This document shows positions 1 through 64,000 of a DNA stretch of 64,000 bases, piece after piece. Location: positions 1 to 64,000 of the forward strand of contig JAWLHK010000014.1 of the NCBI GenBank assembly GCA_041690355.1, given 5' to 3'. The position numbers were made by a program, and so were the translations under genes. Below the pieces are notes generated by a model. It was not told the origin of the DNA. It saw nothing but the letters and a program-made list of their open reading frames with translations, and made no database searches. The first letter of the stretch is position 1; each line of letters starts with the position of its first letter. The DNA is from a bacterium (GTDB lineage Bacteria; J088; JAWLBW01).

Positions 1-400
1 GGTGTATTCCTTTCACCGGGCGGCAACCCGGAGGTTTGGTTTGGTTATCGAAAGGATACACCGCCTTTTTCGTTTTTACACACCTTTTGAGGCTACCTCC
101 ATCGAGTGTATCGATGAAGAACTCATTCTATTGCTGCAGGAGCCCGGTACAGCAAAGCTGGTCCGCATTCCGGGCGGCAGTTCCACGGACATTCCGGTCA
201 GGTTCGTCAAGCCGACTTACAATAACGTAGGTGCGGTCGCGATGTCTGATGGCGACAGGATCTTGCTTGCCTATACGACGCAGACGCAGCAAGACGTGGA
301 GTGTGAGCCTGGCGTGACGTGCCGGCAACAACGCTTCAGAACTCGTCTGTTGGAGTACGACTGGAAAAATGGCGTAACCATTTCGGATCGTGAGCTGTAG
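1..400 (+). CDS. Hypothetical protein, 3' part only (runs in from window edge)
   Basis: Open frame from the window start to TAG at 400; visibly more AT-rich than flanking genes; no motif recognised. Confidence 0.55.
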   Translation, partial: VYSFHRAATRRFGLVIERIHRLFRFYTPFEATSIECIDEELILLLQEPGTAKLVRIPGGSSTDIPVRFVKPTYNNVGAVAMSDGDRILLAYTTQTQQDVECEPGVTCRQQRFRTRLLEYDWKNGVTISDREL

Positions 401-600
401 GCGGGTATCGTGGGCCGCCTCACGTCACCGGTCCCGACTGCCACGGCTCAGTCATGTCGCCTGTCGACAATGAATGAGCCAACCTGCTTTCGAGAAGCTG
501 AGGACGAAGACACACTGAGCGGAATCTCACGGTTCCTACGGATTACGCCCAGCGCCCAGCATCCAGCAACCAGGGTCCCCCTCTGGTACCATGTTACCCC

Positions 601-2376
601 ATGGCGAACCGTATTCTCCTTGTTTCCCTCCTACTCGCGATTGCCGGATGCACTGCCGATGAAACTTCCGATTCGCAGCGGGCCGTCACCGTCTGGCTCG
701 ACGCCGCCGACCCCGAGACCCCGTTCCCCAGCGACGCGTGGACCGTCGCCGACGCTGCAAGCGCCACCGGCCGCCGCGTCGACCTGTCGAGGCTGGACGC
801 GGATTCGCTCCCCGCGCGGGCCATTCACGCGTGGGATGGCGACGGCCTCACCAAGGTGCGCGACGCCCTCGAGTCGCTCGATGGGTTTTCGGGCTTCGCG
901 CCGATCTTCGTGCCGTTCTCGGGTTCGCTGCACCCGGATTCGGTGACCGCGGACGCATTCCGCCTGGTCGACCTGACCGCCGGCGTCACCGTTCCCGTCG
1001 CGGCCGTCTACCAGCCGGAACCCGGACGCGCCGGGTGGGTGCTGCTGCATCCGCGCGAAGTCCTGCGGCCGGCCCATCGCCACGCCGTGCTCGTCGGCGC
1101 CGGCCTGCGCGACCTCGAGGGGAATCCGCTTGCGGCGCCCGCCGCGCAGCCGCTGCCGCTTCCCGAGCGGGCGCTCGCCCTGAAGGCGGCCGGCTGGTCG
1201 TCGCGGGACCTGCTGGGCGTGTTCGCCTTTACCGTGCAGGACACGACGGGCGAGATGCTGGCGGCGGCCCGGTGGATCCAGACGGCGCTGCCGGCGGCCG
1301 TGACCGACGTCGTACAGACGAGCGCCCGTGAAATCGAGGGAACCTTTCTGGCCCCCGACTTCCGTTCCGGCGACATCATTCCCCCCGGCGCGAATCCGGA
1401 GCCGCGCGGGTGGACGCGCATCCCGTTCTACCTCAAGCTGCCGCGGAACCATCTGACGGCGCCGCGGCCGTTTCCGCTGGCCATCTGGGCGCACGGGCTC
1501 ACGGGCGACCGCTTCAGCATCCCGAATGTCGACGACGCGGCGGTCATCGCCATCGACGCCGTCGAACACGGCTTCCGCATGCAGTCGCCCAGCCGCGATC
1601 TCGTGGCCTTTGAGTTCAACAACTTCCAGCAGATCCGCAAGACGCGCGACAACTACCGCCAGACGACCCTCGACAACCTGAGCCTGGCCCACCTGCTTCC
1701 CACCCTGGACGGGCAGCTGCGAGCGGCGCTCGGGGGCGGAGCCCTGTTGCGCACCGACGGATTCGTCTTTCTTGGCGGTTCCCTGGGGGGCATCGTCGGC
1801 GGTTCGATCATTCCGCTCGCCCCCGAAATCGACCACGCCATCGTCGTCGTCGGCGGGGCCGGGCTGTCAGCCGCCTTCCAGGACGGTCTCTTCAAGCTGG
1901 CGGCGCCGAACGTGACCTTCGCGCACACGCCGGTCGAGCGGGCGATGTTCTTCGCGCTCGTGCAGATGCTGTTCGATCGAGCCGACGGGGTCAATTATCT
2001 GCGGCATGCCATCCGCGAGCCGCTGCCCGGCCACACGCCGCGCAACGTACTCTTTCTCGAAGTCATCGGCGACCCGCTCGTTCCCAACCGCGCGAACGAA
2101 ACCTGGGCCTGGGCGGCGGGGCTCGAGTGGCTGACCCCCATTTATCAGAATCCGTTCGGAATGCCCGTGGTCGACCGCGAGGCGATCTCGGGAAACTTCG
2201 TCATCGACGGCATGGCGCGCACGGGGGTTGCTTATCAGTACAACCCCGATCCCGGCGACGTGCGCGGCCTGAAGCGGCATGGCTACCTCGCCGATCACGA
2301 TCCCGGCCTGCGGCAGATTGAGCATTTCTTCCGTACGGGCCTCGACACGGGCACGGCCGAAGCCCGCCGCCCGTAA
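601..2376 (+). CDS. Lipoprotein with alpha/beta-hydrolase (lipase-like) C-terminal domain
   Basis: Lipobox IAG-C; IWAHGLTG oxyanion-type motif; nucleophile elbow GGSLGG; later GDPLVPN and HGYL as candidate Asp/His. Confidence 0.75.
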   Translation: MANRILLVSLLLAIAGCTADETSDSQRAVTVWLDAADPETPFPSDAWTVADAASATGRRVDLSRLDADSLPARAIHAWDGDGLTKVRDALESLDGFSGFAPIFVPFSGSLHPDSVTADAFRLVDLTAGVTVPVAAVYQPEPGRAGWVLLHPREVLRPAHRHAVLVGAGLRDLEGNPLAAPAAQPLPLPERALALKAAGWSSRDLLGVFAFTVQDTTGEMLAAARWIQTALPAAVTDVVQTSAREIEGTFLAPDFRSGDIIPPGANPEPRGWTRIPFYLKLPRNHLTAPRPFPLAIWAHGLTGDRFSIPNVDDAAVIAIDAVEHGFRMQSPSRDLVAFEFNNFQQIRKTRDNYRQTTLDNLSLAHLLPTLDGQLRAALGGGALLRTDGFVFLGGSLGGIVGGSIIPLAPEIDHAIVVVGGAGLSAAFQDGLFKLAAPNVTFAHTPVERAMFFALVQMLFDRADGVNYLRHAIREPLPGHTPRNVLFLEVIGDPLVPNRANETWAWAAGLEWLTPIYQNPFGMPVVDREAISGNFVIDGMARTGVAYQYNPDPGDVRGLKRHGYLADHDPGLRQIEHFFRTGLDTGTAEARRP

Positions 2377-2392
2377 GCATTTCCCGCGTCAG

Positions 2393-2437
2393 ATCTGCCA
2401 TCTGCAATCTGCCATCTGCAATCTGTCATTTGCCATT
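2393..2437. repeat. Heptamer tandem array (ATCTGCC/ATCTGCA) x~6
   Basis: ATCTGCC ATCTGCA ATCTGCC ATCTGCA ATCTGTC ATTTGCC read directly. Confidence 0.9.
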
Positions 2438-2514
2438 CTTGCCCGTTTGGTGCACCCTGAGTCGGCTGGGTCCCCGCCGGCGAGTTTCCGTTTGCGGCTT
2501 GCAGAAGCGTTACC

Positions 2515-3225
2515 ATGGATACCGCACTTCCGATCGACACCCGCCCGCTGTGGAAGCGGATGGTTCAGGACGGCCTCGACTGGCTCTTCGCGCAGGTTCT
2601 TGCCCCGCTTCTGGCGGCTCTTCTTCACGGCCTCTGCGCTACGCTGCGCTGGGATATCCGCGGCCTCGAAAACCTGCAGCCCTTCTGGGGCGAAGGCCGT
2701 CCAGTCATCGTCTGCTGCTGGCATGGGCGTCTCCTCATGATCCCGCATGCCTGGCAGCGCCACGGCCGCGGCCGCGCCCATGTGCTCATGGGGCGTAACC
2801 GCAACGGCGAGTTGATCACGCGCATCGTCGCCCGGTTCCGCATGGACGCGATTCGCGGCGGGAGCCGCTCGGGAGGCGAGGCGGCGCGGCGGATGATGGC
2901 CGAGGCCGTGCGTCACGGAGGGGCCGAAACCCTCGCGTTGACTCCGGACGGCCCCCACGGGCCGCCGCAGGTCTCCAAAATGGGGGCGGTTTCCCTTTCA
3001 CGTTCCCTCGACATCCCTCTGCTCTGGGTGAGCGCGAGTGCTCGCCGCGCCGTGCGCTTCGGCACCTGGGACCGCTTCATGCTGCCGCTGCCGTTCTCGC
3101 GGGTGCGGGTCGTGTTCGGACCGCCTCAGCACCCGCGCGATCATGCGCACCGCTCGCTCGAAGAGATGCGCGACGCCATCGACGAAATCGGCCGCGAAGC
3201 GCAGCGCCGGGTCGACGCCTGGTAG
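2515..3225 (+). CDS. DUF374 / lysophospholipid acyltransferase family protein
   Basis: Motifs WHGRLL, NRNGELI, IRGGS, ALTPDGPHGP, WDRFMLPLPFSR typical of DUF374. Confidence 0.85.
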   Translation: MDTALPIDTRPLWKRMVQDGLDWLFAQVLAPLLAALLHGLCATLRWDIRGLENLQPFWGEGRPVIVCCWHGRLLMIPHAWQRHGRGRAHVLMGRNRNGELITRIVARFRMDAIRGGSRSGGEAARRMMAEAVRHGGAETLALTPDGPHGPPQVSKMGAVSLSRSLDIPLLWVSASARRAVRFGTWDRFMLPLPFSRVRVVFGPPQHPRDHAHRSLEEMRDAIDEIGREAQRRVDAW

Positions 3226-3226
3226 C

Positions 3227-3958
3227 TCAGCTCCGCACGGGCTGAATCGGACGTTCGCCGGTCTGCCTCAGCATCGCAAGCTTGCGAAAGGTCACCAGGT
3301 GTCCCGAGAGCGCTGCGACCACGAGTACCCCCGGTAACAGAAGGTAGGGGAACCCCGTCACCCACACGTTGCTCTGATCTTCGGGAAAAATACGGAGTGG
3401 TGTCGGCATCGACGTGTTCGCGAGAAAGGCGATCACCAGGAGAAATGCGAGTCCCATCCAGTTCCACGCCTGCGCGAGCCGCACGCTGGGCCGCCGGTGC
3501 AGCCAGAGCCCCACGGCGATGGCGGTCACGCCGGTTACGATGTCGAAATTGTACCCCTCGAACGTCATCTGAACCGGCGCCATGCCCGCTCGGTGCGCGG
3601 TAAAGAGCACCGCCTCGGCCAGGATGCGGAACGATTGGAAGCCGACGAGCCAGCTGAGCGGCGTCTGGCGCGCCAGCAGGGTGCCGAAGCGTGAGAAGGC
3701 CACGGCGAAGGCGACAGCGATCATGCCCAGGAAGTAAAAGACCATCGGCGGCGGAAAACGGTCGAAACGGGCGACGATGCCCGATGCCGCCAGCGCCAGA
3801 TTCACGCCGACGAGCGCAAGAAAAAGTGTCACTGCCGCGGCAATCCAGGCGCGTCTCCTGGCGGGATCGGAGAGTTCATGGGAAGCCGCCGAGGCGATAC
3901 CGCCGATCCAGAAAAGTCCGACCAGGGTTACGGCGATTAGAAGTAGCAAGGTGGTCAT
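3227..3958 (-). CDS. Conserved multi-pass membrane protein
   Basis: About 7 hydrophobic segments; QSFRI and EGYNFDIVTG motifs; overlaps the TetR gene stop (ATGA). Confidence 0.75.
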   Translation of the reverse strand: MTTLLLLIAVTLVGLFWIGGIASAASHELSDPARRRAWIAAAVTLFLALVGVNLALAASGIVARFDRFPPPMVFYFLGMIAVAFAVAFSRFGTLLARQTPLSWLVGFQSFRILAEAVLFTAHRAGMAPVQMTFEGYNFDIVTGVTAIAVGLWLHRRPSVRLAQAWNWMGLAFLLVIAFLANTSMPTPLRIFPEDQSNVWVTGFPYLLLPGVLVVAALSGHLVTFRKLAMLRQTGERPIQPVRS

Positions 3959-4575
3959 GGTTTGGCTCCAGGGTGAATTGTTCGGTCAAGCAGGGCGCGG
4001 CCCGCGTGCAGAAACTGATCGGAAAGCGGATCGCCTTCGCATGCGCGGCTCAGGATCAGCGCGCCCACGTAGCAGGCCATGAGGCCCATCCACTCTTCCC
4101 GGGAAATCACTTTGCCCCCGAACGAGAAAAGCCGGCGCCGGTGGTCGATGGTTTCCAGCAGGCCGCGTGCGAACACATGGCGCAAGGCCGGGCCGCTCTG
4201 CGAAAAGTCGCGGGAGAGGCTCGCCACGGGGCAGCCGTCTGCGACCGCCGACCGGTGTCCCGGGCTCAGGTAGAAATCGAGAAAGGCACGCAGGCGATCG
4301 CGCCCGCGGAGCTCGGGGGACAACTGCGCGGCGACGCGCTCGTGCGACAGGTTCATCGCCGCGAGCAGGGCGTCGGCCACCATGTGATTCTTGTCCTCGA
4401 AGTAGGCGTAGAAGCTCCCGTGCGTTAAACCCGCATCGGCCATGACCGCCTGAACCGAGGTACCCTCGATGCCGTGGACCTTCATTCGGCGGGCGGCCGC
4501 CTGCAGCAGCTTGCGGCGGGTCGCTTCTTTCTTTTCGGCGCGGCTGGACATCGGTGCTCCTGTGGTTTGATTCAC
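3955..4575 (-). CDS. TetR/AcrR family transcriptional regulator
   Basis: N-terminal HTH GIEGTSVQAVMADAGLTHGSFYAYFEDK; C-terminal GCPVASL; start may be ATG 4551. Confidence 0.92.
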   Translation of the reverse strand: MNQTTGAPMSSRAEKKEATRRKLLQAAARRMKVHGIEGTSVQAVMADAGLTHGSFYAYFEDKNHMVADALLAAMNLSHERVAAQLSPELRGRDRLRAFLDFYLSPGHRSAVADGCPVASLSRDFSQSGPALRHVFARGLLETIDHRRRLFSFGGKVISREEWMGLMACYVGALILSRACEGDPLSDQFLHAGRALLDRTIHPGAKP

Positions 4576-4579
4576 ATTG

Positions 4580-4595
4580 TATGATGACCATCATA
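4580..4595. promoter_or_regulatory. Putative TetR autoregulatory operator
   Basis: Perfect inverted repeat TATGATG-AC-CATCATA immediately upstream of the TetR gene. Confidence 0.7.
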
Positions 4596-4773
4596 TGACG
4601 GGCAAGAAGAATTCGCTTCCGCAAAGCGTAATATTTTCAAATGCTTACTGGCTTCGTATGATGGAGGGTAGGCGGTTCGGCCGCGCCCGGCCGGCCGTTG
4701 TGTCTGCCACCGCAAACGGGGTGACCCGGCTCGCGGCTCTGGGCGACAGAGGAGGCCTGAAAAGACGGCCGGA

Positions 4774-5328
4774 TTACGGGTGTGCCATGTGGCGCAGCGC
4801 CCCGTCGCGAATCAGGAGGAAGTACGACGGGGTCTTCACCTGCCAGGGCCCGACCTGCAGGTAGCTCCAGCCGAGCAGAAACTCGGCGGAATCCTTGTGG
4901 AGGGCGACGAGCGGGTCACGTGCCAGGCGCGAAAAATCGAAGAAGGGATTCCCCCCCAGACCATAATCGATCAGCAGCCCCTGCGACACCGGAAGCGGGC
5001 AGGGGCGGTCTGCGTTTGAGACCACCTGGTAATGCCCGAACGTGAAGGGCGCCCCCTTCTTCATTTTGTAGCGGTATTCGGCCGCGTCGATACCGTCCTG
5101 CTCGATGCGCACGTTCCACCCGCGCAGCACACCGGTCTTCGGATCGCGGTGGAAGGTCTTCTTGAAGGTCTTCCACGACAGTTTTTCGAGAAGCGGATGC
5201 AGACCCAGGCTGATGCCGCGATACTCGGTGTCGTCGAGAGCCGCCGAATCGATGGGATACCCCTGGGCCAGCCGTTCGGCGAGCCGGCTCGTGTTGAGGG
5301 GGAGAAACTCTTCGATGGTTTGCAGCAT
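4774..5328 (-). CDS. Hypothetical protein
   Basis: 184-aa ORF with natural globular composition and high-GC3 codon usage. Confidence 0.7.
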   Translation of the reverse strand: MLQTIEEFLPLNTSRLAERLAQGYPIDSAALDDTEYRGISLGLHPLLEKLSWKTFKKTFHRDPKTGVLRGWNVRIEQDGIDAAEYRYKMKKGAPFTFGHYQVVSNADRPCPLPVSQGLLIDYGLGGNPFFDFSRLARDPLVALHKDSAEFLLGWSYLQVGPWQVKTPSYFLLIRDGALRHMAHP

Positions 5329-5451
5329 GATGGACCAGGGGGAAAGGCAACTGAAAATCTACCACGAATTGCGAGGGCTGCCCAGCGCGCTCCCTCCCGA
5401 AAGAAAGCCGCGTGGGTGGCCCGCGTACTCCGGATGCGATATAAAGGCCGG

Positions 5452-5787
5452 ATGGAACCTTCTTCGAACGGCATCACGTTTGCCGAACGGCTCGTCGAAG
5501 CCGGGGGTGAAATCATCGCCATGGAGAGCGGGCTTGGCATCGCCGAAAGCCGCGCCATGCTGTTGCGCGGTTCCATTCAGGGTTCCCGCATGCACGGTCT
5601 GGCCGGCCTGCCGTCCCCCGAGACGCCCCTCGAAATCCGCTACGCCATCATCGGGACGACGCTTGGGCTGCTCGATGCCGAGCTTGCGCTTCGCGATATC
5701 GCGCCTCCCGTGCGGGAGAAGATATCGCGTGAGCTGGATGCGTTCTACCGGCGCATCCGCGGCATGGATTCCCAGGGTCCCGCCTGA
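5452..5787 (+). CDS. Hypothetical helical protein
   Basis: ATG at 5452 in the frame of ORF 5032..5787; fills the gap between two minus-strand genes. Confidence 0.5.
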   Translation: MEPSSNGITFAERLVEAGGEIIAMESGLGIAESRAMLLRGSIQGSRMHGLAGLPSPETPLEIRYAIIGTTLGLLDAELALRDIAPPVREKISRELDAFYRRIRGMDSQGPA

Positions 5788-5789
5788 GT

Positions 5790-6524
5790 TCAGGCGACCA
5801 GCAGAACCCCGGCGACGAGCAGCAGCAGATACGTGAAGAGGCGGAAAACGCGCTCGCTGATGCGGACGCGTTCACCGATCGCGATGCCGACAAACGCCGC
5901 GGGCAGCAGAATGAGAAACCCCTTGCCGCTCTGCATCGTCACGTTACCCGTGCCCCATAATTGCGCGACGAGCATGAGGTTCAGCAGCAGCCAGAGCACG
6001 GCCAGACTGGCGCGAAACACTTTTCGCGAGGGCAGCGCGCGGCTTGCATAGTACACGATGAGCGGGCCGCCGCTCGCAAAGAGGCCATGAAATACGCCGC
6101 CGCCGAAAAGAACCGGAATGCCCGCCGTGCGGGTCATCGGGGGCTCGGCCCGGTGCCCGCTCCGTTTCCACTTGTAGAGCTCGGCCATCGCCACGCCGAT
6201 GACGAACAGGCCGAGCACCACCTTCATCTCGCGTTCGGGGGCCAGGTCCCGATAGAGCATGCCGGCGAACAGCCCGAGCGTCGCCGCGGGAAGGATGAAG
6301 AACAGGATGGTATTCCAGTCGACGTGCCGCCGTCCGGTGACGAGAAGCCAGACGCTCTGCACCATCCCCAGCAGCACGAGCAGGACCAGCAGCTGATCGA
6401 GCGGCAGCAGGTGCACGCCGAGCGCGAGCGCCACGAGGGTCGCGCCGAAGCCGAGCACCGTTTCAATCAGGTGCGAAAGTACGACGACCAGCGCCAGCAG
6501 CGCCCAGAGGGTCCAGTCAGGCAT
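5790..6524 (-). CDS. Sulfite exporter TauE/SafE family permease
   Basis: LGFGATLV and GLFASGGPLIV repeats; about 8 TM segments. Confidence 0.85.
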   Translation of the reverse strand: MPDWTLWALLALVVVLSHLIETVLGFGATLVALALGVHLLPLDQLLVLLVLLGMVQSVWLLVTGRRHVDWNTILFFILPAATLGLFAGMLYRDLAPEREMKVVLGLFVIGVAMAELYKWKRSGHRAEPPMTRTAGIPVLFGGGVFHGLFASGGPLIVYYASRALPSRKVFRASLAVLWLLLNLMLVAQLWGTGNVTMQSGKGFLILLPAAFVGIAIGERVRISERVFRLFTYLLLLVAGVLLVA

Positions 6525-6593
6525 ATACGGCAACCATTCGCAGACCGGTGAGGCTTGGCGGTGCGGCGGCTTTCCGGGAGGGAAAAACCGCGG

Positions 6594-7919
6594 TCAGGTC
6601 GTCTCGACCTGGTACAGGCCGTTCAGGTATTCGAGCACAAGGTCGTGGGCCATCTTGCGGTCGGGCAGGGTGCCCATCATGCCATAGAGCGCCGCGGCCT
6701 CGGAGACGTCGGTCTCGGGCATCGTCTTGACCTTGTCGATGGCCGTGCGCATGTCCTTCATGAGCGCGTCCATGACTTCGTCGTGCTTCGGCGAGACGGT
6801 GACGTGCAGGGCGGCCGGCATGTGCATCGGCTCGATGATCCAGCCGAGCTTCTTCAGCTCGTCGCCCAGCGCGAAGATGTTCAGCTCGTCGCTGGCGATG
6901 GCGAACAACGTGCTGTCGGGCTTGCCGAGCACGCGCAGCTCGGGGAACTCGTTGATGCGGTCAATCATCCGGCGCGTAGTCTCCATCATGCGCGACACCT
7001 GCTTCACATAGCCCTCTTCGCCCAGGAACTTCATGACCGACCAGGCCGCCGCCACGGCGCCCCCGGTACGGCCGCCGGCGAGCGCGGGGGTCGCATAAAC
7101 GCCGCCGCTCCATTCGGTGTAGGCATAGAACTGGTATTTGCGCAGGTCGGCATTACGGTAGAGCACGATGGAGGCCCCTTTGGGCGCATACCCGTACTTG
7201 TGAACGTCGGCCGACATGGAGAGTACGCCCGGCACGGCGAAGTCGAACGGCGGCGTCGGGTAGCCTCCGGCCCGCTGGAAGGGGAGAACGAAGCCGCCCA
7301 CGCAGGCGTCGACGTGCAGCCAGATCCCTTTCTCCTGCGCCAGCTCGCCCATCTTGTCGATCGGATCGACCATGCCGTGCGGATAGGTCGGCGCCGAGCC
7401 GATGAGCAGCACGGTGTTCGGCGTCATGGCGGCGCGCATGGCGTCGACGTCGGCGCGGAATCCGTCGTCGACCGGCGTGTGCACCATCTTGAGCCCCAGG
7501 TAGTGGCAGGCCTTGTCCCACGCCGGGTGGGCCGACGTGGGCGCGATGACTTCGGGAACCTGGATGTGCGGAAATTTGTCGCGGGCCCAGTCGCGCACGG
7601 CCTTCATCGCCATGAGGATGCTCTCGGTGCCCCCCGAGGTCATGCAGCCGGCCGCCTCGGTTCCGCCGTTGAGCATCGAGGCGGTCATGGCGACGACCTC
7701 GGTCTCGAACTTGCGCAGGCTGGGAAAGGCGAACGGGCTCAGGCCGTTTTCGGTCTGAAACTTCGCGTAGGCTTCCTTGCCGAAATTGATGACCTCGTCG
7801 TCGACGCGATAGATGTAGGCGAACATGTGGGCGGTGCGCCAGTTCGTGTCCTGCGCGCTGATCTGATCGAGCTGCTGCAGCAGGTTTTCGCGGCTCGCGC
7901 CTTTCTTGGGCAGTTCCAT
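6594..7919 (-). CDS. PLP-dependent group II decarboxylase, sphingosine-1-phosphate lyase-like
   Basis: TSGGTESI, HVDACVGGF and SADVHKYGYAPKGAS (PLP lysine); AGGAG RBS. Confidence 0.85.
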   Translation of the reverse strand: MELPKKGASRENLLQQLDQISAQDTNWRTAHMFAYIYRVDDEVINFGKEAYAKFQTENGLSPFAFPSLRKFETEVVAMTASMLNGGTEAAGCMTSGGTESILMAMKAVRDWARDKFPHIQVPEVIAPTSAHPAWDKACHYLGLKMVHTPVDDGFRADVDAMRAAMTPNTVLLIGSAPTYPHGMVDPIDKMGELAQEKGIWLHVDACVGGFVLPFQRAGGYPTPPFDFAVPGVLSMSADVHKYGYAPKGASIVLYRNADLRKYQFYAYTEWSGGVYATPALAGGRTGGAVAAAWSVMKFLGEEGYVKQVSRMMETTRRMIDRINEFPELRVLGKPDSTLFAIASDELNIFALGDELKKLGWIIEPMHMPAALHVTVSPKHDEVMDALMKDMRTAIDKVKTMPETDVSEAAALYGMMGTLPDRKMAHDLVLEYLNGLYQVETT

Positions 7920-8015
7920 GTTCGTCTCCTTTTCAGGCTGTCGTATTGTCGAATGCTACAGGGTAATCGGCGCCGCCGATCCGCGCAAACCCCCTTGGCG
8001 GTCTCTTTGCCGAGG

Positions 8016-9536
8016 CTAGAAGCTGTGCGCGAAGTCCATGTGCAGCCCCGAGCCCTCGGCGCTCACCGAATAGTCGATGAAGAGGACGGTGGCCGTATTC
8101 CACGTAAACCGCAGGCCGGCGCCGGGCGACGTGCGCCAGTCGCGGAACGATGTGTCGGCCACGCGATCCCAGACGCGCCCGCTGTCGACGAAAGGTACCA
8201 GCATGAGCGTGAAGTCTTCGGTCCACACCTTCAGGTCGAGAAAGGTCCAGCGCAGCTCGAGGTTGGCCATGGCGGCGACGGGTCCCTGAAAGCGTGCCAG
8301 TTTGAACCCGCGCAGCCCCCGGAATCCCCCCAGACCGTCTTCGTCACCCTCGGTATACCCCATGCGGCTGTAGGCGAAGAAGGGGGCATCCCCGTCGGTC
8401 CACGTGTAGACCGCGCGCCCCGCGAGTACCGCTTCGGTCCCCCCGTTCCACAGGCGGAAGTATCCGCGCGGGGTGACCGTGTAGCGCGTGTAAGCGAAGT
8501 CGGAGCCGAGCCAGGGATAGGACAACTCGGCGACGGCATCGGCAAAGATGCCGTCGTTCGGATTCGGCGCGTAGTCGCGGGTGTCGTAGGCGAGACCGAT
8601 CTTGAGAAAGCTGTCGTTGCCGCCGTTGCAGCCGAGAATGCGGCCGTCGGCGCAGTCTTCGTACAGCCGGGTCGGCCCCTGGAAGGCGCGCACCTCGGCG
8701 CCCGACGCCGTCTCACCGTTCACCGTCGAGCCCGTGTAGTCGCGGACGGTGACTTTCGTGAAGCGATACCCGAGCAGGGGGCGCAGGACGCCGCCGAGCA
8801 GGTCCCGCTCCACCGTCAGTTCCGCATACGGACGGAAAAGATCGATGAGATTGTACTTGGTGAAGGCGACTCCGTTTTCAACCGTCCGGTTCGCCGCCTC
8901 GAGCGCCGCCGTGTCGGCATAGGTGACGCCGCCGCGCGTCAGGCCCAACCCGGCTTCGCCTACGCCATAATACGGGGTCGCAATGTTGCGCTCGTACATC
9001 GCCTTGCCCTGGACGCGGTAGAGGGAGCCGCCCAGATACGGGGCGTCCCACGTGAGCTTGTGGCGGTCGAGGCCGAAGGTGGTCGTAAAGTACTGCGCGT
9101 AGATGCGATGCCGGTACTGCGTATAGCGCCAGAGGGGATCGGACGGGGCTCCGGTGTCATAGTAATAGCCGCCGACGCCGTACCCGAACCCGGTGTCGGA
9201 ACTCAGGTTCACAAGGGGCAGGGCCGATACGTAGCGCCCGGGCCGCTTCCGAAGCAGGTCGCCCTGGTCGAGAACCGGTTTGTTCTCGAGACCCGGCATA
9301 GACGGCGGCTCGAATCTGCCTGCGGCCTGGGCGGCAGAGGTAGAAGCCGGTTCGGGCGCCGTACTCGTGGTAACCTGTGCCGCAATGATCCCGGCCAGCG
9401 GATCGGTCGTAGCCGTCGCGGCGGTCAAGGACGTCGCGGCGGTCGCGGCGGCGGGCGAGGGCTCGACGGCGGCCGATGCGGGGTCTGCGAAGGACAGAAG
9501 AGCGGCGGCGCTGATAGATACGGCGGTAAGAAGCAT
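8016..9536 (-). CDS. Omp85/BamA-TamA family outer-membrane beta-barrel protein (no obvious POTRA)
   Basis: Signal peptide, Ala/Thr linker, YDTRD motif, LGGFRGLRGF (VRGF-like lid), C-terminal beta-signal MDFAHSF. Confidence 0.85.
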   Translation of the reverse strand: MLLTAVSISAAALLSFADPASAAVEPSPAAATAATSLTAATATTDPLAGIIAAQVTTSTAPEPASTSAAQAAGRFEPPSMPGLENKPVLDQGDLLRKRPGRYVSALPLVNLSSDTGFGYGVGGYYYDTGAPSDPLWRYTQYRHRIYAQYFTTTFGLDRHKLTWDAPYLGGSLYRVQGKAMYERNIATPYYGVGEAGLGLTRGGVTYADTAALEAANRTVENGVAFTKYNLIDLFRPYAELTVERDLLGGVLRPLLGYRFTKVTVRDYTGSTVNGETASGAEVRAFQGPTRLYEDCADGRILGCNGGNDSFLKIGLAYDTRDYAPNPNDGIFADAVAELSYPWLGSDFAYTRYTVTPRGYFRLWNGGTEAVLAGRAVYTWTDGDAPFFAYSRMGYTEGDEDGLGGFRGLRGFKLARFQGPVAAMANLELRWTFLDLKVWTEDFTLMLVPFVDSGRVWDRVADTSFRDWRTSPGAGLRFTWNTATVLFIDYSVSAEGSGLHMDFAHSF

Positions 9537-9659
9537 GACGCACAGTAAAGCAGCCGCTCAGGCCGGTTGCAAGGCGCTTTCTGCACGGCCGCTTTCCGGA
9601 ATCAATCGTTTGCATGCCCCGCAGGCTACGGGTACGCTGTGGGGGTAGGAGGTGACCGT

Positions 9660-10049
9660 ATGAAACGGAACGGGCAGGACGGGAGCGCCGCCAAATCTTT
9701 TCTGATTCTCAGTCTGGTCATCGCGGGGGCCCTCGCCATCTACATGAGCTTCTTCAACGCCTCGCAGCAGATGCCCGCCGCCGGACCGGGCCCGGACAAC
9801 TTCGCCGCGCACGGGCAGATGCTCCATCGGGATATCGCGGGCATCCCCGGCGCAGCCGACTACCGGATCGAGGCCGACGAGACCCTCGAGGGGAGCGATG
9901 TCGACCTGGAGGCAGACGTCGAGCGGTGCGACATGGTTCTGCTGAACGCCGTTCACCAGACCTGCTCCATGCACCGCGTGCAGGCGCACCGCGACGGCAA
10001 GTGCACCACATCGATCCGGTTCGCCGGCGGAGAGTGCTCGCTCCCGTGA
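9660..10049 (+). CDS. Small membrane-anchored hypothetical protein
   Basis: AGGAGG RBS, N-terminal TM segment, four Cys in the C-terminal half. Confidence 0.65.
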   Translation: MKRNGQDGSAAKSFLILSLVIAGALAIYMSFFNASQQMPAAGPGPDNFAAHGQMLHRDIAGIPGAADYRIEADETLEGSDVDLEADVERCDMVLLNAVHQTCSMHRVQAHRDGKCTTSIRFAGGECSLP

Positions 10050-10585
10050 TCGGCCGTCAGTCGCCGGCCTGGGCGGCCCTTTTCGTCTCCCTCTGCGTCG
10101 GCTGCGGCACGCCGGCAGAAGAAGAGAGCGTCCGCCCGCTGGCGCCGTTTTCCGGATTTCTTCCCGTCGGGGCCGCTGAGGACCCCTTCGCCGCCCACCG
10201 TCCCGAAGCCGCCACCTGCAACCCCGACGGGTACGGGGTCGAAGACTGGAGCGGCGAGCTTGGCTTCGAGGTCGACACCGGCCTGTGTCCCTACGTGACC
10301 GCGGCACAGCCCTCTGCGAGCGCGGTTCTCGCGGGCGACCGGCTGCGCCTGCGCCTCTGGCACAACCGCCTTCTCGCGTCGTCTCCCGGCAAGGCTCATG
10401 CGGCCATCCGCATCGGATCGCACACCGTGTTCGAAGCCACGGTCGACATTCCCGCCGATGCGGGCGTGGTCGTCGAAGAGGTTGAACTGCCGTTCGAGGC
10501 GCCGCGCTCGACGCCGGTTTACTTTCACCTCCACAACCACGGCGCCAACACCTGGGTGCTGCTCGATCTGGATATCGTACGCTGA
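10046..10585 (+). CDS. Putative lipoprotein with His-rich C-terminal motif
   Basis: GTGA overlap with the upstream stop; lipobox-like CVG-C; FHLHNHGANTW. Confidence 0.7.
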   Translation: MIGRQSPAWAALFVSLCVGCGTPAEEESVRPLAPFSGFLPVGAAEDPFAAHRPEAATCNPDGYGVEDWSGELGFEVDTGLCPYVTAAQPSASAVLAGDRLRLRLWHNRLLASSPGKAHAAIRIGSHTVFEATVDIPADAGVVVEEVELPFEAPRSTPVYFHLHNHGANTWVLLDLDIVR

Positions 10586-10601
10586 GGCCTTCGCTTCTCT
10601 C

Positions 10602-13178
10602 ATGAACCAGCTTGCCGATATCGGGCCCGTATCCGGACTATCGGCCGAAGAGGCCGGGCAGCGCCTGCGCGCCGAGGGATACAATGAGCTTCCCTCTGAA
10701 AAGCCGCGCAGCGCCTGGGCAATGGCGAAGGATATCCTGCGCGAACCGATGCTCTTTCTGCTGCTGGTCGCCGGCGGCGCATACCTTCTTCTCGGTGACC
10801 TGCAGGAGGCGCTGCTGCTGCTCGCCGCGATCCTCGCCATCCTGGGAATCACGTTTTATCAGGAACGGAAGACCGAGCGGGTGCTCGAGGCGCTGCGTGA
10901 TCTGTCGAGCCCCCGCGCTCTCGTTATCCGCGATGGCGAGGCACGCCGGGTTCCGGGACGTGAAGTGGTGCGCGGTGACGTCGTCGTCGTGAGCGAGGGA
11001 GACCGCGTACCCGCCGACGGCGTGCTCTTCTGGGCCATGTCGCTCGAGGTCGATGAGTCGCTGCTCACCGGAGAATCGGTCTCGGTGCGCAAGACCCCCA
11101 CGGCCGAACGACCCGGGATGGAGCGTCCCGGCGGCGCCGAAACCCCTTTCGTCTATTCCGGAACCCTGGTCGTGCGCGGGCAGGGCATGTTTCGCGCCCA
11201 GGGGGTCGGGGCCGAATCGGAACTGGGCCGCATCGGACGCGCCCTGCAGACCGTCGGCGAAGAACGCAGTCCGCTGCAGAAGGAAACCGGACGCATGGTG
11301 CGCCTGCTTGCCGTGCTTGGCCTCCTGCTGTGCTCGACCGTTGTCCTGTTCATGGGTGTGCTGCGCGGCGACTGGCTCGAAGCGGTGCTCGCGGGCATCG
11401 CGCTGGCCATGTCGATGCTCCCCGAAGAGTTCCCCGTTGTCCTGACGGTGTTTCTTGCGCTGGGGGCCTGGCGCATCTCGCGGTCGAACGTGCTCACGCG
11501 CCGGGTGGCGGCCATCGAGACGCTCGGCGAAGCGACGGTGCTGTGCGTCGATAAGACGGGCACCCTCACGGAAAACCGCATGGCCGTGCGTGCGCTCGAT
11601 ACCGGCGACGCCGTCTGGAATCTGACTGCGGAACAAGGTCCGATACCCGAGGAGTTTCACAGGCTGGTCGAGTTCGCGATCCTGGCCGGACAGCGCGACC
11701 CGGTCGATCCGATGGAGAAGGCCTTGCGTTCGCTGGGCGACCGCTGCCGCGAGCTGGCCGAACATCTGCACGACGACTGGGCCGCCGTGCGCGAATATCC
11801 GCTGTCGCGTGAGCTGCTGGCTCTCTCGCTGGTGTGGAAGGCCCGCGACGACACGGCCTTCATCGTCGCTTCCAAGGGGGCGCCGGAGTCTATCTTCGAC
11901 CTCTGCCATCTTGCGCCGGAACGCATCGCGGCGCTCTCCTCGCGGGTCGACGCCCTGGCCGCGCGCGGACTGCGCGTACTCGGGGTCGCCCGCGGACGGC
12001 ATCCCGACGGCGCGCTGCCTTCAGGGCAGCATGATTTCACCTTCGACTTCGTGGGCCTGATCGCCTTTGAAGATCCGGTGCGCCCCGAGGTGCCCGATGC
12101 CATCGGCGAGTGCTATCAGGCGGGCATTCGCGTGGTCATGATTACCGGCGACCATCCCGCGACGGCCACCAGTATCGGCGCCGCTATCAGACTTCCCGAT
12201 CCGAACGCCGTGCTGACCGGCGCAGAAGTCGATGCCATGCCCGAGAGTACCCTCGTGCAGCGCGTCGGCGACACCGATATCTTCGCCCGCAGCACGCCCG
12301 AGGGTAAGCTGCGCCTCGTTCGGGCGCTGCAGGCGCGGGGAGACGTCGTGGCCATGACCGGCGACGGGGTCAACGATGCACCGGCCCTGAAGGCCGCCCA
12401 CATCGGCATCGCCATGGGACAGCGGGGCACCGACGTCGCGCGTGAGGCGGCCTCGCTGGTCCTGCTCGGCGACGACTTCGGTTCCATCGTGGCCACGATT
12501 CGGCTGGGCCGGCGCATTTTTCAGAACATCCGCAAGGCGATGGCCTACATCATCGCCGTTCACGTACCCATTGCCGGCATGGCGCTCATCCCGGTACTGC
12601 TGGGATGGCCGCTCGTGCTTCTCCCGGTGCACATCGTCTTTCTCCAGCTCATCATCGACCCGGCCTGTTCCCTGGTTTTCGAGGCCGAGCCCGGTGAAAG
12701 GGACCTCATGCGCCGCGGGCCCCGAGACCCCCGCGAGCCGCTCTTCGGCCGCCCGCTGCTGCTGACCAGCCTGCTCCAGGGGCTCGTCATGCTCGGCGTT
12801 GCGTTGCTGATCCATCTGCAGGCCGACCGGCTCGGCTATGGCGAGGGGGGGGCCCGCGGGCTCACCTACACGGCGCTCATCACCGGCAATCTCGGGCTGA
12901 TCCTGATCAACCGCTCGCATGTGGAATCGATTGTTGCCGGGCTGCGCACGCCCAATCGGGCGTTGTGGGCGGTATTCGGCGGCGCCACAGGCATTCTGGC
13001 GGCGATCTGGGCGATCCCTTACGTGCGGGACGAACTGTTCGATTTCGCGCCGGTCGCTCCGGGGGCGGTTCTGCTGGCCGCCGCCGCCGGGTGGTTCAGC
13101 GTGTTCTGGTTCGAAGGCTTGAAGCTGGTCCGGCGACGCCGCGGTTTCCCCGGGAAAGCCGCCCACAACCACGCCTGA
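10602..13178 (+). CDS. Cation-translocating P-type ATPase (Ca2+-type, subclass II)
   Basis: DESLLTGES, PEEFP, DKTGT phosphorylation site, KGAPE, TGDH, GDGVNDAPALK. Confidence 0.95.
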   Translation: MNQLADIGPVSGLSAEEAGQRLRAEGYNELPSEKPRSAWAMAKDILREPMLFLLLVAGGAYLLLGDLQEALLLLAAILAILGITFYQERKTERVLEALRDLSSPRALVIRDGEARRVPGREVVRGDVVVVSEGDRVPADGVLFWAMSLEVDESLLTGESVSVRKTPTAERPGMERPGGAETPFVYSGTLVVRGQGMFRAQGVGAESELGRIGRALQTVGEERSPLQKETGRMVRLLAVLGLLLCSTVVLFMGVLRGDWLEAVLAGIALAMSMLPEEFPVVLTVFLALGAWRISRSNVLTRRVAAIETLGEATVLCVDKTGTLTENRMAVRALDTGDAVWNLTAEQGPIPEEFHRLVEFAILAGQRDPVDPMEKALRSLGDRCRELAEHLHDDWAAVREYPLSRELLALSLVWKARDDTAFIVASKGAPESIFDLCHLAPERIAALSSRVDALAARGLRVLGVARGRHPDGALPSGQHDFTFDFVGLIAFEDPVRPEVPDAIGECYQAGIRVVMITGDHPATATSIGAAIRLPDPNAVLTGAEVDAMPESTLVQRVGDTDIFARSTPEGKLRLVRALQARGDVVAMTGDGVNDAPALKAAHIGIAMGQRGTDVAREAASLVLLGDDFGSIVATIRLGRRIFQNIRKAMAYIIAVHVPIAGMALIPVLLGWPLVLLPVHIVFLQLIIDPACSLVFEAEPGERDLMRRGPRDPREPLFGRPLLLTSLLQGLVMLGVALLIHLQADRLGYGEGGARGLTYTALITGNLGLILINRSHVESIVAGLRTPNRALWAVFGGATGILAAIWAIPYVRDELFDFAPVAPGAVLLAAAAGWFSVFWFEGLKLVRRRRGFPGKAAHNHA

Positions 13179-13190
13179 AGGAGTAGGCTT

Positions 13191-14090
13191 ATGCGACTTG
13201 CGCTCATCGGCGACATCCACGGCTCCTGGGACGAACGGGATACCGACTGGTTCAACGGAAGCGACCTCGACGGCGTGCTCTTCACGGGCGACCTGCCGAG
13301 AACGATCGGCAACGAGGCTTTCCGCGTAGCCGAACATCTGGCCGCCCTCCGGCTCCCCACGGCCGTCATCGCGGGGAATCACGATTGCGCGACGGCGGTC
13401 GCCTTCGGCGGAGAGCTGCTGGGCCGCGACTTTCCGTCCCGGATATCGGCGGGGGCCATGGCGCGCCGCTACCTTCGCCTGCGATCGATTCTCGGCGACC
13501 GCCTCGTCGGCTACAGCGCGGCGCGCGTGGGCGATCTGGCGGTTCTCGGGGCCCGCCCCTTTGCCATGGACGGCCGTCGGCTCAGCTTCGCCCCGGCGCT
13601 CGAGCGCCTGTTCGGCGTGCATTCCCTCGAACAATCCGCGCAGAAGCTCTGTGACCTGGCCGACGGAACCCCCGGCGAGCTGATCGTGCTCGCGCACAAC
13701 GGACCCGCCGGGCTCGGGGCGCGCCGCGGGGATATCTTCGGCGTCGACTTTCGCGCCGACGAGGGAGACAACGGCGACGCGGATCTGCGGGCGCTTCTCC
13801 ATCATGCCGGCGGCCGGGTGCGTCTGGTGGTCGCCGGACACATGCATCACCGCGTCAGGGGGCAGCGCGCGCGGCGGCCTGTCGCGGTCGTCGAAGGGGG
13901 CGCGCTGATGGTCAACGCCGCGCGCGTACCGCGCCACCGCGAAGGCCGCGGCTATTTCGTGGACGTGGACATTCCGCCCGCCGGGATGCCTCGGGTGCGG
14001 GAAGCGACGTATCCGCTGAACGGGGCGGGTGCGGTAGAATGGACGGATGTGCAGCCGCAACCCCTCAGGGCTGAAGCGGGGAACGCGTGA
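13191..14090 (+). CDS. Calcineurin-like metallophosphoesterase
   Basis: GDIHG, TGDL, GNHD, AHNGP and GHMH motifs; AAGGAG RBS. Confidence 0.9.
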   Translation: MRLALIGDIHGSWDERDTDWFNGSDLDGVLFTGDLPRTIGNEAFRVAEHLAALRLPTAVIAGNHDCATAVAFGGELLGRDFPSRISAGAMARRYLRLRSILGDRLVGYSAARVGDLAVLGARPFAMDGRRLSFAPALERLFGVHSLEQSAQKLCDLADGTPGELIVLAHNGPAGLGARRGDIFGVDFRADEGDNGDADLRALLHHAGGRVRLVVAGHMHHRVRGQRARRPVAVVEGGALMVNAARVPRHREGRGYFVDVDIPPAGMPRVREATYPLNGAGAVEWTDVQPQPLRAEAGNA

Positions 14091-14452
14091 GTGATCCCTC
14101 TGCCGGGCCGGGCGCGCCGGCGGCCGGTGAAACGGCGCAGCGCGACGAACGGCTGACGCTCGTCGTGAGGGATCCCGCGCGAGCGTCGTTCGCTTCGAAT
14201 CTTGCCTCTCTGGCCGCGCGCCAGAAGGTTCGCCAGCGGGTACGCGAAGAGCGCGGCCGTCAGCAATCGCTGTTCGTGGTCGATGTGCGGGGCACCGATG
14301 AGGCCCTGCGGCAGTTCAAGGGCGCGCTGGCGCTGATCGTCGACCAGCCGGCCACCGTGCCTGCAAGGCCGCGCCTGCCGCGCCCGGTCGTGGCCGCCCT
14401 CTGGTTTTTCGGCGGACTGGCCGCCGTTCTGTCGCTGTTCGCGCTCTCGTAA
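14087..14452 (+). CDS. Hypothetical protein with C-terminal TM anchor
   Basis: GTGA overlap with the upstream stop; hydrophobic C-terminus. Confidence 0.6.
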   Translation: MSDPSAGPGAPAAGETAQRDERLTLVVRDPARASFASNLASLAARQKVRQRVREERGRQQSLFVVDVRGTDEALRQFKGALALIVDQPATVPARPRLPRPVVAALWFFGGLAAVLSLFALS

Positions 14453-14467
14453 GCGCGAAAGGAGACG

Positions 14468-16321
14468 TCAGGAATCGATCTTGCTCACATCGCGCACGGC
14501 GCCGCGCGACGCGCTCGTGGTCATGGCGGCATACGCGCGCAGGGCCGGCGAGACCTGGCGTTCGCGGGCCGCCGGTTTCCATGCGGCGGCGCCTTTCGCC
14601 TCCATGGCCTTGCGGCGGCGGGCCAGCTCGTCTTCGCTGACGCGCACGGCGATGCGGCGGCCGGGGATATCGATATCGATCATGTCACCCTCTTCGACGA
14701 GGCCGATGGCGCCCCCTTCGGCCGCTTCGGGAGAAACGTGCCCGATGGACAGACCGCTCGTGCCGCCCGAAAAGCGTCCGTCGGTAATCAGCGCGCACGC
14801 CTTGCCGAGCCCCTTGGATTTCAGGTAGCTCGTGGGGTAGAGCATCTCCTGCATGCCGGGGCCGCCGCGCGGCCCTTCGTAGCGGATGAGCACGACGTCA
14901 CCCTCTTTGATCTTCCCGAGCAGGATGGCCTGGACGGCGTCTTCCTGGCTCTCCATGATGCGCGCGGGGCCCGAGAACTTGAGGATGCTCTCGTCGACGC
15001 CGGCCGTCTTCACGATGCAGCCGTCTTCGGCCAGGTTGCCGAAGAGCACGCAGAGGCCGCCGTCCTTGCTGTAGGCGTGGGCGACGTCGCGGATGCAGCC
15101 GTTTTCGCGGTCCAGATCGAGGTCGGGCCACCGGGTCGCCTGGCTGAACGGATCCTGCGTCGGAATCCCGGCCGGGCCGGCGCGGAAGAACTCGACGACT
15201 TCGTTGGCCTTCGTCACCTTGACGTCCCAGGCTTCGAGGGCGGCGGCGAGGCTCGGGCTGTGCACCATCCTGACGTCGGTGTGCAGCAGGCCGCCGCGGG
15301 CCAGTTCGCCCAGGATCCCGAAGACGCCGCCGGCGCGGTGCACGTCTTCCATGTGATAGCGCTGGGTCGACGGGGCGACCTTGCACAGGTTGGGGACCTT
15401 GCGCGACAGGCGGTCGATCTCGGCCACCGTGAACGGAATGTTTCCCTCCTGGGCCGCGGCGAGCAGGTGCAGCACGGTATTCGTCGAGCCGCCCATGGCG
15501 ATGTCGAGGCTCATGGCGTTCTCGAACGCCTTGACGCCGGCGATGTTGCGGGGCAGGACCGACTCGTCGTCCATCTCGTAGTAGCGGCGGGCCAGTTCGA
15601 CGATCAGCCGGCCTGCGCGCAGAAAGAGCTCCTTGCGGTCGGCGTGCGTGGCCAGGGTCGACCCGTTGCCGGGAAGGGAAAGGCCGAGCGCTTCGGTCAG
15701 GCAGTTCATGGAGTTGGCCGTGAACATGCCCGAACAGGAGCCGCACGTCGGACAGGCCGAGCGTTCAACCTGCGCGACGACCTCGTCGCTGATGCGATCG
15801 TCGGCGGCCATGACCATGGCGTCGACCAGATCGAGCTTCACGTCTCCCTTGTCGGCCAGGCGGGTCTTGCCGGCTTCCATCGGCCCCCCCGAGACGAACA
15901 CGACGGGGATGTTCAGGCGCATTGCGGCGAGCAGCATGCCCGGCGTGATCTTGTCGCAATTCGAGATGCAGACGATGGCGTCGGCCTGGTGGGCATTCAC
16001 CATGTACTCCACCGAGTCGGCGATGAGCTCGCGCGAGGGGAGGGAGTAGAGCATGCCGCCGTGCCCCATGGCGATGCCGTCGTCGATGGCGATCGTATTG
16101 AACTCCTTGGCGATGCCGCCGGCGGCTTCGACCTCGCGCGCCACGAGCTGGCCCAGGTCCTTGAGGTGCACGTGGCCGGGCACGAACTGCGTGAACGAGT
16201 TGGCGACGGCGATGATGGGCTTGCCGAAGTCTTCGTCTTTGACGCCGGTGGCGCGCCACAGCGCGCGGGCACCGGCCATGTTGCGTCCGTGGGTCGTCGT
16301 GCGGGAACGATATGCGGGCAT
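14468..16321 (-). CDS. ilvD: Dihydroxy-acid dehydratase
   Basis: [60 protein letters not shown]. Confidence 0.98.
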
Positions 16322-16507
16322 GGAAATCTCCGTCCGGTCCGTGCTGAATCCGTGCTGAAGGAAAGAAGATTATTATACTGGCTGCGCCGGGGCGGGGAAA
16401 GAATTCGTCCGCCCCGTCGCGCCGGAGGACCGTTTCGCAGAGCAGCGCGCCCGCTCTCTCTGCGCCGAGCTTCGCCGCGGGGGGCCGCGCCGCCCACAAT
16501 GGTGTTC

Positions 16508-17614
16508 ATGGCTGCCTCCGGTTCTGAAGCCGTGACCCGGCGCGAACGCTGGCGCAGGCGCCTGTCGCGCCGCGGGTGGAAGATCGCCCTCGGCGTCGTG
16601 CTGGTGCTGCTGGCCGCGCGCGCCGCCCTGCCGTTCTATCTCGAACACGTGATCGAGCAGAAACTCGCGGCGCTCGAAGACTACGACGGCGAAGTGGAGG
16701 ACGTCGATCTCAACCTGTGGCGCGGCGCGTATGAAATTGAGGGGCTGCGCATCGTGAAGACCGACGGCCGGGTACCCGTGCCGTTTCTCTTCGTGCCGAA
16801 AACCGATATCTCCGTGCAGTGGAATGCGCTGATTGACGGCGCCGCGGTGGGTGAACTCGTTCTGCACGAGCCGGCGCTGAATTTCGTCGAGGGGCGCACC
16901 CCCGAAGAAAGCCAGACCAAGCCGCCCGGCAACTGGTTCGATGCCGTACAGCAGCTTTTCCCCCTTCGCCTGAACCGTTTTGCCGTTCATGGCGGTGAGA
17001 TTCACTATCGGAACCTGAAAGCCGACCCCGAGATTGATATTTATCTTGGCAACCTCGAAGCCGAGGCGGCGAATCTGACCAACAGCGAAGACCTTGCTGA
17101 CGATCTCCCCGCCCGGCTGCAGGCCCGGGCGACCGCCATGGAACAGGGGCGGCTGCGCCTCGACCTGCAGCTCGACCCTTTCGCCGAGCGCCCGACGTTC
17201 GATCTGGCCGCCCGGCTTCAGGGGCTCGACCTGACGGAGCTCAACCCCTATCTGCGAGATGCGGCGAATTTCGACGTGCACCGCGGCAGGCTCGACGCCT
17301 ATGCCGAAGTCGCTTCTGCCGAGGGGGAATTCAAGGGGTACGTCAAGCCGTTTCTCACCGACGTCGATGTCGTACGCTGGCAGGAGGACGTCGAAGAGAA
17401 GGGCCTGCTACAGACGTTGTACGAATCACTCGTCGGCGTCGGGGCCGACCTGCTTCAGGGAGAGCGCGGGCAGGCCGCCCGCATTCCCCTCGAGGGGACC
17501 TTTGAGGATCCGGACGTCGACGTCTGGGGGGCCATCGGGTCGGCGCTGCGGAATGCATTCATCCAGGCGCTGGTTCCGGGTCTGGAGGGATCGATCGGGT
17601 TGCGCAGCGGATGA
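16508..17614 (+). CDS. DUF748/AsmA-like envelope protein
   Basis: N-terminal TM anchor, then beta-rich DVDLNLWRGAY...GYVKPF...LRNAFIQAL; start could be 16499. Confidence 0.8.
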   Translation: MAASGSEAVTRRERWRRRLSRRGWKIALGVVLVLLAARAALPFYLEHVIEQKLAALEDYDGEVEDVDLNLWRGAYEIEGLRIVKTDGRVPVPFLFVPKTDISVQWNALIDGAAVGELVLHEPALNFVEGRTPEESQTKPPGNWFDAVQQLFPLRLNRFAVHGGEIHYRNLKADPEIDIYLGNLEAEAANLTNSEDLADDLPARLQARATAMEQGRLRLDLQLDPFAERPTFDLAARLQGLDLTELNPYLRDAANFDVHRGRLDAYAEVASAEGEFKGYVKPFLTDVDVVRWQEDVEEKGLLQTLYESLVGVGADLLQGERGQAARIPLEGTFEDPDVDVWGAIGSALRNAFIQALVPGLEGSIGLRSG

Positions 17615-17619
17615 CGAGG

Positions 17620-17653
17620 AAGTGACGAGTTACGAGTGACGAGTGACGAATGC
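17620..17653. repeat. AGTGACG-type heptamer array; 34 bp identical to 34452-34485
   Basis: aagtgacgagttacgagtgacgagtgacgaatgc present at both loci. Confidence 0.9.
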
Positions 17654-17693
17654 CGGGAACCGGCTTGGTCACCTCGGTACACAGACTCGAACC

Positions 17694-17728
17694 ATTGACA
17701 ATCTACAATTTACGATTGACGATTGCCG
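17694..17728. repeat. ATTGACG-type heptamer array x5
   Basis: ATTGACA ATCTACA ATTTACG ATTGACG ATTGCCG. Confidence 0.85.
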
Positions 17729-17846
17729 GCAAGGACCCGGCGAGGAACCATCCGTTCGCCTCGAGCTGACCGACCGGAGCAGGGCGGAGGTCGACAGCGA
17801 GAGGGCTCACAGGAGCGTCCAAGAATCTGTCTCGCCGTCGCTCAGC

Positions 17847-17872
17847 AGTGCCGAGTTACGAGTGACGAGTAC
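17847..17872. repeat. AGTGACG-type heptamer array x3-4
   Basis: AGTGCCG AGTTACG AGTGACG AGTAC, abutting the stop of the minus-strand gene. Confidence 0.8.
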
Positions 17873-18838
17873 CTAGGCAACCGAGAGCACGATCTTTCCG
17901 CGGGCGTGGCCGGTCTTGCTGTAGGCCATGGCGGCCTCGATGTCTTCGAGGGGGAACACCCGATCGACGACCGGCCGGATGGCGCCCGATTCCACCAGCC
18001 GACCGATCTCCTCCAGTTGCCGTCCCAGGGGGAGCGCGACAAATGTCGTCGTCGGGGTGAGCGGCACGCCGGGGATTCTCGAAACAAGCGTACTCAGGAG
18101 GATCGGAGTACTGTTCACCGTGCTCAGGAATTGCCCGCCGGGTTTGAGAATCTGCCGGACCGACCAAGGGGTCAGGGTGCCGATGGTGTCGAAGACGACG
18201 TCGAAACGCGCTCCGGTGGCGAGCACATTCTCGCGGGTATAGTCGAGGATCGTTTCCGCGCCCAGCGACGCGACGAGCTCGATGTTCTTCGTGCTGCACA
18301 CTGCCGTCACGTGTGCGCCCCAGGCGCGCGCGATCTGCACGGCCTGCGAGCCCACGCCCCCCGAGCCGCCGACGATGAGTACGTGCCGGCCTGCGCCGAG
18401 CCTGCTCACCTTGAGAAACTGCCAGGCCGTCAGTGCGGCCATCGGCAGGCTCGCCGCTTCCTGGTGACTGACGTTCCGCGGTTTGCGAGCCGCCATCCGG
18501 TGGTCGAGGGCAAGATACTCGCCGAAGGCGCCCGTTTTCATGCTCATGGCGTACACATCGTCGCCGGCCTTGAACCGGGTCGCCCGGGGCCCCGCTTCGA
18601 CCACGGTGCCCGAGAGGTCGTGGCCGAGCGTGAGCGCCGGCAGCGGAACCGGAAGCCTGTAGATCCGCTTCAGCGTATCGTAATACTTCCAGTCGTGCGG
18701 GTTCAGGCTGCTGGCGCGGATCCGGACGACGATCCGGCTGCCGCTCGCTTGCGGAACGGTGCGCTCCCGGTATTCGAGCCTGCCGTGGCTACTGCCGTCA
18801 AACATCATGCTGCGCATTTTTTTGGCTTCCGCACGCAT
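17873..18838 (-). CDS. NADP-dependent oxidoreductase (MDR/quinone reductase-like)
   Basis: SSLNPHDWK, LGHDLSG, GAFGEY, GGSGGVG nucleotide-binding loop, GHARGKIVL. Confidence 0.92.
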   Translation of the reverse strand: MRAEAKKMRSMMFDGSSHGRLEYRERTVPQASGSRIVVRIRASSLNPHDWKYYDTLKRIYRLPVPLPALTLGHDLSGTVVEAGPRATRFKAGDDVYAMSMKTGAFGEYLALDHRMAARKPRNVSHQEAASLPMAALTAWQFLKVSRLGAGRHVLIVGGSGGVGSQAVQIARAWGAHVTAVCSTKNIELVASLGAETILDYTRENVLATGARFDVVFDTIGTLTPWSVRQILKPGGQFLSTVNSTPILLSTLVSRIPGVPLTPTTTFVALPLGRQLEEIGRLVESGAIRPVVDRVFPLEDIEAAMAYSKTGHARGKIVLSVA

Positions 18839-18964
18839 TGGATACCCTTCGTTTCTATACCAAACCACTGTGAGCGGTCATGCGCAAGCTCGCCGGAACG
18901 ATCGGTCACGCGGCGTGCATCCTCATCGTTGCCCCATCGGGTGACAAAGGGATATACTCGCAGG

Positions 18965-20386
18965 GTGCTTCTGACCATCGATGTCATTTCCCTCCTTGGC
19001 TTCTTTGCCTCGCTCAACCTGATTTACCTCGGGGTCATTGCCTGGTGGGAAGATCGCTCACTTCTTGCGACCCGGATCTTTGTGGCCATGGCCCTCCTTT
19101 CGGCCTGGTCGGCGTTTACCATCGCACTGGTGTATTCAGGGGTCGCACTCGCTCATCCGCGTCTGCTTTTCCTTTCGCAGCTGCTCTCCGGCTTCAACGG
19201 CCCCTTGCTCCTGCTCTTCACGTTGGCCTATCTGGGGGTCCTGACGCAGTGGCGTGCGCGCTACTTCTGGATTCTGCTGCCCGGCGCCTTTGGCACCGTC
19301 GGCTTTCTGCGGATCTTGACGAAAGCCATGACGGACGGCGAACTGACGCGTCTGCGGGAGGGTCTGCAAGCCTTCCTGATGACCGGCGAAAGTCCGAGTG
19401 CACTGTTTGTCGAGTTGTATGGACGAGGCTTCGGGCTCCTGCAGACCGGACATTCGCTGCAGTGGCTCATCTTCACCCTGGTGAGTATCGGGGCCTATCT
19501 GCGCTACGCATCGCGGGCTTCCGATCGCACCACCGGGGGTGAGGCTCGCCTGCTCGCGCTCATCTTCGCGACCATGCTTGCCGCCGTTTTCTTCGCGAAC
19601 ATCATGCCCTGGCTGGGCGGAGCGTCTTACTGGCCGCGTCTTGCACCGGTTCTCAGTCTTCCCTTTGTTTTCGTACTGTGGACGTTTCTGCAGCGTCGCA
19701 TTGCGACGGCCAAGCGTCTGAAAGCAGAGCGCGAAACGCTTGCGGCCTATCTGCCTGCGACCGCGGTGCAGCACATTCTGGCCGAAGGGGAAGGCACTTC
19801 AGGGGCGCGGCGTATGGAGGCAGCGGTTCTTTTTACCGACATCCGCGGATTCACCACCCTGAGCGAACATATCGAGCCGGCCGCGCTGGTGCAATGGATC
19901 GATCGGTACTTCGGCAAGATGACCGAAATCATTCTTGAAGAAGACGGCATGGTCGACAAGCTGATCGGAGACGCGATTCTGGCCGTCTTCGGCGTTCCCT
20001 ATGAAGTTGCCGGCCCCTGTGAACGTGCATGGCGTTCGGCCCTGCGGATGCAGACCGCGCTCGACGACCTGAACCGCGAATGCCCGCCCGCGTCCGGCGT
20101 CACGATACGAATGGGCATCGGCATCCATTTCGGACCCTTGATCGCAGGCAGCGTCGGGCGCAAGCAACGCACGTTCACGATTTTCGGCGATACCGTCAAT
20201 ACGACCAACCGTCTGGAGGCGATGACGAAATCGGTCGGCGCCGACATCGTGGTCTCCGAAGAGGTCTACAGGCGGCTGCCGAAGGAAGAGCAGGAGCGCT
20301 TTTCGCCTCTTGGCGCCCTCGAACTTCGGGGAAAAGCCGCCCCGATGTCGCTGTACGGGTTCGGTCAGGCCGCCAGGACGACATGA
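18965..20386 (+). CDS. Class III adenylate/guanylate cyclase with multi-TM N-terminal sensor region
   Basis: FTDIRGFT, DKLIGDAILAVFG, GIGIHFG, FGDTVNTTNRLE; about 7 N-terminal TM helices; GTG start approximate. Confidence 0.9.
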   Translation: MLLTIDVISLLGFFASLNLIYLGVIAWWEDRSLLATRIFVAMALLSAWSAFTIALVYSGVALAHPRLLFLSQLLSGFNGPLLLLFTLAYLGVLTQWRARYFWILLPGAFGTVGFLRILTKAMTDGELTRLREGLQAFLMTGESPSALFVELYGRGFGLLQTGHSLQWLIFTLVSIGAYLRYASRASDRTTGGEARLLALIFATMLAAVFFANIMPWLGGASYWPRLAPVLSLPFVFVLWTFLQRRIATAKRLKAERETLAAYLPATAVQHILAEGEGTSGARRMEAAVLFTDIRGFTTLSEHIEPAALVQWIDRYFGKMTEIILEEDGMVDKLIGDAILAVFGVPYEVAGPCERAWRSALRMQTALDDLNRECPPASGVTIRMGIGIHFGPLIAGSVGRKQRTFTIFGDTVNTTNRLEAMTKSVGADIVVSEEVYRRLPKEEQERFSPLGALELRGKAAPMSLYGFGQAARTT

Positions 20387-20401
20387 TCGGGAACTGTCTG
20401 C

Positions 20402-21904
20402 TCAAGCCATAGGCAAAGCGTCAAGCTCATCGTCGTCTCCCGCCTCGCCGGCGACATCGTCGAGTACGGCGGCCGGAAGGGCCTTGTTTGCCTTTGCGCC
20501 GAGCTTCTTGATGTTTTCGGCTCGAGTCACGAGGTTGCCGCGGCCGGTTACCAGCTTGGCCATGGCGGCGTCGTAGGTATCGCGGCTCTTTCCGAGAGCT
20601 TTCCCGAGCTCCTCAAGATCTTTCACGAATCCGACGAATTTGTCGTAGAGCCGGCCGCTTTCTTCTGCAATCTTGAGCGCATTCTTGTTCTGATTCTCGT
20701 AGCGCCAGATGCTGGCAATCGTCTTGAGGGTCGCGAGCAGGGTCGTCGGGCTGACGATGACGATCTTGCGATCGAAGGCGTCCTGAAACAGGGTCAGGTC
20801 GTGCTGCACGGCCAGGGTGAAGGAGGGCTCGACCGGCACGAAGAGAAGTACGAAGTCGAGGCTTTGCAGCCCGTAGAGGTCCTGATAATTCTTTTCGCTC
20901 AGCCCTTTGATGTGGCCGCGCAGCGAGGCCACATGTTCTGCCAGGGCCGCTTTGCGCTCGTCGTCGGTCTCGGCGCTGCAGTAGCGCTCGTAGGCGACCA
21001 GTGAGACCTTGGAGTCGACGACGACGCTCTTGCCCTCGGGCAGACGGATGATGACGTCGGGTTGCAGGCGGCGCCCCTCGGCGTTCGTCATGCTCACCTG
21101 GGTCTCGTACTCCCGTTTCCTGACGAGGCCCGAGGACTCGAGGACCCGCTCGAGAATGACCTCGCCCCAGTTGCCCTGGGTCTTCGATTCCCCCTTCAAG
21201 GCCCGGGTGAGGTTGACGGCCTCCTTGCTCATCGTTTCGTTGAGATCCTTGAGCATCTGGATCTCTTTCTTGAGGGCCGAGCGCTCGATGGCCTCCTTGC
21301 CGTAGACGTCGTCGACCTTTTTCTGGAATTCGCCGATGCGCTCGCGCAGGGGGTCGAGCAAGGTCGCCAGATTGGTCTTGTTCTGCTCGGTGAACTTCTG
21401 GCTCTTGGCCTCGAAGATTTCGTTGGCCAGGTTCTTGAACTGGATGGAAAGCTGCTCCCGGGCGTCGTTGAGCAGACGGAGTTTTTCTTCGGTCTGTTTG
21501 CGCTCTTCGTCGAGCTGGGTACGCAGCCTGGCCACCTCTGCCGCTCCGCGCCCGGCCTCGGTGCGCTGGGCGTCGAGCGCGGCCTCGAGTTCGCGGATGC
21601 GCTCTTCGAGGGCGGGAATCCGGTTGGCCTTTTCTTCGGCCGTCGACCGGGCCTCGCCGGCGGCGCGCAGGTCGGCCTGCAGCCGCTCGACCCGGAGGCC
21701 GGCGTCGTGGATCTCCCGCTCGGCCCCCGCATGGCGGGCGTCGGCGGCCCGGAGTCGTTCGTGCAGGGTCGCCAGCTCGACCTCGGCTTCGCCGCGCCCG
21801 CGCGCGAACTCAGCCTGGAGCCGCGCGCGGAACAGGAGAAAGATGCCAGCCGAGCCGAGGGCCAGGCCGAGACCGAGAAAGAGCAGGGCGGCGACGATAT
21901 CCAT
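20402..21904 (-). CDS. rmuC: DNA recombination protein RmuC
   Basis: N-terminal TM, coiled coil, QGNWGEVILE, PDVIIRLP, VDSKVSL, VSPTTLLATL. Confidence 0.95.
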   Translation of the reverse strand: MDIVAALLFLGLGLALGSAGIFLLFRARLQAEFARGRGEAEVELATLHERLRAADARHAGAEREIHDAGLRVERLQADLRAAGEARSTAEEKANRIPALEERIRELEAALDAQRTEAGRGAAEVARLRTQLDEERKQTEEKLRLLNDAREQLSIQFKNLANEIFEAKSQKFTEQNKTNLATLLDPLRERIGEFQKKVDDVYGKEAIERSALKKEIQMLKDLNETMSKEAVNLTRALKGESKTQGNWGEVILERVLESSGLVRKREYETQVSMTNAEGRRLQPDVIIRLPEGKSVVVDSKVSLVAYERYCSAETDDERKAALAEHVASLRGHIKGLSEKNYQDLYGLQSLDFVLLFVPVEPSFTLAVQHDLTLFQDAFDRKIVIVSPTTLLATLKTIASIWRYENQNKNALKIAEESGRLYDKFVGFVKDLEELGKALGKSRDTYDAAMAKLVTGRGNLVTRAENIKKLGAKANKALPAAVLDDVAGEAGDDDELDALPMA

Positions 21905-21963
21905 AATTCCTCGTGTTGACGGTCTTCAGGATACCTGAGCCGAAGGACAGACGCTGTCTGGCG

Positions 21964-22051
21964 ATTTACGATTGACAATTGACAATTTACAATTTGAGCT
22001 GCCGGGATGACGCTCGCTCCGAAAATCGTCAATCGTCAATCGGCAATTGTC
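21964..22051. repeat. Two oppositely oriented ATTGAC[AG] heptamer arrays (imperfect inverted repeat)
   Basis: ATTTACG ATTGACA ATTGACA ATTTACA (from 21964) and AATCGTC AATCGTC AATCGGC AATTGTC (22024-22051). Confidence 0.85.
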
Positions 22052-22544
22052 ATTTTTCGTGGGTGCGGATCCACTGTTCCTGGACGCGGGCGACGTCGCC
22101 GTACTGGCGCTCGAGCTCGCCGACGAGAAACTTCTCGGCCAGGCCGCCGACACCGAAGATCTTGACGGTCGCTTCACCCGCCATCGTGCGGCGGCAGCGG
22201 TCGGGGCCCAGCGGCTCGATGCTGAAGGTGCCGTGCACGTCAATCTTGTCGGGCATCTTGTCGGGGGTCACCTTGAAGTCGTAGCGCAGGGCGCTTGCCG
22301 ATACCCGCTGCTCTTCCCAGTACCCTATCGTGTCGCCCATGATCTTGCGCAGGGGGCCCGGCATGTCGACCGTGGGGATGACGCGCACGCGGCGTACCGT
22401 CGTATCTCCCTGTTTCGATGCTTCGACCCTGTACTCCTGCAGGCGGATCTCTTTCTGGACAACCGCCTCGAGTTCGGGGTTGAAGTGATGCTTCCAGAGG
22501 GCCTCGGCGGGAACGTTCAGCTCGTGGCTGATGTTGAATTTCAT
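22050..22544 (-). CDS. DUF2505-like (START/SRPBCC fold) protein
   Basis: GAGGAG RBS; MKFNISHE...VKIFGVGGLAEKFLV pattern. Confidence 0.75.
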   Translation of the reverse strand: MKFNISHELNVPAEALWKHHFNPELEAVVQKEIRLQEYRVEASKQGDTTVRRVRVIPTVDMPGPLRKIMGDTIGYWEEQRVSASALRYDFKVTPDKMPDKIDVHGTFSIEPLGPDRCRRTMAGEATVKIFGVGGLAEKFLVGELERQYGDVARVQEQWIRTHEK

Positions 22545-22668
22545 ACTTTCTCCTCGACTGGGGGAAAACGGGGGGCATGACTGCCGTAAACCGGGGAATT
22601 GACTGCAGTGTACCCCGGGGCGCTCCGGCCGCCAACCCGTGGCCCCTACAACTGCAGAGGGAGGAAAG

Positions 22669-22696
22669 TTGACAATTTCGGGGTGAGGTATACAAT
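22669..22696 (+). promoter_or_regulatory. Sigma70-type promoter of the cox operon
   Basis: TTGACA-N16-TACAAT upstream of the subunit II gene. Confidence 0.6.
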
Positions 22697-22753
22697 GTGC
22701 CTTTTTATGGTCCGATCGAGTTACGATAGCTAACCTTTCTACCCCCAACCGTA

Positions 22754-23809
22754 ATGTCAGCGTTCTTCAGCAAACAGTCCTGGCTCCGTCTGGCGAGCCT
22801 GGCTGCGCTCGCGTTCCTCTTCACAGGATGCGCCGAGGAATCCATCATGGCCTGGCTGGCCGATGGGTATAAGCAGTCGACCCTGGTCATCAAGTCGACC
22901 GATCTGGGCCCCGATATCTGGAGCCTGTATTCGACCTTCACGTGGATCGCGGCCATCATTTTCGTGATCGTCGAGGTCCTGCTCGTGTACGCCATTCTCC
23001 GCTTCCGCGCGAAGGGCGACGAGAAGGGGATTCCCGAGCAGACCCACGGCAACACGCGGGTCGAGATCGCCTGGACGATCGCGCCGGCCATCATCGTGCT
23101 TTTCATCACCATCCCCAGCATCAAGACGATCTTCAAGCTGGCCGAGGCCCCGCAGGACGGCGCCGAAGTCGTGCGCGTCAACGTGCTCGGTAAGCAGTGG
23201 TGGTGGGAGTACAACTATCCCGACCTGGGGATCGTGACGGCCAACCAGCTGCATCTGCCGGTGGGCAAGCGCGCGGTGTTCAACGTCGAGTCGGACGACG
23301 TCATCCACTCGTTCTGGTTCCCCAACATGGGGGGCAAGCGCGACGCCACGCCGGGGCACGTGAACCACATGTACTTCACGCCGCGCCAGCCGGGTATCTA
23401 CCTGGGGCAGTGCGCCGAGTACTGCGGCACGTCGCACGCGAACATGAAGATGACGCTCTACGTGCAGACCGAGAGCGAGTTCAACGCGTGGGTCGCCCAG
23501 CAGAAGGCGGTTCCGGCCGCCGTGTCGGCCCCCGAATTCGAAGAGGCTCGCGGGCTCTTCATGGCGAACTGCGCGGCCTGCCATGCCGTGCGCGGGGTTG
23601 CCGAATTCGGCCGCCTGGGCCCCGACCTCACCCACGTCGCCAGCCGTGACACCTTCGGGTCCGGCATGTACGAGACGAACGACGAGAACCTGAGCAAGTG
23701 GCTGAAAGACCCCCAGGGGATGAAGCCCGGCTCGAAGATGGTTCTTCCCGAGAAGCTCGACGACGCGACGGTCAAGACGCTGGTCGATTTCCTGCAAGCA
23801 TTGAAGTGA
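22754..23809 (+). CDS. ctaC: Cytochrome c oxidase subunit II with fused cytochrome c (caa3-type)
   Basis: Lipobox FTG-C; QWWWEY; CuA ligands DVIHSF and CAEYCGTSHANM; heme c CAACH. Confidence 0.96.
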   Translation: MSAFFSKQSWLRLASLAALAFLFTGCAEESIMAWLADGYKQSTLVIKSTDLGPDIWSLYSTFTWIAAIIFVIVEVLLVYAILRFRAKGDEKGIPEQTHGNTRVEIAWTIAPAIIVLFITIPSIKTIFKLAEAPQDGAEVVRVNVLGKQWWWEYNYPDLGIVTANQLHLPVGKRAVFNVESDDVIHSFWFPNMGGKRDATPGHVNHMYFTPRQPGIYLGQCAEYCGTSHANMKMTLYVQTESEFNAWVAQQKAVPAAVSAPEFEEARGLFMANCAACHAVRGVAEFGRLGPDLTHVASRDTFGSGMYETNDENLSKWLKDPQGMKPGSKMVLPEKLDDATVKTLVDFLQALK

Positions 23810-23824
23810 TCTGAGGTTTATTCC

Positions 23825-25711
23825 ATGGCTCGCGAAGCAACACTGGAGCATGCGGCGGCCCCCGCGCACGCCGAAAAGACCGGCCTCTGGAGCTGGATCA
23901 CGACGGTCGACCACAAACGGATCGGCCTCATGTACGGCGTCAGCGCCTTCATCTTCTTTCTCATCGGCGGTCTCGAAGCGCTGCTGATTCGCTATCAGCT
24001 CATCGTGCCCGAGAGCACGGCCATCGGCGCCGACACATTCAACGCGCTCTTCACGATGCACGCCACGACGATGGTGTTCCTCGCGATCATGCCGATGAGC
24101 GCCGCGTTCTTCAACTATCTCGTGCCGCTCATGATCGGCGCCCGCGACGTGGCCTTCCCGCGGCTGAACGCCTTCAGCTACTGGGTCTTTCTGCTGGGCG
24201 GCCTGTTCATCAACGTGAGCTTCCTGGTGGGCGCGCCCCCCGACGGCGGCTGGTTCGGCTATGCGCCGCTCACGAATCGCGCCTTCTCGCCGGGCATGAA
24301 CATGGATTTCTGGAACCTCGGGCTCCAGATCCTGGGCGTCGCTTCGCTCGTCGCCGGTTTCAACTTCATCGTGACCATCTTCAACATGCGCGCCCCGGGC
24401 ATGACCATGATGCGCATGCCGGTCTTCGTGTGGATGACGCTGGTCGTTCAGTTCCTCATCATCCTGTCCTTCCCGATCATCACCGTCGGCCTGCTGTTTC
24501 TCATGTTCGACCGCACCTTCGGCACCAACTTCTACGTGGTGGCCGCCGGCGGCGATCCGCTCCTGTGGCAGCACCTGTTCTGGCTGTTCGGGCATCCGGA
24601 AGTGTACATTCTGATTCTGCCGGCCATGGGCATCGTGTCTGAAGTGCTGCCCACCTTCTCGCGCAAGCCGCTCTTCGGCGCCCCGTTCGTGGTGTTCTCG
24701 GGTATCGCCATCGGCTTTCTCGGCTTCGGCGTCTGGTCGCACCACATGTTCGCCTCGGGCATGGGTCCCATCGCCGACTCGGCCTTCGCGGCCACGACGA
24801 TGATGATCGCCATCCCGACCGGGGTCAAGATTTTCAACTGGCTGGCTACGATCTGGAACGGCCACCTCATTCTCAAGACGCCGATGTACTTCGCGCTGGC
24901 GTTCGTGGCCATGTTCACCATCGGCGGCCTCTCGGGCGTCATGCACGCTTCGCCCCCGATCGACCTGCAGCAGACCGACAGCTACTTCATCGTCGCCCAC
25001 ATCCACTACGTGCTCTTCGGCGGCGCCATCATGGGGCTGTTCTCGGGCATCTACTTCTGGTTCCCCAAGTTCACGGGACGCATGCTCGACGAGAAGCTCG
25101 GCAAGCTGCACTTCTGGACGATGCTCATCGCCATGAACTTCACCTTCTTCCCGATGCACTTCCTGGGCATCCACGGCATGCCGCGCCGCATCTACACCTA
25201 TGATGCCGGCCTCGGCTTCGAGCTGTGGAACCTGGTGGCGACGCTGGGCTCGTTCGTGCTGGGCGCCTCGATGCTCATCTTCGTGTGGAATGCGTGGAAG
25301 AGCTGGAAGGGGGGCGAGATCGCCGGCAACGACCCGTGGGATGCGGCCACACTGGAGTGGGCCATTCCCTCGCCGCCGCCGGAGTACAACTTCGCGCAGC
25401 TGCCCAACGTGACGAGCTCGCGCCCGCTGTGGGACGCCAAGTACGGCATGCCGACGCACGGCGATGATTCGCACCTCGAAGTGACCGTCGCCGGCAGAAA
25501 GCTCGGCGACATTGAACTGGTCACGCACGTCAACAAGCGCAGCGAAGACCCGATTCACATGCCGAATCCGTCGTACTGGCCGCTCGTGTCGGCCGCCGGC
25601 CCGGTGACCATCGCCACCGGCCTGCTGCTGCACAACTGGTACGTCATCATCGCCGGGTTCGCGATTACCGTGTACGGCTTCTTCCGCTGGTCTTTCGAGC
25701 CGGCCGAGTGA
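23825..25711 (+). CDS. ctaD: Cytochrome c oxidase subunit I (A1 type)
   Basis: TTVDHKRIG, FGHPEVY, WSHHMF, AHIHYV, GMPRR. Confidence 0.98.
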   Translation: MAREATLEHAAAPAHAEKTGLWSWITTVDHKRIGLMYGVSAFIFFLIGGLEALLIRYQLIVPESTAIGADTFNALFTMHATTMVFLAIMPMSAAFFNYLVPLMIGARDVAFPRLNAFSYWVFLLGGLFINVSFLVGAPPDGGWFGYAPLTNRAFSPGMNMDFWNLGLQILGVASLVAGFNFIVTIFNMRAPGMTMMRMPVFVWMTLVVQFLIILSFPIITVGLLFLMFDRTFGTNFYVVAAGGDPLLWQHLFWLFGHPEVYILILPAMGIVSEVLPTFSRKPLFGAPFVVFSGIAIGFLGFGVWSHHMFASGMGPIADSAFAATTMMIAIPTGVKIFNWLATIWNGHLILKTPMYFALAFVAMFTIGGLSGVMHASPPIDLQQTDSYFIVAHIHYVLFGGAIMGLFSGIYFWFPKFTGRMLDEKLGKLHFWTMLIAMNFTFFPMHFLGIHGMPRRIYTYDAGLGFELWNLVATLGSFVLGASMLIFVWNAWKSWKGGEIAGNDPWDAATLEWAIPSPPPEYNFAQLPNVTSSRPLWDAKYGMPTHGDDSHLEVTVAGRKLGDIELVTHVNKRSEDPIHMPNPSYWPLVSAAGPVTIATGLLLHNWYVIIAGFAITVYGFFRWSFEPAE

Positions 25712-25729
25712 TTTTTCAAGGGTTTCAGC

Positions 25730-26365
25730 ATGTCTGACAACAGCATCCATTCCTCTTCGGCCGGGCATCACTACACGAGCCTGGGCCTCGACAACCGCAA
25801 GCTGCTCTGGTGGACCGTCATCGGCTCCGAGTGCATGCTTTTCGGCTCGCTCATCGCCACGTACATGGTGTACAAGGGCAAGAGCCTCGTCGGTCCGTTT
25901 CCCCACGCCACGACCGACGCGGCGGGCAACGTCGTGAAGGGCATTCTCGACATTCCGCTCACGTCGGCCAGCACGTTCGTGCTGCTGATGAGCTCGCTCG
26001 CCATGGTGCTGGCCCTCGCGGCCGTGCAGCGCGGCGACAAGAAGCAGAGCGTGCTGTGGCTGTTCGGCACGGCCTTTCTGGGCGCCATCTTCCTCGGCTT
26101 CCAGGCCTATGAGTTCACGCACTTCTACCACTCGGGCCTGACCCTGCAGACGAATCTGTTCGGGGCGACCTTCTTCGTGCTCACCGGCTTTCACGGCGCG
26201 CACGTGACGGTCGGGGTCATCTGGCTGACGACGCTCGGGATTCTGGCCCAGCGCGGCAAGATTCCCCCCGAGAAGGCTTTGAACGTCGAGACGGCCGGTC
26301 TCTACTGGCACTTCGTCGACGTCGTGTGGATTGTCATTTTCACGCTCATTTACCTCATTCCGTGA
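25730..26365 (+). CDS. ctaE: Cytochrome c oxidase subunit III
   Basis: TGFHGAHV, YWHFVDVVW. Confidence 0.96.
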   Translation: MSDNSIHSSSAGHHYTSLGLDNRKLLWWTVIGSECMLFGSLIATYMVYKGKSLVGPFPHATTDAAGNVVKGILDIPLTSASTFVLLMSSLAMVLALAAVQRGDKKQSVLWLFGTAFLGAIFLGFQAYEFTHFYHSGLTLQTNLFGATFFVLTGFHGAHVTVGVIWLTTLGILAQRGKIPPEKALNVETAGLYWHFVDVVWIVIFTLIYLIP

Positions 26366-26376
26366 GGCATTGATCC

Positions 26377-26700
26377 ATGTCTGCGCATAACGAAACGCAC
26401 GGCGAACACGCCTCGGTCAAGGATTACCTGATCGTTGCGGCCATTCTCACGGTCATCACGATCGTCGAGGTAGCGACCTACTACGAACCGCTGAACCAGA
26501 TCCCGCACTTCTGGCTCATGGTCACGCTGATCGTGCTCTCGGCGGCGAAGTTCTTCATCGTCGTGGGCTACTTCATGCACCTGAAGTATGACCACCGCAT
26601 CTTCCGCCGCCTCTTTCTCGGACCCCTGGCGGCCATGGGCGGTCTCTTCCTGGCCCTCGTGCTGCTCTTCGCCTATCACGGGGTGAAGTACTACCAGTGA
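26377..26700 (+). CDS. ctaF: Cytochrome c oxidase subunit IV
   Basis: 3 TM segments; YFMHLKYD. Confidence 0.9.
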   Translation: MSAHNETHGEHASVKDYLIVAAILTVITIVEVATYYEPLNQIPHFWLMVTLIVLSAAKFFIVVGYFMHLKYDHRIFRRLFLGPLAAMGGLFLALVLLFAYHGVKYYQ

Positions 26701-27590
26701 TGAGCTGGCACTGGCTCGTAACAGCCCATCCCGGGCTGAACCTGCCGCCCGACTTTCCGTATCCGGATCCGGCCACCTTCCGGTGGTCGGATCTGGACGC
26801 CCACTGGAGCGTTCTGCTCGGCATCGCTCTGCTCACCGGCCTCTTCTTCTGGGGCATCGGTCCCGCCCGCAGGCGCTACAGGCTCTCCGACACCCCCGCA
26901 GAAGGATGGCGCATCGGCCTGTTTTCGGCCGCGATGGTCGTTCTCTTCTTCTCGCTGCAGGGGCCCCTGCATCACCTGAGCGACTACTACCTGTTTTCGG
27001 CGCACATGGTGCAGCACCTGCTGCTCATGCAGGTCGTGCCGCCGATGGTCATGCTCGCCATCCCGGGCTGGCTCATCGATGCGCTCTTCGACCGGGTGCC
27101 CCCGCTGGCGGCCTTCACCCGCGTGGTCGTGCGCCCGCTCTACGCCTTTCTGATCACGAGCGCCATTCTCGTCTTCTGGCATATCCCCGAGTGGTACGAG
27201 CTGACCATGCGCGACCACGAGGTGCACATCTTCGAGCACATCACGTTCATTTCGGCCGCCGTCATCTACTGGTGGCCGGTGATCAACCTGGCGCCGCGGC
27301 ACGTGACGTCGGCCCCGCCGATCTTCCAGATGATCTACCTGTTTCTCACGACCCTGCCCATGGTCATCGTGGGGGCGTTCATCACGATGTCGTCGAAGGT
27401 CATCTATCCGTTCTACGCCTTCGCGCCGCGCGTCTTCGACCTCGACCCGCTGACCGATCAGATCATCGGCGGCCTGATCATGTGGGTGCCCGGCGCCATG
27501 ATGCCCTGGGTGGCCATCACGACGATCTTCTTCCGCTGGTTCCAGAGCGGCCGCGATCTCGCCGGCAGCGCGCGCCCGTCACAGGCCTGA
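26697..27590 (+). CDS. ctaG: Caa3-type cytochrome c oxidase assembly factor (Caa3_CtaG)
   Basis: YLFSAHMVQHLLL, FWHIP, DQIIGGLIMWVPG. Confidence 0.9.
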   Translation: MMSWHWLVTAHPGLNLPPDFPYPDPATFRWSDLDAHWSVLLGIALLTGLFFWGIGPARRRYRLSDTPAEGWRIGLFSAAMVVLFFSLQGPLHHLSDYYLFSAHMVQHLLLMQVVPPMVMLAIPGWLIDALFDRVPPLAAFTRVVVRPLYAFLITSAILVFWHIPEWYELTMRDHEVHIFEHITFISAAVIYWWPVINLAPRHVTSAPPIFQMIYLFLTTLPMVIVGAFITMSSKVIYPFYAFAPRVFDLDPLTDQIIGGLIMWVPGAMMPWVAITTIFFRWFQSGRDLAGSARPSQA

Positions 27591-27699
27591 GGCCGTGTGC
27601 GGCCGGCAGGGCAGGGGGTCGGATCTTCGGCCCACCCCGCCTCCCATCACGCATGAGCTCTGTTACAATAGTCGGTTACCCATCGTTAGGAATGCCAAC

Positions 27700-28650
27700 A
27701 TGCGTACCCTGACTTCGACCGCGGAGTTTCCGGAACGAGGGGCGGCGGTCCGGCTCACGAACCGGCTGGCGCTGGCCATCGCCGTGCTGACCTTCGCCCT
27801 CATGGTGCTCGGCGCCACCGTGCGCGGCATGGATGCCGGGCTCGCATGCCCCGACTGGCCGCTCTGCCACGGTCAGTATCTGCCGCCGTTCGAGCCCGTT
27901 CTCTGGCAGGGGACCGACGTGCCCACGCCCGGGCAGATGAACGCCGAGTGGCTGCACCGGCTCGTCGCCTCGCTCGTGGGGCTGCTCTCGCTGGGCCTCG
28001 CCGGCGCCGTCTGGCGCACGGGTGACCGCCGTCTGCGCCGCTGGGCCGCGCTCGCCGCCGCGTTGCTCGTCATCCAGATCGGCCTGGGGGCCGCCACCGT
28101 CTTTCTGAACAATGTGCCGTATTCGGTCGCCCTGCACCTGGGGGTCGCGACGGCCTTTCTGACGACCCTTTCGTGGATTTACCGGTTGAGCCGCGCCGCG
28201 CCGTCTGCGCTGCCCGGAACCCGGGGGCTGCGCCTCGGCCTTGCCGTCACGGCCGGACTGGTCTTCGCGCAGATGATGCTGGGGGCCCTCATCGCCAAGA
28301 CGCCGGGGGCCGACCTGGTGTGTCCGACCTTTCCCCACTGCGGGCGTGACGACTACTACGCCGTCGGCCACCTGGTGGGGATGCAGATGACCCACCGCGT
28401 GCTCGGGTTCCTGATCCTCTTCGCCATCCTCTGGGGGGCCGGGGCCGCGCGCGGAGCCGCCCGCGCCTGGGGCCTGGCGGGACTCGGGCTCATCGTCGCC
28501 CAGATCGCGGTCGGCACCTTGAACGTGATCTGGCGCGTACCCGTCGCCGTCACGGCGGCCCACCTGGGGCTGGCCGTGCTCATCTTCCTGCTCAGCTTTC
28601 ACTGGTCCGCCGGGATCCGTCCGGAACCGTCGCCCTCGAGGAATTCCTGA
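27700..28650 (+). CDS. ctaA: Heme A synthase (COX15/CtaA)
   Basis: AGLACPDWPLCHG, EWLHR, second CPTFPHC loop, THR and AHL heme ligands. Confidence 0.92.
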   Translation: MRTLTSTAEFPERGAAVRLTNRLALAIAVLTFALMVLGATVRGMDAGLACPDWPLCHGQYLPPFEPVLWQGTDVPTPGQMNAEWLHRLVASLVGLLSLGLAGAVWRTGDRRLRRWAALAAALLVIQIGLGAATVFLNNVPYSVALHLGVATAFLTTLSWIYRLSRAAPSALPGTRGLRLGLAVTAGLVFAQMMLGALIAKTPGADLVCPTFPHCGRDDYYAVGHLVGMQMTHRVLGFLILFAILWGAGAARGAARAWGLAGLGLIVAQIAVGTLNVIWRVPVAVTAAHLGLAVLIFLLSFHWSAGIRPEPSPSRNS

Positions 28651-29996
28651 TGTCCGTCGCCGTCGACTCTTCTGCGCCGCGCACTCCGTTTTCGGTCGCG
28701 CGGGACCTGATCGCCCTGACCAAGCCGCGCATCATTCTGTTGCTGCTGGTCACGACCTATGCCGCCATGCTCATCGCCGATCCCGAAGCCGTGACCTGGC
28801 CGCTCGTGCTTTTCACGCTGCTCGGCGGAACGCTGACCTCCGGTTCGGCCAACGCCATCAACATGGTCTATGACCGCGACATCGACGCCATCATGAAGCG
28901 CACGCGGCGCCGCCCGCTCCCCAGCGGCCGCCTGTCGCCCGCGCCGGCCCTCATCTTCGCGATCGTCCTCGGTCTGCTCGGGGCCGCCGTGCTGTGGTTC
29001 AAGGTGAATCCGCTCGCCTCGGCGCTGGCCGTCGCGGGAAACCTGTTCTACGTCTTCGTCTACACGATGTGGCTCAAGCGCACGTCGGTTCAGAACATCG
29101 TCATCGGCGGCGCGGCCGGCGCGGTGCCCCCGATGGTCGGCTGGGTGGCCGTCACGGGTAACCTCGATCTGGCGGCCGTCATCATGTTTCTCATCATCTT
29201 TCTCTGGACGCCGCCGCACTTCTGGGCGCTCGCGTTCTACAAGAACGACGACTACCGCGCGGCCGGGGTGCCGATGCTGCCGGTCGTGCACGGCAATGAC
29301 GCCACCGTGCGCCAGATTCTGCTCTACACGGCGCTGCTCGTGCCCAGCTCGCTGCTGCTGGCCCTCTTTCACCCCATGACCATCTTCTACGTGCTGGCGG
29401 CACTCATCCTCGGCGGCGTTTTTGCCTGGTATGCCGTGCGTCTCGCCCGCACGCGCACCGATGTCGACGCCAAGCGCCTTTTCGCCAACAGCCTCGTCTA
29501 CCTTGCGCTCATCTTCGCGGCCATGGTCTTCGACCGGGTGCTCCTGGCCGATTACCTGCAGCCGGTCGTTCCGCAGGCCGGCGTCAACGGGTATCCCGTC
29601 ATCCACACGCGCACGCTGCAGGTGGAGTTCACGGCAGGGGTCGCCGAGGGCCTTCCCCTCAAGGTCGAGGTCCTGCGGCCGAAGCTGCAGACCCACCCGA
29701 ACGAGCCGAAGCAGCTCGCCTACCGGATCACGAATCTGTCGGATCGTTCGCTGACGGTCATGGCCGACCACGCGCTCACGCCCGAACAGGCCGGCGGCTT
29801 CTACAAGAAAATCGAGTGCTTCTGCTTCAAGGAGCAGCACCTTGCGCCGGGCGAGACGGCCGATCTGCCGCTCCAGTTTGCGTTCGTCGATGCGCTTCCG
29901 CAGGAGATCGACAACATCACCGTCCACTACGGGTTCAAGGAAATTGTCGAAGAGGGAGGCGAAGCGGAATCCGATCACCATGGGCACGCACACTAG
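28650..29996 (+). CDS. ctaB: Heme O synthase fused to a C-terminal Cox11-type copper chaperone domain
   Basis: LTKPRII, DRDIDAIMKRTRRRPLP, WTPPHFWAL; then a soluble domain with FYKKIECFCFKEQHLAPGE (Cox11 CFCF) and HHGHAH tail. Confidence 0.92.
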   Translation: MSVAVDSSAPRTPFSVARDLIALTKPRIILLLLVTTYAAMLIADPEAVTWPLVLFTLLGGTLTSGSANAINMVYDRDIDAIMKRTRRRPLPSGRLSPAPALIFAIVLGLLGAAVLWFKVNPLASALAVAGNLFYVFVYTMWLKRTSVQNIVIGGAAGAVPPMVGWVAVTGNLDLAAVIMFLIIFLWTPPHFWALAFYKNDDYRAAGVPMLPVVHGNDATVRQILLYTALLVPSSLLLALFHPMTIFYVLAALILGGVFAWYAVRLARTRTDVDAKRLFANSLVYLALIFAAMVFDRVLLADYLQPVVPQAGVNGYPVIHTRTLQVEFTAGVAEGLPLKVEVLRPKLQTHPNEPKQLAYRITNLSDRSLTVMADHALTPEQAGGFYKKIECFCFKEQHLAPGETADLPLQFAFVDALPQEIDNITVHYGFKEIVEEGGEAESDHHGHAH

Positions 29997-30079
29997 AAAC
30001 GCCCGATGCCCAACCTCCTATCGGAACAAGGGCATCAGCAATGGGGGCACGCCCGGCAGTCCGCTAAGGCAAGGGGAAT

Positions 30080-30559
30080 TCAGGTCTCGACGTAATTGCC
30101 GTGGCCGGACCGCAAGGGCTCTTCGTACAGCTCGCCGACGATGGCGCCGAACACCGCGTGCACGGCGAAGAGAAGGATGACGTCGTCAAACCCGTACGAC
30201 GCGGCGAACCACCCCGGCCCCGGGAGCTCGTCGCCCATGACCGGGTGAAACGCCGACAGCACCCCGAGCAGGATGCCCACGACGAAGGCGTGCGCCAGCC
30301 CGAGCACGAGCCCCGCGGCCGGGCCCGAGCGGTCGAAGGCTTCGAAGAGCAGGCCGTAAAAAAGACCGAAGATGCCCGCGAAGAGCAGGTGCAGGTGAAA
30401 GCCCAGAATCCACGCGTTCAGTCCCGGCAAGGTGCCGAACGTGCCCAGGAGCATCTCGAGGTTGAGCTGGCCGAAACCGAGCCAGCGCGCGAAGGCGAGC
30501 AGCACCGTGATGGCGACACCGGCGAGCAGTCCGGAAAAGAAGGCGCGATTGGCTTTCAT
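30080..30559 (-). CDS. Four-helix membrane protein with His in TM segments
   Basis: LEMLLGT, FHLHLL, HPVM, VHAVFGAIVG. Confidence 0.7.
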   Translation of the reverse strand: MKANRAFFSGLLAGVAITVLLAFARWLGFGQLNLEMLLGTFGTLPGLNAWILGFHLHLLFAGIFGLFYGLLFEAFDRSGPAAGLVLGLAHAFVVGILLGVLSAFHPVMGDELPGPGWFAASYGFDDVILLFAVHAVFGAIVGELYEEPLRSGHGNYVET

Positions 30560-30561
30560 GA

Positions 30562-30594
30562 ATTGACGATCTACGATTGACGATTGACGATCTA
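30562..30594. repeat. ATTGACG-type heptamer array x4-5
   Basis: ATTGACG ATCTACG ATTGACG ATTGACG ATCTA directly upstream of a start codon. Confidence 0.88.
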
Positions 30595-30715
30595 ATCGAA
30601 ACCCGAGTTCTGCCTCGGCTTCCCGCTCATCATCCATTCGAACGGGGCAAGCCGGCAAAGGCGAATGCCGAGACCATGCGGGACGGCCCGGCGAGGGCCG
30701 ACGCGGAAAACGAAC

Positions 30716-31168
30716 ATGTTGCACATCGTTCTGTACGAACCCGAGATTCCGCCCAATACGGGAAATATTGCGCGTCTCTGCGCCGGCACCGGCATCCGGT
30801 TGCACCTCGTGGGTAAACTCGGTTTCGAACTCTCCGATCGCTATCTGAAGCGGGCGGGGCTCGATTACTGGCCCCACGTGCAGTGGGAGCACGTGCCATC
30901 GCTCGAGCACCTGTACGTCCGATTTCCCGAAAGCCGCTTCTTCTACCTGTCGACCAAAGCGACGCGGCCCTATACCACCGCAGGCTATCGGGAAGGGGAT
31001 TTTCTCGTCTTCGGCCCCGAAAGCCGGGGGCTGCCCGAAGAGATCCTGCTTGCGAACGCAGACGCCTGCTATACAATCCCCATGTTCGGGCCCGTCCGCA
31101 GCCTCAACCTCAGCACGGCCGTCGGTATCGTCGCCTACGAGGCGCTGCGGCAGGTCAAGGGGTTCTGA
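30716..31168 (+). CDS. trmL: tRNA (cytidine/uridine-2'-O)-methyltransferase
   Basis: PEIPPNTGNIARLC, KRAGLDYW, FGPESRGLP, RSLNLS. Confidence 0.96.
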   Translation: MLHIVLYEPEIPPNTGNIARLCAGTGIRLHLVGKLGFELSDRYLKRAGLDYWPHVQWEHVPSLEHLYVRFPESRFFYLSTKATRPYTTAGYREGDFLVFGPESRGLPEEILLANADACYTIPMFGPVRSLNLSTAVGIVAYEALRQVKGF

Positions 31169-31228
31169 ATGCTCGCCGAAAAGGTTGCGGGCACGCGCTC
31201 GTTTTTGTTTAGCTGATTGTCATTCCCG

Positions 31229-33109
31229 ATGGACAGCGCGCTTCCCTTTCGCCCCGACGCCGAGTCGGAGGTCTTGATCCAGGCCATTCTGGATGCGGCG
31301 GTGGATTCGATCTTCGTGATCGACTTCCTCAGCGGCACCATGCGCTGCAACCGTCAGGCCATCCGGGACTTCGTCATCCCGCCCGAAATCCACGAAGCCG
31401 CGGGAAACTGGCTTGCCCTTCGCGAGCACATGGCCGCCCTGGCAGCGGATACGCCAGGTTTTCAAGCGGGACTCGCCGCTCGCGACCAGGCCCCCGAAGA
31501 GGAGCACTTCGAAGTCATTCCCTTTCTTGACGGGCGGGTGTTCGAACGCCGCGTGCGCCCGCTGCTCCGCGAGGGCAGGGCAGTAGGGCGGGTCGTCAGC
31601 TACCGCGATGTCACGAAGCAGGTGCGCTACGAGCTCGAACGGGCCGAACAACAGGAGCGGTTGCGCGGGCTCATGGCCAATCTGCCCGGCATGGTCTACA
31701 CCTGCCGCAACGACGCGTCCTGGACGATGGAGTTCGTCAGCGAGGGCTGTTTCGAGCTTACTGGCTATCCGACCGAAGATCTGCTGCACAACCGGTCGAT
31801 CACCTTCGAGGCGCTCATCCATCCCGAAGATCGCGACCGGGTGCGTGAGGTCGTCACCGAAGCGGTTGCCGGCGATCGCACGTATCGGCTCGAATACCGG
31901 ATTCTGACGCGGTCAGGGGCCGTACGGTGGGTTCTCGAGCAGGGCAAGGCACTGCCGGGCGGGCTGCTGCTCGAAGGGCACCTGAGCGACATCACGGCCC
32001 GCGTCGCGGCCGAACAGGAGCTCGTCGCGAGCCGCCGGCGCCTCGAGCTCGCCCTCGAAGTGGCCGGCATGGGGGTCTGGGAGTGGGATCTCGCCGGCGA
32101 CAAGGTACTCTGGTCGGGCACGACGAGAAGCGACGAACACAGGGCGTTTCCGGCCCGCTTCGACCGTGACATGCTGATGGAGCGGGTCTACGGCGAAGAC
32201 GCGGCGTCGCTGAACGCCGCGGTACGCGCGGCGCTCAAGGGCGAAGACGCGCTCGACCTCCAGTTCCGCGTCGCCCGCGACGACGGCGAGCTGCGCTGGG
32301 TGCACATCAAGGGGAGCCTGTTGCGCACCGCAGACGGGCGCCCGACGCGCATGATCGGCATCGCCCACGACGTCACCGGTCGCAAAGAGGCCGAGCTGGC
32401 CGTGCGCGAAGCCAAGGAGCGCGCCGAAGAGGCCGTGCGGGTCAAGAACGCCATCTTCGCGAACGTCAGTCACGAAATTCGCACGCCCCTCACGGGGATC
32501 ATCGGGTTTTCAGAACTCCTTTTCCGCACCGCCGCCGACAACGACCAGCGCCACAAAGCCGAGATCATCCTGCGTTCGGCACAGCGGCTGCTCACGCTGC
32601 TGAACGGGGTCATCGACATGGCGCGGCTCGAGTCGAACCGAGTCGAGATCAGCCCGGAGGCGCACGCCCTGTCTGAGACAGTCGAGCGGGCGGCGTCGCT
32701 GCTCGGCATCCTCGCCCGCGGAAAAGGCCTGCGTCTCGACGTGGGTCCGCTCGAAGAGGCGCTGGTGATGACCGACCGCCAGGCCGAAGAGCAGATTCTG
32801 CTGAACCTGATCGGCAATGCGATCCGCTATACAGAGCAGGGGAGCATAGGGATCACGGTGCGCCATGCGCCGCCGTACGCCGAGCTGACGGTGCGCGACA
32901 CGGGCGTTGGAATTTCGGAAGCTTTTCTTCCATACGTCTTCGACGAATTCCGCCGTGAAAGTGAAGGGCTCAGTGGCCAGCAGGAGGGGAGCGGCCTGGG
33001 GCTGTCCATTGCGCGCCGCCTCGTCGAGGCCATGGGGGGCGAGATACGCATCCGGAGCCGGAAAGACGAGGGGACCGAAGCCGTCGTCCTGCTGCCGCTG
33101 GCCGACTAG
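31229..33109 (+). CDS. Cytoplasmic multi-PAS sensor histidine kinase
   Basis: Three PAS/PAC-like blocks; H-box SHEIRTPL; NLIGNAIRY, DTGVGI, GSGLGL. Confidence 0.93.
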   Translation: MDSALPFRPDAESEVLIQAILDAAVDSIFVIDFLSGTMRCNRQAIRDFVIPPEIHEAAGNWLALREHMAALAADTPGFQAGLAARDQAPEEEHFEVIPFLDGRVFERRVRPLLREGRAVGRVVSYRDVTKQVRYELERAEQQERLRGLMANLPGMVYTCRNDASWTMEFVSEGCFELTGYPTEDLLHNRSITFEALIHPEDRDRVREVVTEAVAGDRTYRLEYRILTRSGAVRWVLEQGKALPGGLLLEGHLSDITARVAAEQELVASRRRLELALEVAGMGVWEWDLAGDKVLWSGTTRSDEHRAFPARFDRDMLMERVYGEDAASLNAAVRAALKGEDALDLQFRVARDDGELRWVHIKGSLLRTADGRPTRMIGIAHDVTGRKEAELAVREAKERAEEAVRVKNAIFANVSHEIRTPLTGIIGFSELLFRTAADNDQRHKAEIILRSAQRLLTLLNGVIDMARLESNRVEISPEAHALSETVERAASLLGILARGKGLRLDVGPLEEALVMTDRQAEEQILLNLIGNAIRYTEQGSIGITVRHAPPYAELTVRDTGVGISEAFLPYVFDEFRRESEGLSGQQEGSGLGLSIARRLVEAMGGEIRIRSRKDEGTEAVVLLPLAD

Positions 33110-33166
33110 GCTGCGGGGCGGACGGCGGACCCTGGATTCAGAGCAGGGCAAGAGTTCGGCGAACCT

Positions 33167-34294
33167 TTACGCCGTGACCACAGGCGCTTCCGGCGCCTGG
33201 GCCGATCCTGAGTCATGGGCGATGACCCACTCCAGCACGCGCGGAAACAGCTCTTTTGCCGCGTCCCTGCCGAACACGAAATCGATGTGGCCGTAGTCGT
33301 GTCCGAAGCCGGTGGCGCGGCCGACCTCGAGGTACTGCTTTCCCGACGAGTCGGGCATGAGATCGTAGGCGTGTTTCGCGTTGACGGGCTGCACGAGAAT
33401 GTCGCCGGCGCCCGAAATGACGAAGACCGGCACCGTCGACTCCCGCAGTGCCGCCTGGTAATCGACCTGGTGGTCAGCAGAGCGGAAGCAGTCGTTCACC
33501 ACCCAGTCGCTGAACTGCTTGAGAAGCGCGGGGGGCAGGTGATGGACGGCGTTGTAGGCCACGCGCTGGATGAAGCCGAGATCGATGTTGTCGGGGTTCA
33601 TCTGCGAGCGGACCGGCGCGGAATTGCGGATGAGCGGAATCAGCGGCAGGGCCAGGTGGATGGCCGTGCGGATCGGCACGTACTTGATGTGATCGAGCAG
33701 AAAGGCGAGCTTGAGCGCGGCGCCGAGGCCATGCCGCGAGGCAAAGCGCACGGGCGACCCCATGGCGACCCCCGAGCGGATCCATTCGGGCTTCCCGATG
33801 CCCAGGTACGAATACAGCAGCATGCCGCCCATGGAGTGACCGACCCAGTGCACCCGTTCGGCGCCGGTCGCCTGGCGGATGTGGGCCACCGCGGCCGTGA
33901 CGTCCTGGCGGGCGTAGTCGTCGAAGTTCCAGTTCCAATCCGGCTTCGGAGGCACCGACATGCCGGCGCCGCGCAGGTCGACGATCCACGCGTCAAATCC
34001 GGCCCGGGCGAACCCGCGCGCCCAGCTGTAGGCTTCGTCGAAGTCGAGGTTGTACTTGTTCGCGCCCAGGCCGTGCACGAAGAAGACCGGTTCGCGGCGC
34101 CGCTGGTCGCCCTTGGGGCGGTACCGGTAGAGGGCGAGGCGGGCACCGTCTTCGGTGCGCACGAAGTGGATTTCGTCGGACGCGTCGGCCTCGTGGTGGT
34201 TCCGGTGCAGCCACGCGAAATAGACGCGGGACAGGGTCAGCCCGACAAGCACGAAACCAACGACGCTCAGAGCGGAGACCAGCCAATAGGACAT
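33167..34294 (-). CDS. Membrane-anchored alpha/beta hydrolase (lipase/PhaC-like)
   Basis: N-terminal TM; VHGLG, DLRGAG, GHSMGG, D and YGHID catalytic motifs. Confidence 0.9.
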   Translation of the reverse strand: MSYWLVSALSVVGFVLVGLTLSRVYFAWLHRNHHEADASDEIHFVRTEDGARLALYRYRPKGDQRRREPVFFVHGLGANKYNLDFDEAYSWARGFARAGFDAWIVDLRGAGMSVPPKPDWNWNFDDYARQDVTAAVAHIRQATGAERVHWVGHSMGGMLLYSYLGIGKPEWIRSGVAMGSPVRFASRHGLGAALKLAFLLDHIKYVPIRTAIHLALPLIPLIRNSAPVRSQMNPDNIDLGFIQRVAYNAVHHLPPALLKQFSDWVVNDCFRSADHQVDYQAALRESTVPVFVISGAGDILVQPVNAKHAYDLMPDSSGKQYLEVGRATGFGHDYGHIDFVFGRDAAKELFPRVLEWVIAHDSGSAQAPEAPVVTA

Positions 34295-34367
34295 AAAACA
34301 ATCCGGTAAGGAGACGGTGGGGTTACTGTAGCAGATCGGGCGGGCGGGATCACAGGCAGCACCTGTG

Positions 34368-34537
34368 AGTGACGAGTTACGAGTAACGAGTGACGAGTGC
34401 TCGGCAAGTGCGCGGACCAAGACGTCCTTCGTCGGCGCTTGGCGCTTCTCCAAGTGACGAGTTACGAGTGACGAGTGACGAATGCTCGGCAAGTGCGCCC
34501 ACCAACTCGTCCTTCGTCAGCGCTTGGCGCTCTCCAA
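34368..34537. repeat. Tandem duplication of an ~85-bp unit containing AGTGACG and GCGCTTG heptamers
   Basis: Units start at 34368 and 34453 and are highly similar; related degenerate copies lie at about 48980-49131. Confidence 0.88.
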
Positions 34538-34719
34538 CGGCCGTGAAGCTGCTGCCGCCGCGCGAAGCGGCCCGGCTCATCCTCGACGGCATGGAGGCGA
34601 ACCGCTACCGCGTGCTCGTCGGCAAGGATTCCAGGTTCATGGACTGGCTCTACCGGCTGAACCCCGAGCGGGCGGCCGGCTTCATCGCGAAACAGATGAA
34701 GGCGCTGTTGCGGGAGTGA
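34537..34719 (+). pseudogene. 3' remnant of a short-chain dehydrogenase/reductase
   Basis: LPPREAARLILDGMEANRYRVLVGKDSRFMDWLYRLNPERAA resembles SDR C-termini; no Rossmann/YxxxK part upstream, where the repeat sits. Confidence 0.65.
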
Positions 34720-34794
34720 TGGTAGCTGCAGGAGCCTGGAGCGGCGGACCTCTGAATCCTCAGGACATTGAAGCCGCGATCACCGCGTCGCTGA

Positions 34795-36144
34795 TCAAGC
34801 CGACACCGAAGCCCGCGTCTCCAGCGGTTCGACCAGGACCCGCAGACCGTCTTTCGGCTTGATGATCGGCACCAGCTGCTCGGGCATGCGGTAGCCAGCC
34901 GGGATGGTCCAGCGGTAGTGGTGCAGCATCCGGTGCAGAATGGCGCGAATCTCCATCATGCCGAAGTGCTGGCCGATGCACGTGTGCGCGCCGGCGCCGA
35001 AGGGGGTCCACGCGTAGCGGTGCGCCTTATCCTCTCGGCGCTCGGGTCCGAAGCGGTCGGGCTCGAAGGCGTCCGGATTCCGCCAGATCTCCGGTAGCCG
35101 GTGGTTGAAGACCGGATAGACCCCCACGAGGGTATCCTGCGGAATGCGGAAGCCGCCGAAGCTCACCTCGCGCACCGTCTTGCGGGGAATGCTCGTCAGG
35201 GGCGGATACAGGCGCAGGGTCTCGCGGATGACCCAGTTGAGCTCTTCCTGCGCTTCCATGTCGTCGTAGCGCAGCTCGTCGCTGCCGTAGGCCAGGGCCT
35301 TTTCGCGCAGGCGTTCCTGCCACTCGGGATGCCGGGCGAGCAGGTAGGTCATGGTCGTGAGCGTGCTCGTGCTGGTGTCGTGGGCGGCCATCATGACGAA
35401 GATCATCTGGTTGATGATTTCCTGGTCCGTAAACGCCGCGCCGTCGTCGCTGCGGGTGTGGCAGAGCCGGCTGAACAGGTCCGGGGTGGCCGCGGCGCGC
35501 TTCGCGGGGAGGGCCGCGGTGTAGGCGCGCTCGAGCTTGCGGCGGCCGCGCACGCCGCGCCACATCTTGCCGCCGGGCACGGCCCAGCGCACCCAGGCCA
35601 GCGAGGCCTCGACCGCGTCGACGAACGCGGTATTGAGCGTATCGGCGTCGTCGCCCAGCTCCATGCCCGCGAACGTGCTCGTGGCGACATCGAGGGTGAG
35701 CTGCTTGATGAAGGGAAAGAAGCGGAAGTCGGGCCGGCGGCTGTCGGCGGCGAGCTTCTCGAGCCCCCGCGCGATGGTCGGGTGCATGCCGTCGAGATAA
35801 CCCACCATGGCGTCGCGCCCGAAGGCCCCCTGCATGATCCGCCGCTGACGCAGATGCTCGGCCCCGTCCATGGCCATGATGGCACCCGGAAAGACGCGGT
35901 CGATGTAGAACTTCCACCCTTCGCGGGCCGAAAAGTTACCCTCCCGGTCCTGCAGCACGAAGTTCACGGCGTCGGGGCCGAGCAGAATGACCGCCTCCTG
36001 GCCCAGAAAAGTGGTGCGGAAGACTTTGCCGTAGCGGGCGTGGAATTTCTCGAGGGTCCCCAGCAGGTTGGTCGAGAATTCGAGGAGCGGCCCGAGGCCG
36101 GGCAGGCCTTCGGTAGTGTGCGGCGGGACGGGGAGCGCGTCCAT
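34795..36144 (-). CDS. Cytochrome P450
   Basis: I-helix AAHDTS, ETLR (ExxR), PDRF, heme motif FGAGAHTCIG. Confidence 0.95.
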   Translation of the reverse strand: MDALPVPPHTTEGLPGLGPLLEFSTNLLGTLEKFHARYGKVFRTTFLGQEAVILLGPDAVNFVLQDREGNFSAREGWKFYIDRVFPGAIMAMDGAEHLRQRRIMQGAFGRDAMVGYLDGMHPTIARGLEKLAADSRRPDFRFFPFIKQLTLDVATSTFAGMELGDDADTLNTAFVDAVEASLAWVRWAVPGGKMWRGVRGRRKLERAYTAALPAKRAAATPDLFSRLCHTRSDDGAAFTDQEIINQMIFVMMAAHDTSTSTLTTMTYLLARHPEWQERLREKALAYGSDELRYDDMEAQEELNWVIRETLRLYPPLTSIPRKTVREVSFGGFRIPQDTLVGVYPVFNHRLPEIWRNPDAFEPDRFGPERREDKAHRYAWTPFGAGAHTCIGQHFGMMEIRAILHRMLHHYRWTIPAGYRMPEQLVPIIKPKDGLRVLVEPLETRASVSA

Positions 36145-36331
36145 CGGATCTCCTTGGCATGCCTGGTGGTGCGGCAGGTTAGAGAGTGCCGCAAAGGAAG
36201 CCGCCGGTCAACGGTCGCCCGGGCCGCGCGCTGACCCATCGGCCGGTTTCCAGGTGGCAGACGCGACGCCATGCGTTATATAATGAGCCCTTTTGAGCGC
36301 TCGTCCCGAGCCGGTTACCCTTGAGTGCACC

Positions 36332-36985
36332 ATGGAACGACGTGAACACCCCCGCATCGCGACCGTCATCGAGGTCAAATACCGCCACGGCGCCGACTTC
36401 GCGCTCGACTTCGCCCGCGACATTTCCCAGGGCGGCCTCTATCTCAGCAGCGAGTCGCCGCTGCCGGTGGGCGAGCGGGTCGAACTCTGGGTCAGCCTGC
36501 CGAACCGCGCCGAGCCCCTGGTCGTCAACGGCGAGGTACGCCGCTCGGTGCGCGACAGGGAAGGGACCGGCGGGATGGGGATCGCCTTCGACACGCCCGG
36601 CACGGAACTGCAGGCCGAGATCGACGCCTATTTGAGCACGCTGTCGAGCAACCGGGAGGTCCTCGTCGATCGCCGCGGCATCCGCCACCCCATCCGCATC
36701 CCCGTGGCGACCGAGCAGGGGACCTTTCACACCTCGAACCTGGGCGCCAACGGCCTTTTTCTGGCGGATGCGGACCTGCCGCTCGGGTCGCCGCTCGACA
36801 TGCGCTTCGCAATCCCCGACGCCCCCGCAATGCCCGAGGTGCGCGTGGCGGGCACGGTCGTGCACCGGAGCGACGGCACCCCCGCCGCAGGCCCGCGCGG
36901 CATCGGCGTACGCTTCGACCGGTTCGAAGAAGACGGCCAGCAGAACCTGTGGAACTATCTTCAGACCGTCGCGGTCGGCCGATGA
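36332..36985 (+). CDS. Tandem PilZ-domain protein (TIGR02266-like, c-di-GMP receptor candidate)
   Basis: RREHPR...DISQGG...GMGIAF and RRGIRH...NLGANG...GIGVRF. Confidence 0.85.
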   Translation: MERREHPRIATVIEVKYRHGADFALDFARDISQGGLYLSSESPLPVGERVELWVSLPNRAEPLVVNGEVRRSVRDREGTGGMGIAFDTPGTELQAEIDAYLSTLSSNREVLVDRRGIRHPIRIPVATEQGTFHTSNLGANGLFLADADLPLGSPLDMRFAIPDAPAMPEVRVAGTVVHRSDGTPAAGPRGIGVRFDRFEEDGQQNLWNYLQTVAVGR

Positions 36986-37656
36986 GCCCGCCGCGGCTCG
37001 TCGCCATCGACGGACCCGCCGGAGCCGGCAAGAGCACCATCGCCCGCATGCTGGCGGCGCACCTCGGCGTCGCCTACATCAACACCGGCGCCATGTACCG
37101 GGCGCTCGGTCTCTACGCGGGTGAGCAGGGCATCCCCATCGAAGAGGCGCCGCTCGTGGCCGCCATGCCCGCAACCCGCATGGCCCTGCGGGCCGTGGAT
37201 GCCACGACCCATGTCTTTCTGGGCGACCGTGACGTCACCGACGCCGTGCGCAGCCCCGAAATCGGAGAACGCGCGAGCCGCCTCTCGGTGTTTCCCCGGG
37301 TGCGCGAGGCCATGGTCGCCATTCAGCAGGCCTACGGGCGGGCGCACGGCGGGGTCATGGAGGGGCGCGACATCGGCACGGTGGTCTTTCCCGACGCCCC
37401 CGTCAAGTTTTTTCTGACGGCCTCTACAGAGGAGCGGGCCCGCCGCCGCCTGGGCGAGCTGGCCGCGCTGGGCAAGCCTGCCGACCTCGACAGCGTCCGG
37501 GCCGAAGTTGAAGATCGCGACCGCCGCGACATCGAGCGCCCGATCGCGCCGCTGCGCATCGCCCCGGGGGCGATCCTCATCGACACCACGGGGATGGATA
37601 CTGGCGCCGTAATCTCCCGTTTGGTATCATATATGGATGCCCTGAAACAGGGGTAG
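36982..37656 (+). CDS. cmk: Cytidylate kinase
   Basis: AIDGPAGAGKST, TGAMYR, EGRDIGTVVFPDA. Confidence 0.96.
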   Translation: MSPPRLVAIDGPAGAGKSTIARMLAAHLGVAYINTGAMYRALGLYAGEQGIPIEEAPLVAAMPATRMALRAVDATTHVFLGDRDVTDAVRSPEIGERASRLSVFPRVREAMVAIQQAYGRAHGGVMEGRDIGTVVFPDAPVKFFLTASTEERARRRLGELAALGKPADLDSVRAEVEDRDRRDIERPIAPLRIAPGAILIDTTGMDTGAVISRLVSYMDALKQG

Positions 37657-37721
37657 TCTACGTTTCCATGTCCAACCCTTTTCCGTTTCGGTCCGGTTGA
37701 CCGAAGAAACCAAATTTTCCA

Positions 37722-39389
37722 ATGGCTGAACAAAGTTTCGCAGAGCTTTTCGAACAGAGCACCGCCCTCCCCGAAGAGGGGACCATCGTCAAAGGGCACG
37801 TCGTGCGCCTCGAAGGCGACTATGCCGTCGTCGACATCGGTTCGAAGAGCGAAGGTCTGATTTCGCTGTCCGAGTTCCAGCGCGGCCCCGAGCCGACCGA
37901 GCTGCAGGCCGGTGATGAAGTAGAAGTGCTCTTCGAGAAGAGCGAAGACGAAAACGGCGCCATCGTCCTGAGCAAGGACAAGGCCGACCGCCTGCGCGTC
38001 TGGGACAAGATCAGCGCGATCGCCGAAGAAGACGGAACGATCTTCGGCCGCGTGCTCGGCCGCGTCAAGGGCGGCCTGGCCGTCGACATCGGCGTCAAGG
38101 CGTTTCTGCCCGGTTCGCAGATCGACCTGCGCCCGGTGCGCGACCTCGACTCGCTCATGGGTCAGAAGTTCGAATTCAAGATTCTCAAGTTCAACAAGCA
38201 GCGCAACAACATCGTGCTTTCGCGCCGGGCCCTGCTCGAGAAAGAACGCGAGAAGCTGCGCAGCACCACGCTTCGCGACCTCGAAGAGGGCAAGATGGTC
38301 GAGGGTGTCGTCAAGAACATCACCGACTACGGAGCCTTCATCGATCTGGGCGGCGTCGACGGCCTGCTGCACATCACCGATATGAGCTGGGGCCGCGTCG
38401 GTCACCCGAGCGAGCTCTTCAAGGTCGGTGACGAAGCCAAGGTCGTCGTGCTCCACTACGACAAGGAAAAAGAACGCGTCAGCCTGGGCCTGAAGCAGAT
38501 GAGCCAGGACCCGTGGACGAGCGTCCCGCAGCGGTTCCCCTCGGGCGAGCGCGTCACGGGCAAGGTCGTCTCGATCACCGATTACGGCGCCTTCGTCGAA
38601 ATCGAGCCGGGCGTCGAAGGCCTGATCCACGTCTCGGAGATGAGCTGGAGCAAGAAGCCGAAGCATCCGAGCAAGTTCTTCGAAGTCGGCCAGCGCGTCG
38701 AAGCGATCGTGCAGGACGTCGACGTCGAAAACCGCCGCATCTCGCTCTCCTACAAGGCGACGGAACCGAATCCGTGGGACGCGGTCGCCGACAAGTACCC
38801 CCCGGGTACGCGCATCCAGGGCCAGATCAAGAACATCACCGACTTCGGCGTCTTCGTGGGCATCGAAGAGGGCATCGACGGCCTCATTCACGTGTCTGAC
38901 ATCTCGTGGACGCAGCGGATCAACAACCCCGCCGAAATCTACAAGAAAGCCGACGTCGTCGAAGCCGTCGTGCTGCACGTCGATCGCGACAACGAGCGTT
39001 TCTCGCTGGGCGTCAAGCAGCTGACGGAAGATCCGTGGCTGACGATCGGCAAGCGCTTCCCGGTCGGCTCGGTCATCAAGGGCAAGGTCACGAACGTCAC
39101 CGACTTCGGTCTGTTCGTCGAGCTGGAGCCGGGCATCGAAGGGCTGGTCCGGGCGAATGAAATCACCCGCGACAAGGCCGACGAAGCGCCGCAGAAAAAG
39201 TTCAACGGCGGCGACGAAGTCAAGGCCGTCGTCCTGAACATCGACCCGCACGAACGCAAGATTTCGCTCTCGATCAAGGCGGCCGAAGACCGCGAAGAGG
39301 GCGAGAACGTGCGCGAGTACGGCTCGGAAAGCGGCATGCGCACCGCGCTCGGCGAAAAGCTCAAGGAAAAGCTCGAAAGCAAGAGCTGA
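37722..39389 (+). CDS. rpsA: 30S ribosomal protein S1
   Basis: Six S1 repeats (ITDYGAFIDLGGVDGLLHITDMSW etc.); strong codon bias. Confidence 0.98.
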   Translation: MAEQSFAELFEQSTALPEEGTIVKGHVVRLEGDYAVVDIGSKSEGLISLSEFQRGPEPTELQAGDEVEVLFEKSEDENGAIVLSKDKADRLRVWDKISAIAEEDGTIFGRVLGRVKGGLAVDIGVKAFLPGSQIDLRPVRDLDSLMGQKFEFKILKFNKQRNNIVLSRRALLEKEREKLRSTTLRDLEEGKMVEGVVKNITDYGAFIDLGGVDGLLHITDMSWGRVGHPSELFKVGDEAKVVVLHYDKEKERVSLGLKQMSQDPWTSVPQRFPSGERVTGKVVSITDYGAFVEIEPGVEGLIHVSEMSWSKKPKHPSKFFEVGQRVEAIVQDVDVENRRISLSYKATEPNPWDAVADKYPPGTRIQGQIKNITDFGVFVGIEEGIDGLIHVSDISWTQRINNPAEIYKKADVVEAVVLHVDRDNERFSLGVKQLTEDPWLTIGKRFPVGSVIKGKVTNVTDFGLFVELEPGIEGLVRANEITRDKADEAPQKKFNGGDEVKAVVLNIDPHERKISLSIKAAEDREEGENVREYGSESGMRTALGEKLKEKLESKS

Positions 39390-39409
39390 GGGTTTTCCGC
39401 TTGAATCCC

Positions 39410-39452
39410 GAAAGGGCCGGAGGGGACTTCCTCTCCGGCCCTTTCTTTATTT
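39410..39452 (+). terminator. Rho-independent terminator after rpsA
   Basis: GAAAGGGCCGGAG...CTCCGGCCCTTTC stem followed by TTTATTT. Confidence 0.85.
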
Positions 39453-39830
39453 CTCCACAGCGCTGTCCAAAACAGGGGACAGGTGCCAGCTGGAATTGTG
39501 AGATTTCGCTGCTTTCATTCTCGACAGCCTCGCTTCGGTGAAGCAGGTTGGCACATTCATCATTTGCCGGAAGCCCGTTCGCTCCTGAAGCTCATGAACA
39601 CGGTGTTCATGCGGCGCTGGGCCTTCGAGACGCCGGCTACGTCACCCTGGCGAGACCATGCCGCCGAATTGAAACCGGTTCCCAAGGCCCGGCTCCTCAG
39701 CCGAAACGGTCACACGCTGAACCGATTTTGGACAAGACTGATTTCTCCAGGCAGATGCCCCAGGCCCGCCGTTCTCCCTGCGAGACCCCGCCGGGCTTGT
39801 TACAATAGAGAAACCACGCGGAGGTCCCCC

Positions 39831-40733
39831 TTGAAGCGTTCATCGCGAACCGGCACCCTGGTCGCCGTCGCCCTCATCGTTCTGTTCGTCGGCTTTTTCA
39901 TCCTGGCGCTGCGCATGGATCGGCAGGCCGACGGCCTCTCCGGATTTCGCGGGGCGGGGGCCAAGATAGCCGTGCTCCCCCTGGAAGGGGTCATCCTCGA
40001 CGTGCGCGAGACCATCGAGCAGCTCGACGCCTTCGTCGACGACGCTTCGGTGAAGGCCATCGTGCTGCGCGTCGACAGCCCGGGGGGCGCCGTGGCCCCC
40101 AGTCAGGAGCTCTACCAGGCGATTCGCGAGGCCGACGCCGAAAAGCCGGTCGTGACCAGCGTGGGCTCGCTGTGCGCCTCGGGGGGCTATTACGCGGCCG
40201 TGGGCACGCGCCACATCATGGCCAATCCCGGCTCGATCGTCGGCAGCATCGGCGTCATCATGGAGTTCGTCGACGCCAGCCGCCTGGCCGATTGGGCGAA
40301 ACTGCGCTTCGAAACCGTCCAGAGCGGTCCCTTCAAGGACATCGGCAGCCCCACCCGGCCCTTGCGCCCCGCAGAGCAGGCGAGCCTGCAGGCGCTCATC
40401 GACAGCGTCTACGGGCAGTTCGTCTCGGCCGTCGTCGAGGGGCGCCCGAACATGACCACCGACGCCGTGCTCGCCGTGGCCGACGGACGCATCTACTCGG
40501 GCGAGCAGGGGCTCACGCTCGGGCTCGTCGACTCGCTGGGTACGCTGAAGGACGCCGTCGACCTGGCCGCCGAGCTGGGTGAAATCGAGGGGGAACCGAA
40601 GGTCGTTTATCCGCCCGAAGAGAAGGAATCGTTCTTCGACTTTCTCGTCGACCAGGGGGCGTCCAGCGTCCGCAAGGCCGCCACCGAGATGGCGGTCCCG
40701 CGCCTCTACTTTCTCTTCGGTGGCCCGCGATGA
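39831..40733 (+). CDS. sppA: Signal peptide peptidase SppA (36K type)
   Basis: GGAGG RBS before TTG; RVDSPGG, ASGGYY, GSIGV, SGPFKD. Confidence 0.93.
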   Translation: MKRSSRTGTLVAVALIVLFVGFFILALRMDRQADGLSGFRGAGAKIAVLPLEGVILDVRETIEQLDAFVDDASVKAIVLRVDSPGGAVAPSQELYQAIREADAEKPVVTSVGSLCASGGYYAAVGTRHIMANPGSIVGSIGVIMEFVDASRLADWAKLRFETVQSGPFKDIGSPTRPLRPAEQASLQALIDSVYGQFVSAVVEGRPNMTTDAVLAVADGRIYSGEQGLTLGLVDSLGTLKDAVDLAAELGEIEGEPKVVYPPEEKESFFDFLVDQGASSVRKAATEMAVPRLYFLFGGPR

Positions 40734-41092
40734 GATACGTCCGGCCGCTGATCGGCGTCGCGCTGCTCATCGTGGCGCTCGTCTTCGTCTTCGAAAACCA
40801 GTGGCTCTGGAACAGTCACACCATCGAGTACCGGTTCTTTTCCTGGACGCTGCTCTCCATGCAGGAGGTGCCGATCTGGGCCCTGCTGCTTTCGGCCTTC
40901 GCGCTCGGCTTTCTCGTCGCCTGGCTGCTCGGCCGCTGGGACGTGTTCGCGCTGCAGGCCGAGCTGCGGCGCACGCACAAACAGGTGCGCCGCTACGAGC
41001 GCGACGGGGTGGCCGGGTCTGAGGCCGCGCAGACGGCCGAGCCTTCCAAATCCGCTTCGCAGGCCGCTCCGGGCGAGGGTCCGCTCGCTTGA
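40730..41092 (+). CDS. LapA-family (DUF1049) membrane protein
   Basis: Two TM segments with FVFEN motif, then a short coiled coil; position after rpsA-sppA fits. Confidence 0.7.
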   Translation: MRYVRPLIGVALLIVALVFVFENQWLWNSHTIEYRFFSWTLLSMQEVPIWALLLSAFALGFLVAWLLGRWDVFALQAELRRTHKQVRRYERDGVAGSEAAQTAEPSKSASQAAPGEGPLA

Positions 41093-41117
41093 CAGAAGCG
41101 CCCCGTTCCATTACGCT
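41089..41117 (+). promoter_or_regulatory. Sigma70-type promoter of scoAB
   Basis: TTGACA-N17-TACGCT. Confidence 0.5.
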
Positions 41118-41165
41118 TGATCCTTTTCTACGACCTGCCACGCGCGCAGTTCAGCGAGGTACACC

Positions 41166-41867
41166 GTGAACAAACGCTACGCCAACGCCGCGGCGGCCCT
41201 GGACGGCCTGCTCCACGACGGGATGACCCTCATGGTCGGCGGGTTCGGGCTCTGCGGCATTCCCGAAAACCTGATTTTCGCCCTGCGCGACAGCGGCGTG
41301 AAAGACCTGACGGTCATCTCGAACAACGCCGGCGTCGACGATTTCGGGCTCGGGCTGCTGCTGCAGACGCGCCAGATTCGCAGGATGATCGCCTCCTACG
41401 TGGGCGAGAACAAGACCTTCGAGCGCCAGTACCTCGACGGTTCCCTCGAAGTCGAGCTGCTCCCCCAGGGTACGCTTGCCGAACGCATCCGGGCGGGCGG
41501 GGCGGGCATCGCCGGCTTCTACACGCGCACGTCGGTGGGCACGCCGATGGCCGAGGGCAAGGAGATTCGCGAGTTCGACGGCCATCTCTACGTGCTCGAG
41601 CGCCCGCTCAAGGCTGACCTCTCGCTGGTCAAGGCTTTCACTGGCGATCTCGAGGGCAACCTGGTGTACCGCAAGACGGCCCGCAACTTCAACCCGATGA
41701 TGGCCACGGCCGGCACGACGACCGTCGCCGAAGTCGAGTTTCTCGTTCCCACCGGCGACCTCGACCCCGACCAGATTCACACGCCGGGCATCTTCGTGAA
41801 CCGGATCCTGCAGGGGCAGGGGTACGAGAAGCGCATCGAAAAAATCACCGTCACCGAGCCGGTCTGA
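41166..41867 (+). CDS. scoA: 3-oxoacid CoA-transferase subunit A
   Basis: GGFGLCGIPENLI, SYVGEN, PQGTLAERIRAGGAG, ARNFNP. Confidence 0.95.
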   Translation: MNKRYANAAAALDGLLHDGMTLMVGGFGLCGIPENLIFALRDSGVKDLTVISNNAGVDDFGLGLLLQTRQIRRMIASYVGENKTFERQYLDGSLEVELLPQGTLAERIRAGGAGIAGFYTRTSVGTPMAEGKEIREFDGHLYVLERPLKADLSLVKAFTGDLEGNLVYRKTARNFNPMMATAGTTTVAEVEFLVPTGDLDPDQIHTPGIFVNRILQGQGYEKRIEKITVTEPV

Positions 41868-41876
41868 GAGGGCAGC

Positions 41877-42533
41877 ATGCTGACACGCGAACAACTGGCC
41901 ATGCGCGCGGCGCAGGAGCTGCGCGACGGATTCTATGTCAACCTCGGCATCGGCATCCCGACGCTCGTCGCCAACTACATCCCCCCCGGCATCAACATCA
42001 AGCTGCAGAGCGAGAACGGGCTGCTGGGTATCGGACCGTTCCCCGTGCGCGAGCAGGTCGACGCCGACCTGATCAACGCGGGCAAGCAGACCGTGACGGC
42101 CATGCCCGGCAGCAGCTACTTCTCGAGCGCCGACTCCTTCGGCATGATCCGCGGCGGGCACATCGACCTGGCCATTCTCGGCTCCATGCAGGTGAGCGAG
42201 AAGGGCGATATCGCCAACTGGACGATTCCCGGCAAGATGGTCAAGGGACCGGGCGGCGCCATGGATCTCGTGTACGGCGCAAAACGCATCGTCGTCGTCA
42301 TGGAGCACGTGGCCAAGGGGGGCGATCCGAAGATCCTCAGGCAGTGCACGCTTCCGCTGACCGGCGTCGGCGTCGTCAACCGCATCGTGACCGATCTGGC
42401 CGTCATCGACGTCGAGAAAGACGGCCTCTGGCTGCGCGAGATCGCGGCGGGGGCGACGGTCGAAGAGGTGGTCGCGAAGACCGAGCCGGAGCTCAAGATG
42501 GACCGGGCCGCCATCCAGCCGATCGCCGTCTGA
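41877..42533 (+). CDS. scoB: 3-oxoacid CoA-transferase subunit B
   Basis: VNLGIGIPT, catalytic QSENG, GGAMDLV, CTLPLTG. Confidence 0.95.
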
Positions 42534-42765
42534 CCCGGAGCCGACGACCGGGGCCGGGGGGCGCTTCTGAAGTTCACCCTGCGCACCGCATTTGCAAGTG
42601 CCTGATATCCGGTTTCCATTGGTCGGCCGGGGCCGCTTCTGGTATGCTATGAGCCGCCTCGCGAGCGGTATGGCATCCGCCGTCCGCGCCCGTTCCGACG
42701 AGAAACTCCCCGCCAGGATCGCTGGTTTTTGAAGAGCGCCCGCCGAAAATCGGCCGGCGACGACG

Positions 42766-45700
42766 ATGAAGATCAAGAAGCTGCACATTCAGGGTTTCAA
42801 GTCCTTCGCCGACCCCACGGATATCTTGCTCGGACCCGGCATCACGTCGGTCGTCGGCCCGAACGGCTGCGGCAAGAGTAACGTCATCGACGCCATCAAG
42901 TGGGTCATGGGCGAGCAGAGCGCCAAGCTGCTGCGCGGCCAGTCGATGGACGACGTCATCTTCGGCGGATCGGAGTCGCGCAAACCGCTCGGCATGGCCG
43001 AAGTGAGCATCGTCTTCGAGAACGAAGGCCCCACGCGGCCGGTCGGCTACGAACAGTACTCTGAAATCGAAATCACGCGCCGGCTCTACCGCAGCGGCGA
43101 GTCTGAATACCGCATCAACAAGGCCCAGGCCCGCCTGCGCGACATTCAGGAACTGTTCATGGATACGGGGGTCGGCGCGCGCGCCTACTCCATCATCGAA
43201 CAGGGCCAGATCGGCGCCCTCGTCAACGCAAAGCCCGAAGACCGGCGCGTGCTCATCGAAGAGGCGGCCGGCATCACCAAGTTCAAGAAGCGCAAGCAGG
43301 AAGCCATTCGCAAGATGGAGGCGACCGAGCAGAACCTGCTGCGCATCGGCGATCTGGCCAAGGAGCTGCGCCGGCAGCTGAATTCGCTCGATCGGCAGGC
43401 CAAAAAGGCCGAGAAGTACCGTGAGCTGCAGGTGGCCGCGCGCCGGATCGATCTCGGGCTGCTGCACGAGCGTCACGTGCGCCTGACGACCGAGCTGGCC
43501 GAAACCCAGACGCGCCTCGAACGCCTGCAGGAAGAGGAGACCCGCTATGCGGCCGCCTTCAGCGAGCAGGAGGCCGACGCCCAGACCCTGAAGCTGCAGA
43601 TTGCGGAACTGGAGAAGGAAGTCGTCTCCCTGCGCGACGAAGCTTATGCGGCAGCCGAACGGGTCGCCAACCACGAGCGCGACCTCGAGATCAACCGCAA
43701 CCGGCTCGAGCTGACCATCAGCCAGATCCGTTCGCTGACCCTGGAGCTCGAGAACGCGGATCGCCGGCGGTCAGACCTGGAAAACGAAATCCGCACCACC
43801 GAGGGGGCCCTCGAGACCCTCGAAGGGGATCTGGCGGAACGGGAAGAGGTGCTGCGGACCCGCGAAGCCGAGCTGGCGTCGCGCCAGAAAGAGGTCCAGG
43901 ATCTCGCCGCCGCCTTCGACAAGGCGAACCACGAGGTCATGGAGCTGCTGCAGCGCATGACCGAGAAGAAGGCGGCCGTCGAAAACGCCCGTTCGCGGCG
44001 CGACGACCTGATCCGCCGCTTCGAAGACACGCAGTCTGAGGTCAGCGAGCGCCGCTCGGTGCTCGAAGACGCCGCGGGCAAGGCCGCCGAACTGACGCGC
44101 ACCCGCGAAGAGGCCGAGGCAGACCGCAAGGAGCTCGCCGAGCGGCGCGACCGGCTGGCGGCCGAACTCGAAGAACTGCGCAAGGAGCTGGCCGAAGCGC
44201 TGCCGCGCCTCGAAATCGAGCGCCGCGCCCTGCAGGAGCGCGAAAGCCGCCTGCAGAGCCTGCGCGAGCTCGAAGCGGCCCACGAAGGGATGCGCGAGGG
44301 GGTGCGCGACCTGCTCGACCAGGCCCGCACGAAGCCCGAACTGGGCATTCTCGGCGTCGTCGCCGACGCCATGGAGCCGGCGGCCGGCCTCGAAGCCGCG
44401 CTGGCCGCGGCCCTCGGCGACCGCCTCGAAGCCCTGCTCGTATCCGACCACGCCCGCGCCCTCGAGGCCGTGGCCTTTCTAAGGGAAGGTGACGGCAAGG
44501 GGCGCGCCCAGTTTCTGCCGGCCGGCATGCGCCAGGCCGAGAAGGGCAACCCGACGGCGCGCCGCCTGGCCGACGAAATCCGCTTCAAGGGGGCCCACGG
44601 CATGCTCGTGCGCGCCCTGCTCGAGAACGTGCTGCTGGCCGACAGCGATGCCGAGGCCGTGCGCATCTGGAACGAGAACGCCGGCTTCACGGTCGTCTCG
44701 CGCAACGGCGTCCTGCTCGCGGCCGACGGGGCCGTCACCGGCGGCGGCGAAGAGCGCGGCACGGCCCTGCTGCGCCAGAAGCGCGAGGCCATCGAGCTCG
44801 AAGAAGACATCGAAAAGCGCCGCCTGGGCATGAAGACCCTCGAAGAAGACGTTCAGGAAATGAAGCGGCGCGAGACCTTTCTCGTCGAAGAGCTCGACGG
44901 GATTCGCGCCGACCTGCACCGCAACGAGCTGCAGCTGGCCGAGGTGCTCAAGGATCTGGCTGCTGCCGAACGGGAACGCGACCGCGTCACCCGCGAGCTC
45001 GAAGAGCTGCAGGACGAGGCGACGGCCTTCCAGGACGACATGGATGCAATCTTCGAGCGCATCAGCGAGGGCGAAAAGGAACTGCTCGCCATCAACACGG
45101 CCCGCGAAGAAGCGGTGCAGCGCCGCGACGAGACGACGCGCCGGCATGGCGAAGCCCGGCAGGCCCTCGACGACGTCTCGCAGGCCATCTCGGACCTGCG
45201 CGTGCAGGCGGCCGACTCCCGCAGCGCCCTGCAAAACCGCCGCGACCTGCTGAACCGCCTCGTGCGCGACCGGCAGGGGATGGACGAACGCGGCCGCCGG
45301 GCCGACCTGGAGCTCGAAGAAGGCGAGAAACGCAAGGCCGAGCTGGAGAAGCTGCTCGCCGAAGCCTCCGGGGGCACCGACGCGCTGCTCGCCCGCAAGG
45401 CCGAGATCGAGTCGCGCGGCGCCGCCGCCATGGACCGCCTCAACGAGGTCAAGGCCGAGTTGGACGGGCGGGAAGGGGGCATGCGCGACGCCCGCCGGAC
45501 CTACGAGCAGATTCGAGAAAACGCTTCAAAAGATGCGCTCAAGATTGCGGAATTGCAGAAGGAATCCACCTTCATCCTCGAGCAGTTCCAGGAACGGTTC
45601 AAGGTTTCGGCCGAGCAGGTGCAGCCCGACGACATGGACGTCGAGGGGGATGCCGACGCCCGCCAGCGCCGCCTGAGCGACCTCAAGCGCAAGATGGAAG

Positions 45701-46296
45701 ACATGGGCGAGGTCAACCTCGCCGCCATGAACGAGTACAAGGAAATCGAGGACCGCTATAAGTTCATCGAATCGCAGCAGAACGACCTGCTCGAGTCGCT
45801 CGACGCCCTGCGCAAGGCCATCAACAAGATTCAGAAGACGAGCCGCGACCGTTTCCAGGCGACCTTCGACATCGTGAACGAGAAGTTCAAGATGGTTTTT
45901 CCGCGCCTGTTCAACGGCGGGCATGCCGAGCTGCGCCTGACCGAGGGGGACGATCTGCTGGAATCGGGGGTCGAAATCATCGCGCAGCCGCCGGGCAAGA
46001 AGCTCGGCCGCGTGAACCTGCTCTCTGGCGGCGAAAAGGCTCTGACGGCCGTCTCGCTCATTTTCGCCATCTTCCTGCTCAAGCCGAGCCCGTTCTGCAT
46101 CCTCGACGAAGTCGACGCGCCGCTCGATGACGCCAATATCGATCGGTTCAACGCCTTGCTCGAAGAGATGAACAAACTCAGCCAGATTCTCATGATCACG
46201 CACAACAAGCACACCATGGAGATCGCCGACGAGCTCTATGGCGTTACCATGCAGGAAAGCGGCGTCTCACGCGTCGTCAACGTGCAGCTGACCTGA
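42766..46296 (+). CDS. smc: Chromosome segregation protein SMC
   Basis: GFKSF, Walker A GPNGCGKSN, long coiled coils with hinge, LSGGEK, LDEVDAPLD. Confidence 0.97.
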   Translation: MKIKKLHIQGFKSFADPTDILLGPGITSVVGPNGCGKSNVIDAIKWVMGEQSAKLLRGQSMDDVIFGGSESRKPLGMAEVSIVFENEGPTRPVGYEQYSEIEITRRLYRSGESEYRINKAQARLRDIQELFMDTGVGARAYSIIEQGQIGALVNAKPEDRRVLIEEAAGITKFKKRKQEAIRKMEATEQNLLRIGDLAKELRRQLNSLDRQAKKAEKYRELQVAARRIDLGLLHERHVRLTTELAETQTRLERLQEEETRYAAAFSEQEADAQTLKLQIAELEKEVVSLRDEAYAAAERVANHERDLEINRNRLELTISQIRSLTLELENADRRRSDLENEIRTTEGALETLEGDLAEREEVLRTREAELASRQKEVQDLAAAFDKANHEVMELLQRMTEKKAAVENARSRRDDLIRRFEDTQSEVSERRSVLEDAAGKAAELTRTREEAEADRKELAERRDRLAAELEELRKELAEALPRLEIERRALQERESRLQSLRELEAAHEGMREGVRDLLDQARTKPELGILGVVADAMEPAAGLEAALAAALGDRLEALLVSDHARALEAVAFLREGDGKGRAQFLPAGMRQAEKGNPTARRLADEIRFKGAHGMLVRALLENVLLADSDAEAVRIWNENAGFTVVSRNGVLLAADGAVTGGGEERGTALLRQKREAIELEEDIEKRRLGMKTLEEDVQEMKRRETFLVEELDGIRADLHRNELQLAEVLKDLAAAERERDRVTRELEELQDEATAFQDDMDAIFERISEGEKELLAINTAREEAVQRRDETTRRHGEARQALDDVSQAISDLRVQAADSRSALQNRRDLLNRLVRDRQGMDERGRRADLELEEGEKRKAELEKLLAEASGGTDALLARKAEIESRGAAAMDRLNEVKAELDGREGGMRDARRTYEQIRENASKDALKIAELQKESTFILEQFQERFKVSAEQVQPDDMDVEGDADARQRRLSDLKRKMEDMGEVNLAAMNEYKEIEDRYKFIESQQNDLLESLDALRKAINKIQKTSRDRFQATFDIVNEKFKMVFPRLFNGGHAELRLTEGDDLLESGVEIIAQPPGKKLGRVNLLSGGEKALTAVSLIFAIFLLKPSPFCILDEVDAPLDDANIDRFNALLEEMNKLSQILMITHNKHTMEIADELYGVTMQESGVSRVVNVQLT

Positions 46297-46312
46297 TCCC
46301 CGGGTTCCACCC

Positions 46313-46975
46313 ATGAACCAGACCGGCTGGGGCGAGTTCGTGAACGGGTTCGCCCGGTTCGTGGCCCACGGGCTCCGCAACCGGCTGACCCCGGCGTTCA
46401 CCTATGTCCGCATGCTCAAGGAGTCGCCGGACATGGCCCCCGAACGTCGCCGGATGATGATCGAGCTGGCCGATCGGTCGCTCGACGAGGCGCTCAAGCT
46501 CTGCCGGGCAGTCGAGCAGGTATCCCATGCGAAAGCAGGCGAGGTGCGCGCGGTCGATCTGGCCGCGTGGCTCGGCGCGCTGGCCGGGCGCCACGGCGTG
46601 GCCCTCGAAGGGCTCGCGGTGACCGGCGTCAAGACGGTGGAGCTGGATACCGGCCTGTGGGAGACGGCTCTCGGGGGGCTGCTCGAAAACGTACGCGAAC
46701 ATGGCAACGCCCGCGCCGGGATTCTTGCCGAGCCGGTTGGCGACGGACAACTGCGCGTGGCGATCGTCGATCAGGGTCCCGGCATGGGGGCCATGGACGT
46801 CGAACGGGTTCTGGAGCCGACCCGGCGCCGCGAAGGATCGCCGGGGGCCGGCATGGGGCTCAGCCGGGTTACCTGGGCGGTACTGCAGCTGGGGGGGAGC
46901 CTTCAGCTCGAAGCGATGGAACCCGGCGGCATCCGCGCGACGGTCACGGGACGCCTCGGTACAATTGGCGCATAA
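46313..46975 (+). CDS. Sensor-less histidine kinase-like protein (HisKA + HATPase)
   Basis: AHGLRNRLT H-box near the N-terminus; LLENVREH, DQGPGM, GAGMGLS; no input domain. Confidence 0.75.
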   Translation: MNQTGWGEFVNGFARFVAHGLRNRLTPAFTYVRMLKESPDMAPERRRMMIELADRSLDEALKLCRAVEQVSHAKAGEVRAVDLAAWLGALAGRHGVALEGLAVTGVKTVELDTGLWETALGGLLENVREHGNARAGILAEPVGDGQLRVAIVDQGPGMGAMDVERVLEPTRRREGSPGAGMGLSRVTWAVLQLGGSLQLEAMEPGGIRATVTGRLGTIGA

Positions 46976-46992
46976 TGTATATTATGTCAACT
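46965..46992 (+). other. dif site (XerC/XerD chromosome dimer resolution site)
   Basis: TTGGCGCATAA-TGTATA-TTATGTCAACT versus E. coli dif GGTGCGCATAA-TGTATA-TTATGTTAAAT; KOPS-like octamers converge here. Confidence 0.9.
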
Positions 46993-47094
46993 TTACCGGA
47001 ACCGGAAGGCGCGCCTTTTCCGGCCTGATTCCGGCCGGCGCGGTTTCCCCTCATTTTCCTGGTCCTGAAGTTCCGGCGTCCCCTTCGGGTACCC

Positions 47095-48189
47095 TCAGGG
47101 AACGTGAATCCGGTAGAGACTGCCGAGGTTCGTCAACGCGAAGAGCCCTGCGCCGCGACGTTCCGGTGCCGCCGAGAAGCCCGAGACGGCCCGGTCATAA
47201 CGCCACCGGAGCGTTCCCGCTCTGCCGTCGACCTCGCCGACTCCGCCGGCGGCGTCGGTAAAGAAGACGCGGCTCCCCTCCATGATCGGACGATTGATCC
47301 ACGTACGTGTCACCGGCACGGTCCACAGATTGCGACCCGTAGCCGGATCGAAGGCCTTGAGCTCGCCGCTCAACGTGCCCACGACGAGCCGGTCTCCGGC
47401 GACGGCCGGCGCCTCGTGTGAAACGACCGGTTCCGACCAGATCATGTTGCCCGAGGCGGCGTCCATGCAGAGCAGCCGCGAGCCGTAGACGACGACGTAG
47501 ACCCGGTTGCCCAGGATGACCGGGGTGGAATCGATGTCGGTGAAGCGCGCGGCCTCACCCGTCCAGCGCTGGCTCCACTCGACCTGCCCCGTCGCCCCGT
47601 CGAGGCGCACCACCGCGCCGTCGGAGAAGCCGGTCAGCACGTCACCCTCGAAGACGGTGGCGCCGGCCGCGCCGCGGATGCTCAACTGCGGATCGTCGCC
47701 GCGCGCATACTGCCAGCGCCATTCGCCTGAGTTCCGGTCGAGCGCATAGACCTGATTGTTGCCCGTCGTCACGAAAAGGCGGTCTTCGTGGGCGGCCGGG
47801 CGTCCGAGCACCTCGTGGCCCGTGAAATACCGCCACCGCACGTCGCCGTTCTGCGCATCGAGCGCGAAGACCGAACCGGTGACGGTACCCAGGTAAAGCG
47901 TATCGCCCACGAGCAGCGCATCGGCCTCGACGGCCCCGCCCAGGGCGCGGCTCCAGACCCGATTGCCGTGCAGGTCGTAGGCGAAGGCCGTCCCTTCGCG
48001 CGTGCCCACGTAAATCCGATCGCCGCCGCTGACGGGCGCCGACCGCTGCACCGGATTCCAGGGAAGCATGATGCGGTCGAAATCGAGCGGCCGCACCCAA
48101 TGGATGGCATACCGGGGGAATTCGGCCGCAAAGGCGATCGCTCCACCGAGCAGGAGAAACGCCAGGATGGCCAGAGAGGTGCGCCGCAC
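47095..48189 (-). CDS. PQQ-like beta-propeller protein, BamB-like
   Basis: Repeated A-L-D-x-x-x-G-x-x-x-W blades, FTDIDSTPV; signal peptide without a lipobox Cys; follows a YfgM-like gene. Confidence 0.8.
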   Translation of the reverse strand: MRRTSLAILAFLLLGGAIAFAAEFPRYAIHWVRPLDFDRIMLPWNPVQRSAPVSGGDRIYVGTREGTAFAYDLHGNRVWSRALGGAVEADALLVGDTLYLGTVTGSVFALDAQNGDVRWRYFTGHEVLGRPAAHEDRLFVTTGNNQVYALDRNSGEWRWQYARGDDPQLSIRGAAGATVFEGDVLTGFSDGAVVRLDGATGQVEWSQRWTGEAARFTDIDSTPVILGNRVYVVVYGSRLLCMDAASGNMIWSEPVVSHEAPAVAGDRLVVGTLSGELKAFDPATGRNLWTVPVTRTWINRPIMEGSRVFFTDAAGGVGEVDGRAGTLRWRYDRAVSGFSAAPERRGAGLFALTNLGSLYRIHVP

Positions 48190-48203
48190 GGGATTCAGCT
48201 TTT

Positions 48204-48857
48204 TCAGGGCCTGGTCGTTTCGGAAACGGCAGCCGCCGTCGCTTCACGCACCACGCGGTTGCGTTCGAGATAGACCTGCACGCGGCCGATGTCGCTCGCG
48301 AGCACCGAGGCATACGGGCTGACGTCGACGGCGTTGGCGCGCTGATAGTAGTCGAGGGCGCGTTCGTAATTGCGCATCGCCTCCCACGCCTTGCCGGCCT
48401 GCATCAGCGCCATGCTCTTGAACGAAGGCTGCGACTCGAAACGCTCGGCCGCTTTCTGAAACGCGTTGGCCGCCTCTTCGAAGCGGTTCAGGCGGTAGTA
48501 GGCGTCGCCGACCGACACGAGCGCGAGCGACGCGGCGTCGGTGTTGCGGTAATTCTCAAAATAGGCCTCGAGCTCGCCGACGACCTTCTTCAACCGTTCG
48601 GCGCGCTCGGCTTCGGGGGCCTGCACGGCCTGGTCGAGCGTCTCGGCCAGTCGGGCGTACTGATAGCGGGCCTCTTCCTGCTTGGATTCGGCGTAGTAGC
48701 CGTAGCCCAGGCCACCCGCGGCCACGAGCACGACGATGAGCACGATGCCCACGACCGAAGAGGCGTGCCCGCGAACCCAGTCGAACACGCGGTTCATGGT
48801 CGTCTGAAACGTATCGGGCTTCTTGATGTCGTGGCGGGTCAGTCGTTTTTCGCTCAT
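48204..48857 (-). CDS. YfgM-like membrane-anchored TPR protein
   Basis: LTRHDIKKPDTF N-terminus, single TM, TPR helices. Confidence 0.8.
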   Translation of the reverse strand: MSEKRLTRHDIKKPDTFQTTMNRVFDWVRGHASSVVGIVLIVVLVAAGGLGYGYYAESKQEEARYQYARLAETLDQAVQAPEAERAERLKKVVGELEAYFENYRNTDAASLALVSVGDAYYRLNRFEEAANAFQKAAERFESQPSFKSMALMQAGKAWEAMRNYERALDYYQRANAVDVSPYASVLASDIGRVQVYLERNRVVREATAAAVSETTRP

Positions 48858-48881
48858 GCAGCAACCAGGGGAAAAACAATC

Positions 48882-48910
48882 ATTCTAGTGAGGACTTCAA
48901 GCAAAGTCAA
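48882..48910 (-). promoter_or_regulatory. Sigma70-type promoter of the yfgM-like/bamB-like pair
   Basis: Minus strand TTGACT-N17-TAGAAT. Confidence 0.6.
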
Positions 48911-48922
48911 CGCCTTATCCCA

Positions 48923-49184
48923 ATTGACGATTTACGATTGACGATTGACGATTTGCCGGAAAGGACTTGGGGGCGCCTGTCCTTGCTGCGTTGGTGCTTG
49001 GCACTTGGTTCTCGAAGTGACGAGTGACGAGTGACGAGTGACGAATTTCGGCAGGGGCTGGAACCTGTGCCCTTTCTTCTTCAGCGCTTGGCGCTCGGTG
49101 CTTGGCGCTTCACCCGCGACGGGTGACGAATACAAGCGCAGGTCCCTTGCCGCTCAGGAATCAGGAATCAGGAATTAGGAATTG
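48923..49184. repeat. Composite repeat region: ATTGACG x5, degenerate 85-bp-family units with AGTGACG x4, TCAGGAA x4
   Basis: Arrays at 48923-48957, 49016-49046 and 49154-49184; CAGCGCTTGGCGCT shared with the 34368 repeat. Confidence 0.85.
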
Positions 49185-49205
49185 CAGTAGGGTACAATCT
49201 CACGG

Positions 49206-49814
49206 ATGCGTTTTCCGTCCGGCCGGCTTCCGGCATTCCTCTTCGGTCTCGTGTGGCTTACCCTTGCCCTGCCCGCCTCAGCGCTTGCCGAGGATGAGGA
49301 GGACAAGGATTGGACGGCGCTCGCCAAGGCCGCCCACGCGCAACTGACGACACGCCCGGCCGACCCCGATCTCCTCAACCTGAGCGGATACCTGCACTTC
49401 CGCGCGGGCGTCACCGACGTCGCCTACCGCGCCTACCGCGCCGCGATCAAGGCCCGCCCCCGGTTCGCCGTGGCGTGGAACAATCTGGGCGTCCTCCTCA
49501 TGCGGCAGAAGAAATATGAGGAAGCCGAGATCTGCTTTCGCCGGGCGCTCGAGATCGACAAGCGCTACTCAAAGGCGCGCTACAATCTGGCCGTTTCCCG
49601 GTTCCGCCAGGGCGCCTATCGAGAATCGCTCTTCATGTACCTGGATCTGCGTGACGACGACCCCGAATACACGAACGTGCGCACGAATCCCCTCAAGGCA
49701 GAAGAAGAGCTCGACGCCGCACTCGCCGCCGATCCCGACAATTTCTTCCTCAAGCAGGTGCGCAAACGGGTGAAGAGCGAGGCCCCGCGCCCCGTCTCGG
49801 CGCCGGCACGCTGA
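49206..49814 (+). CDS. Exported TPR protein
   Basis: Signal peptide (ALA); AWNNLGVLL and ARYNLAV TPR consensus. Confidence 0.85.
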   Translation: MRFPSGRLPAFLFGLVWLTLALPASALAEDEEDKDWTALAKAAHAQLTTRPADPDLLNLSGYLHFRAGVTDVAYRAYRAAIKARPRFAVAWNNLGVLLMRQKKYEEAEICFRRALEIDKRYSKARYNLAVSRFRQGAYRESLFMYLDLRDDDPEYTNVRTNPLKAEEELDAALAADPDNFFLKQVRKRVKSEAPRPVSAPAR

Positions 49815-49837
49815 TCATCCGTCATCCCGCAGCCGCT

Positions 49838-49981
49838 TCATCCCGTACTCAGTCGGTAACGCCCTCTGTAACTGCGCAAGATATCATACCCATGGCTCGC
49901 GCCGAGGATCTCGAGTCCTGTACGGATCGTGGCGGTAATTCCTTGGCCCGTTGCCTCCTGGGCCTTCTGGAGAACGTCCAC
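49838..49981 (-). pseudogene. Possible type II antitoxin (VapB-like) remnant
   Basis: VDVLQKAQEATGQGITATIRTGLEILGASHGYDILRSYRGR resembles RHH-type antitoxins; N-terminus and RBS unclear; no toxin adjacent. Confidence 0.4.
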
Positions 49982-50007
49982 CGGTGGGCAGCATGAGTTC
50001 TCGGTGG

Positions 50008-51420
50008 TTACTCCTCCAGCGACCATTCGAGCAGCGGCAGGCGCAGGGTCGCGTCCTCGAGAGACTGGCGGAACCGGCCAAGCCGGCGCGCGTTGAAGCG
50101 GTCGGCCGAGACGGCGGCCCCGTAGACATTGCCCAGATAAAAGCTCGAGCCGATCGTCGCGTAAAGGGCCGTGGTCGTGTAGGCCCAGCCGCGATGCGGG
50201 CGTGAAGCCAGATCGCGCCCCTTGAGCCACGCGTCCCAGGTCAGCAGCCCGAACAGCGCGTTCACACCGAGCGAAGCCGCCGCCTCGCCCCAGTGGCCCG
50301 TGTAGGCCTGCCCCGCGCCCGGCAATACAGCACTGAGGAGCGCGGCCGCCGAGCGGCTTCTGCGGGGGATGTCGCCCCCCTGCCCGGCCTTCTCCGCGAG
50401 TTCCGTCAGAATGGTGCGGGTCTCCGGCGCGAGCGATTCGTCAGCCGCGATTCCCCCAAAGATAGCGGCCGCGTCGGAATATCGCGCCGTATGAAGGAGC
50501 GCAAGCGCGCGATACAGATCCCGCTCGGCGGCGATGCCCGCGTGGATTCCCGGCCGGCGCGGCGTAAGCGCCTCGGCGGCCAGCGCGTAGCGGCCGGCGA
50601 GGTAGTGCGCCTCGCCGATGCGCAGGGCGGCAAGCTCGGAGAGAAGGCCGGCGCCGTCGACCGCCTCCTGATAACTGAGAATGGCCGTGTCCCACTGGCG
50701 CGCCCCGGCATGCGCGTCTCCGGCCCGCAGCCATGCGCGCAGGGCCGTCGGTCCGGTCGCAAGCAGGGCCGCCTCCATGAAGAGCGTGGCCGCGCGATAC
50801 CACTCTTCCCGTGCCAGGAGCGCCTCGCCGAGCGCCATGCGGCGTTCCACGGTTTCCCCTGCTGCGGAGGGAATGTCCGGATCCGTCTGCGGGCGGGCCG
50901 AAGGCGGCATCGGGGACGCCTGTGCAAGCAGCATCCCCTCCGCGTCGCGCGGAACGGCGGTCTCGCGCGGTTCCTCACCGAATAACCAGTTGTCCTCGGG
51001 CGGATCCCAGGCGCGCAGGGCGCCAACACGGATCAGACGGAAATGTCCGCTCTCGAGAATCCCCGGATACTCGCGGGTCAACCGCGAGGCCGTCATGAGC
51101 ACGCCCCAGCCGGGGCCGTACCGGTTCACGGCCTCGCGCGCAAACTGCGAACAAGTCGGGTAGTGCGGACATTTCGGACCGTCGATCGGCGATAGAACGT
51201 CGCGGAAGACATCGAGGAGAAAGCCGAATCCCTGACGCAGCGCGTCCGGGCGTGCGTGGATGTCGTCGCCGGGCCGACCCGCGCGCAGCCGCATGGAAGG
51301 CGGATTCTCGTATTCCCATGGGTCTTCGGCGCGTGCGTCCGAAGCAGCCAGTGCAAGGAGCAGCAGGGCGGCCGGGAGGCGGCCGGCGAGAGCGGAACCG
51401 GGTTTGAGGAGGAACGCCAT
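50008..51420 (-). CDS. Exported fusion: YidD-like domain + TPR + PGAGQ membrane module
   Basis: Signal peptide (ARA); SPIDGPKCPHYPTCSQFAREAV; TPR helices; LLSAVLPGAGQAYTG...FYLGNVYGA. Confidence 0.85.
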   Translation of the reverse strand: MAFLLKPGSALAGRLPAALLLLALAASDARAEDPWEYENPPSMRLRAGRPGDDIHARPDALRQGFGFLLDVFRDVLSPIDGPKCPHYPTCSQFAREAVNRYGPGWGVLMTASRLTREYPGILESGHFRLIRVGALRAWDPPEDNWLFGEEPRETAVPRDAEGMLLAQASPMPPSARPQTDPDIPSAAGETVERRMALGEALLAREEWYRAATLFMEAALLATGPTALRAWLRAGDAHAGARQWDTAILSYQEAVDGAGLLSELAALRIGEAHYLAGRYALAAEALTPRRPGIHAGIAAERDLYRALALLHTARYSDAAAIFGGIAADESLAPETRTILTELAEKAGQGGDIPRRSRSAAALLSAVLPGAGQAYTGHWGEAAASLGVNALFGLLTWDAWLKGRDLASRPHRGWAYTTTALYATIGSSFYLGNVYGAAVSADRFNARRLGRFRQSLEDATLRLPLLEWSLEE

Positions 51421-51511
51421 CGTTACATTCTAGTAACGAGGGGGCCGCCCCATCAACCAAAACCACATTGTCGCCGCATACTTGAGCCGTATTGGGCCCA
51501 CTGCCCTTTTC

Positions 51512-51541
51512 TTGACAGAGCGCCAAGCGAAGTGCTAGTAT
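51512..51541 (+). promoter_or_regulatory. Putative promoter of the lolA-like unit
   Basis: TTGACA-N18-TAGTAT with TG extension. Confidence 0.4.
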
Positions 51542-51564
51542 GCCCCCTAACCTGTGCACGCCTG

Positions 51565-52368
51565 ATGGTTTACCGTAAGCGTATTCTCGCCGCCTTTCTT
51601 TTCTCCCTTTTCGTGACGAGTGTTGCGGGTTCCGCCGCGGCCGCCGACGAGGCGACCTCGCGTGCGACCGCCCTCATGGAGAAGGCCGCGGCCAACTTCG
51701 ACCGGATTCAGACCATTCGCGCCTCCATCGATCAGGTGCTGTCGGCCCGCGGCGGCGGACAGCGCTTTCAAGGAGTTTACGTCGCGGCGGCGCCGGCGCG
51801 TTTCCACATCGAATATCAGTATCCGTACCGGCAGCAGGTGGTGAGCAACGGAAACGAACTCTGGTGGTATATTCCGCAGAGCAAGAAAGTCTGGTTTTCG
51901 AACGGCGTGACGAGTCTGACGAATTCCCCCGAAGCGATGGGGGGACAGACCTTCGGCTCCCTGGGGTTCGAGAACATCGACCTCGCCCCGCAGTCTGACG
52001 TCGTCTACAAGCTCGAAGACAGCCTTCTCTCGCAGCTGAGGGGCAAGTGGAAAATTGAATTTGAGGGGACCGGTTCGGCGCAGGGCATGCGCGGAACGTT
52101 CTGGCTGGATCGCAAGAGCGGTCTGCCGCTGGTGATTGAAATTCGGGATGACAAGGGCGAAGTCACGCTGCGTCAGACCTTCGAAGATTACGAGCTCGTG
52201 AACCAGGTTTCGGTCCCCACCAACGTCTTGATCGAAGTACCGCGCTACAAGGTGTCCATCCAGGTGCGGTATGCCGATATCAAGATCAACCAGCCGGTTG
52301 ATGATCGGGAATTCCGATTTGCACCCCCGGCAGGGGTGCCTGTTGTACCTCTAACAAGTGCCATGTAA
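51565..52368 (+). CDS. LolA-like periplasmic carrier protein
   Basis: Signal peptide; PARFHIEYQYPYRQQVVSNGNELWWYIP; C-terminal FRFAPPAGV. Confidence 0.85.
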   Translation: MVYRKRILAAFLFSLFVTSVAGSAAAADEATSRATALMEKAAANFDRIQTIRASIDQVLSARGGGQRFQGVYVAAAPARFHIEYQYPYRQQVVSNGNELWWYIPQSKKVWFSNGVTSLTNSPEAMGGQTFGSLGFENIDLAPQSDVVYKLEDSLLSQLRGKWKIEFEGTGSAQGMRGTFWLDRKSGLPLVIEIRDDKGEVTLRQTFEDYELVNQVSVPTNVLIEVPRYKVSIQVRYADIKINQPVDDREFRFAPPAGVPVVPLTSAM

Positions 52369-52378
52369 GGAGAAAACG

Positions 52379-52879
52379 ATGAATTTGTTCCGGCGTTTTG
52401 CCGCTACGTTCGCCATCGTAGTCGGCGTTCTTTTCGCGGTTCAGACGGTTGCTCTGCCTGTCGCCCAGGCTGAGCTCAACAAGGCCAGCGTCGTCAACGT
52501 GCAGAGCGATGACGCTCCGAGCCCGGTGATTGCCATCATCCTGGCCATCATCCTGCCCGGCGCGGGCCACCTGTATGTCGGCAAGGCCGGCACGGGCATC
52601 CTGATCCTCGCCCTCTGCGTCGTCAACTGGTGCCTCATTTACTGGGTGCTCGCGGTTCTGACGATCTGGGCCGGTGGCGTCGGCGGCTGCGTTGCCCCGA
52701 TTTTCCACCTCATCCTCGTGATCTGGGACGCCTGGGGCTCCTACAACATCGCCAAGAAAAAGGGCGGTGCGGGTGACCTCGAAGACGTCGAGCGCAAGAC
52801 CAAGCGCGCTCTGGAAGACGAAGACGAAGAGGGTATGCTCCACAACCCGTTCGTCCGTCCGGCCGCCGTCGTCTTCTAA
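52379..52879 (+). CDS. Small exported membrane protein with PGAGHLY (TM2-like) module
   Basis: TAAGGAG RBS; signal peptide (AQA); IAIILAIILPGAGHLYVGKAGTG; acidic C-tail. Confidence 0.85.
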   Translation: MNLFRRFAATFAIVVGVLFAVQTVALPVAQAELNKASVVNVQSDDAPSPVIAIILAIILPGAGHLYVGKAGTGILILALCVVNWCLIYWVLAVLTIWAGGVGGCVAPIFHLILVIWDAWGSYNIAKKKGGAGDLEDVERKTKRALEDEDEEGMLHNPFVRPAAVVF

Positions 52880-52902
52880 GACGATTTCAGCCTGAAGACT
52901 CG

Positions 52903-52932
52903 AGAGCCCGCCCACGTGGCGGGCTCTTTTTT
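52903..52932 (+). terminator. Rho-independent terminator
   Basis: AGAGCCCGCC-CACGT-GGCGGGCTCT followed by a T run. Confidence 0.88.
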
Positions 52933-52958
52933 GCCCTTTTTCTGTGTTTTATCCCTTG

Positions 52959-54392
52959 ATGCTCACCGCTCTCGCCCTTTACGCCCTGCTCGCCGCGCCG
53001 GATGTCGTCGTGCACGGCGCCGCGCCCGAGCGCGCCACCGCCGCCACCGCCGTCGTTGCAGAGGCCCTTGAGAGTCCGGCTGATCTGACCGCGGCGACGC
53101 AGAAGCTCGTCGAGTGGTATGCGCGGGCCGACTTTCCGATGGCCCACGTCTACGGCGCCGCGTTCACCGGCGGCGCCCTGCGTCTCTACGCGTCGGAAGG
53201 CACCATCGCGGCGCTCAACTGGCAGGGGCTTCCCGATGGGTGGATCGGCTGGCTCGAGGCGCGCATGCCCGCGCAGCTGGCCGTCGGCGAACCCGTCCGT
53301 CAGCAGGTCGTGGCCGAAGCGCTGCGCACGCTGCGCGCCCTCCCCTTCGTGAAAGACGCGCGGATTGCACCGGAAATCGAACAGCAGCGCGGCCAGGCAG
53401 CCCGCATCGCCTTGAACGTGACCGTCGAGCGCATCGAGGCCGCCAACCTCATCGATTTCTGGGTCGACTCGGTCGGCGCCGGGTTCGAGCAGGACTACAG
53501 CCAGATCGGTACGCTGCGCCCCTGGATCGGCGTGCAGAACGAACTCGGCGTGCAGATCATCCGCATCCCGTCGCCCGACCTGACCCCCGGCTTCTTCGTG
53601 CGCACCGAACAGTTCTTCGGCAAGAGCGGCGGCGTCGATCCGATTCCGTTGCTCGAGACCGGCCTCGGCACGGCCATCGACGCCGGCTGGCGCCTCCCGC
53701 GCCGTGACATCGGGCGCCGCTATGACGTGCGCTCGCTGTCTGTGTTCATCCCCTTTCGCCTCGGCGCCGACGCCTGGCGCGCCGAGTTCTCACCGTACTA
53801 CGAGTGGACCGTCTTTACCGGCGACGCGCTCGCCGGACCGGAGACCGTCAATCACCTGGCCGGGCGCTTCAGCCTGGGTGACCCGCCGCCCGGTATCGCG
53901 GCCCGCACCGGAGGCGCACCGGCGCCTGCCGTGGGGATCGAGGCGATCGCCGTCTTTCAGGGAGACGAGCCCTATTGGCGGGCCACCGGCGCGTTCTCGC
54001 GCAAGTGGAACCCGATTGGCCGGCAGGAGGTGCAGGTTTTTGCCGAAGCCGGCTGGCTCGACGGTTCGCCCGTGTTCCTGCGCGAATTCAGCGTCGGCGG
54101 TCTCGACACCCTGCCGGCCTATCCCGAGCAGTACCGCTTCGGCCGCCGCTTTTTCACCGGCGGCGCGCGGTGGTTGCCCCAGTTCGGGCCGAAAGGGATC
54201 AACGGGTGGCTCGGCATCGAAGCGGGCGACGCCTGGTCGGGCGCATACCCCGGAGATCCGCTCGTCGAGGCCTCGCTCGGCATCGAGGTCGACATCCGCG
54301 TGCTGCGCGTCTGGATCGCCGTGGCCCAGCCGCTGCGCATCGAACGCTCGCCGACCCTCAACTTCCGTCTGATTACCGTCTCTGACCGGTAG
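52959..54392 (+). CDS. POTRA + beta-barrel outer-membrane protein (Omp85/TpsB-like, divergent)
   Basis: POTRA-like LVEWYARADF...LRLYASEGTI and GEPVRQ...LRALPFVKDARI; amphipathic strands; FSVGGLDTLPAY in the lid-loop position. Confidence 0.7.
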   Translation: MLTALALYALLAAPDVVVHGAAPERATAATAVVAEALESPADLTAATQKLVEWYARADFPMAHVYGAAFTGGALRLYASEGTIAALNWQGLPDGWIGWLEARMPAQLAVGEPVRQQVVAEALRTLRALPFVKDARIAPEIEQQRGQAARIALNVTVERIEAANLIDFWVDSVGAGFEQDYSQIGTLRPWIGVQNELGVQIIRIPSPDLTPGFFVRTEQFFGKSGGVDPIPLLETGLGTAIDAGWRLPRRDIGRRYDVRSLSVFIPFRLGADAWRAEFSPYYEWTVFTGDALAGPETVNHLAGRFSLGDPPPGIAARTGGAPAPAVGIEAIAVFQGDEPYWRATGAFSRKWNPIGRQEVQVFAEAGWLDGSPVFLREFSVGGLDTLPAYPEQYRFGRRFFTGGARWLPQFGPKGINGWLGIEAGDAWSGAYPGDPLVEASLGIEVDIRVLRVWIAVAQPLRIERSPTLNFRLITVSDR

Positions 54393-54428
54393 CCCCCTGC
54401 CCTGCGGGTTGCTAGACTGTACCGAGCG

Positions 54429-54950
54429 ATGCTACCTTTCCGCCTCCTGTCTCTGCCGCAGGCCCTGCTGCTTCTCGTCTGCCTTGCGCTCGCGGCGCCC
54501 CGCCCCGCCTCGGCCGGCGAGCCCCTGCGGCCGCGGCTCGAAGACACCGCCGCCAAACCCGGAGCACGCGGACCAACCCCCGCGACGGCCCTTCTGCTCG
54601 GCCTCATGTTGCCGGGATGCGGCCACGCCTACGTCGGGCGGCCGGGAACGGGCATTCTCCTCTTCCTCATCTGTTCCGCCAACTGCATCGGGGTCTTTGT
54701 CATCGCCACCCTGATGCTGTCGCTCATTTCACTCTCGTGGCTCGCGCTGCTGACCGCGGTCGCCATCCACTGCTGCCTGGGGATTTTCGACGGCCTTCGC
54801 GCCTACACGATTGCACAGCGTAATCTGGAGAAATGGCCCGACCAGCCGCGCGACCCCCGCCTGCAAGGCGAAGAGCTCGAGGCCCGTCTCGTTCCGGCCG
54901 AACCGTTCGGACTGCCGCAGCGGCCCGTTTCGCTTGCGGTCATCCCTTGA
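54429..54950 (+). CDS. Paralog of 52379..52879 (PGCGHAY module)
   Basis: Signal peptide; LLLGLMLPGCGHAYVGRPGTGILL...FDGLRAYTIA aligns with PGAGHLYVGKAGTGILI...WDAWGSYNIA. Confidence 0.8.
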   Translation: MLPFRLLSLPQALLLLVCLALAAPRPASAGEPLRPRLEDTAAKPGARGPTPATALLLGLMLPGCGHAYVGRPGTGILLFLICSANCIGVFVIATLMLSLISLSWLALLTAVAIHCCLGIFDGLRAYTIAQRNLEKWPDQPRDPRLQGEELEARLVPAEPFGLPQRPVSLAVIP

Positions 54951-54969
54951 AGCAGGTACCCTGAGCCCG

Positions 54970-55422
54970 ATGCGTTTCTTCTTCTCTGCCGCTCGCCAAG
55001 CGGATGTGCGCCCCGCCGGCGCCTCGTCCGACTCGACGCGCCGTCTGGCGGCCGCCGTCCTGATCGCCGCGACCTTGCTCGCGCCGGCCGCGGCGCAGGC
55101 CGAGGGCTGGCCTGAACTCAAGCCCGAGGCGCGTCAAGCCTCGACGACAGGGAGCAGTTCGCCGTTTTCGGCGTTCGGCGTCACCCTCATCCGTTTTTAC
55201 CAGCAGGTCATCTCGCCGCTCGACGGCGACACCTGCGGGTTTCGCCCCGTGTGTTCTGCCTACGCCCGGGAGGCCGTTCGCGAGCACGGCTTTCTCGTCG
55301 GTTCGCTGATGGCCGCCGATCGGCTCGAACGCTGCAATCCCTACAATCACATGGCGCACTACCCCGTCGACCCCGACGGCTATCTGCACGACGACGTCGA
55401 CGAGAACGCCCTTTTCCGCTGA
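54970..55422 (+). CDS. YidD-family protein with signal peptide
   Basis: IRFYQQVISPLDGDTCGFRPVCSAYAREAV...GSLMAADRLERCNP; AQA cleavage motif; start uncertain. Confidence 0.85.
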   Translation: MRFFFSAARQADVRPAGASSDSTRRLAAAVLIAATLLAPAAAQAEGWPELKPEARQASTTGSSSPFSAFGVTLIRFYQQVISPLDGDTCGFRPVCSAYAREAVREHGFLVGSLMAADRLERCNPYNHMAHYPVDPDGYLHDDVDENALFR

Positions 55423-55429
55423 GTTACCG

Positions 55430-56338
55430 ATGCGCCTGTTCCGGACCGTGCCGGTTGCGGCCCTTCTGTTCCTGTTGCTTTCTGCACGTGCGCATGCGCA
55501 GCCGGCCGCCGAAACGCCGGCCGTCGCCTGCCCCTCGTGCTCATTCGAGGGAACCCGCGCCTTTGCCGATCAGCTTTTTGCCGACGGCGACTACTTTCGC
55601 GCCATCGGTGAGTACAAGCGGCTCGCCTGGTTCGCGAAGACTCCCACCGAGCAGAGCTATCCGGTCCTGCGCGTGGGCCAGTCGCTGCTGAAAGCCGGCC
55701 GGCCGGCCGAAGCTGCGGGCTGGCTGCGGGAGTCGGGCTCGACGCTGGGCGATGAAACCGGCCGCGCCCGCGCGCGCTGGCTCGAGGCCCGTGCCTGGTA
55801 TGAAGCAGGGCGTCTCGATGACGCGCGTATGGCGAGCACCGCCCTCGCCGGCGATGCCGTTCTGGGCTCGGCCGCGCGCCGGATGGGCGCGCTCGTCGCC
55901 GTCGCCGAAGATGATGCGGGCGAGGCGCTGCGCCTGGCCGGAGACGACCCGGTGGCGGTTTCCGGCGGATTTCCGCTCCTGCTTGAAGAGCGGGTTCCGC
56001 CCCGCGCGCCGTCGCCGGTGGTCGCCGGCCTGCTCGCGGCCGTTGTTCCGGGCAGCGGCCACCTGTATGCCGGTTCGCCGGGCGACGCCGTCTATACGTT
56101 TCTGCTCAACGCCGCCTTTTTCGGCGGCACCTGGTATCTGGCCTCGCGCGGCTCAACCGGCGGCGCCATCGCCGTGGGGAGCATCGGCGCGCTCTTCTAC
56201 GGCGGCAACATCTACGGGTCGGTGAACGCCGCCAAGCGGGCCGAAGAGCGCTGGCGCACCGAGACCGTCGAGCGGGCCGATCGGGCCCTGTTCCCGCGCT
56301 CCATCGGCGCCTCCTTCGACGTGCCGCTGCCATGGTGA
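55430..56338 (+). CDS. Exported TPR protein with PGSGHLY membrane module
   Basis: Signal peptide (AHA); FADQLFADGDYFRAIGEYKR; AGLLAAVVPGSGHLYAG...FYGGNIYGS. Confidence 0.85.
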   Translation: MRLFRTVPVAALLFLLLSARAHAQPAAETPAVACPSCSFEGTRAFADQLFADGDYFRAIGEYKRLAWFAKTPTEQSYPVLRVGQSLLKAGRPAEAAGWLRESGSTLGDETGRARARWLEARAWYEAGRLDDARMASTALAGDAVLGSAARRMGALVAVAEDDAGEALRLAGDDPVAVSGGFPLLLEERVPPRAPSPVVAGLLAAVVPGSGHLYAGSPGDAVYTFLLNAAFFGGTWYLASRGSTGGAIAVGSIGALFYGGNIYGSVNAAKRAEERWRTETVERADRALFPRSIGASFDVPLPW

Positions 56339-57201
56339 GCACCGTCCTTCTCGCTCTGGCCCTCGTGGCGCAGGGGCCGGCCGGCGCCCCTGCACCGACA
56401 AACCTCGCGGTGCGACAGCTCGAATTCGCCGAGGACCTGTCTGCCCGGGGCGACGACTTCAGCGCGATCACGGAGTTCCGGCGCGCGCGCTTCTTCTATC
56501 CCGCACTGGCGACCGCGGCCGAGCGCGGCCTGGCGCATGCGTCGCTGCGTTCGGGTGACTTCCGTCACGCCCGGGTGCACGCGCGATCGGCCGCCACCCT
56601 GAATCCGGCGATCGCCGACGAAATGGGGTATGTGGAGTGGCTGGCCCTGGCCGCCGACGGCCTGCAGACCGAGGCCGACCGTCAGTGGCGGCTACTCGCC
56701 ACCTCGCCCGTCACCACCACTGCCGCCCAGGCGCTGCTCGCACGCGGCGTGCTCACCCTGCGGCACGGCGCGCTTCCCGAAGCGGCGAGCTGGCTCGGCC
56801 GCGCGTCCCGGACGGCCCCGGGAACCGCGCTTGGCAACACGGCCGCGTCCATGCAGGCGGCGATTCCCGCCGAGGTTCCCGAGAAGTCCCAGATCGTGGC
56901 CGGACTGCTGGCCATCGCCATCCCCGGCGCCGGACAGATCTACGGCGGGCGAACCTGGGAAGGGCTGGGAAACTTCGCGTTGACTTCGCTCTTCGTCTAC
57001 GGCGCCTACAACAGCTGGCGCAACGACGGCCGGTTCGAGTTCTGGCTGCTGCCGGTGGCGGCGGTCTATTTCGGCGGCATCTCCCGCTCGGCCGCCCTGG
57101 TCTCCCAATACAATGAACGGGCGAAACACGACGCGGGGGCCGCCGTCGTCGACGCCCATCTCGCGCCGTTGTCGGCGGCGGGATTCCGGCATTTGCCGTA
57201 G
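56332..57201 (+). CDS. Exported TPR-like protein with PGAGQIY membrane module
   Basis: Overlaps the upstream stop; FAEDLSARGDDFSAITEFRR; AGLLAIAIPGAGQIYGG. Confidence 0.85.
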   Translation: MVSTVLLALALVAQGPAGAPAPTNLAVRQLEFAEDLSARGDDFSAITEFRRARFFYPALATAAERGLAHASLRSGDFRHARVHARSAATLNPAIADEMGYVEWLALAADGLQTEADRQWRLLATSPVTTTAAQALLARGVLTLRHGALPEAASWLGRASRTAPGTALGNTAASMQAAIPAEVPEKSQIVAGLLAIAIPGAGQIYGGRTWEGLGNFALTSLFVYGAYNSWRNDGRFEFWLLPVAAVYFGGISRSAALVSQYNERAKHDAGAAVVDAHLAPLSAAGFRHLP

Positions 57202-57214
57202 CCGCCGCGCGGCC

Positions 57215-57545
57215 ATGGCCGATGGCCGATGGCCGATCATTCCGTTGCCCGATTTCCCCATTCCCATACCCATCCCCGATCCCCGGGGCCCTGCCCCGGG
57301 CTGAAAGCCCGGCGTCCCTTCAGGACGCCAAGGTTGCCGCACGGTTATCCGGTGCATCCGCGGTTTGCGCTCCCGATGGTGACAAGCGGAAACGTGCCGC
57401 GTCCCTTCAGGACGCCAGGATTGCGGCACGGATATCCGGTGCATCCGCGGTTTGCGCTTCGCCCATTGTGACGACCGGATATCGCGGCACGCTTGTCTCG
57501 ACTGCGACTCTGGACGCTCGACGCTCGACTCTGGACTCTAGACTT
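57215..57545. repeat. Repeat-rich intergenic region: ATGGCCG x3, REP-like hairpins, ~87-bp tandem duplication, GAC[TG]CT[GCA] x5
   Basis: CCGGGCT-GAA-AGCCCGG at 57296-57312; units starting GCGTCC-CTTCA-GGACGC at 57312 and 57399; heptamers at 57215-57237 and 57506-57545. Confidence 0.85.
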
Positions 57546-57607
57546 CGGGCGGCATTGCAGACCGCTTTACGGGCGGGCTATGATATGGGACCTTTTCGCA
57601 AAACCCC

Positions 57608-59866
57608 ATGTCGACCTCTGCGTTATCCGCCTTTCCGCTTCATGAAGCTTTCGCCCGGCTGCCCGTGCCGTGCGTCGTTCTTCGCGGGCGGTTGATCGAG
57701 TTCGCGAACGAGCGTTTTCTCTCTCTGGCGGGGCTGTCTTTCGCCGAGGCGCTCGGGCTCCCGTTCACGAAAGGGCTCGCGCCCGCCGATGCGGCACGAC
57801 TCGAGGCTCTTCAGGGGACGCCCGCCGAAGTGCGCTTTACGACCCCCGTCGGCTGGCTCAAGGACACCGCGCCGGCGTTTGAAGTCGTCATCACGCCCCT
57901 TGACGGCGTGCGCTCGCTGCTTACTCTGCTCGCACAGGACCCGGCGCCGATGCAGGTCCCAACGGAGCGTCACCATGCCGACACCGACCTGCGCGAACGT
58001 GAAGAGCGGCTCCGGCTCGCGCTGCAGGCCGCAGACATCGGCATCTGGGACTGGAACATTCGCGACAACACCATCCGGCGCTGGGGCGGCGAGGCGGCGC
58101 GGTACGGGCGTCCCGCCGAGGCGACCGGCACGTTCGAAACCTTTCTGAACGTCATCCACGCGAAAGATCGCGATCGCGTGCGCGAAGCCATCGAGGCCGC
58201 CGTACAGACCGGGGTGGCCTACGATATCGAGTTCCGTTCGGTCTGGGCCGACGGATCCATCCATTGGGTGCACTCCAAAGGGAACGTCCTGCGCGATGCC
58301 AAGGGCGCCCCCGTGCGCATGCTGGGCTACATCCGCGACGTCACGCGGCGCAAGCAAGAACAGAACGCGCTGGCCGAAAGTGACGCCCGGCTGCGGCTCG
58401 CCATCGACGCGACCGGCATCGCCCTCTGGGACTGGAATCTCAAGACCGGGCGCGTCGATGTCTCGCTGGGGGCCGAACTGATCTTCGGCAAGACCCTCGA
58501 GGGGATGGATAACGATCGTTTCATGGAGTTCATCGCGCCAGAAGATCGCCGTCGCGTCGTGCGCGAGGTTACGCAGATCATACTCGGCGGCGCCGGCGTG
58601 CTCGAGACCGAATACCGCCTGCAGGTGGGCAACCGCTGGGTGCGCACGCACGGCCGCATCTTTCGCACGCCCGAGGGTACCCCCGTGCGTGTGCTCGGCT
58701 ATACGCTCGACATCACGCACCAGAAGGAGCACGAGCGCGAGCTGCTCGCCGCCAAGGAGGCCGCCGAGGAGGCCAGCCGGCTGAAATCTTCGATCCTGGC
58801 CAACCTCAGCCACGAGATCCGCACGCCGATGACGGCCATTCTCGGATTTGCCGAGCTGCTCGAGCACAAGCTGGCCGGCTCGTCGCTGCAGGGGGACGCG
58901 CGCATCATCCGCAACGGCGGAAAACGGCTGCTGCACCTGCTCAACAGCATCATCGACCTGGCGCGCATCGAGGCCGGACGCATGCCCTTCGAGCCGACCC
59001 GCCATGATCTGGCGCAGACGGTGCAACGGGTCATCGGCCTGTTCGGCCAGCGCGCCGCCGAAAAAGGGATCGACCTGCGGCTGGCCGCCGAGGCGGGAAC
59101 CATGGTCTTCACCGACAGCAGCGCCGTCGAGCAGATCGTCACGAACCTCGTCAGCAACGCGATACAGTTTACCGAACGGGGGCACGTGACGGTTGGGGCC
59201 TGCCGCCAGGGCGAACGGGGCGTGGTGCGGGTCGCCGACACGGGAATCGGCATTACAGCCGAGTTTCTCCCCTATCTCTTCGATGAATTCCGCCAGGAGT
59301 CCGAAGGGATGGGCCGGCGGTACGAAGGGAGCGGGCTCGGGCTCGCCATCACGCGCAAGCTCATCGATCGGCTCGCCGGCACCATCGAGGTGCGCAGCGA
59401 GAAAGGGGCGGGCACCACGGTAACCATCACGTTTCCCCTGGCCCGGAACGCCGACGACGTTCCCGAAGGAGCCGTCGACTCGGCCGGCGCGCCGTCGGCA
59501 GCCGCCTTGGCCCGCAGCGTGCTGGCCGTCGACGACGACCCCTCCTGCGGGTCGTTGGTCGAAGCGGCCCTCGACGGCCACCGGGTCATCTGGTGCGAAA
59601 CCGCCGAGGCGGCACTCGCGCTAGCCGCGCAGACCCGCTTCGATATCGTGCTGATGGATATCCACCTGCGCAAAGGCGAGATGGACGGCATCGAGGCCAT
59701 GCGGCAACTGCGCGACATGCCGGCGTACGCAGAGTCACGAATCGTCGCGCTGACCGCCTACGCCATGAAGGGCGATCGAGAGATGTTTCTCGAACAGGGC
59801 TTCAGCGATTATCTGGCCAAGCCGTTCGAGCCGGCCGCGCTCCGGCAACTGGTCGATCGGGATTAA
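57608..59866 (+). CDS. Hybrid PAS sensor histidine kinase / response regulator
   Basis: PAS/PAC blocks; SHEIRTPM; DTGIGI, GSGLGL; REC domain VDDD...LMDIHL...LTAYA...LAKP. Confidence 0.94.
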   Translation: MSTSALSAFPLHEAFARLPVPCVVLRGRLIEFANERFLSLAGLSFAEALGLPFTKGLAPADAARLEALQGTPAEVRFTTPVGWLKDTAPAFEVVITPLDGVRSLLTLLAQDPAPMQVPTERHHADTDLREREERLRLALQAADIGIWDWNIRDNTIRRWGGEAARYGRPAEATGTFETFLNVIHAKDRDRVREAIEAAVQTGVAYDIEFRSVWADGSIHWVHSKGNVLRDAKGAPVRMLGYIRDVTRRKQEQNALAESDARLRLAIDATGIALWDWNLKTGRVDVSLGAELIFGKTLEGMDNDRFMEFIAPEDRRRVVREVTQIILGGAGVLETEYRLQVGNRWVRTHGRIFRTPEGTPVRVLGYTLDITHQKEHERELLAAKEAAEEASRLKSSILANLSHEIRTPMTAILGFAELLEHKLAGSSLQGDARIIRNGGKRLLHLLNSIIDLARIEAGRMPFEPTRHDLAQTVQRVIGLFGQRAAEKGIDLRLAAEAGTMVFTDSSAVEQIVTNLVSNAIQFTERGHVTVGACRQGERGVVRVADTGIGITAEFLPYLFDEFRQESEGMGRRYEGSGLGLAITRKLIDRLAGTIEVRSEKGAGTTVTITFPLARNADDVPEGAVDSAGAPSAAALARSVLAVDDDPSCGSLVEAALDGHRVIWCETAEAALALAAQTRFDIVLMDIHLRKGEMDGIEAMRQLRDMPAYAESRIVALTAYAMKGDREMFLEQGFSDYLAKPFEPAALRQLVDRD

Positions 59867-59898
59867 GTTCCCTTCTCCCGCAGCGGCTACTCACGCCC

Positions 59899-62800
59899 TT
59901 ACGGGCACGCCGTTTCGGTGTTCGAGAGCGCCGCAGACCAGCCCTCGATGGCGGTGCCGTTGATCCAGACGTTGACGTACTTCTGGTTCGCGTTGGCGCT
60001 CATCTGCGGAATCAGCAGATCGAAGGTCAACGTACCCCCGCTGAAATAGGCCGTCGTGTCAGTCGGCGTCTGCCCCACGACCCGAAGGACCGAAGGATTT
60101 ACGTTCTCGTACCGCGCAAACAGGTTCCACGTCGGCTGGGTGCTGTCGCCCCAACGCACCCGCACCTGACCCGAGAAGTTGGCGGCGTCGACCCCCAACG
60201 CGTCGACCTTCACCGCGTACGTGCAGTTGAGTCCCACGGCGGTGCGCGCAGGTTGAAAGGCGAAGGCGAAGCCGGTAATCGTCGACGCCTGCACCTGAAT
60301 GGCCGACGAACGCCCGCGCTCGGTCAGGGCGCCGCCGGTGCCCACCTGGCTCGAGATAATCTGGATCGTTCCGTTCGCGGGGCCCTCGACGGCGACCTTC
60401 TGCGACAGGACGCCCGAGCTGAAGTTTACGCTCGTGGTCGGCCGAACGGCGTACCCGAGCACGCTCGACGTGAAGCGCACCTTGTCGTTGAACGACGTCA
60501 ACACATCGCCGAACTGATCCCGTGCAGTAATCGTGATGGCCCGGTCGACGTAGCCGGGCCACTGGGCAGGTATCGTGCCCCACTCCATGGCGGTGAGGGC
60601 GCGGTCTTCGACCGTGAATTCCTGCGAAACGCCCTGCTTGCCGAAAAAGTCGACGGTCAGCCGGTCGAGCGCGGCGTTGCCCTGGGTAAAGGTGATCTGG
60701 GCCTCGAGCACGCCGCCCGAGAAGCCGGCAAGCAGCGTCGGGTTCGTCGAGAGCGTATCGAACCGGTTCGTCACCTTGACCACGCCGTCAAAACCGTCAA
60801 CGACGCCGCCATCCACGTCTCTCGCGGTGATGGTCACGTTGACGAACGAGTCGGCCGGGACCTTGCCGGGAATCACCTCTTCGACCGCGACATCGAAATG
60901 GTGCAGCGATCCTTCGACGACAATGGGGCCGACGGTAACGCGCGAACCGTAGCCGTTGTCGATGAAGACGTATTCCTGCGGGGCCTCGCTCTCGAACAGC
61001 AGGGACTGCGTGCGCGTACCGGCCGCAAACGCGCCCGTGACCGCGACGCCGTTGTCACTGAGAAATCCGCACGAGTACGCAGTCGAACCGTCGGCGCAGA
61101 CCGTGCGCACCGCGCCCGTCGTGCTGGTGACCTGCAGCGAGCCTTCAAAGTCGGCGTCGGGCACCCCGCCCGTCGTCACGGCGAGGTCGAGCGCGAAGCG
61201 CTCGCCGACCTGAACAATGGTGGGCCAGGTGCTTGCCGTCGAAACCGTGTGCGCAACGCTGCTCAGCGTGGCCACGTCGGTTACGGCGTCGTAAAAGACT
61301 GAATTCCAGGTCGTGCGGTACCGCAGACGCGTCGTGTCGCCGCCGCCGAAAGCGAAGCGCAGCTGCGTCCGGGCAACCCCTTCGACGAAATCGACGCCGT
61401 TCGGGTCGAGCGGATTTCCGAAGACATCCGCCAGGGGCACGCCCGCTTCGTTGAAGTCACGCTTGATGTTACCGTAGGCATCGCGGGCCACGGCGCAGAA
61501 GTTGAAGAAATTGAAGACGCGCACGGCGCCGGGCAGCGCGTCGCCGCAGGGGCCGCCGGTATACTCGACGGCGGCCACCGGACCATAGACGACGGCGAAC
61601 GTCGCGGGGAGCGAATAGCCGCTGTGTCCGCGCCCGTCATGCAGGTAGAGATATTCGGCCTGGGCCTGCGACGTGAAACCGATCCGCAGGGGCAGATAGG
61701 TGTTCGTGCAGTTGGCGATGTTGGCCTGTTCGAGGCAATACCGCAGCTCGCCCTGCTCGTCGCTGAGCACGCGCGCGGCGGTCGACCAGGCGCCATCGGG
61801 CAGCACGAAGCGCCCCGACCCCGTTCCGGAATTCAGATAGATCCAGCCCAGCGTCTCGCCGGTGAAGAGGTTGCCCCCCGCATCGAGGGCCGTAACCTCC
61901 AGATCGTGCGCTTCGCTTACATGAAGCACGTTCGGAAAGAGGTCCATGCCGAGACTGAACTTGGCCAACTGTCCCGAGAAGACGGGAAACGGATCGGAGC
62001 AGCCGATCGCCCCCGCCCCGGATACGCACACGCGCGCAGAATCCGTAATCCGGTCGATGTAGGCCTCCTGCCCCATGAGGGCGCCGTTCAGGAACGGGGC
62101 CGTGGTCAGGGCCGGATACATCGTGCCCGTCGTATCGCTGATGCTGGCCCGGTAGTTGAAGGTCGTGGCCGGAGCACAGGGGCCCGAGACGGGATCGTCG
62201 GCACAGGCCACCGCCGAGAAGGTGAACGGCACGTGAGCGCGGACCTGCGTCGACGGCACGGTCACCTGGAACTTGACGACATCGGGCGGCACCAGATCAA
62301 ACGCGTTGGTTTCGTCCTGGAGACCCACCGTGCCGCAGTCGGCCACGATGGATGTGCGCACCGGATAGGCATCGGCGGTGAACCAGACGTCGACTTCGAG
62401 GCCGGGCTTGTCGGTCAGACTCAGGGGCGCCCCTTCGACGTGAAGCGTAGCGAGCGCGCTGCCCGAGGTCAACGCGAGATTGTTGCAGAGGATGTTGTCG
62501 GTAACGTTCCCGAACTCGTCGATTGGTTCCACGCGTACACGAATCAAGTTCGGGCTCGCTGGGTTCAGGGTCAGCCGCTGCGGCGTACCGAGGGGGTTGA
62601 TGCGCAGCGACTCGGCGTGCGCGCTGCGTACGACGAAGGGGCTGCTCAGATTGCCTTGCGGAGAGATGCTGCTGGTGGCCAGCGGATTCGCGGCCACCCG
62701 CGCATTTCCCGACGGCCGGGTCGCCCGCACGGTGACGAAGCAGTGGCTTTCTTCGCCGGGGATCTGGATGGTCGTGCCGAAAATCGGGTCGACGAAGGTG

Positions 62801-63999
62801 TAGGAGTACGTCCCCAGATTGCCCGTCACGAAGTCGGGCGTGAGTCCGGCCGGCTGCGCCGAGGCACCCGAAGCGGCGGTGGAGCAGTTCGAGTCGACGA
62901 CTTCGAGTTCGGTATTGTTGCCTTGGAGCAGGACCCGTCCTGAGAAATCTGTCACGCCGGCGTAGGCAGGCGAGTTGATCGGGTTGGCCGTTCGCGTGCG
63001 CGCGAGTACGAGCACCTGAAAGGGAATGCCGACCTCCTGCTCTGTCGCCGGATCGGTGCTCGTGTAGACGCCCAGCTCCGGCACCGTGCCGTACTGCCCG
63101 GGCAGAAAGACCGTAAAGTCGGAGATCAGATTCGTGTTGTCGAGGTTGAAGTCGAGGGCATGCGGCACGACCTTGAACCAGTCAGAGTACGTACGTACCG
63201 CCCCGTACTCGGCAACCAGTCGAACCGGAGTGATGGACTCCGTAAACCCCGTATCGGCCATGATGTACGAGAAAAAGGTCGTCTGCCCGAGTACCATGGG
63301 CGGGGTCTGCTGAACCCGGCGCGTCACCCCGTCTACTTCCTGCGAGATGGCGACGCTGTCGCCGAACCACAGCACCCGGTTGCCCCAGGCGTCCAGGGCC
63401 GTCACGGTCAGGAGAAAGTTGAAGATGTTCACGTCTTCGGGATTGTAGCGCTGGGCCGGGACAGGCGAGAACCCGAACTGCGCGAGCTCGCCCGGAACGA
63501 CCGAAACGTCCATCTCTGCCAGGAGTGAACCGATGCGCGCGCGCACGGTGTACGGGCTCCGGCCCTGATCGCGCAGGTTGTAGACGTCGACGTAGTAGTA
63601 TCCGGCCTTGCCCGCGTCTTCGACGACCGGCCCCAGACAGGGACCCGAGCAGGCCGCGGTGCCCCGGGTCTCGGTAAAGCTCACACCGCCGGCGTCGCGC
63701 AGCGACACCGTGAAGTCGTCGGCCTTGCCCCCGATGAGGGCGGCGTCCTGGTCGGGCTCATTCGGGTCGTTCACGTAACGGCGCAGGCGCAGTTCGAGCC
63801 GCGTCGTGAACTGACTGTCGATGGCGCATGGGGCGTCGTAACTGCCGCCGCGCCCCGGCCGATCGCAGCCGTCGGCGGAAATGATGCCGTCGAAACCGGT
63901 CGCCGTCTGCATGAGCAGCTGATTCGGCGGGCTGGGCAGCACTTGAAACGTGTTCGACTCACCTGTGTGACCGGCCCCGTCGGAGACGAGAATCCGGGT
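59899..63999 (-). CDS. Giant Ig-like repeat surface/secreted protein, 5' end outside window
   Basis: Frame open to the window edge (TRILVSDGAGHTGESNTFQV precedes the listed start); recurring VTALDAWGN/ARDAYGN/ITARDQFG and GxSxxFxV motifs; Cys pairs. Confidence 0.85.
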   Translation of the reverse strand, partial: TRILVSDGAGHTGESNTFQVLPSPPNQLLMQTATGFDGIISADGCDRPGRGGSYDAPCAIDSQFTTRLELRLRRYVNDPNEPDQDAALIGGKADDFTVSLRDAGGVSFTETRGTAACSGPCLGPVVEDAGKAGYYYVDVYNLRDQGRSPYTVRARIGSLLAEMDVSVVPGELAQFGFSPVPAQRYNPEDVNIFNFLLTVTALDAWGNRVLWFGDSVAISQEVDGVTRRVQQTPPMVLGQTTFFSYIMADTGFTESITPVRLVAEYGAVRTYSDWFKVVPHALDFNLDNTNLISDFTVFLPGQYGTVPELGVYTSTDPATEQEVGIPFQVLVLARTRTANPINSPAYAGVTDFSGRVLLQGNNTELEVVDSNCSTAASGASAQPAGLTPDFVTGNLGTYSYTFVDPIFGTTIQIPGEESHCFVTVRATRPSGNARVAANPLATSSISPQGNLSSPFVVRSAHAESLRINPLGTPQRLTLNPASPNLIRVRVEPIDEFGNVTDNILCNNLALTSGSALATLHVEGAPLSLTDKPGLEVDVWFTADAYPVRTSIVADCGTVGLQDETNAFDLVPPDVVKFQVTVPSTQVRAHVPFTFSAVACADDPVSGPCAPATTFNYRASISDTTGTMYPALTTAPFLNGALMGQEAYIDRITDSARVCVSGAGAIGCSDPFPVFSGQLAKFSLGMDLFPNVLHVSEAHDLEVTALDAGGNLFTGETLGWIYLNSGTGSGRFVLPDGAWSTAARVLSDEQGELRYCLEQANIANCTNTYLPLRIGFTSQAQAEYLYLHDGRGHSGYSLPATFAVVYGPVAAVEYTGGPCGDALPGAVRVFNFFNFCAVARDAYGNIKRDFNEAGVPLADVFGNPLDPNGVDFVEGVARTQLRFAFGGGDTTRLRYRTTWNSVFYDAVTDVATLSSVAHTVSTASTWPTIVQVGERFALDLAVTTGGVPDADFEGSLQVTSTTGAVRTVCADGSTAYSCGFLSDNGVAVTGAFAAGTRTQSLLFESEAPQEYVFIDNGYGSRVTVGPIVVEGSLHHFDVAVEEVIPGKVPADSFVNVTITARDVDGGVVDGFDGVVKVTNRFDTLSTNPTLLAGFSGGVLEAQITFTQGNAALDRLTVDFFGKQGVSQEFTVEDRALTAMEWGTIPAQWPGYVDRAITITARDQFGDVLTSFNDKVRFTSSVLGYAVRPTTSVNFSSGVLSQKVAVEGPANGTIQIISSQVGTGGALTERGRSSAIQVQASTITGFAFAFQPARTAVGLNCTYAVKVDALGVDAANFSGQVRVRWGDSTQPTWNLFARYENVNPSVLRVVGQTPTDTTAYFSGGTLTFDLLIPQMSANANQKYVNVWINGTAIEGWSAALSNTETACP

Positions 64000-64000
64000 C

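Follow-up and report, generated by a model that had tools for sequence, protein, structure and literature searches.

The eight genes g1-g8, which span positions 50008-57201 of the window (here the whole stretch of 64,000 nucleotides that was analysed), contain a conserved three-gene part, in which an exported YidD-like protein (Y) is followed by the paralogs A and B. We regard the cluster as a local elaboration of this undescribed envelope module, whose products may form a complex that handles hydrophobic cargo, and we give this reading a probability of roughly 40%. It builds on directly supported observations, namely the gene families, the conservation and fusions of the trio, a separate canonical yidD and operon-like packing, from which we infer a YidD/TPR complex that is anchored in a membrane and faces the periplasm. 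The Y/A/B module was not described in the literature searched, in agreement with an earlier sequence-only reading of this DNA, which had listed a candidate undescribed system. All eight ORFs were present in the window, and the features, with refined gene starts, are as follows.

g1, 50008-51420, minus strand: fused Y-A copy, in which a signal peptide and a YidD-like domain of exported type precede a TPR arm and the C-terminal PGAGQAY...FYLGNVYG helical hairpin
Promoter-like site upstream of g1, 51427..51456, minus strand: TTGATG-18-TAGAAT, 9/12; consensus match only
Promoter-like site upstream of g2-g8, 51512..51541, plus strand: TTGACA-18-TAGTAT with extended TG, 10/12; consensus match only
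g2, 51565-52368, plus strand: exported LolA-like protein, an extra paralog
g3, 52379-52879, plus strand: small exported membrane protein with signal peptide, LPGAGHLY, strongly hydrophobic helices and conserved C-terminal tail
g4, 52944 (or ATG 52959)-54392, plus strand: orphan exported protein of 482 aa (or 477 aa), probably a very divergent Omp85-type barrel
g5, 54429-54950, plus strand: small exported membrane protein, g3 paralog
g6, 54970-55422, plus strand: free exported YidD-like protein, the Y of the trio
g7, 55430-56338, plus strand: A-type protein with signal peptide, TPR arm and PGSGHLY...FYGGNIYGS hairpin
g8, 56332-57201, plus strand: B-type protein with signal peptide, TPR arm, PGAGQIY hairpin and degenerate RFYxGN motif

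Genes g2-g8 lie on one strand with intergenic gaps of 10, 64, 36, 19, 7 and -7 nt, and the 144-nt spacer between g1 and g2 holds, back to back, two of the three sigma-70-like sites found in 48800-58000. The eight genes form one compact envelope cluster that is probably co-transcribed. Each N-terminus (8/8) contains a 19-residue window with a Kyte-Doolittle (KD) mean of at least 1.65 and, by eye, six of the eight end in an AxA-type site (ARA, AAA, AQA, ASA, AQA and AHA; AQA in g6), those of g4 and g8 being weaker, which bears out the claim that eight contiguous genes have signal-peptide-like N-termini. The pattern PG.G[HQ].Y matched nine times in the whole genome, among 25,094 six-frame ORFs with a length of 60 aa or more (2.2 predicted from residue composition), and five of these nine matches fell in g1-g8, where 0.0011 would be expected, confirming that five of the genes share this motif.

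Both YidD-like domains recognized earlier, one free (g6) and one fused (g1), exceeded the family cut-offs, with g1 and g6 scoring 48.3 and 74.3 bits against PF01809 (cut-off 27 bits) and 51.3 and 80.1 bits against TIGR00278 (cut-off 40 bits), respectively. The C-x3-P-x-C-S core is kept in both; g6 additionally has the later R-C motif, and g1 is without the third conserved Cys of YidD. Canonical YidD, encoded in rnpA-yidD-yidC, has about 85 aa and no signal peptide, and it reportedly acts at the cytoplasmic face together with YidC. Different from it, the copies described here are extended at the N-terminus, which is signal-like, score lower on the family model (46-76 bits, compared to 90-111 bits for canonical copies), and are either neighbours or fusion partners of TPR-hairpin proteins instead of lying beside yidC, the canonical copy being retained too. 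As the sequence-only reading had expected, a canonical rnpA-yidD-yidC locus lies apart from the cluster, on contig C4 of the same genome. In five of five other trio genomes, as well as in G001, a sister genome of the same family, a single canonical short YidD (90-111 bits) is accompanied by a single exported copy (46-64 bits). Phylogenetic analysis grouped 10 canonical rows and four lone rows, from loci without A/B genes, in one clade (support 99/91) that leaves out g6 and all other trio-linked copies; one 'lone' row, L060, groups among the latter. These data support the extra YidD domains as paralogs of an exported type that differ from the canonical protein encoded next to yidC.

For g1, the AlphaFold2 model shows a confident TPR solenoid, with a pLDDT of 90-97 over residues 190-460, which comprise the TPR arm and a unit that combines a short helix with a long hairpin. 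Pfam TPR matches in g1, g7 and g8, the three genes for which TPR-like arms had been proposed, all stayed below cut-off. In phmmer searches, g7 matched A-type genes at 63 loci, with a best E of 7.5e-20, and P, G, G, Y and Y are invariant in the alignment containing it (A5). The g8 protein matched TPR-hairpin genes, mostly A-type, of 54 loci (best E 5e-15) and was typed as B from its position after g7 and an alignment with B rows (A6). Judged from their sequences, A and B are paralogous but separate, conserved subfamilies. In their C-terminal unit, a short PGxG(Q/H/K)xY helix leads into a hairpin of two helices. Because the hairpin helices are weakly hydrophobic (KD 1.6 was reached by 1/35 A and 7/38 B proteins) and the B loops are acidic by eye, membrane insertion and topology of A and B are uncertain; the g1 loop, read as rich in K/R/H, gives a weak hint of an inner-membrane anchor. 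A short hydrophobic-PGxGQxY entry motif is shared with DUF5683 (PF18935), TM2 (PF05154) and DUF6677 (PF20382), and at E<=0.01 DUF5683 matched 11/35 A and 7/38 B proteins and TM2 5/35 and 2/38, respectively. However, the window proteins and the L032 fusion (see below) fall below the curated cut-offs, with about 25 of 151 profile positions covered, and the descriptions of these families, which have no assigned function themselves, give no linked YidD or TPR arm.

In 59 of 68 loci, one or more A/B-type genes adjoin a YidD domain or share a fusion with it, a co-occurrence count that is biased since the loci were fetched by a Y-A alignment with patterns from both Y and A. With T denoting an A/B-type gene, the 59 loci are arranged as Y-T-T (27), YT-T (14), Y-T (15), YT (2) and a double trio (1). 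According to record titles, trio loci occur in Ignavibacteriota, WOR-3, Bacteroidota, Treponema, Latescibacterota, Coatesbacteria, TA06 and Desulfobacterota. In the window, the trio is g6-g7-g8, and g1 is a second, fused Y-A copy. The Y-A fusion is found in 14 loci as well as in g1, the fused homologs of which share 27-30% identity over 80-87% coverage, and Y, A and B form a single 731-aa protein in L032; the G001 ortholog of g1 is two separate genes. The conserved adjacency and repeated fusion tie YidD to the TPR/PGxG proteins. Among 201 sampled genomes of one phylum, A and B stand in tandem in 22 and the trio module is present in about 25, a patchiness that makes a core housekeeping role unlikely.

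Genes g2-g5 would be lineage-specific additions to this trio in one operon. The embedded LolA-like gene was confirmed, as g2 exceeds the Pfam cut-offs of PF03548 (33 vs 23.6), PF17131 (31.4 vs 30) and PF14125 (29.1 vs 23). It differs from LolA proper in failing the equivalog cut-off of TIGR00547 (60.5 vs 112 bits), and the genome has a better, housekeeping LolA elsewhere (C1:294854-295357, 105 bits); no lolCDE or lolB context was found within the cluster. The small PGxGHxY membrane proteins g3 and g5 are paralogous (E 1.5e-12) and have four more paralogs in the genome, and TM2 and DUF6677 match g3 below cut-off.

The proposed POTRA-barrel gene, g4, matched no Pfam or NCBIfam family at E<=0.1, PF01103 not even at E<=1, and no POTRA model. 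A search of 5.8 billion proteins returned only g4 itself, one of 1.84 billion representatives gave one marginal match, to a POTRA+Omp85 protein, and homologs sufficient for building a structure were not found in these searches. The hhalign comparison with an Omp85 profile (E 9.2e-5, probability 59%) aligned g4 with the conserved C-terminal barrel region, its TLPAY standing opposite slRGf of the profile, and language-model features gave 0.97 to Omp85 clusters. These weak and remote but concordant signals suggest that g4 is probably an orphan, very divergent Omp85-type barrel. As in Omp85 systems with TPR partners (BamA-BamD, TamA and Slam), TPR proteins and bamB are nearby, but the missing PF01103 and POTRA matches and the altered motif set g4 apart.

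The earlier proposal of one dedicated eight-gene system was not supported, in that g1-g8 as a whole is not a conserved system. The queries used recovered none of g2-g5 in G001-G004 and, in G001, neither a second YidD copy nor any A/B-type gene beyond the g1 counterpart. Among 117 flanking ORFs of other trios, which contained 139 families, no LolA or Omp85 family was among the 25 commonest, and no family of g2, g3/g5 or g4 type recurs beside them. The predicted co-occurrence across genomes therefore holds for Y with A/B and not for g2, g3, g4 and g5.

A LolA-YidD link was seen in Treponema, where a LolA-like fold is fused to exported YidD in 7/7 loci. With the Atlas model of the Treponema Y, TM reached 0.72/0.74 against a LolA cluster, and against DUF4292 and PF17131 clusters it was 0.60-0.65 (by query). 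This call is based on predicted models, with Pfam weak in 1/4 proteins; in hhalign, this domain and g2 aligned below significance. The three families matched by the fold model are the same three matched by g2.

In our preferred reading, A and B would be anchored in a membrane via their putative hairpins and would keep Y on the periplasmic side of this membrane, where Y, by analogy with cytoplasmic YidD, may aid the entry or exit of hydrophobic or lipid-modified cargo at the bilayer. Cargo might be handed over by LolA-like proteins, and g4 may be the outer-membrane end in this genome. The setting of g1, flanked by bamB and a YfgM-like gene in G001 as well as here, fits this reading. A rival account, unlikely but deserving weight, is that Y-A-B is a self-contained periplasmic scaffold anchored in the inner membrane, for instance a trans-side Sec/YidC helper like PpiD-YfgM, and that g2-g5 are unrelated neighbours that do something else. 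The neighbours of the trio indeed vary by lineage (acyl-CoA dehydrogenase, LemA, TPM, V-ATPase E and others), G001 is missing g2-g8 plus a kinase between the same flanking genes, and ORF lists around the four other g3/g5 paralogs contained no Y or A/B gene. A YfgM-like gene, two genes away, and bamB flank g1, and in a structural comparison the TPR arm of g1 could be superposed on YfgM from the SecYEG-ancillary PpiD-YfgM (PDB 8zht; Z 15.7, rmsd 3.1, 162 residues aligned). However, any TPR solenoid reaches this level. Both systems would have membrane-anchored periplasmic TPR proteins, but YfgM has an N-terminal anchor and a parvulin-type chaperone as partner, and in A/B a cleavable-looking signal is combined with a hairpin at the C-terminus, the partner being YidD-like. 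Against unrelated neighbours also speak the single strand, 7-64 nt spacing and single promoter-like site, which favour co-transcription of g2-g8, the Treponema fusion, which independently joins both folds, and the PGxG motif common to g3/g5 and A/B (g3 vs g7, E 6.8e-8).

Two further accounts give the LolA-like protein a central part. It appears improbable that the module is a LolB-like device for lineages without classical LolB, in which the LolA-like domain takes lipoprotein acyl chains or other lipid and the A/B-held YidD-like domain inserts them into a membrane. To our knowledge, classical LolB is absent from these trio lineages. The Treponema fusions fit this account, as do the presence of g2 as an extra LolA-like paralog and its matches to the LolB-type models DUF4292 and LolB1_Flavo, but no LolA-like partner adjoins the Ignavibacteriota, WOR-3 and Bacteroidota trios, we know of no cargo, and the LolA-like fold also carries non-lipoprotein lipids. 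Less probable again is the original proposal that the cargo consists of A, B and the small PGxG proteins, which as alpha-helical proteins would cross the inner membrane, be ferried by the LolA-like protein and be assembled by the Omp85-like barrel into an outer-membrane oligomer or pore, with exported YidD as assembly factor. All parts carry export signals, the hydrophobicity of the hairpin helices is too low for classical stop-transfer in most A/B proteins, and the conserved tail of the g3/g5 family (...RPxPVSW/F..) could be a recognition tag. Moreover, a P. gingivalis outer-membrane-vesicle proteome includes a DUF5683 protein, location 'unknown' (PMC13744359); the DUF5683 match of A/B, however, is below cut-off and covers the motif only. 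Nearly all other trios lack the barrel and the LolA-like gene, and A and B are thus made without them there; the g3/g5 helices, with KD 2.1-2.5 (up to 2.48 in g3), are typical of inner-membrane proteins; and the charged g1 hairpin loop fits a cytoplasmic loop.

All eight open reading frames of the envelope cluster (g1-g8, 50008-57201) lie where the sequence-only reading had placed them. The genes g2-g8 are encoded on the same strand with intergenic gaps of 10, 64, 36, 19, 7 and -7 nt, and g1 is divergent from g2 across a 144-nt spacer. Of the three sigma-70-like sites detected between 48800 and 58000, two lie in this spacer and face opposite ways (background in shuffled sequence, 1.0 ± 0.9 sites). 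Terminator-like sites showed no excess (8 versus 7.3 in shuffles), and an Rfam search of 46000-60000 returned no match. The probable starts are ATG 51565 for g2, ATG 52379 for g3 (preceded by AAGGAG) and ATG 54970 for g6, while g4 starts at either GTG 52944 or ATG 52959. The G+C content is 0.59 in g2 and 0.62 in g3, compared to 0.65 for the window overall and 0.68-0.71 for g4-g8. A hydrophobic N-terminal window (KD ≥1.65) was found in 8/8 proteins and an AxA-type end, judged by eye, in 6/8, consistent with the signal-peptide-like N-termini ascribed to them. The motif PG.G[HQ].Y, previously taken to unite five paralogs, has nine matches genome-wide versus 2.2 expected (ORFs of 60 aa or longer from all six frames, 4.64-Mb genome); five of these nine fall within g1-g8, where 0.0011 would be expected, and chance was dropped as the source of the motif cluster. 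The variant PGWG[QH]xY also occurs in three more ORFs of this genome (C2:239200-240828, C10:85300-86361 and C15:14445-15383).

The two YidD-like domains, one free and one fused, were confirmed by family models. The free domain, g6, scored 74.3 bits against PF01809 and 80.1 bits against TIGR00278, both past cut-off, and g1, which runs from a YidD domain through a TPR arm to a PGAGQAY unit at its C-terminus, reached 48.3 bits against the PF01809 cut-off of 27 and 51.3 bits against the TIGR00278 cut-off of 40. As read from alignments, the C-x3-P-x-C-S core is kept in both proteins; the Cys of the later R-C motif is kept in g6 (ERCNP) and missing from g1 (TREYP). The g6 sequence had no match in the PDB. 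A separate canonical yidD of 96 aa (103 bits) was found beside yidC, as the sequence-only reading had suggested checking, between rnpA (PF00825) and yidC (PF02096) on contig C4, which rules out g6 or g1 as the sole yidD of the genome. Canonical YidD works with YidC at the cytoplasmic face, and to our knowledge YidD has no described role beyond that of a minor YidC helper on the cytoplasmic side. Different from the canonical protein, which is short, has no export signal and resides in the rnpA-yidD-yidC context, g1 and g6 have signal-like N-termini and extensions and are located far from yidC.

A search with g1 retrieved fused YidD-TPR-hairpin homologs, which covered 80-87% of g1 at 27-30% identity. 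One genome per species was then scanned with a g1-derived alignment, and the resulting 68 loci were typed by phmmer with the window proteins and by motif scans, their lineage names being taken from record titles. The loci are built from an exported YidD-like protein (Y) and paralogous signal-peptide/TPR-arm/C-terminal-hairpin proteins (A and B; T denotes a gene of either type):

Types of the 68 loci
Y-T-T, free YidD and two TPR-hairpin genes: 27 loci
YT-T, YidD fused to the first TPR-hairpin gene: 14 loci
Y-T: 15 loci
YT: 2 loci
Double trio: 1 locus
T-T: 4 loci, three of them cut by a contig start and one (L051) with fragments only
YidD alone: 5 loci, namely three short Firmicutes copies (70-89 aa), a Peribacteria 179-aa ORF and a 400-aa ORF of Ignavibacteriales (L060)

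Several Y-T loci have a third gene that phmmer missed, e.g., L070 and those Treponema loci in which a downstream PGxG ORF is present. The linkage in 59 of 68 loci is not an unbiased rate, because the fetching patterns came from both Y and A. By their alignments, A (...PGxGK/Q/HxY...FYAGNVYGS, alignment A5) and B (...PGxGQ/ExY...RFYxGNxxNA, alignment A6) are distinct subfamilies. In the window, g6-g7-g8 correspond to Y-A-B and g1 to a second, fused Y-A; g7 and g8 each gave a weak Pfam TPR signal and carry the PGxG motif.

Five trio genomes from five lineages each have exactly two YidD-model matches, a short copy of 90-111 bits and a trio copy of 46-64 bits. In the sampled phylum of an Ignavibacteriota genome, with at most 12 candidates scored per genome, the A profile matched 30 of 201 genomes at E ≤1e-12; matches extended to the hairpin in 25 of the 30, and an adjacent A-B pair was found in 22. 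The two-copy YidD pattern and these profile counts indicate that the trio module is real, ancient and patchy. In a YidD tree from a short alignment (77 rows, 72 columns), the 10 canonical rows and four of the five rows from YidD-alone loci form one supported clade (99/91), the fifth (L060) is nested in the trio clade of Ignavibacteriota, and the trio-linked copies are all outside the canonical clade, in lineage clades. g1 is sister to the copy from G001, a genome of the same family (99/90). The placement of g6 is poorly supported; it matches g1 at 39 bits versus 51 bits for the canonical copy and is thus no nearer to g1 than to the latter, so that g1 and g6 are not a recent duplication. A Bacteroidetes MAG (L065) carries two complete Y-A-B trios, 9941-12073 and 18392-20424, approximately 6 kb apart, whose YidD domains take separate positions in the tree. 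In Ignavibacteriota Y proteins (L031-L058, e.g., L050 9812-10264), a conserved (Q)TDWxRWEK..Y stretch lies between a clear signal peptide and the YidD domain; a similar Trp/acidic stretch lies directly past the predicted cleavage site in g1 (EDPWEYE), the G001 copy (WDPWDFE) and g6 (EGWPELK). Genes for LemA and a TPM-domain protein, envelope-associated families of unclear role, lie 3' of the trio on the same strand in L031 (12108-13463) and 18-19 more Ignavibacteriota-type loci.

Fusion recurs among these genes. Y and A are a single gene in g1 and 14 loci and two genes in G001, where they share the same frame and are split by a TGA codon and an 18-nt spacer. A Latescibacterota locus (L032, 6594-8789) encodes a 731-aa protein with YidD, A-type and B-type motifs, a triple fusion. 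In all seven Treponema loci, Y constitutes the C-terminal 70 residues of a ~350-aa protein, the N-domain of which (residues 26-262), taken from an Atlas model with a whole-protein pLDDT of 0.63, matched LolA clusters with TM values of 0.72/0.74, DUF4292 clusters with 0.65 and 0.60 by query, and a PF17131 cluster with 0.63. Pfam searches of four Treponema Y proteins gave weak LolA_like and DUF4292 matches in one of the four. From the predicted structure, this N-domain looks like a LolA-like fold.

The g1 protein was modeled with AF2 from a 46-row alignment (mean pLDDT 79), with pLDDT of 90-97 for residues 190-460, 54-88 for the YidD part and low values for the linkers. The model comprises a TPR solenoid, a short motif-bearing helix and a long hairpin, with helices at 355-364, 368-372, 376-405 and 409-458. 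Residues 185-351 superimposed on TPR structures with Z 17.0 and rmsd 2.1 over 159 aligned residues, and many more matches had Z of 13-16; Pfam TPR matches of g1, g7 and g8 were under cut-off. Foldseek of the g1 model against the PDB gave none at E ≤0.001 and generic TPR chains only, and a VIA wide search with this model (469 residues) returned TPR chains only, the YidD part and hairpin being barely tested. Gly, Ser, Tyr and Asn abound in the A/B hairpin helices, which are only moderately hydrophobic, with a median best 19-residue KD of 1.25 for A and 1.34 for B, and a KD of 1.6 is reached by 1/35 A and 7/38 B proteins; the g1 loop (KGRDLASRPHRG) is basic and would fit a cytoplasmic loop, and the B hairpin loops are acidic. 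DUF5683 and TM2 are relatives of the hairpin unit at sub-threshold scores, with g1 scoring 18.1 bits against DUF5683 (cut-off 26.7) and other family members likewise sub-threshold; PG0140 is a DUF5683 protein (PMC13744359). A complex prediction of g7 with g8, run with alignments, scored 0.28 (mark 0.32), neither for nor against an interaction.

Among the remaining genes, g2 passed the cut-offs of LolA (PF03548, 33 bits, cut-off 23.6), LolA_like (PF17131) and DUF4292 (PF14125), and the claim of a LolA-like gene thus stands. Its score against the LolA equivalog TIGR00547 was 60.5 bits, under the cut-off of 112, and the better candidate for the genome's LolA carrier is not g2 but a copy at C1:294854-295357 (105 bits). 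Since canonical yidD and housekeeping LolA sit elsewhere in the genome, g1, g6 and g2 are extra copies. g3 (52379-52879, 166 aa) and g5 (54429-54950, 173 aa) are paralogs (E 1.5e-12); their helices are strongly hydrophobic, with KD of up to 2.5, and their matches to TM2 and DUF6677 were under cut-off (g3, TM2 19.3 versus 27.9; g5, DUF6677 22.0 versus 24.3). The genome encodes six members of their family, including three in tandem at C4:40923-42403 and one at C10:40791-41462. Common to the six are a signal peptide, the motif xPxPxxALLLxxxLPGxGxxY, at least two hydrophobic helices and a charged linker; their C-terminal tail (...RPxPVS(W/F)..) is conserved, ends in SL, AL, GY, VF or IP, and looks like a recognition tag.

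For the POTRA-barrel gene of the sequence-only reading, g4, the signals were remote and weak. The gene had no Pfam or NCBIfam family, no PF01103 match at E ≤0.1, was absent from the genome's six PF01103 matches at E ≤1, and five Omp85 proteins above cut-off are encoded elsewhere in the genome. In a set of 5.8 billion proteins g4 found only itself, and it was not found in 40 relatives. Among 1.84 billion representatives, HMMER gave one marginal match (E 3.6e-4), in which g4 residues 344-454 align to residues 476-588 of a POTRA + Omp85 protein, and a 25-sequence profile built around this match aligned to g4 residues 338-435 by hhalign (E 9.2e-5, probability 59%, 97 columns), with the FvGG...DaGdaW blocks kept and EAGDAW as the DaGdaW-like block. 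The Omp85 loop-6 motif is (V/I)RG(F/Y); g4 has LDTLPAY opposite the slRGf of the profile. Language-model features placed g4 at 0.97 to Omp85 clusters, and a single-sequence AF2 model was unusable (pLDDT 32.7). We consider g4 a probable divergent Omp85-type barrel on the strength of the remote signals. No POTRA model matched it, and the POTRA part is a by-eye impression only. In the same window, another Omp85 protein, with a DUF5982 domain (8016-9536, minus strand; PF01103, 63 bits), lies 40 kb from the cluster.

The exported YidD is tied by gene order and fusion to A and B and, in spirochaetes, to a LolA-like fold, which points to an unstudied activity at the periplasmic side in several poorly understood phyla. 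Our tentative reading, with a probability of about 0.40, is that an exported YidD/TPR membrane-anchored complex handles hydrophobic cargo with LolA-like partners. A and B would form a membrane-anchored pair with TPR arms facing the periplasm, holding Y by fusion or binding; by analogy with cytoplasmic YidD, Y may help hydrophobic segments or acyl chains to enter or leave the bilayer, and LolA-like proteins might bring or take away the cargo. In this genome, the operon also brings a carrier of its own, two small membrane proteins that share the motif and a protein resembling a barrel, all of which could be partners or cargo. The parts are in known families: YidD, TPR, the LolA-like fold and, probably, Omp85. 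In a literature search with subscription journals mostly outside its reach, no published exported YidD, YidD-TPR operon or LolA-YidD fusion was found, nor any account of an exported paralog of YidD combined with A and B as dedicated partners, with the fusions and with the LolA-like connection. The trio, three small genes of which one can be fused, offers a handle on how bacteria without the proteobacterial Lol and BAM accessory sets deal with hydrophobic or lipidated cargo beyond the inner membrane. A bolder version, which we regard as a long shot, is that exported YidD with A/B is a so far unrecognised envelope-biogenesis machine of the FCB group, spirochaetes and related diderms, located either at the far side of the inner membrane or at the outer membrane's inner face, inserting LolA-fed lipidated or helical cargo and coupled here to its own Omp85-type barrel as a second, non-BAM, non-Lol outer-membrane route.

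Other explanations bear on the same evidence. The accessory genes could be unrelated neighbours of an inner-membrane scaffold. The proposed co-occurrence with LolA and Omp85 was not seen in these comparisons: G001 (97% complete) had no match to g4 or g5 and only a weak one to g2 (E 9.7e-4), none of the ORFs in the 68 loci was matched by g2 or g4 in phmmer searches, and LolA and Omp85 were absent from the 25 commonest of 139 families (117 non-redundant flanking ORFs of other trios), the neighbours of other trios being lineage-specific housekeeping genes. On the other side, the families matched by the Treponema N-domain model are the three matched by g2; hhalign of that domain's profile against g2 was non-significant (probability 0.1%). 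We judge this explanation unlikely. Less probable still is a LolB-like function of the trio as a lipid or lipoprotein inserter, which the Treponema LolA-like domain would suit. The outer-membrane alpha-helical assembly route of the sequence-only reading is the one we credit least. The eight-gene version is probably a one-off elaboration, useful chiefly as a pointer to possible partners.

G001 has no more than two YidD matches and a single full-length match of A/B type, and the three other genomes of the phylum have canonical YidD only. The gene order in G001 is a large repeat protein, a 2-kb gap, Y, A, a TPR gene, a YfgM-like gene and BamB; in the window the flanking genes are the same, and between the large protein and g1 lie g2-g8 plus a hybrid histidine kinase (PAS/HisKA/HATPase/receiver, 57608-59866). 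g2-g8 and the kinase (51565-59866) occupy the place of an approximately 2-kb gene-poor gap (L013, G001:C118 9558-11624), which, with the lower G+C of g2 and g3, points to either an insertion in this genome or a deletion in G001. Adjoining g1 at 47095-49814 are BamB (PF13360, E 1.3e-49), a YfgM-like TPR_21 protein and a 202-aa exported TPR protein; the same three genes lie 3' of the Y-A pair in G001 (L097, G001:C370 302-2805), and the neighbourhood is therefore older than g2-g8. The very large protein (59899-63942, minus strand; 1347 aa), with no Pfam match at E ≤0.001, has a 1757-aa counterpart in G001 (L013 4285-9558) and is conserved across both genomes, beside the Y-A locus each time.
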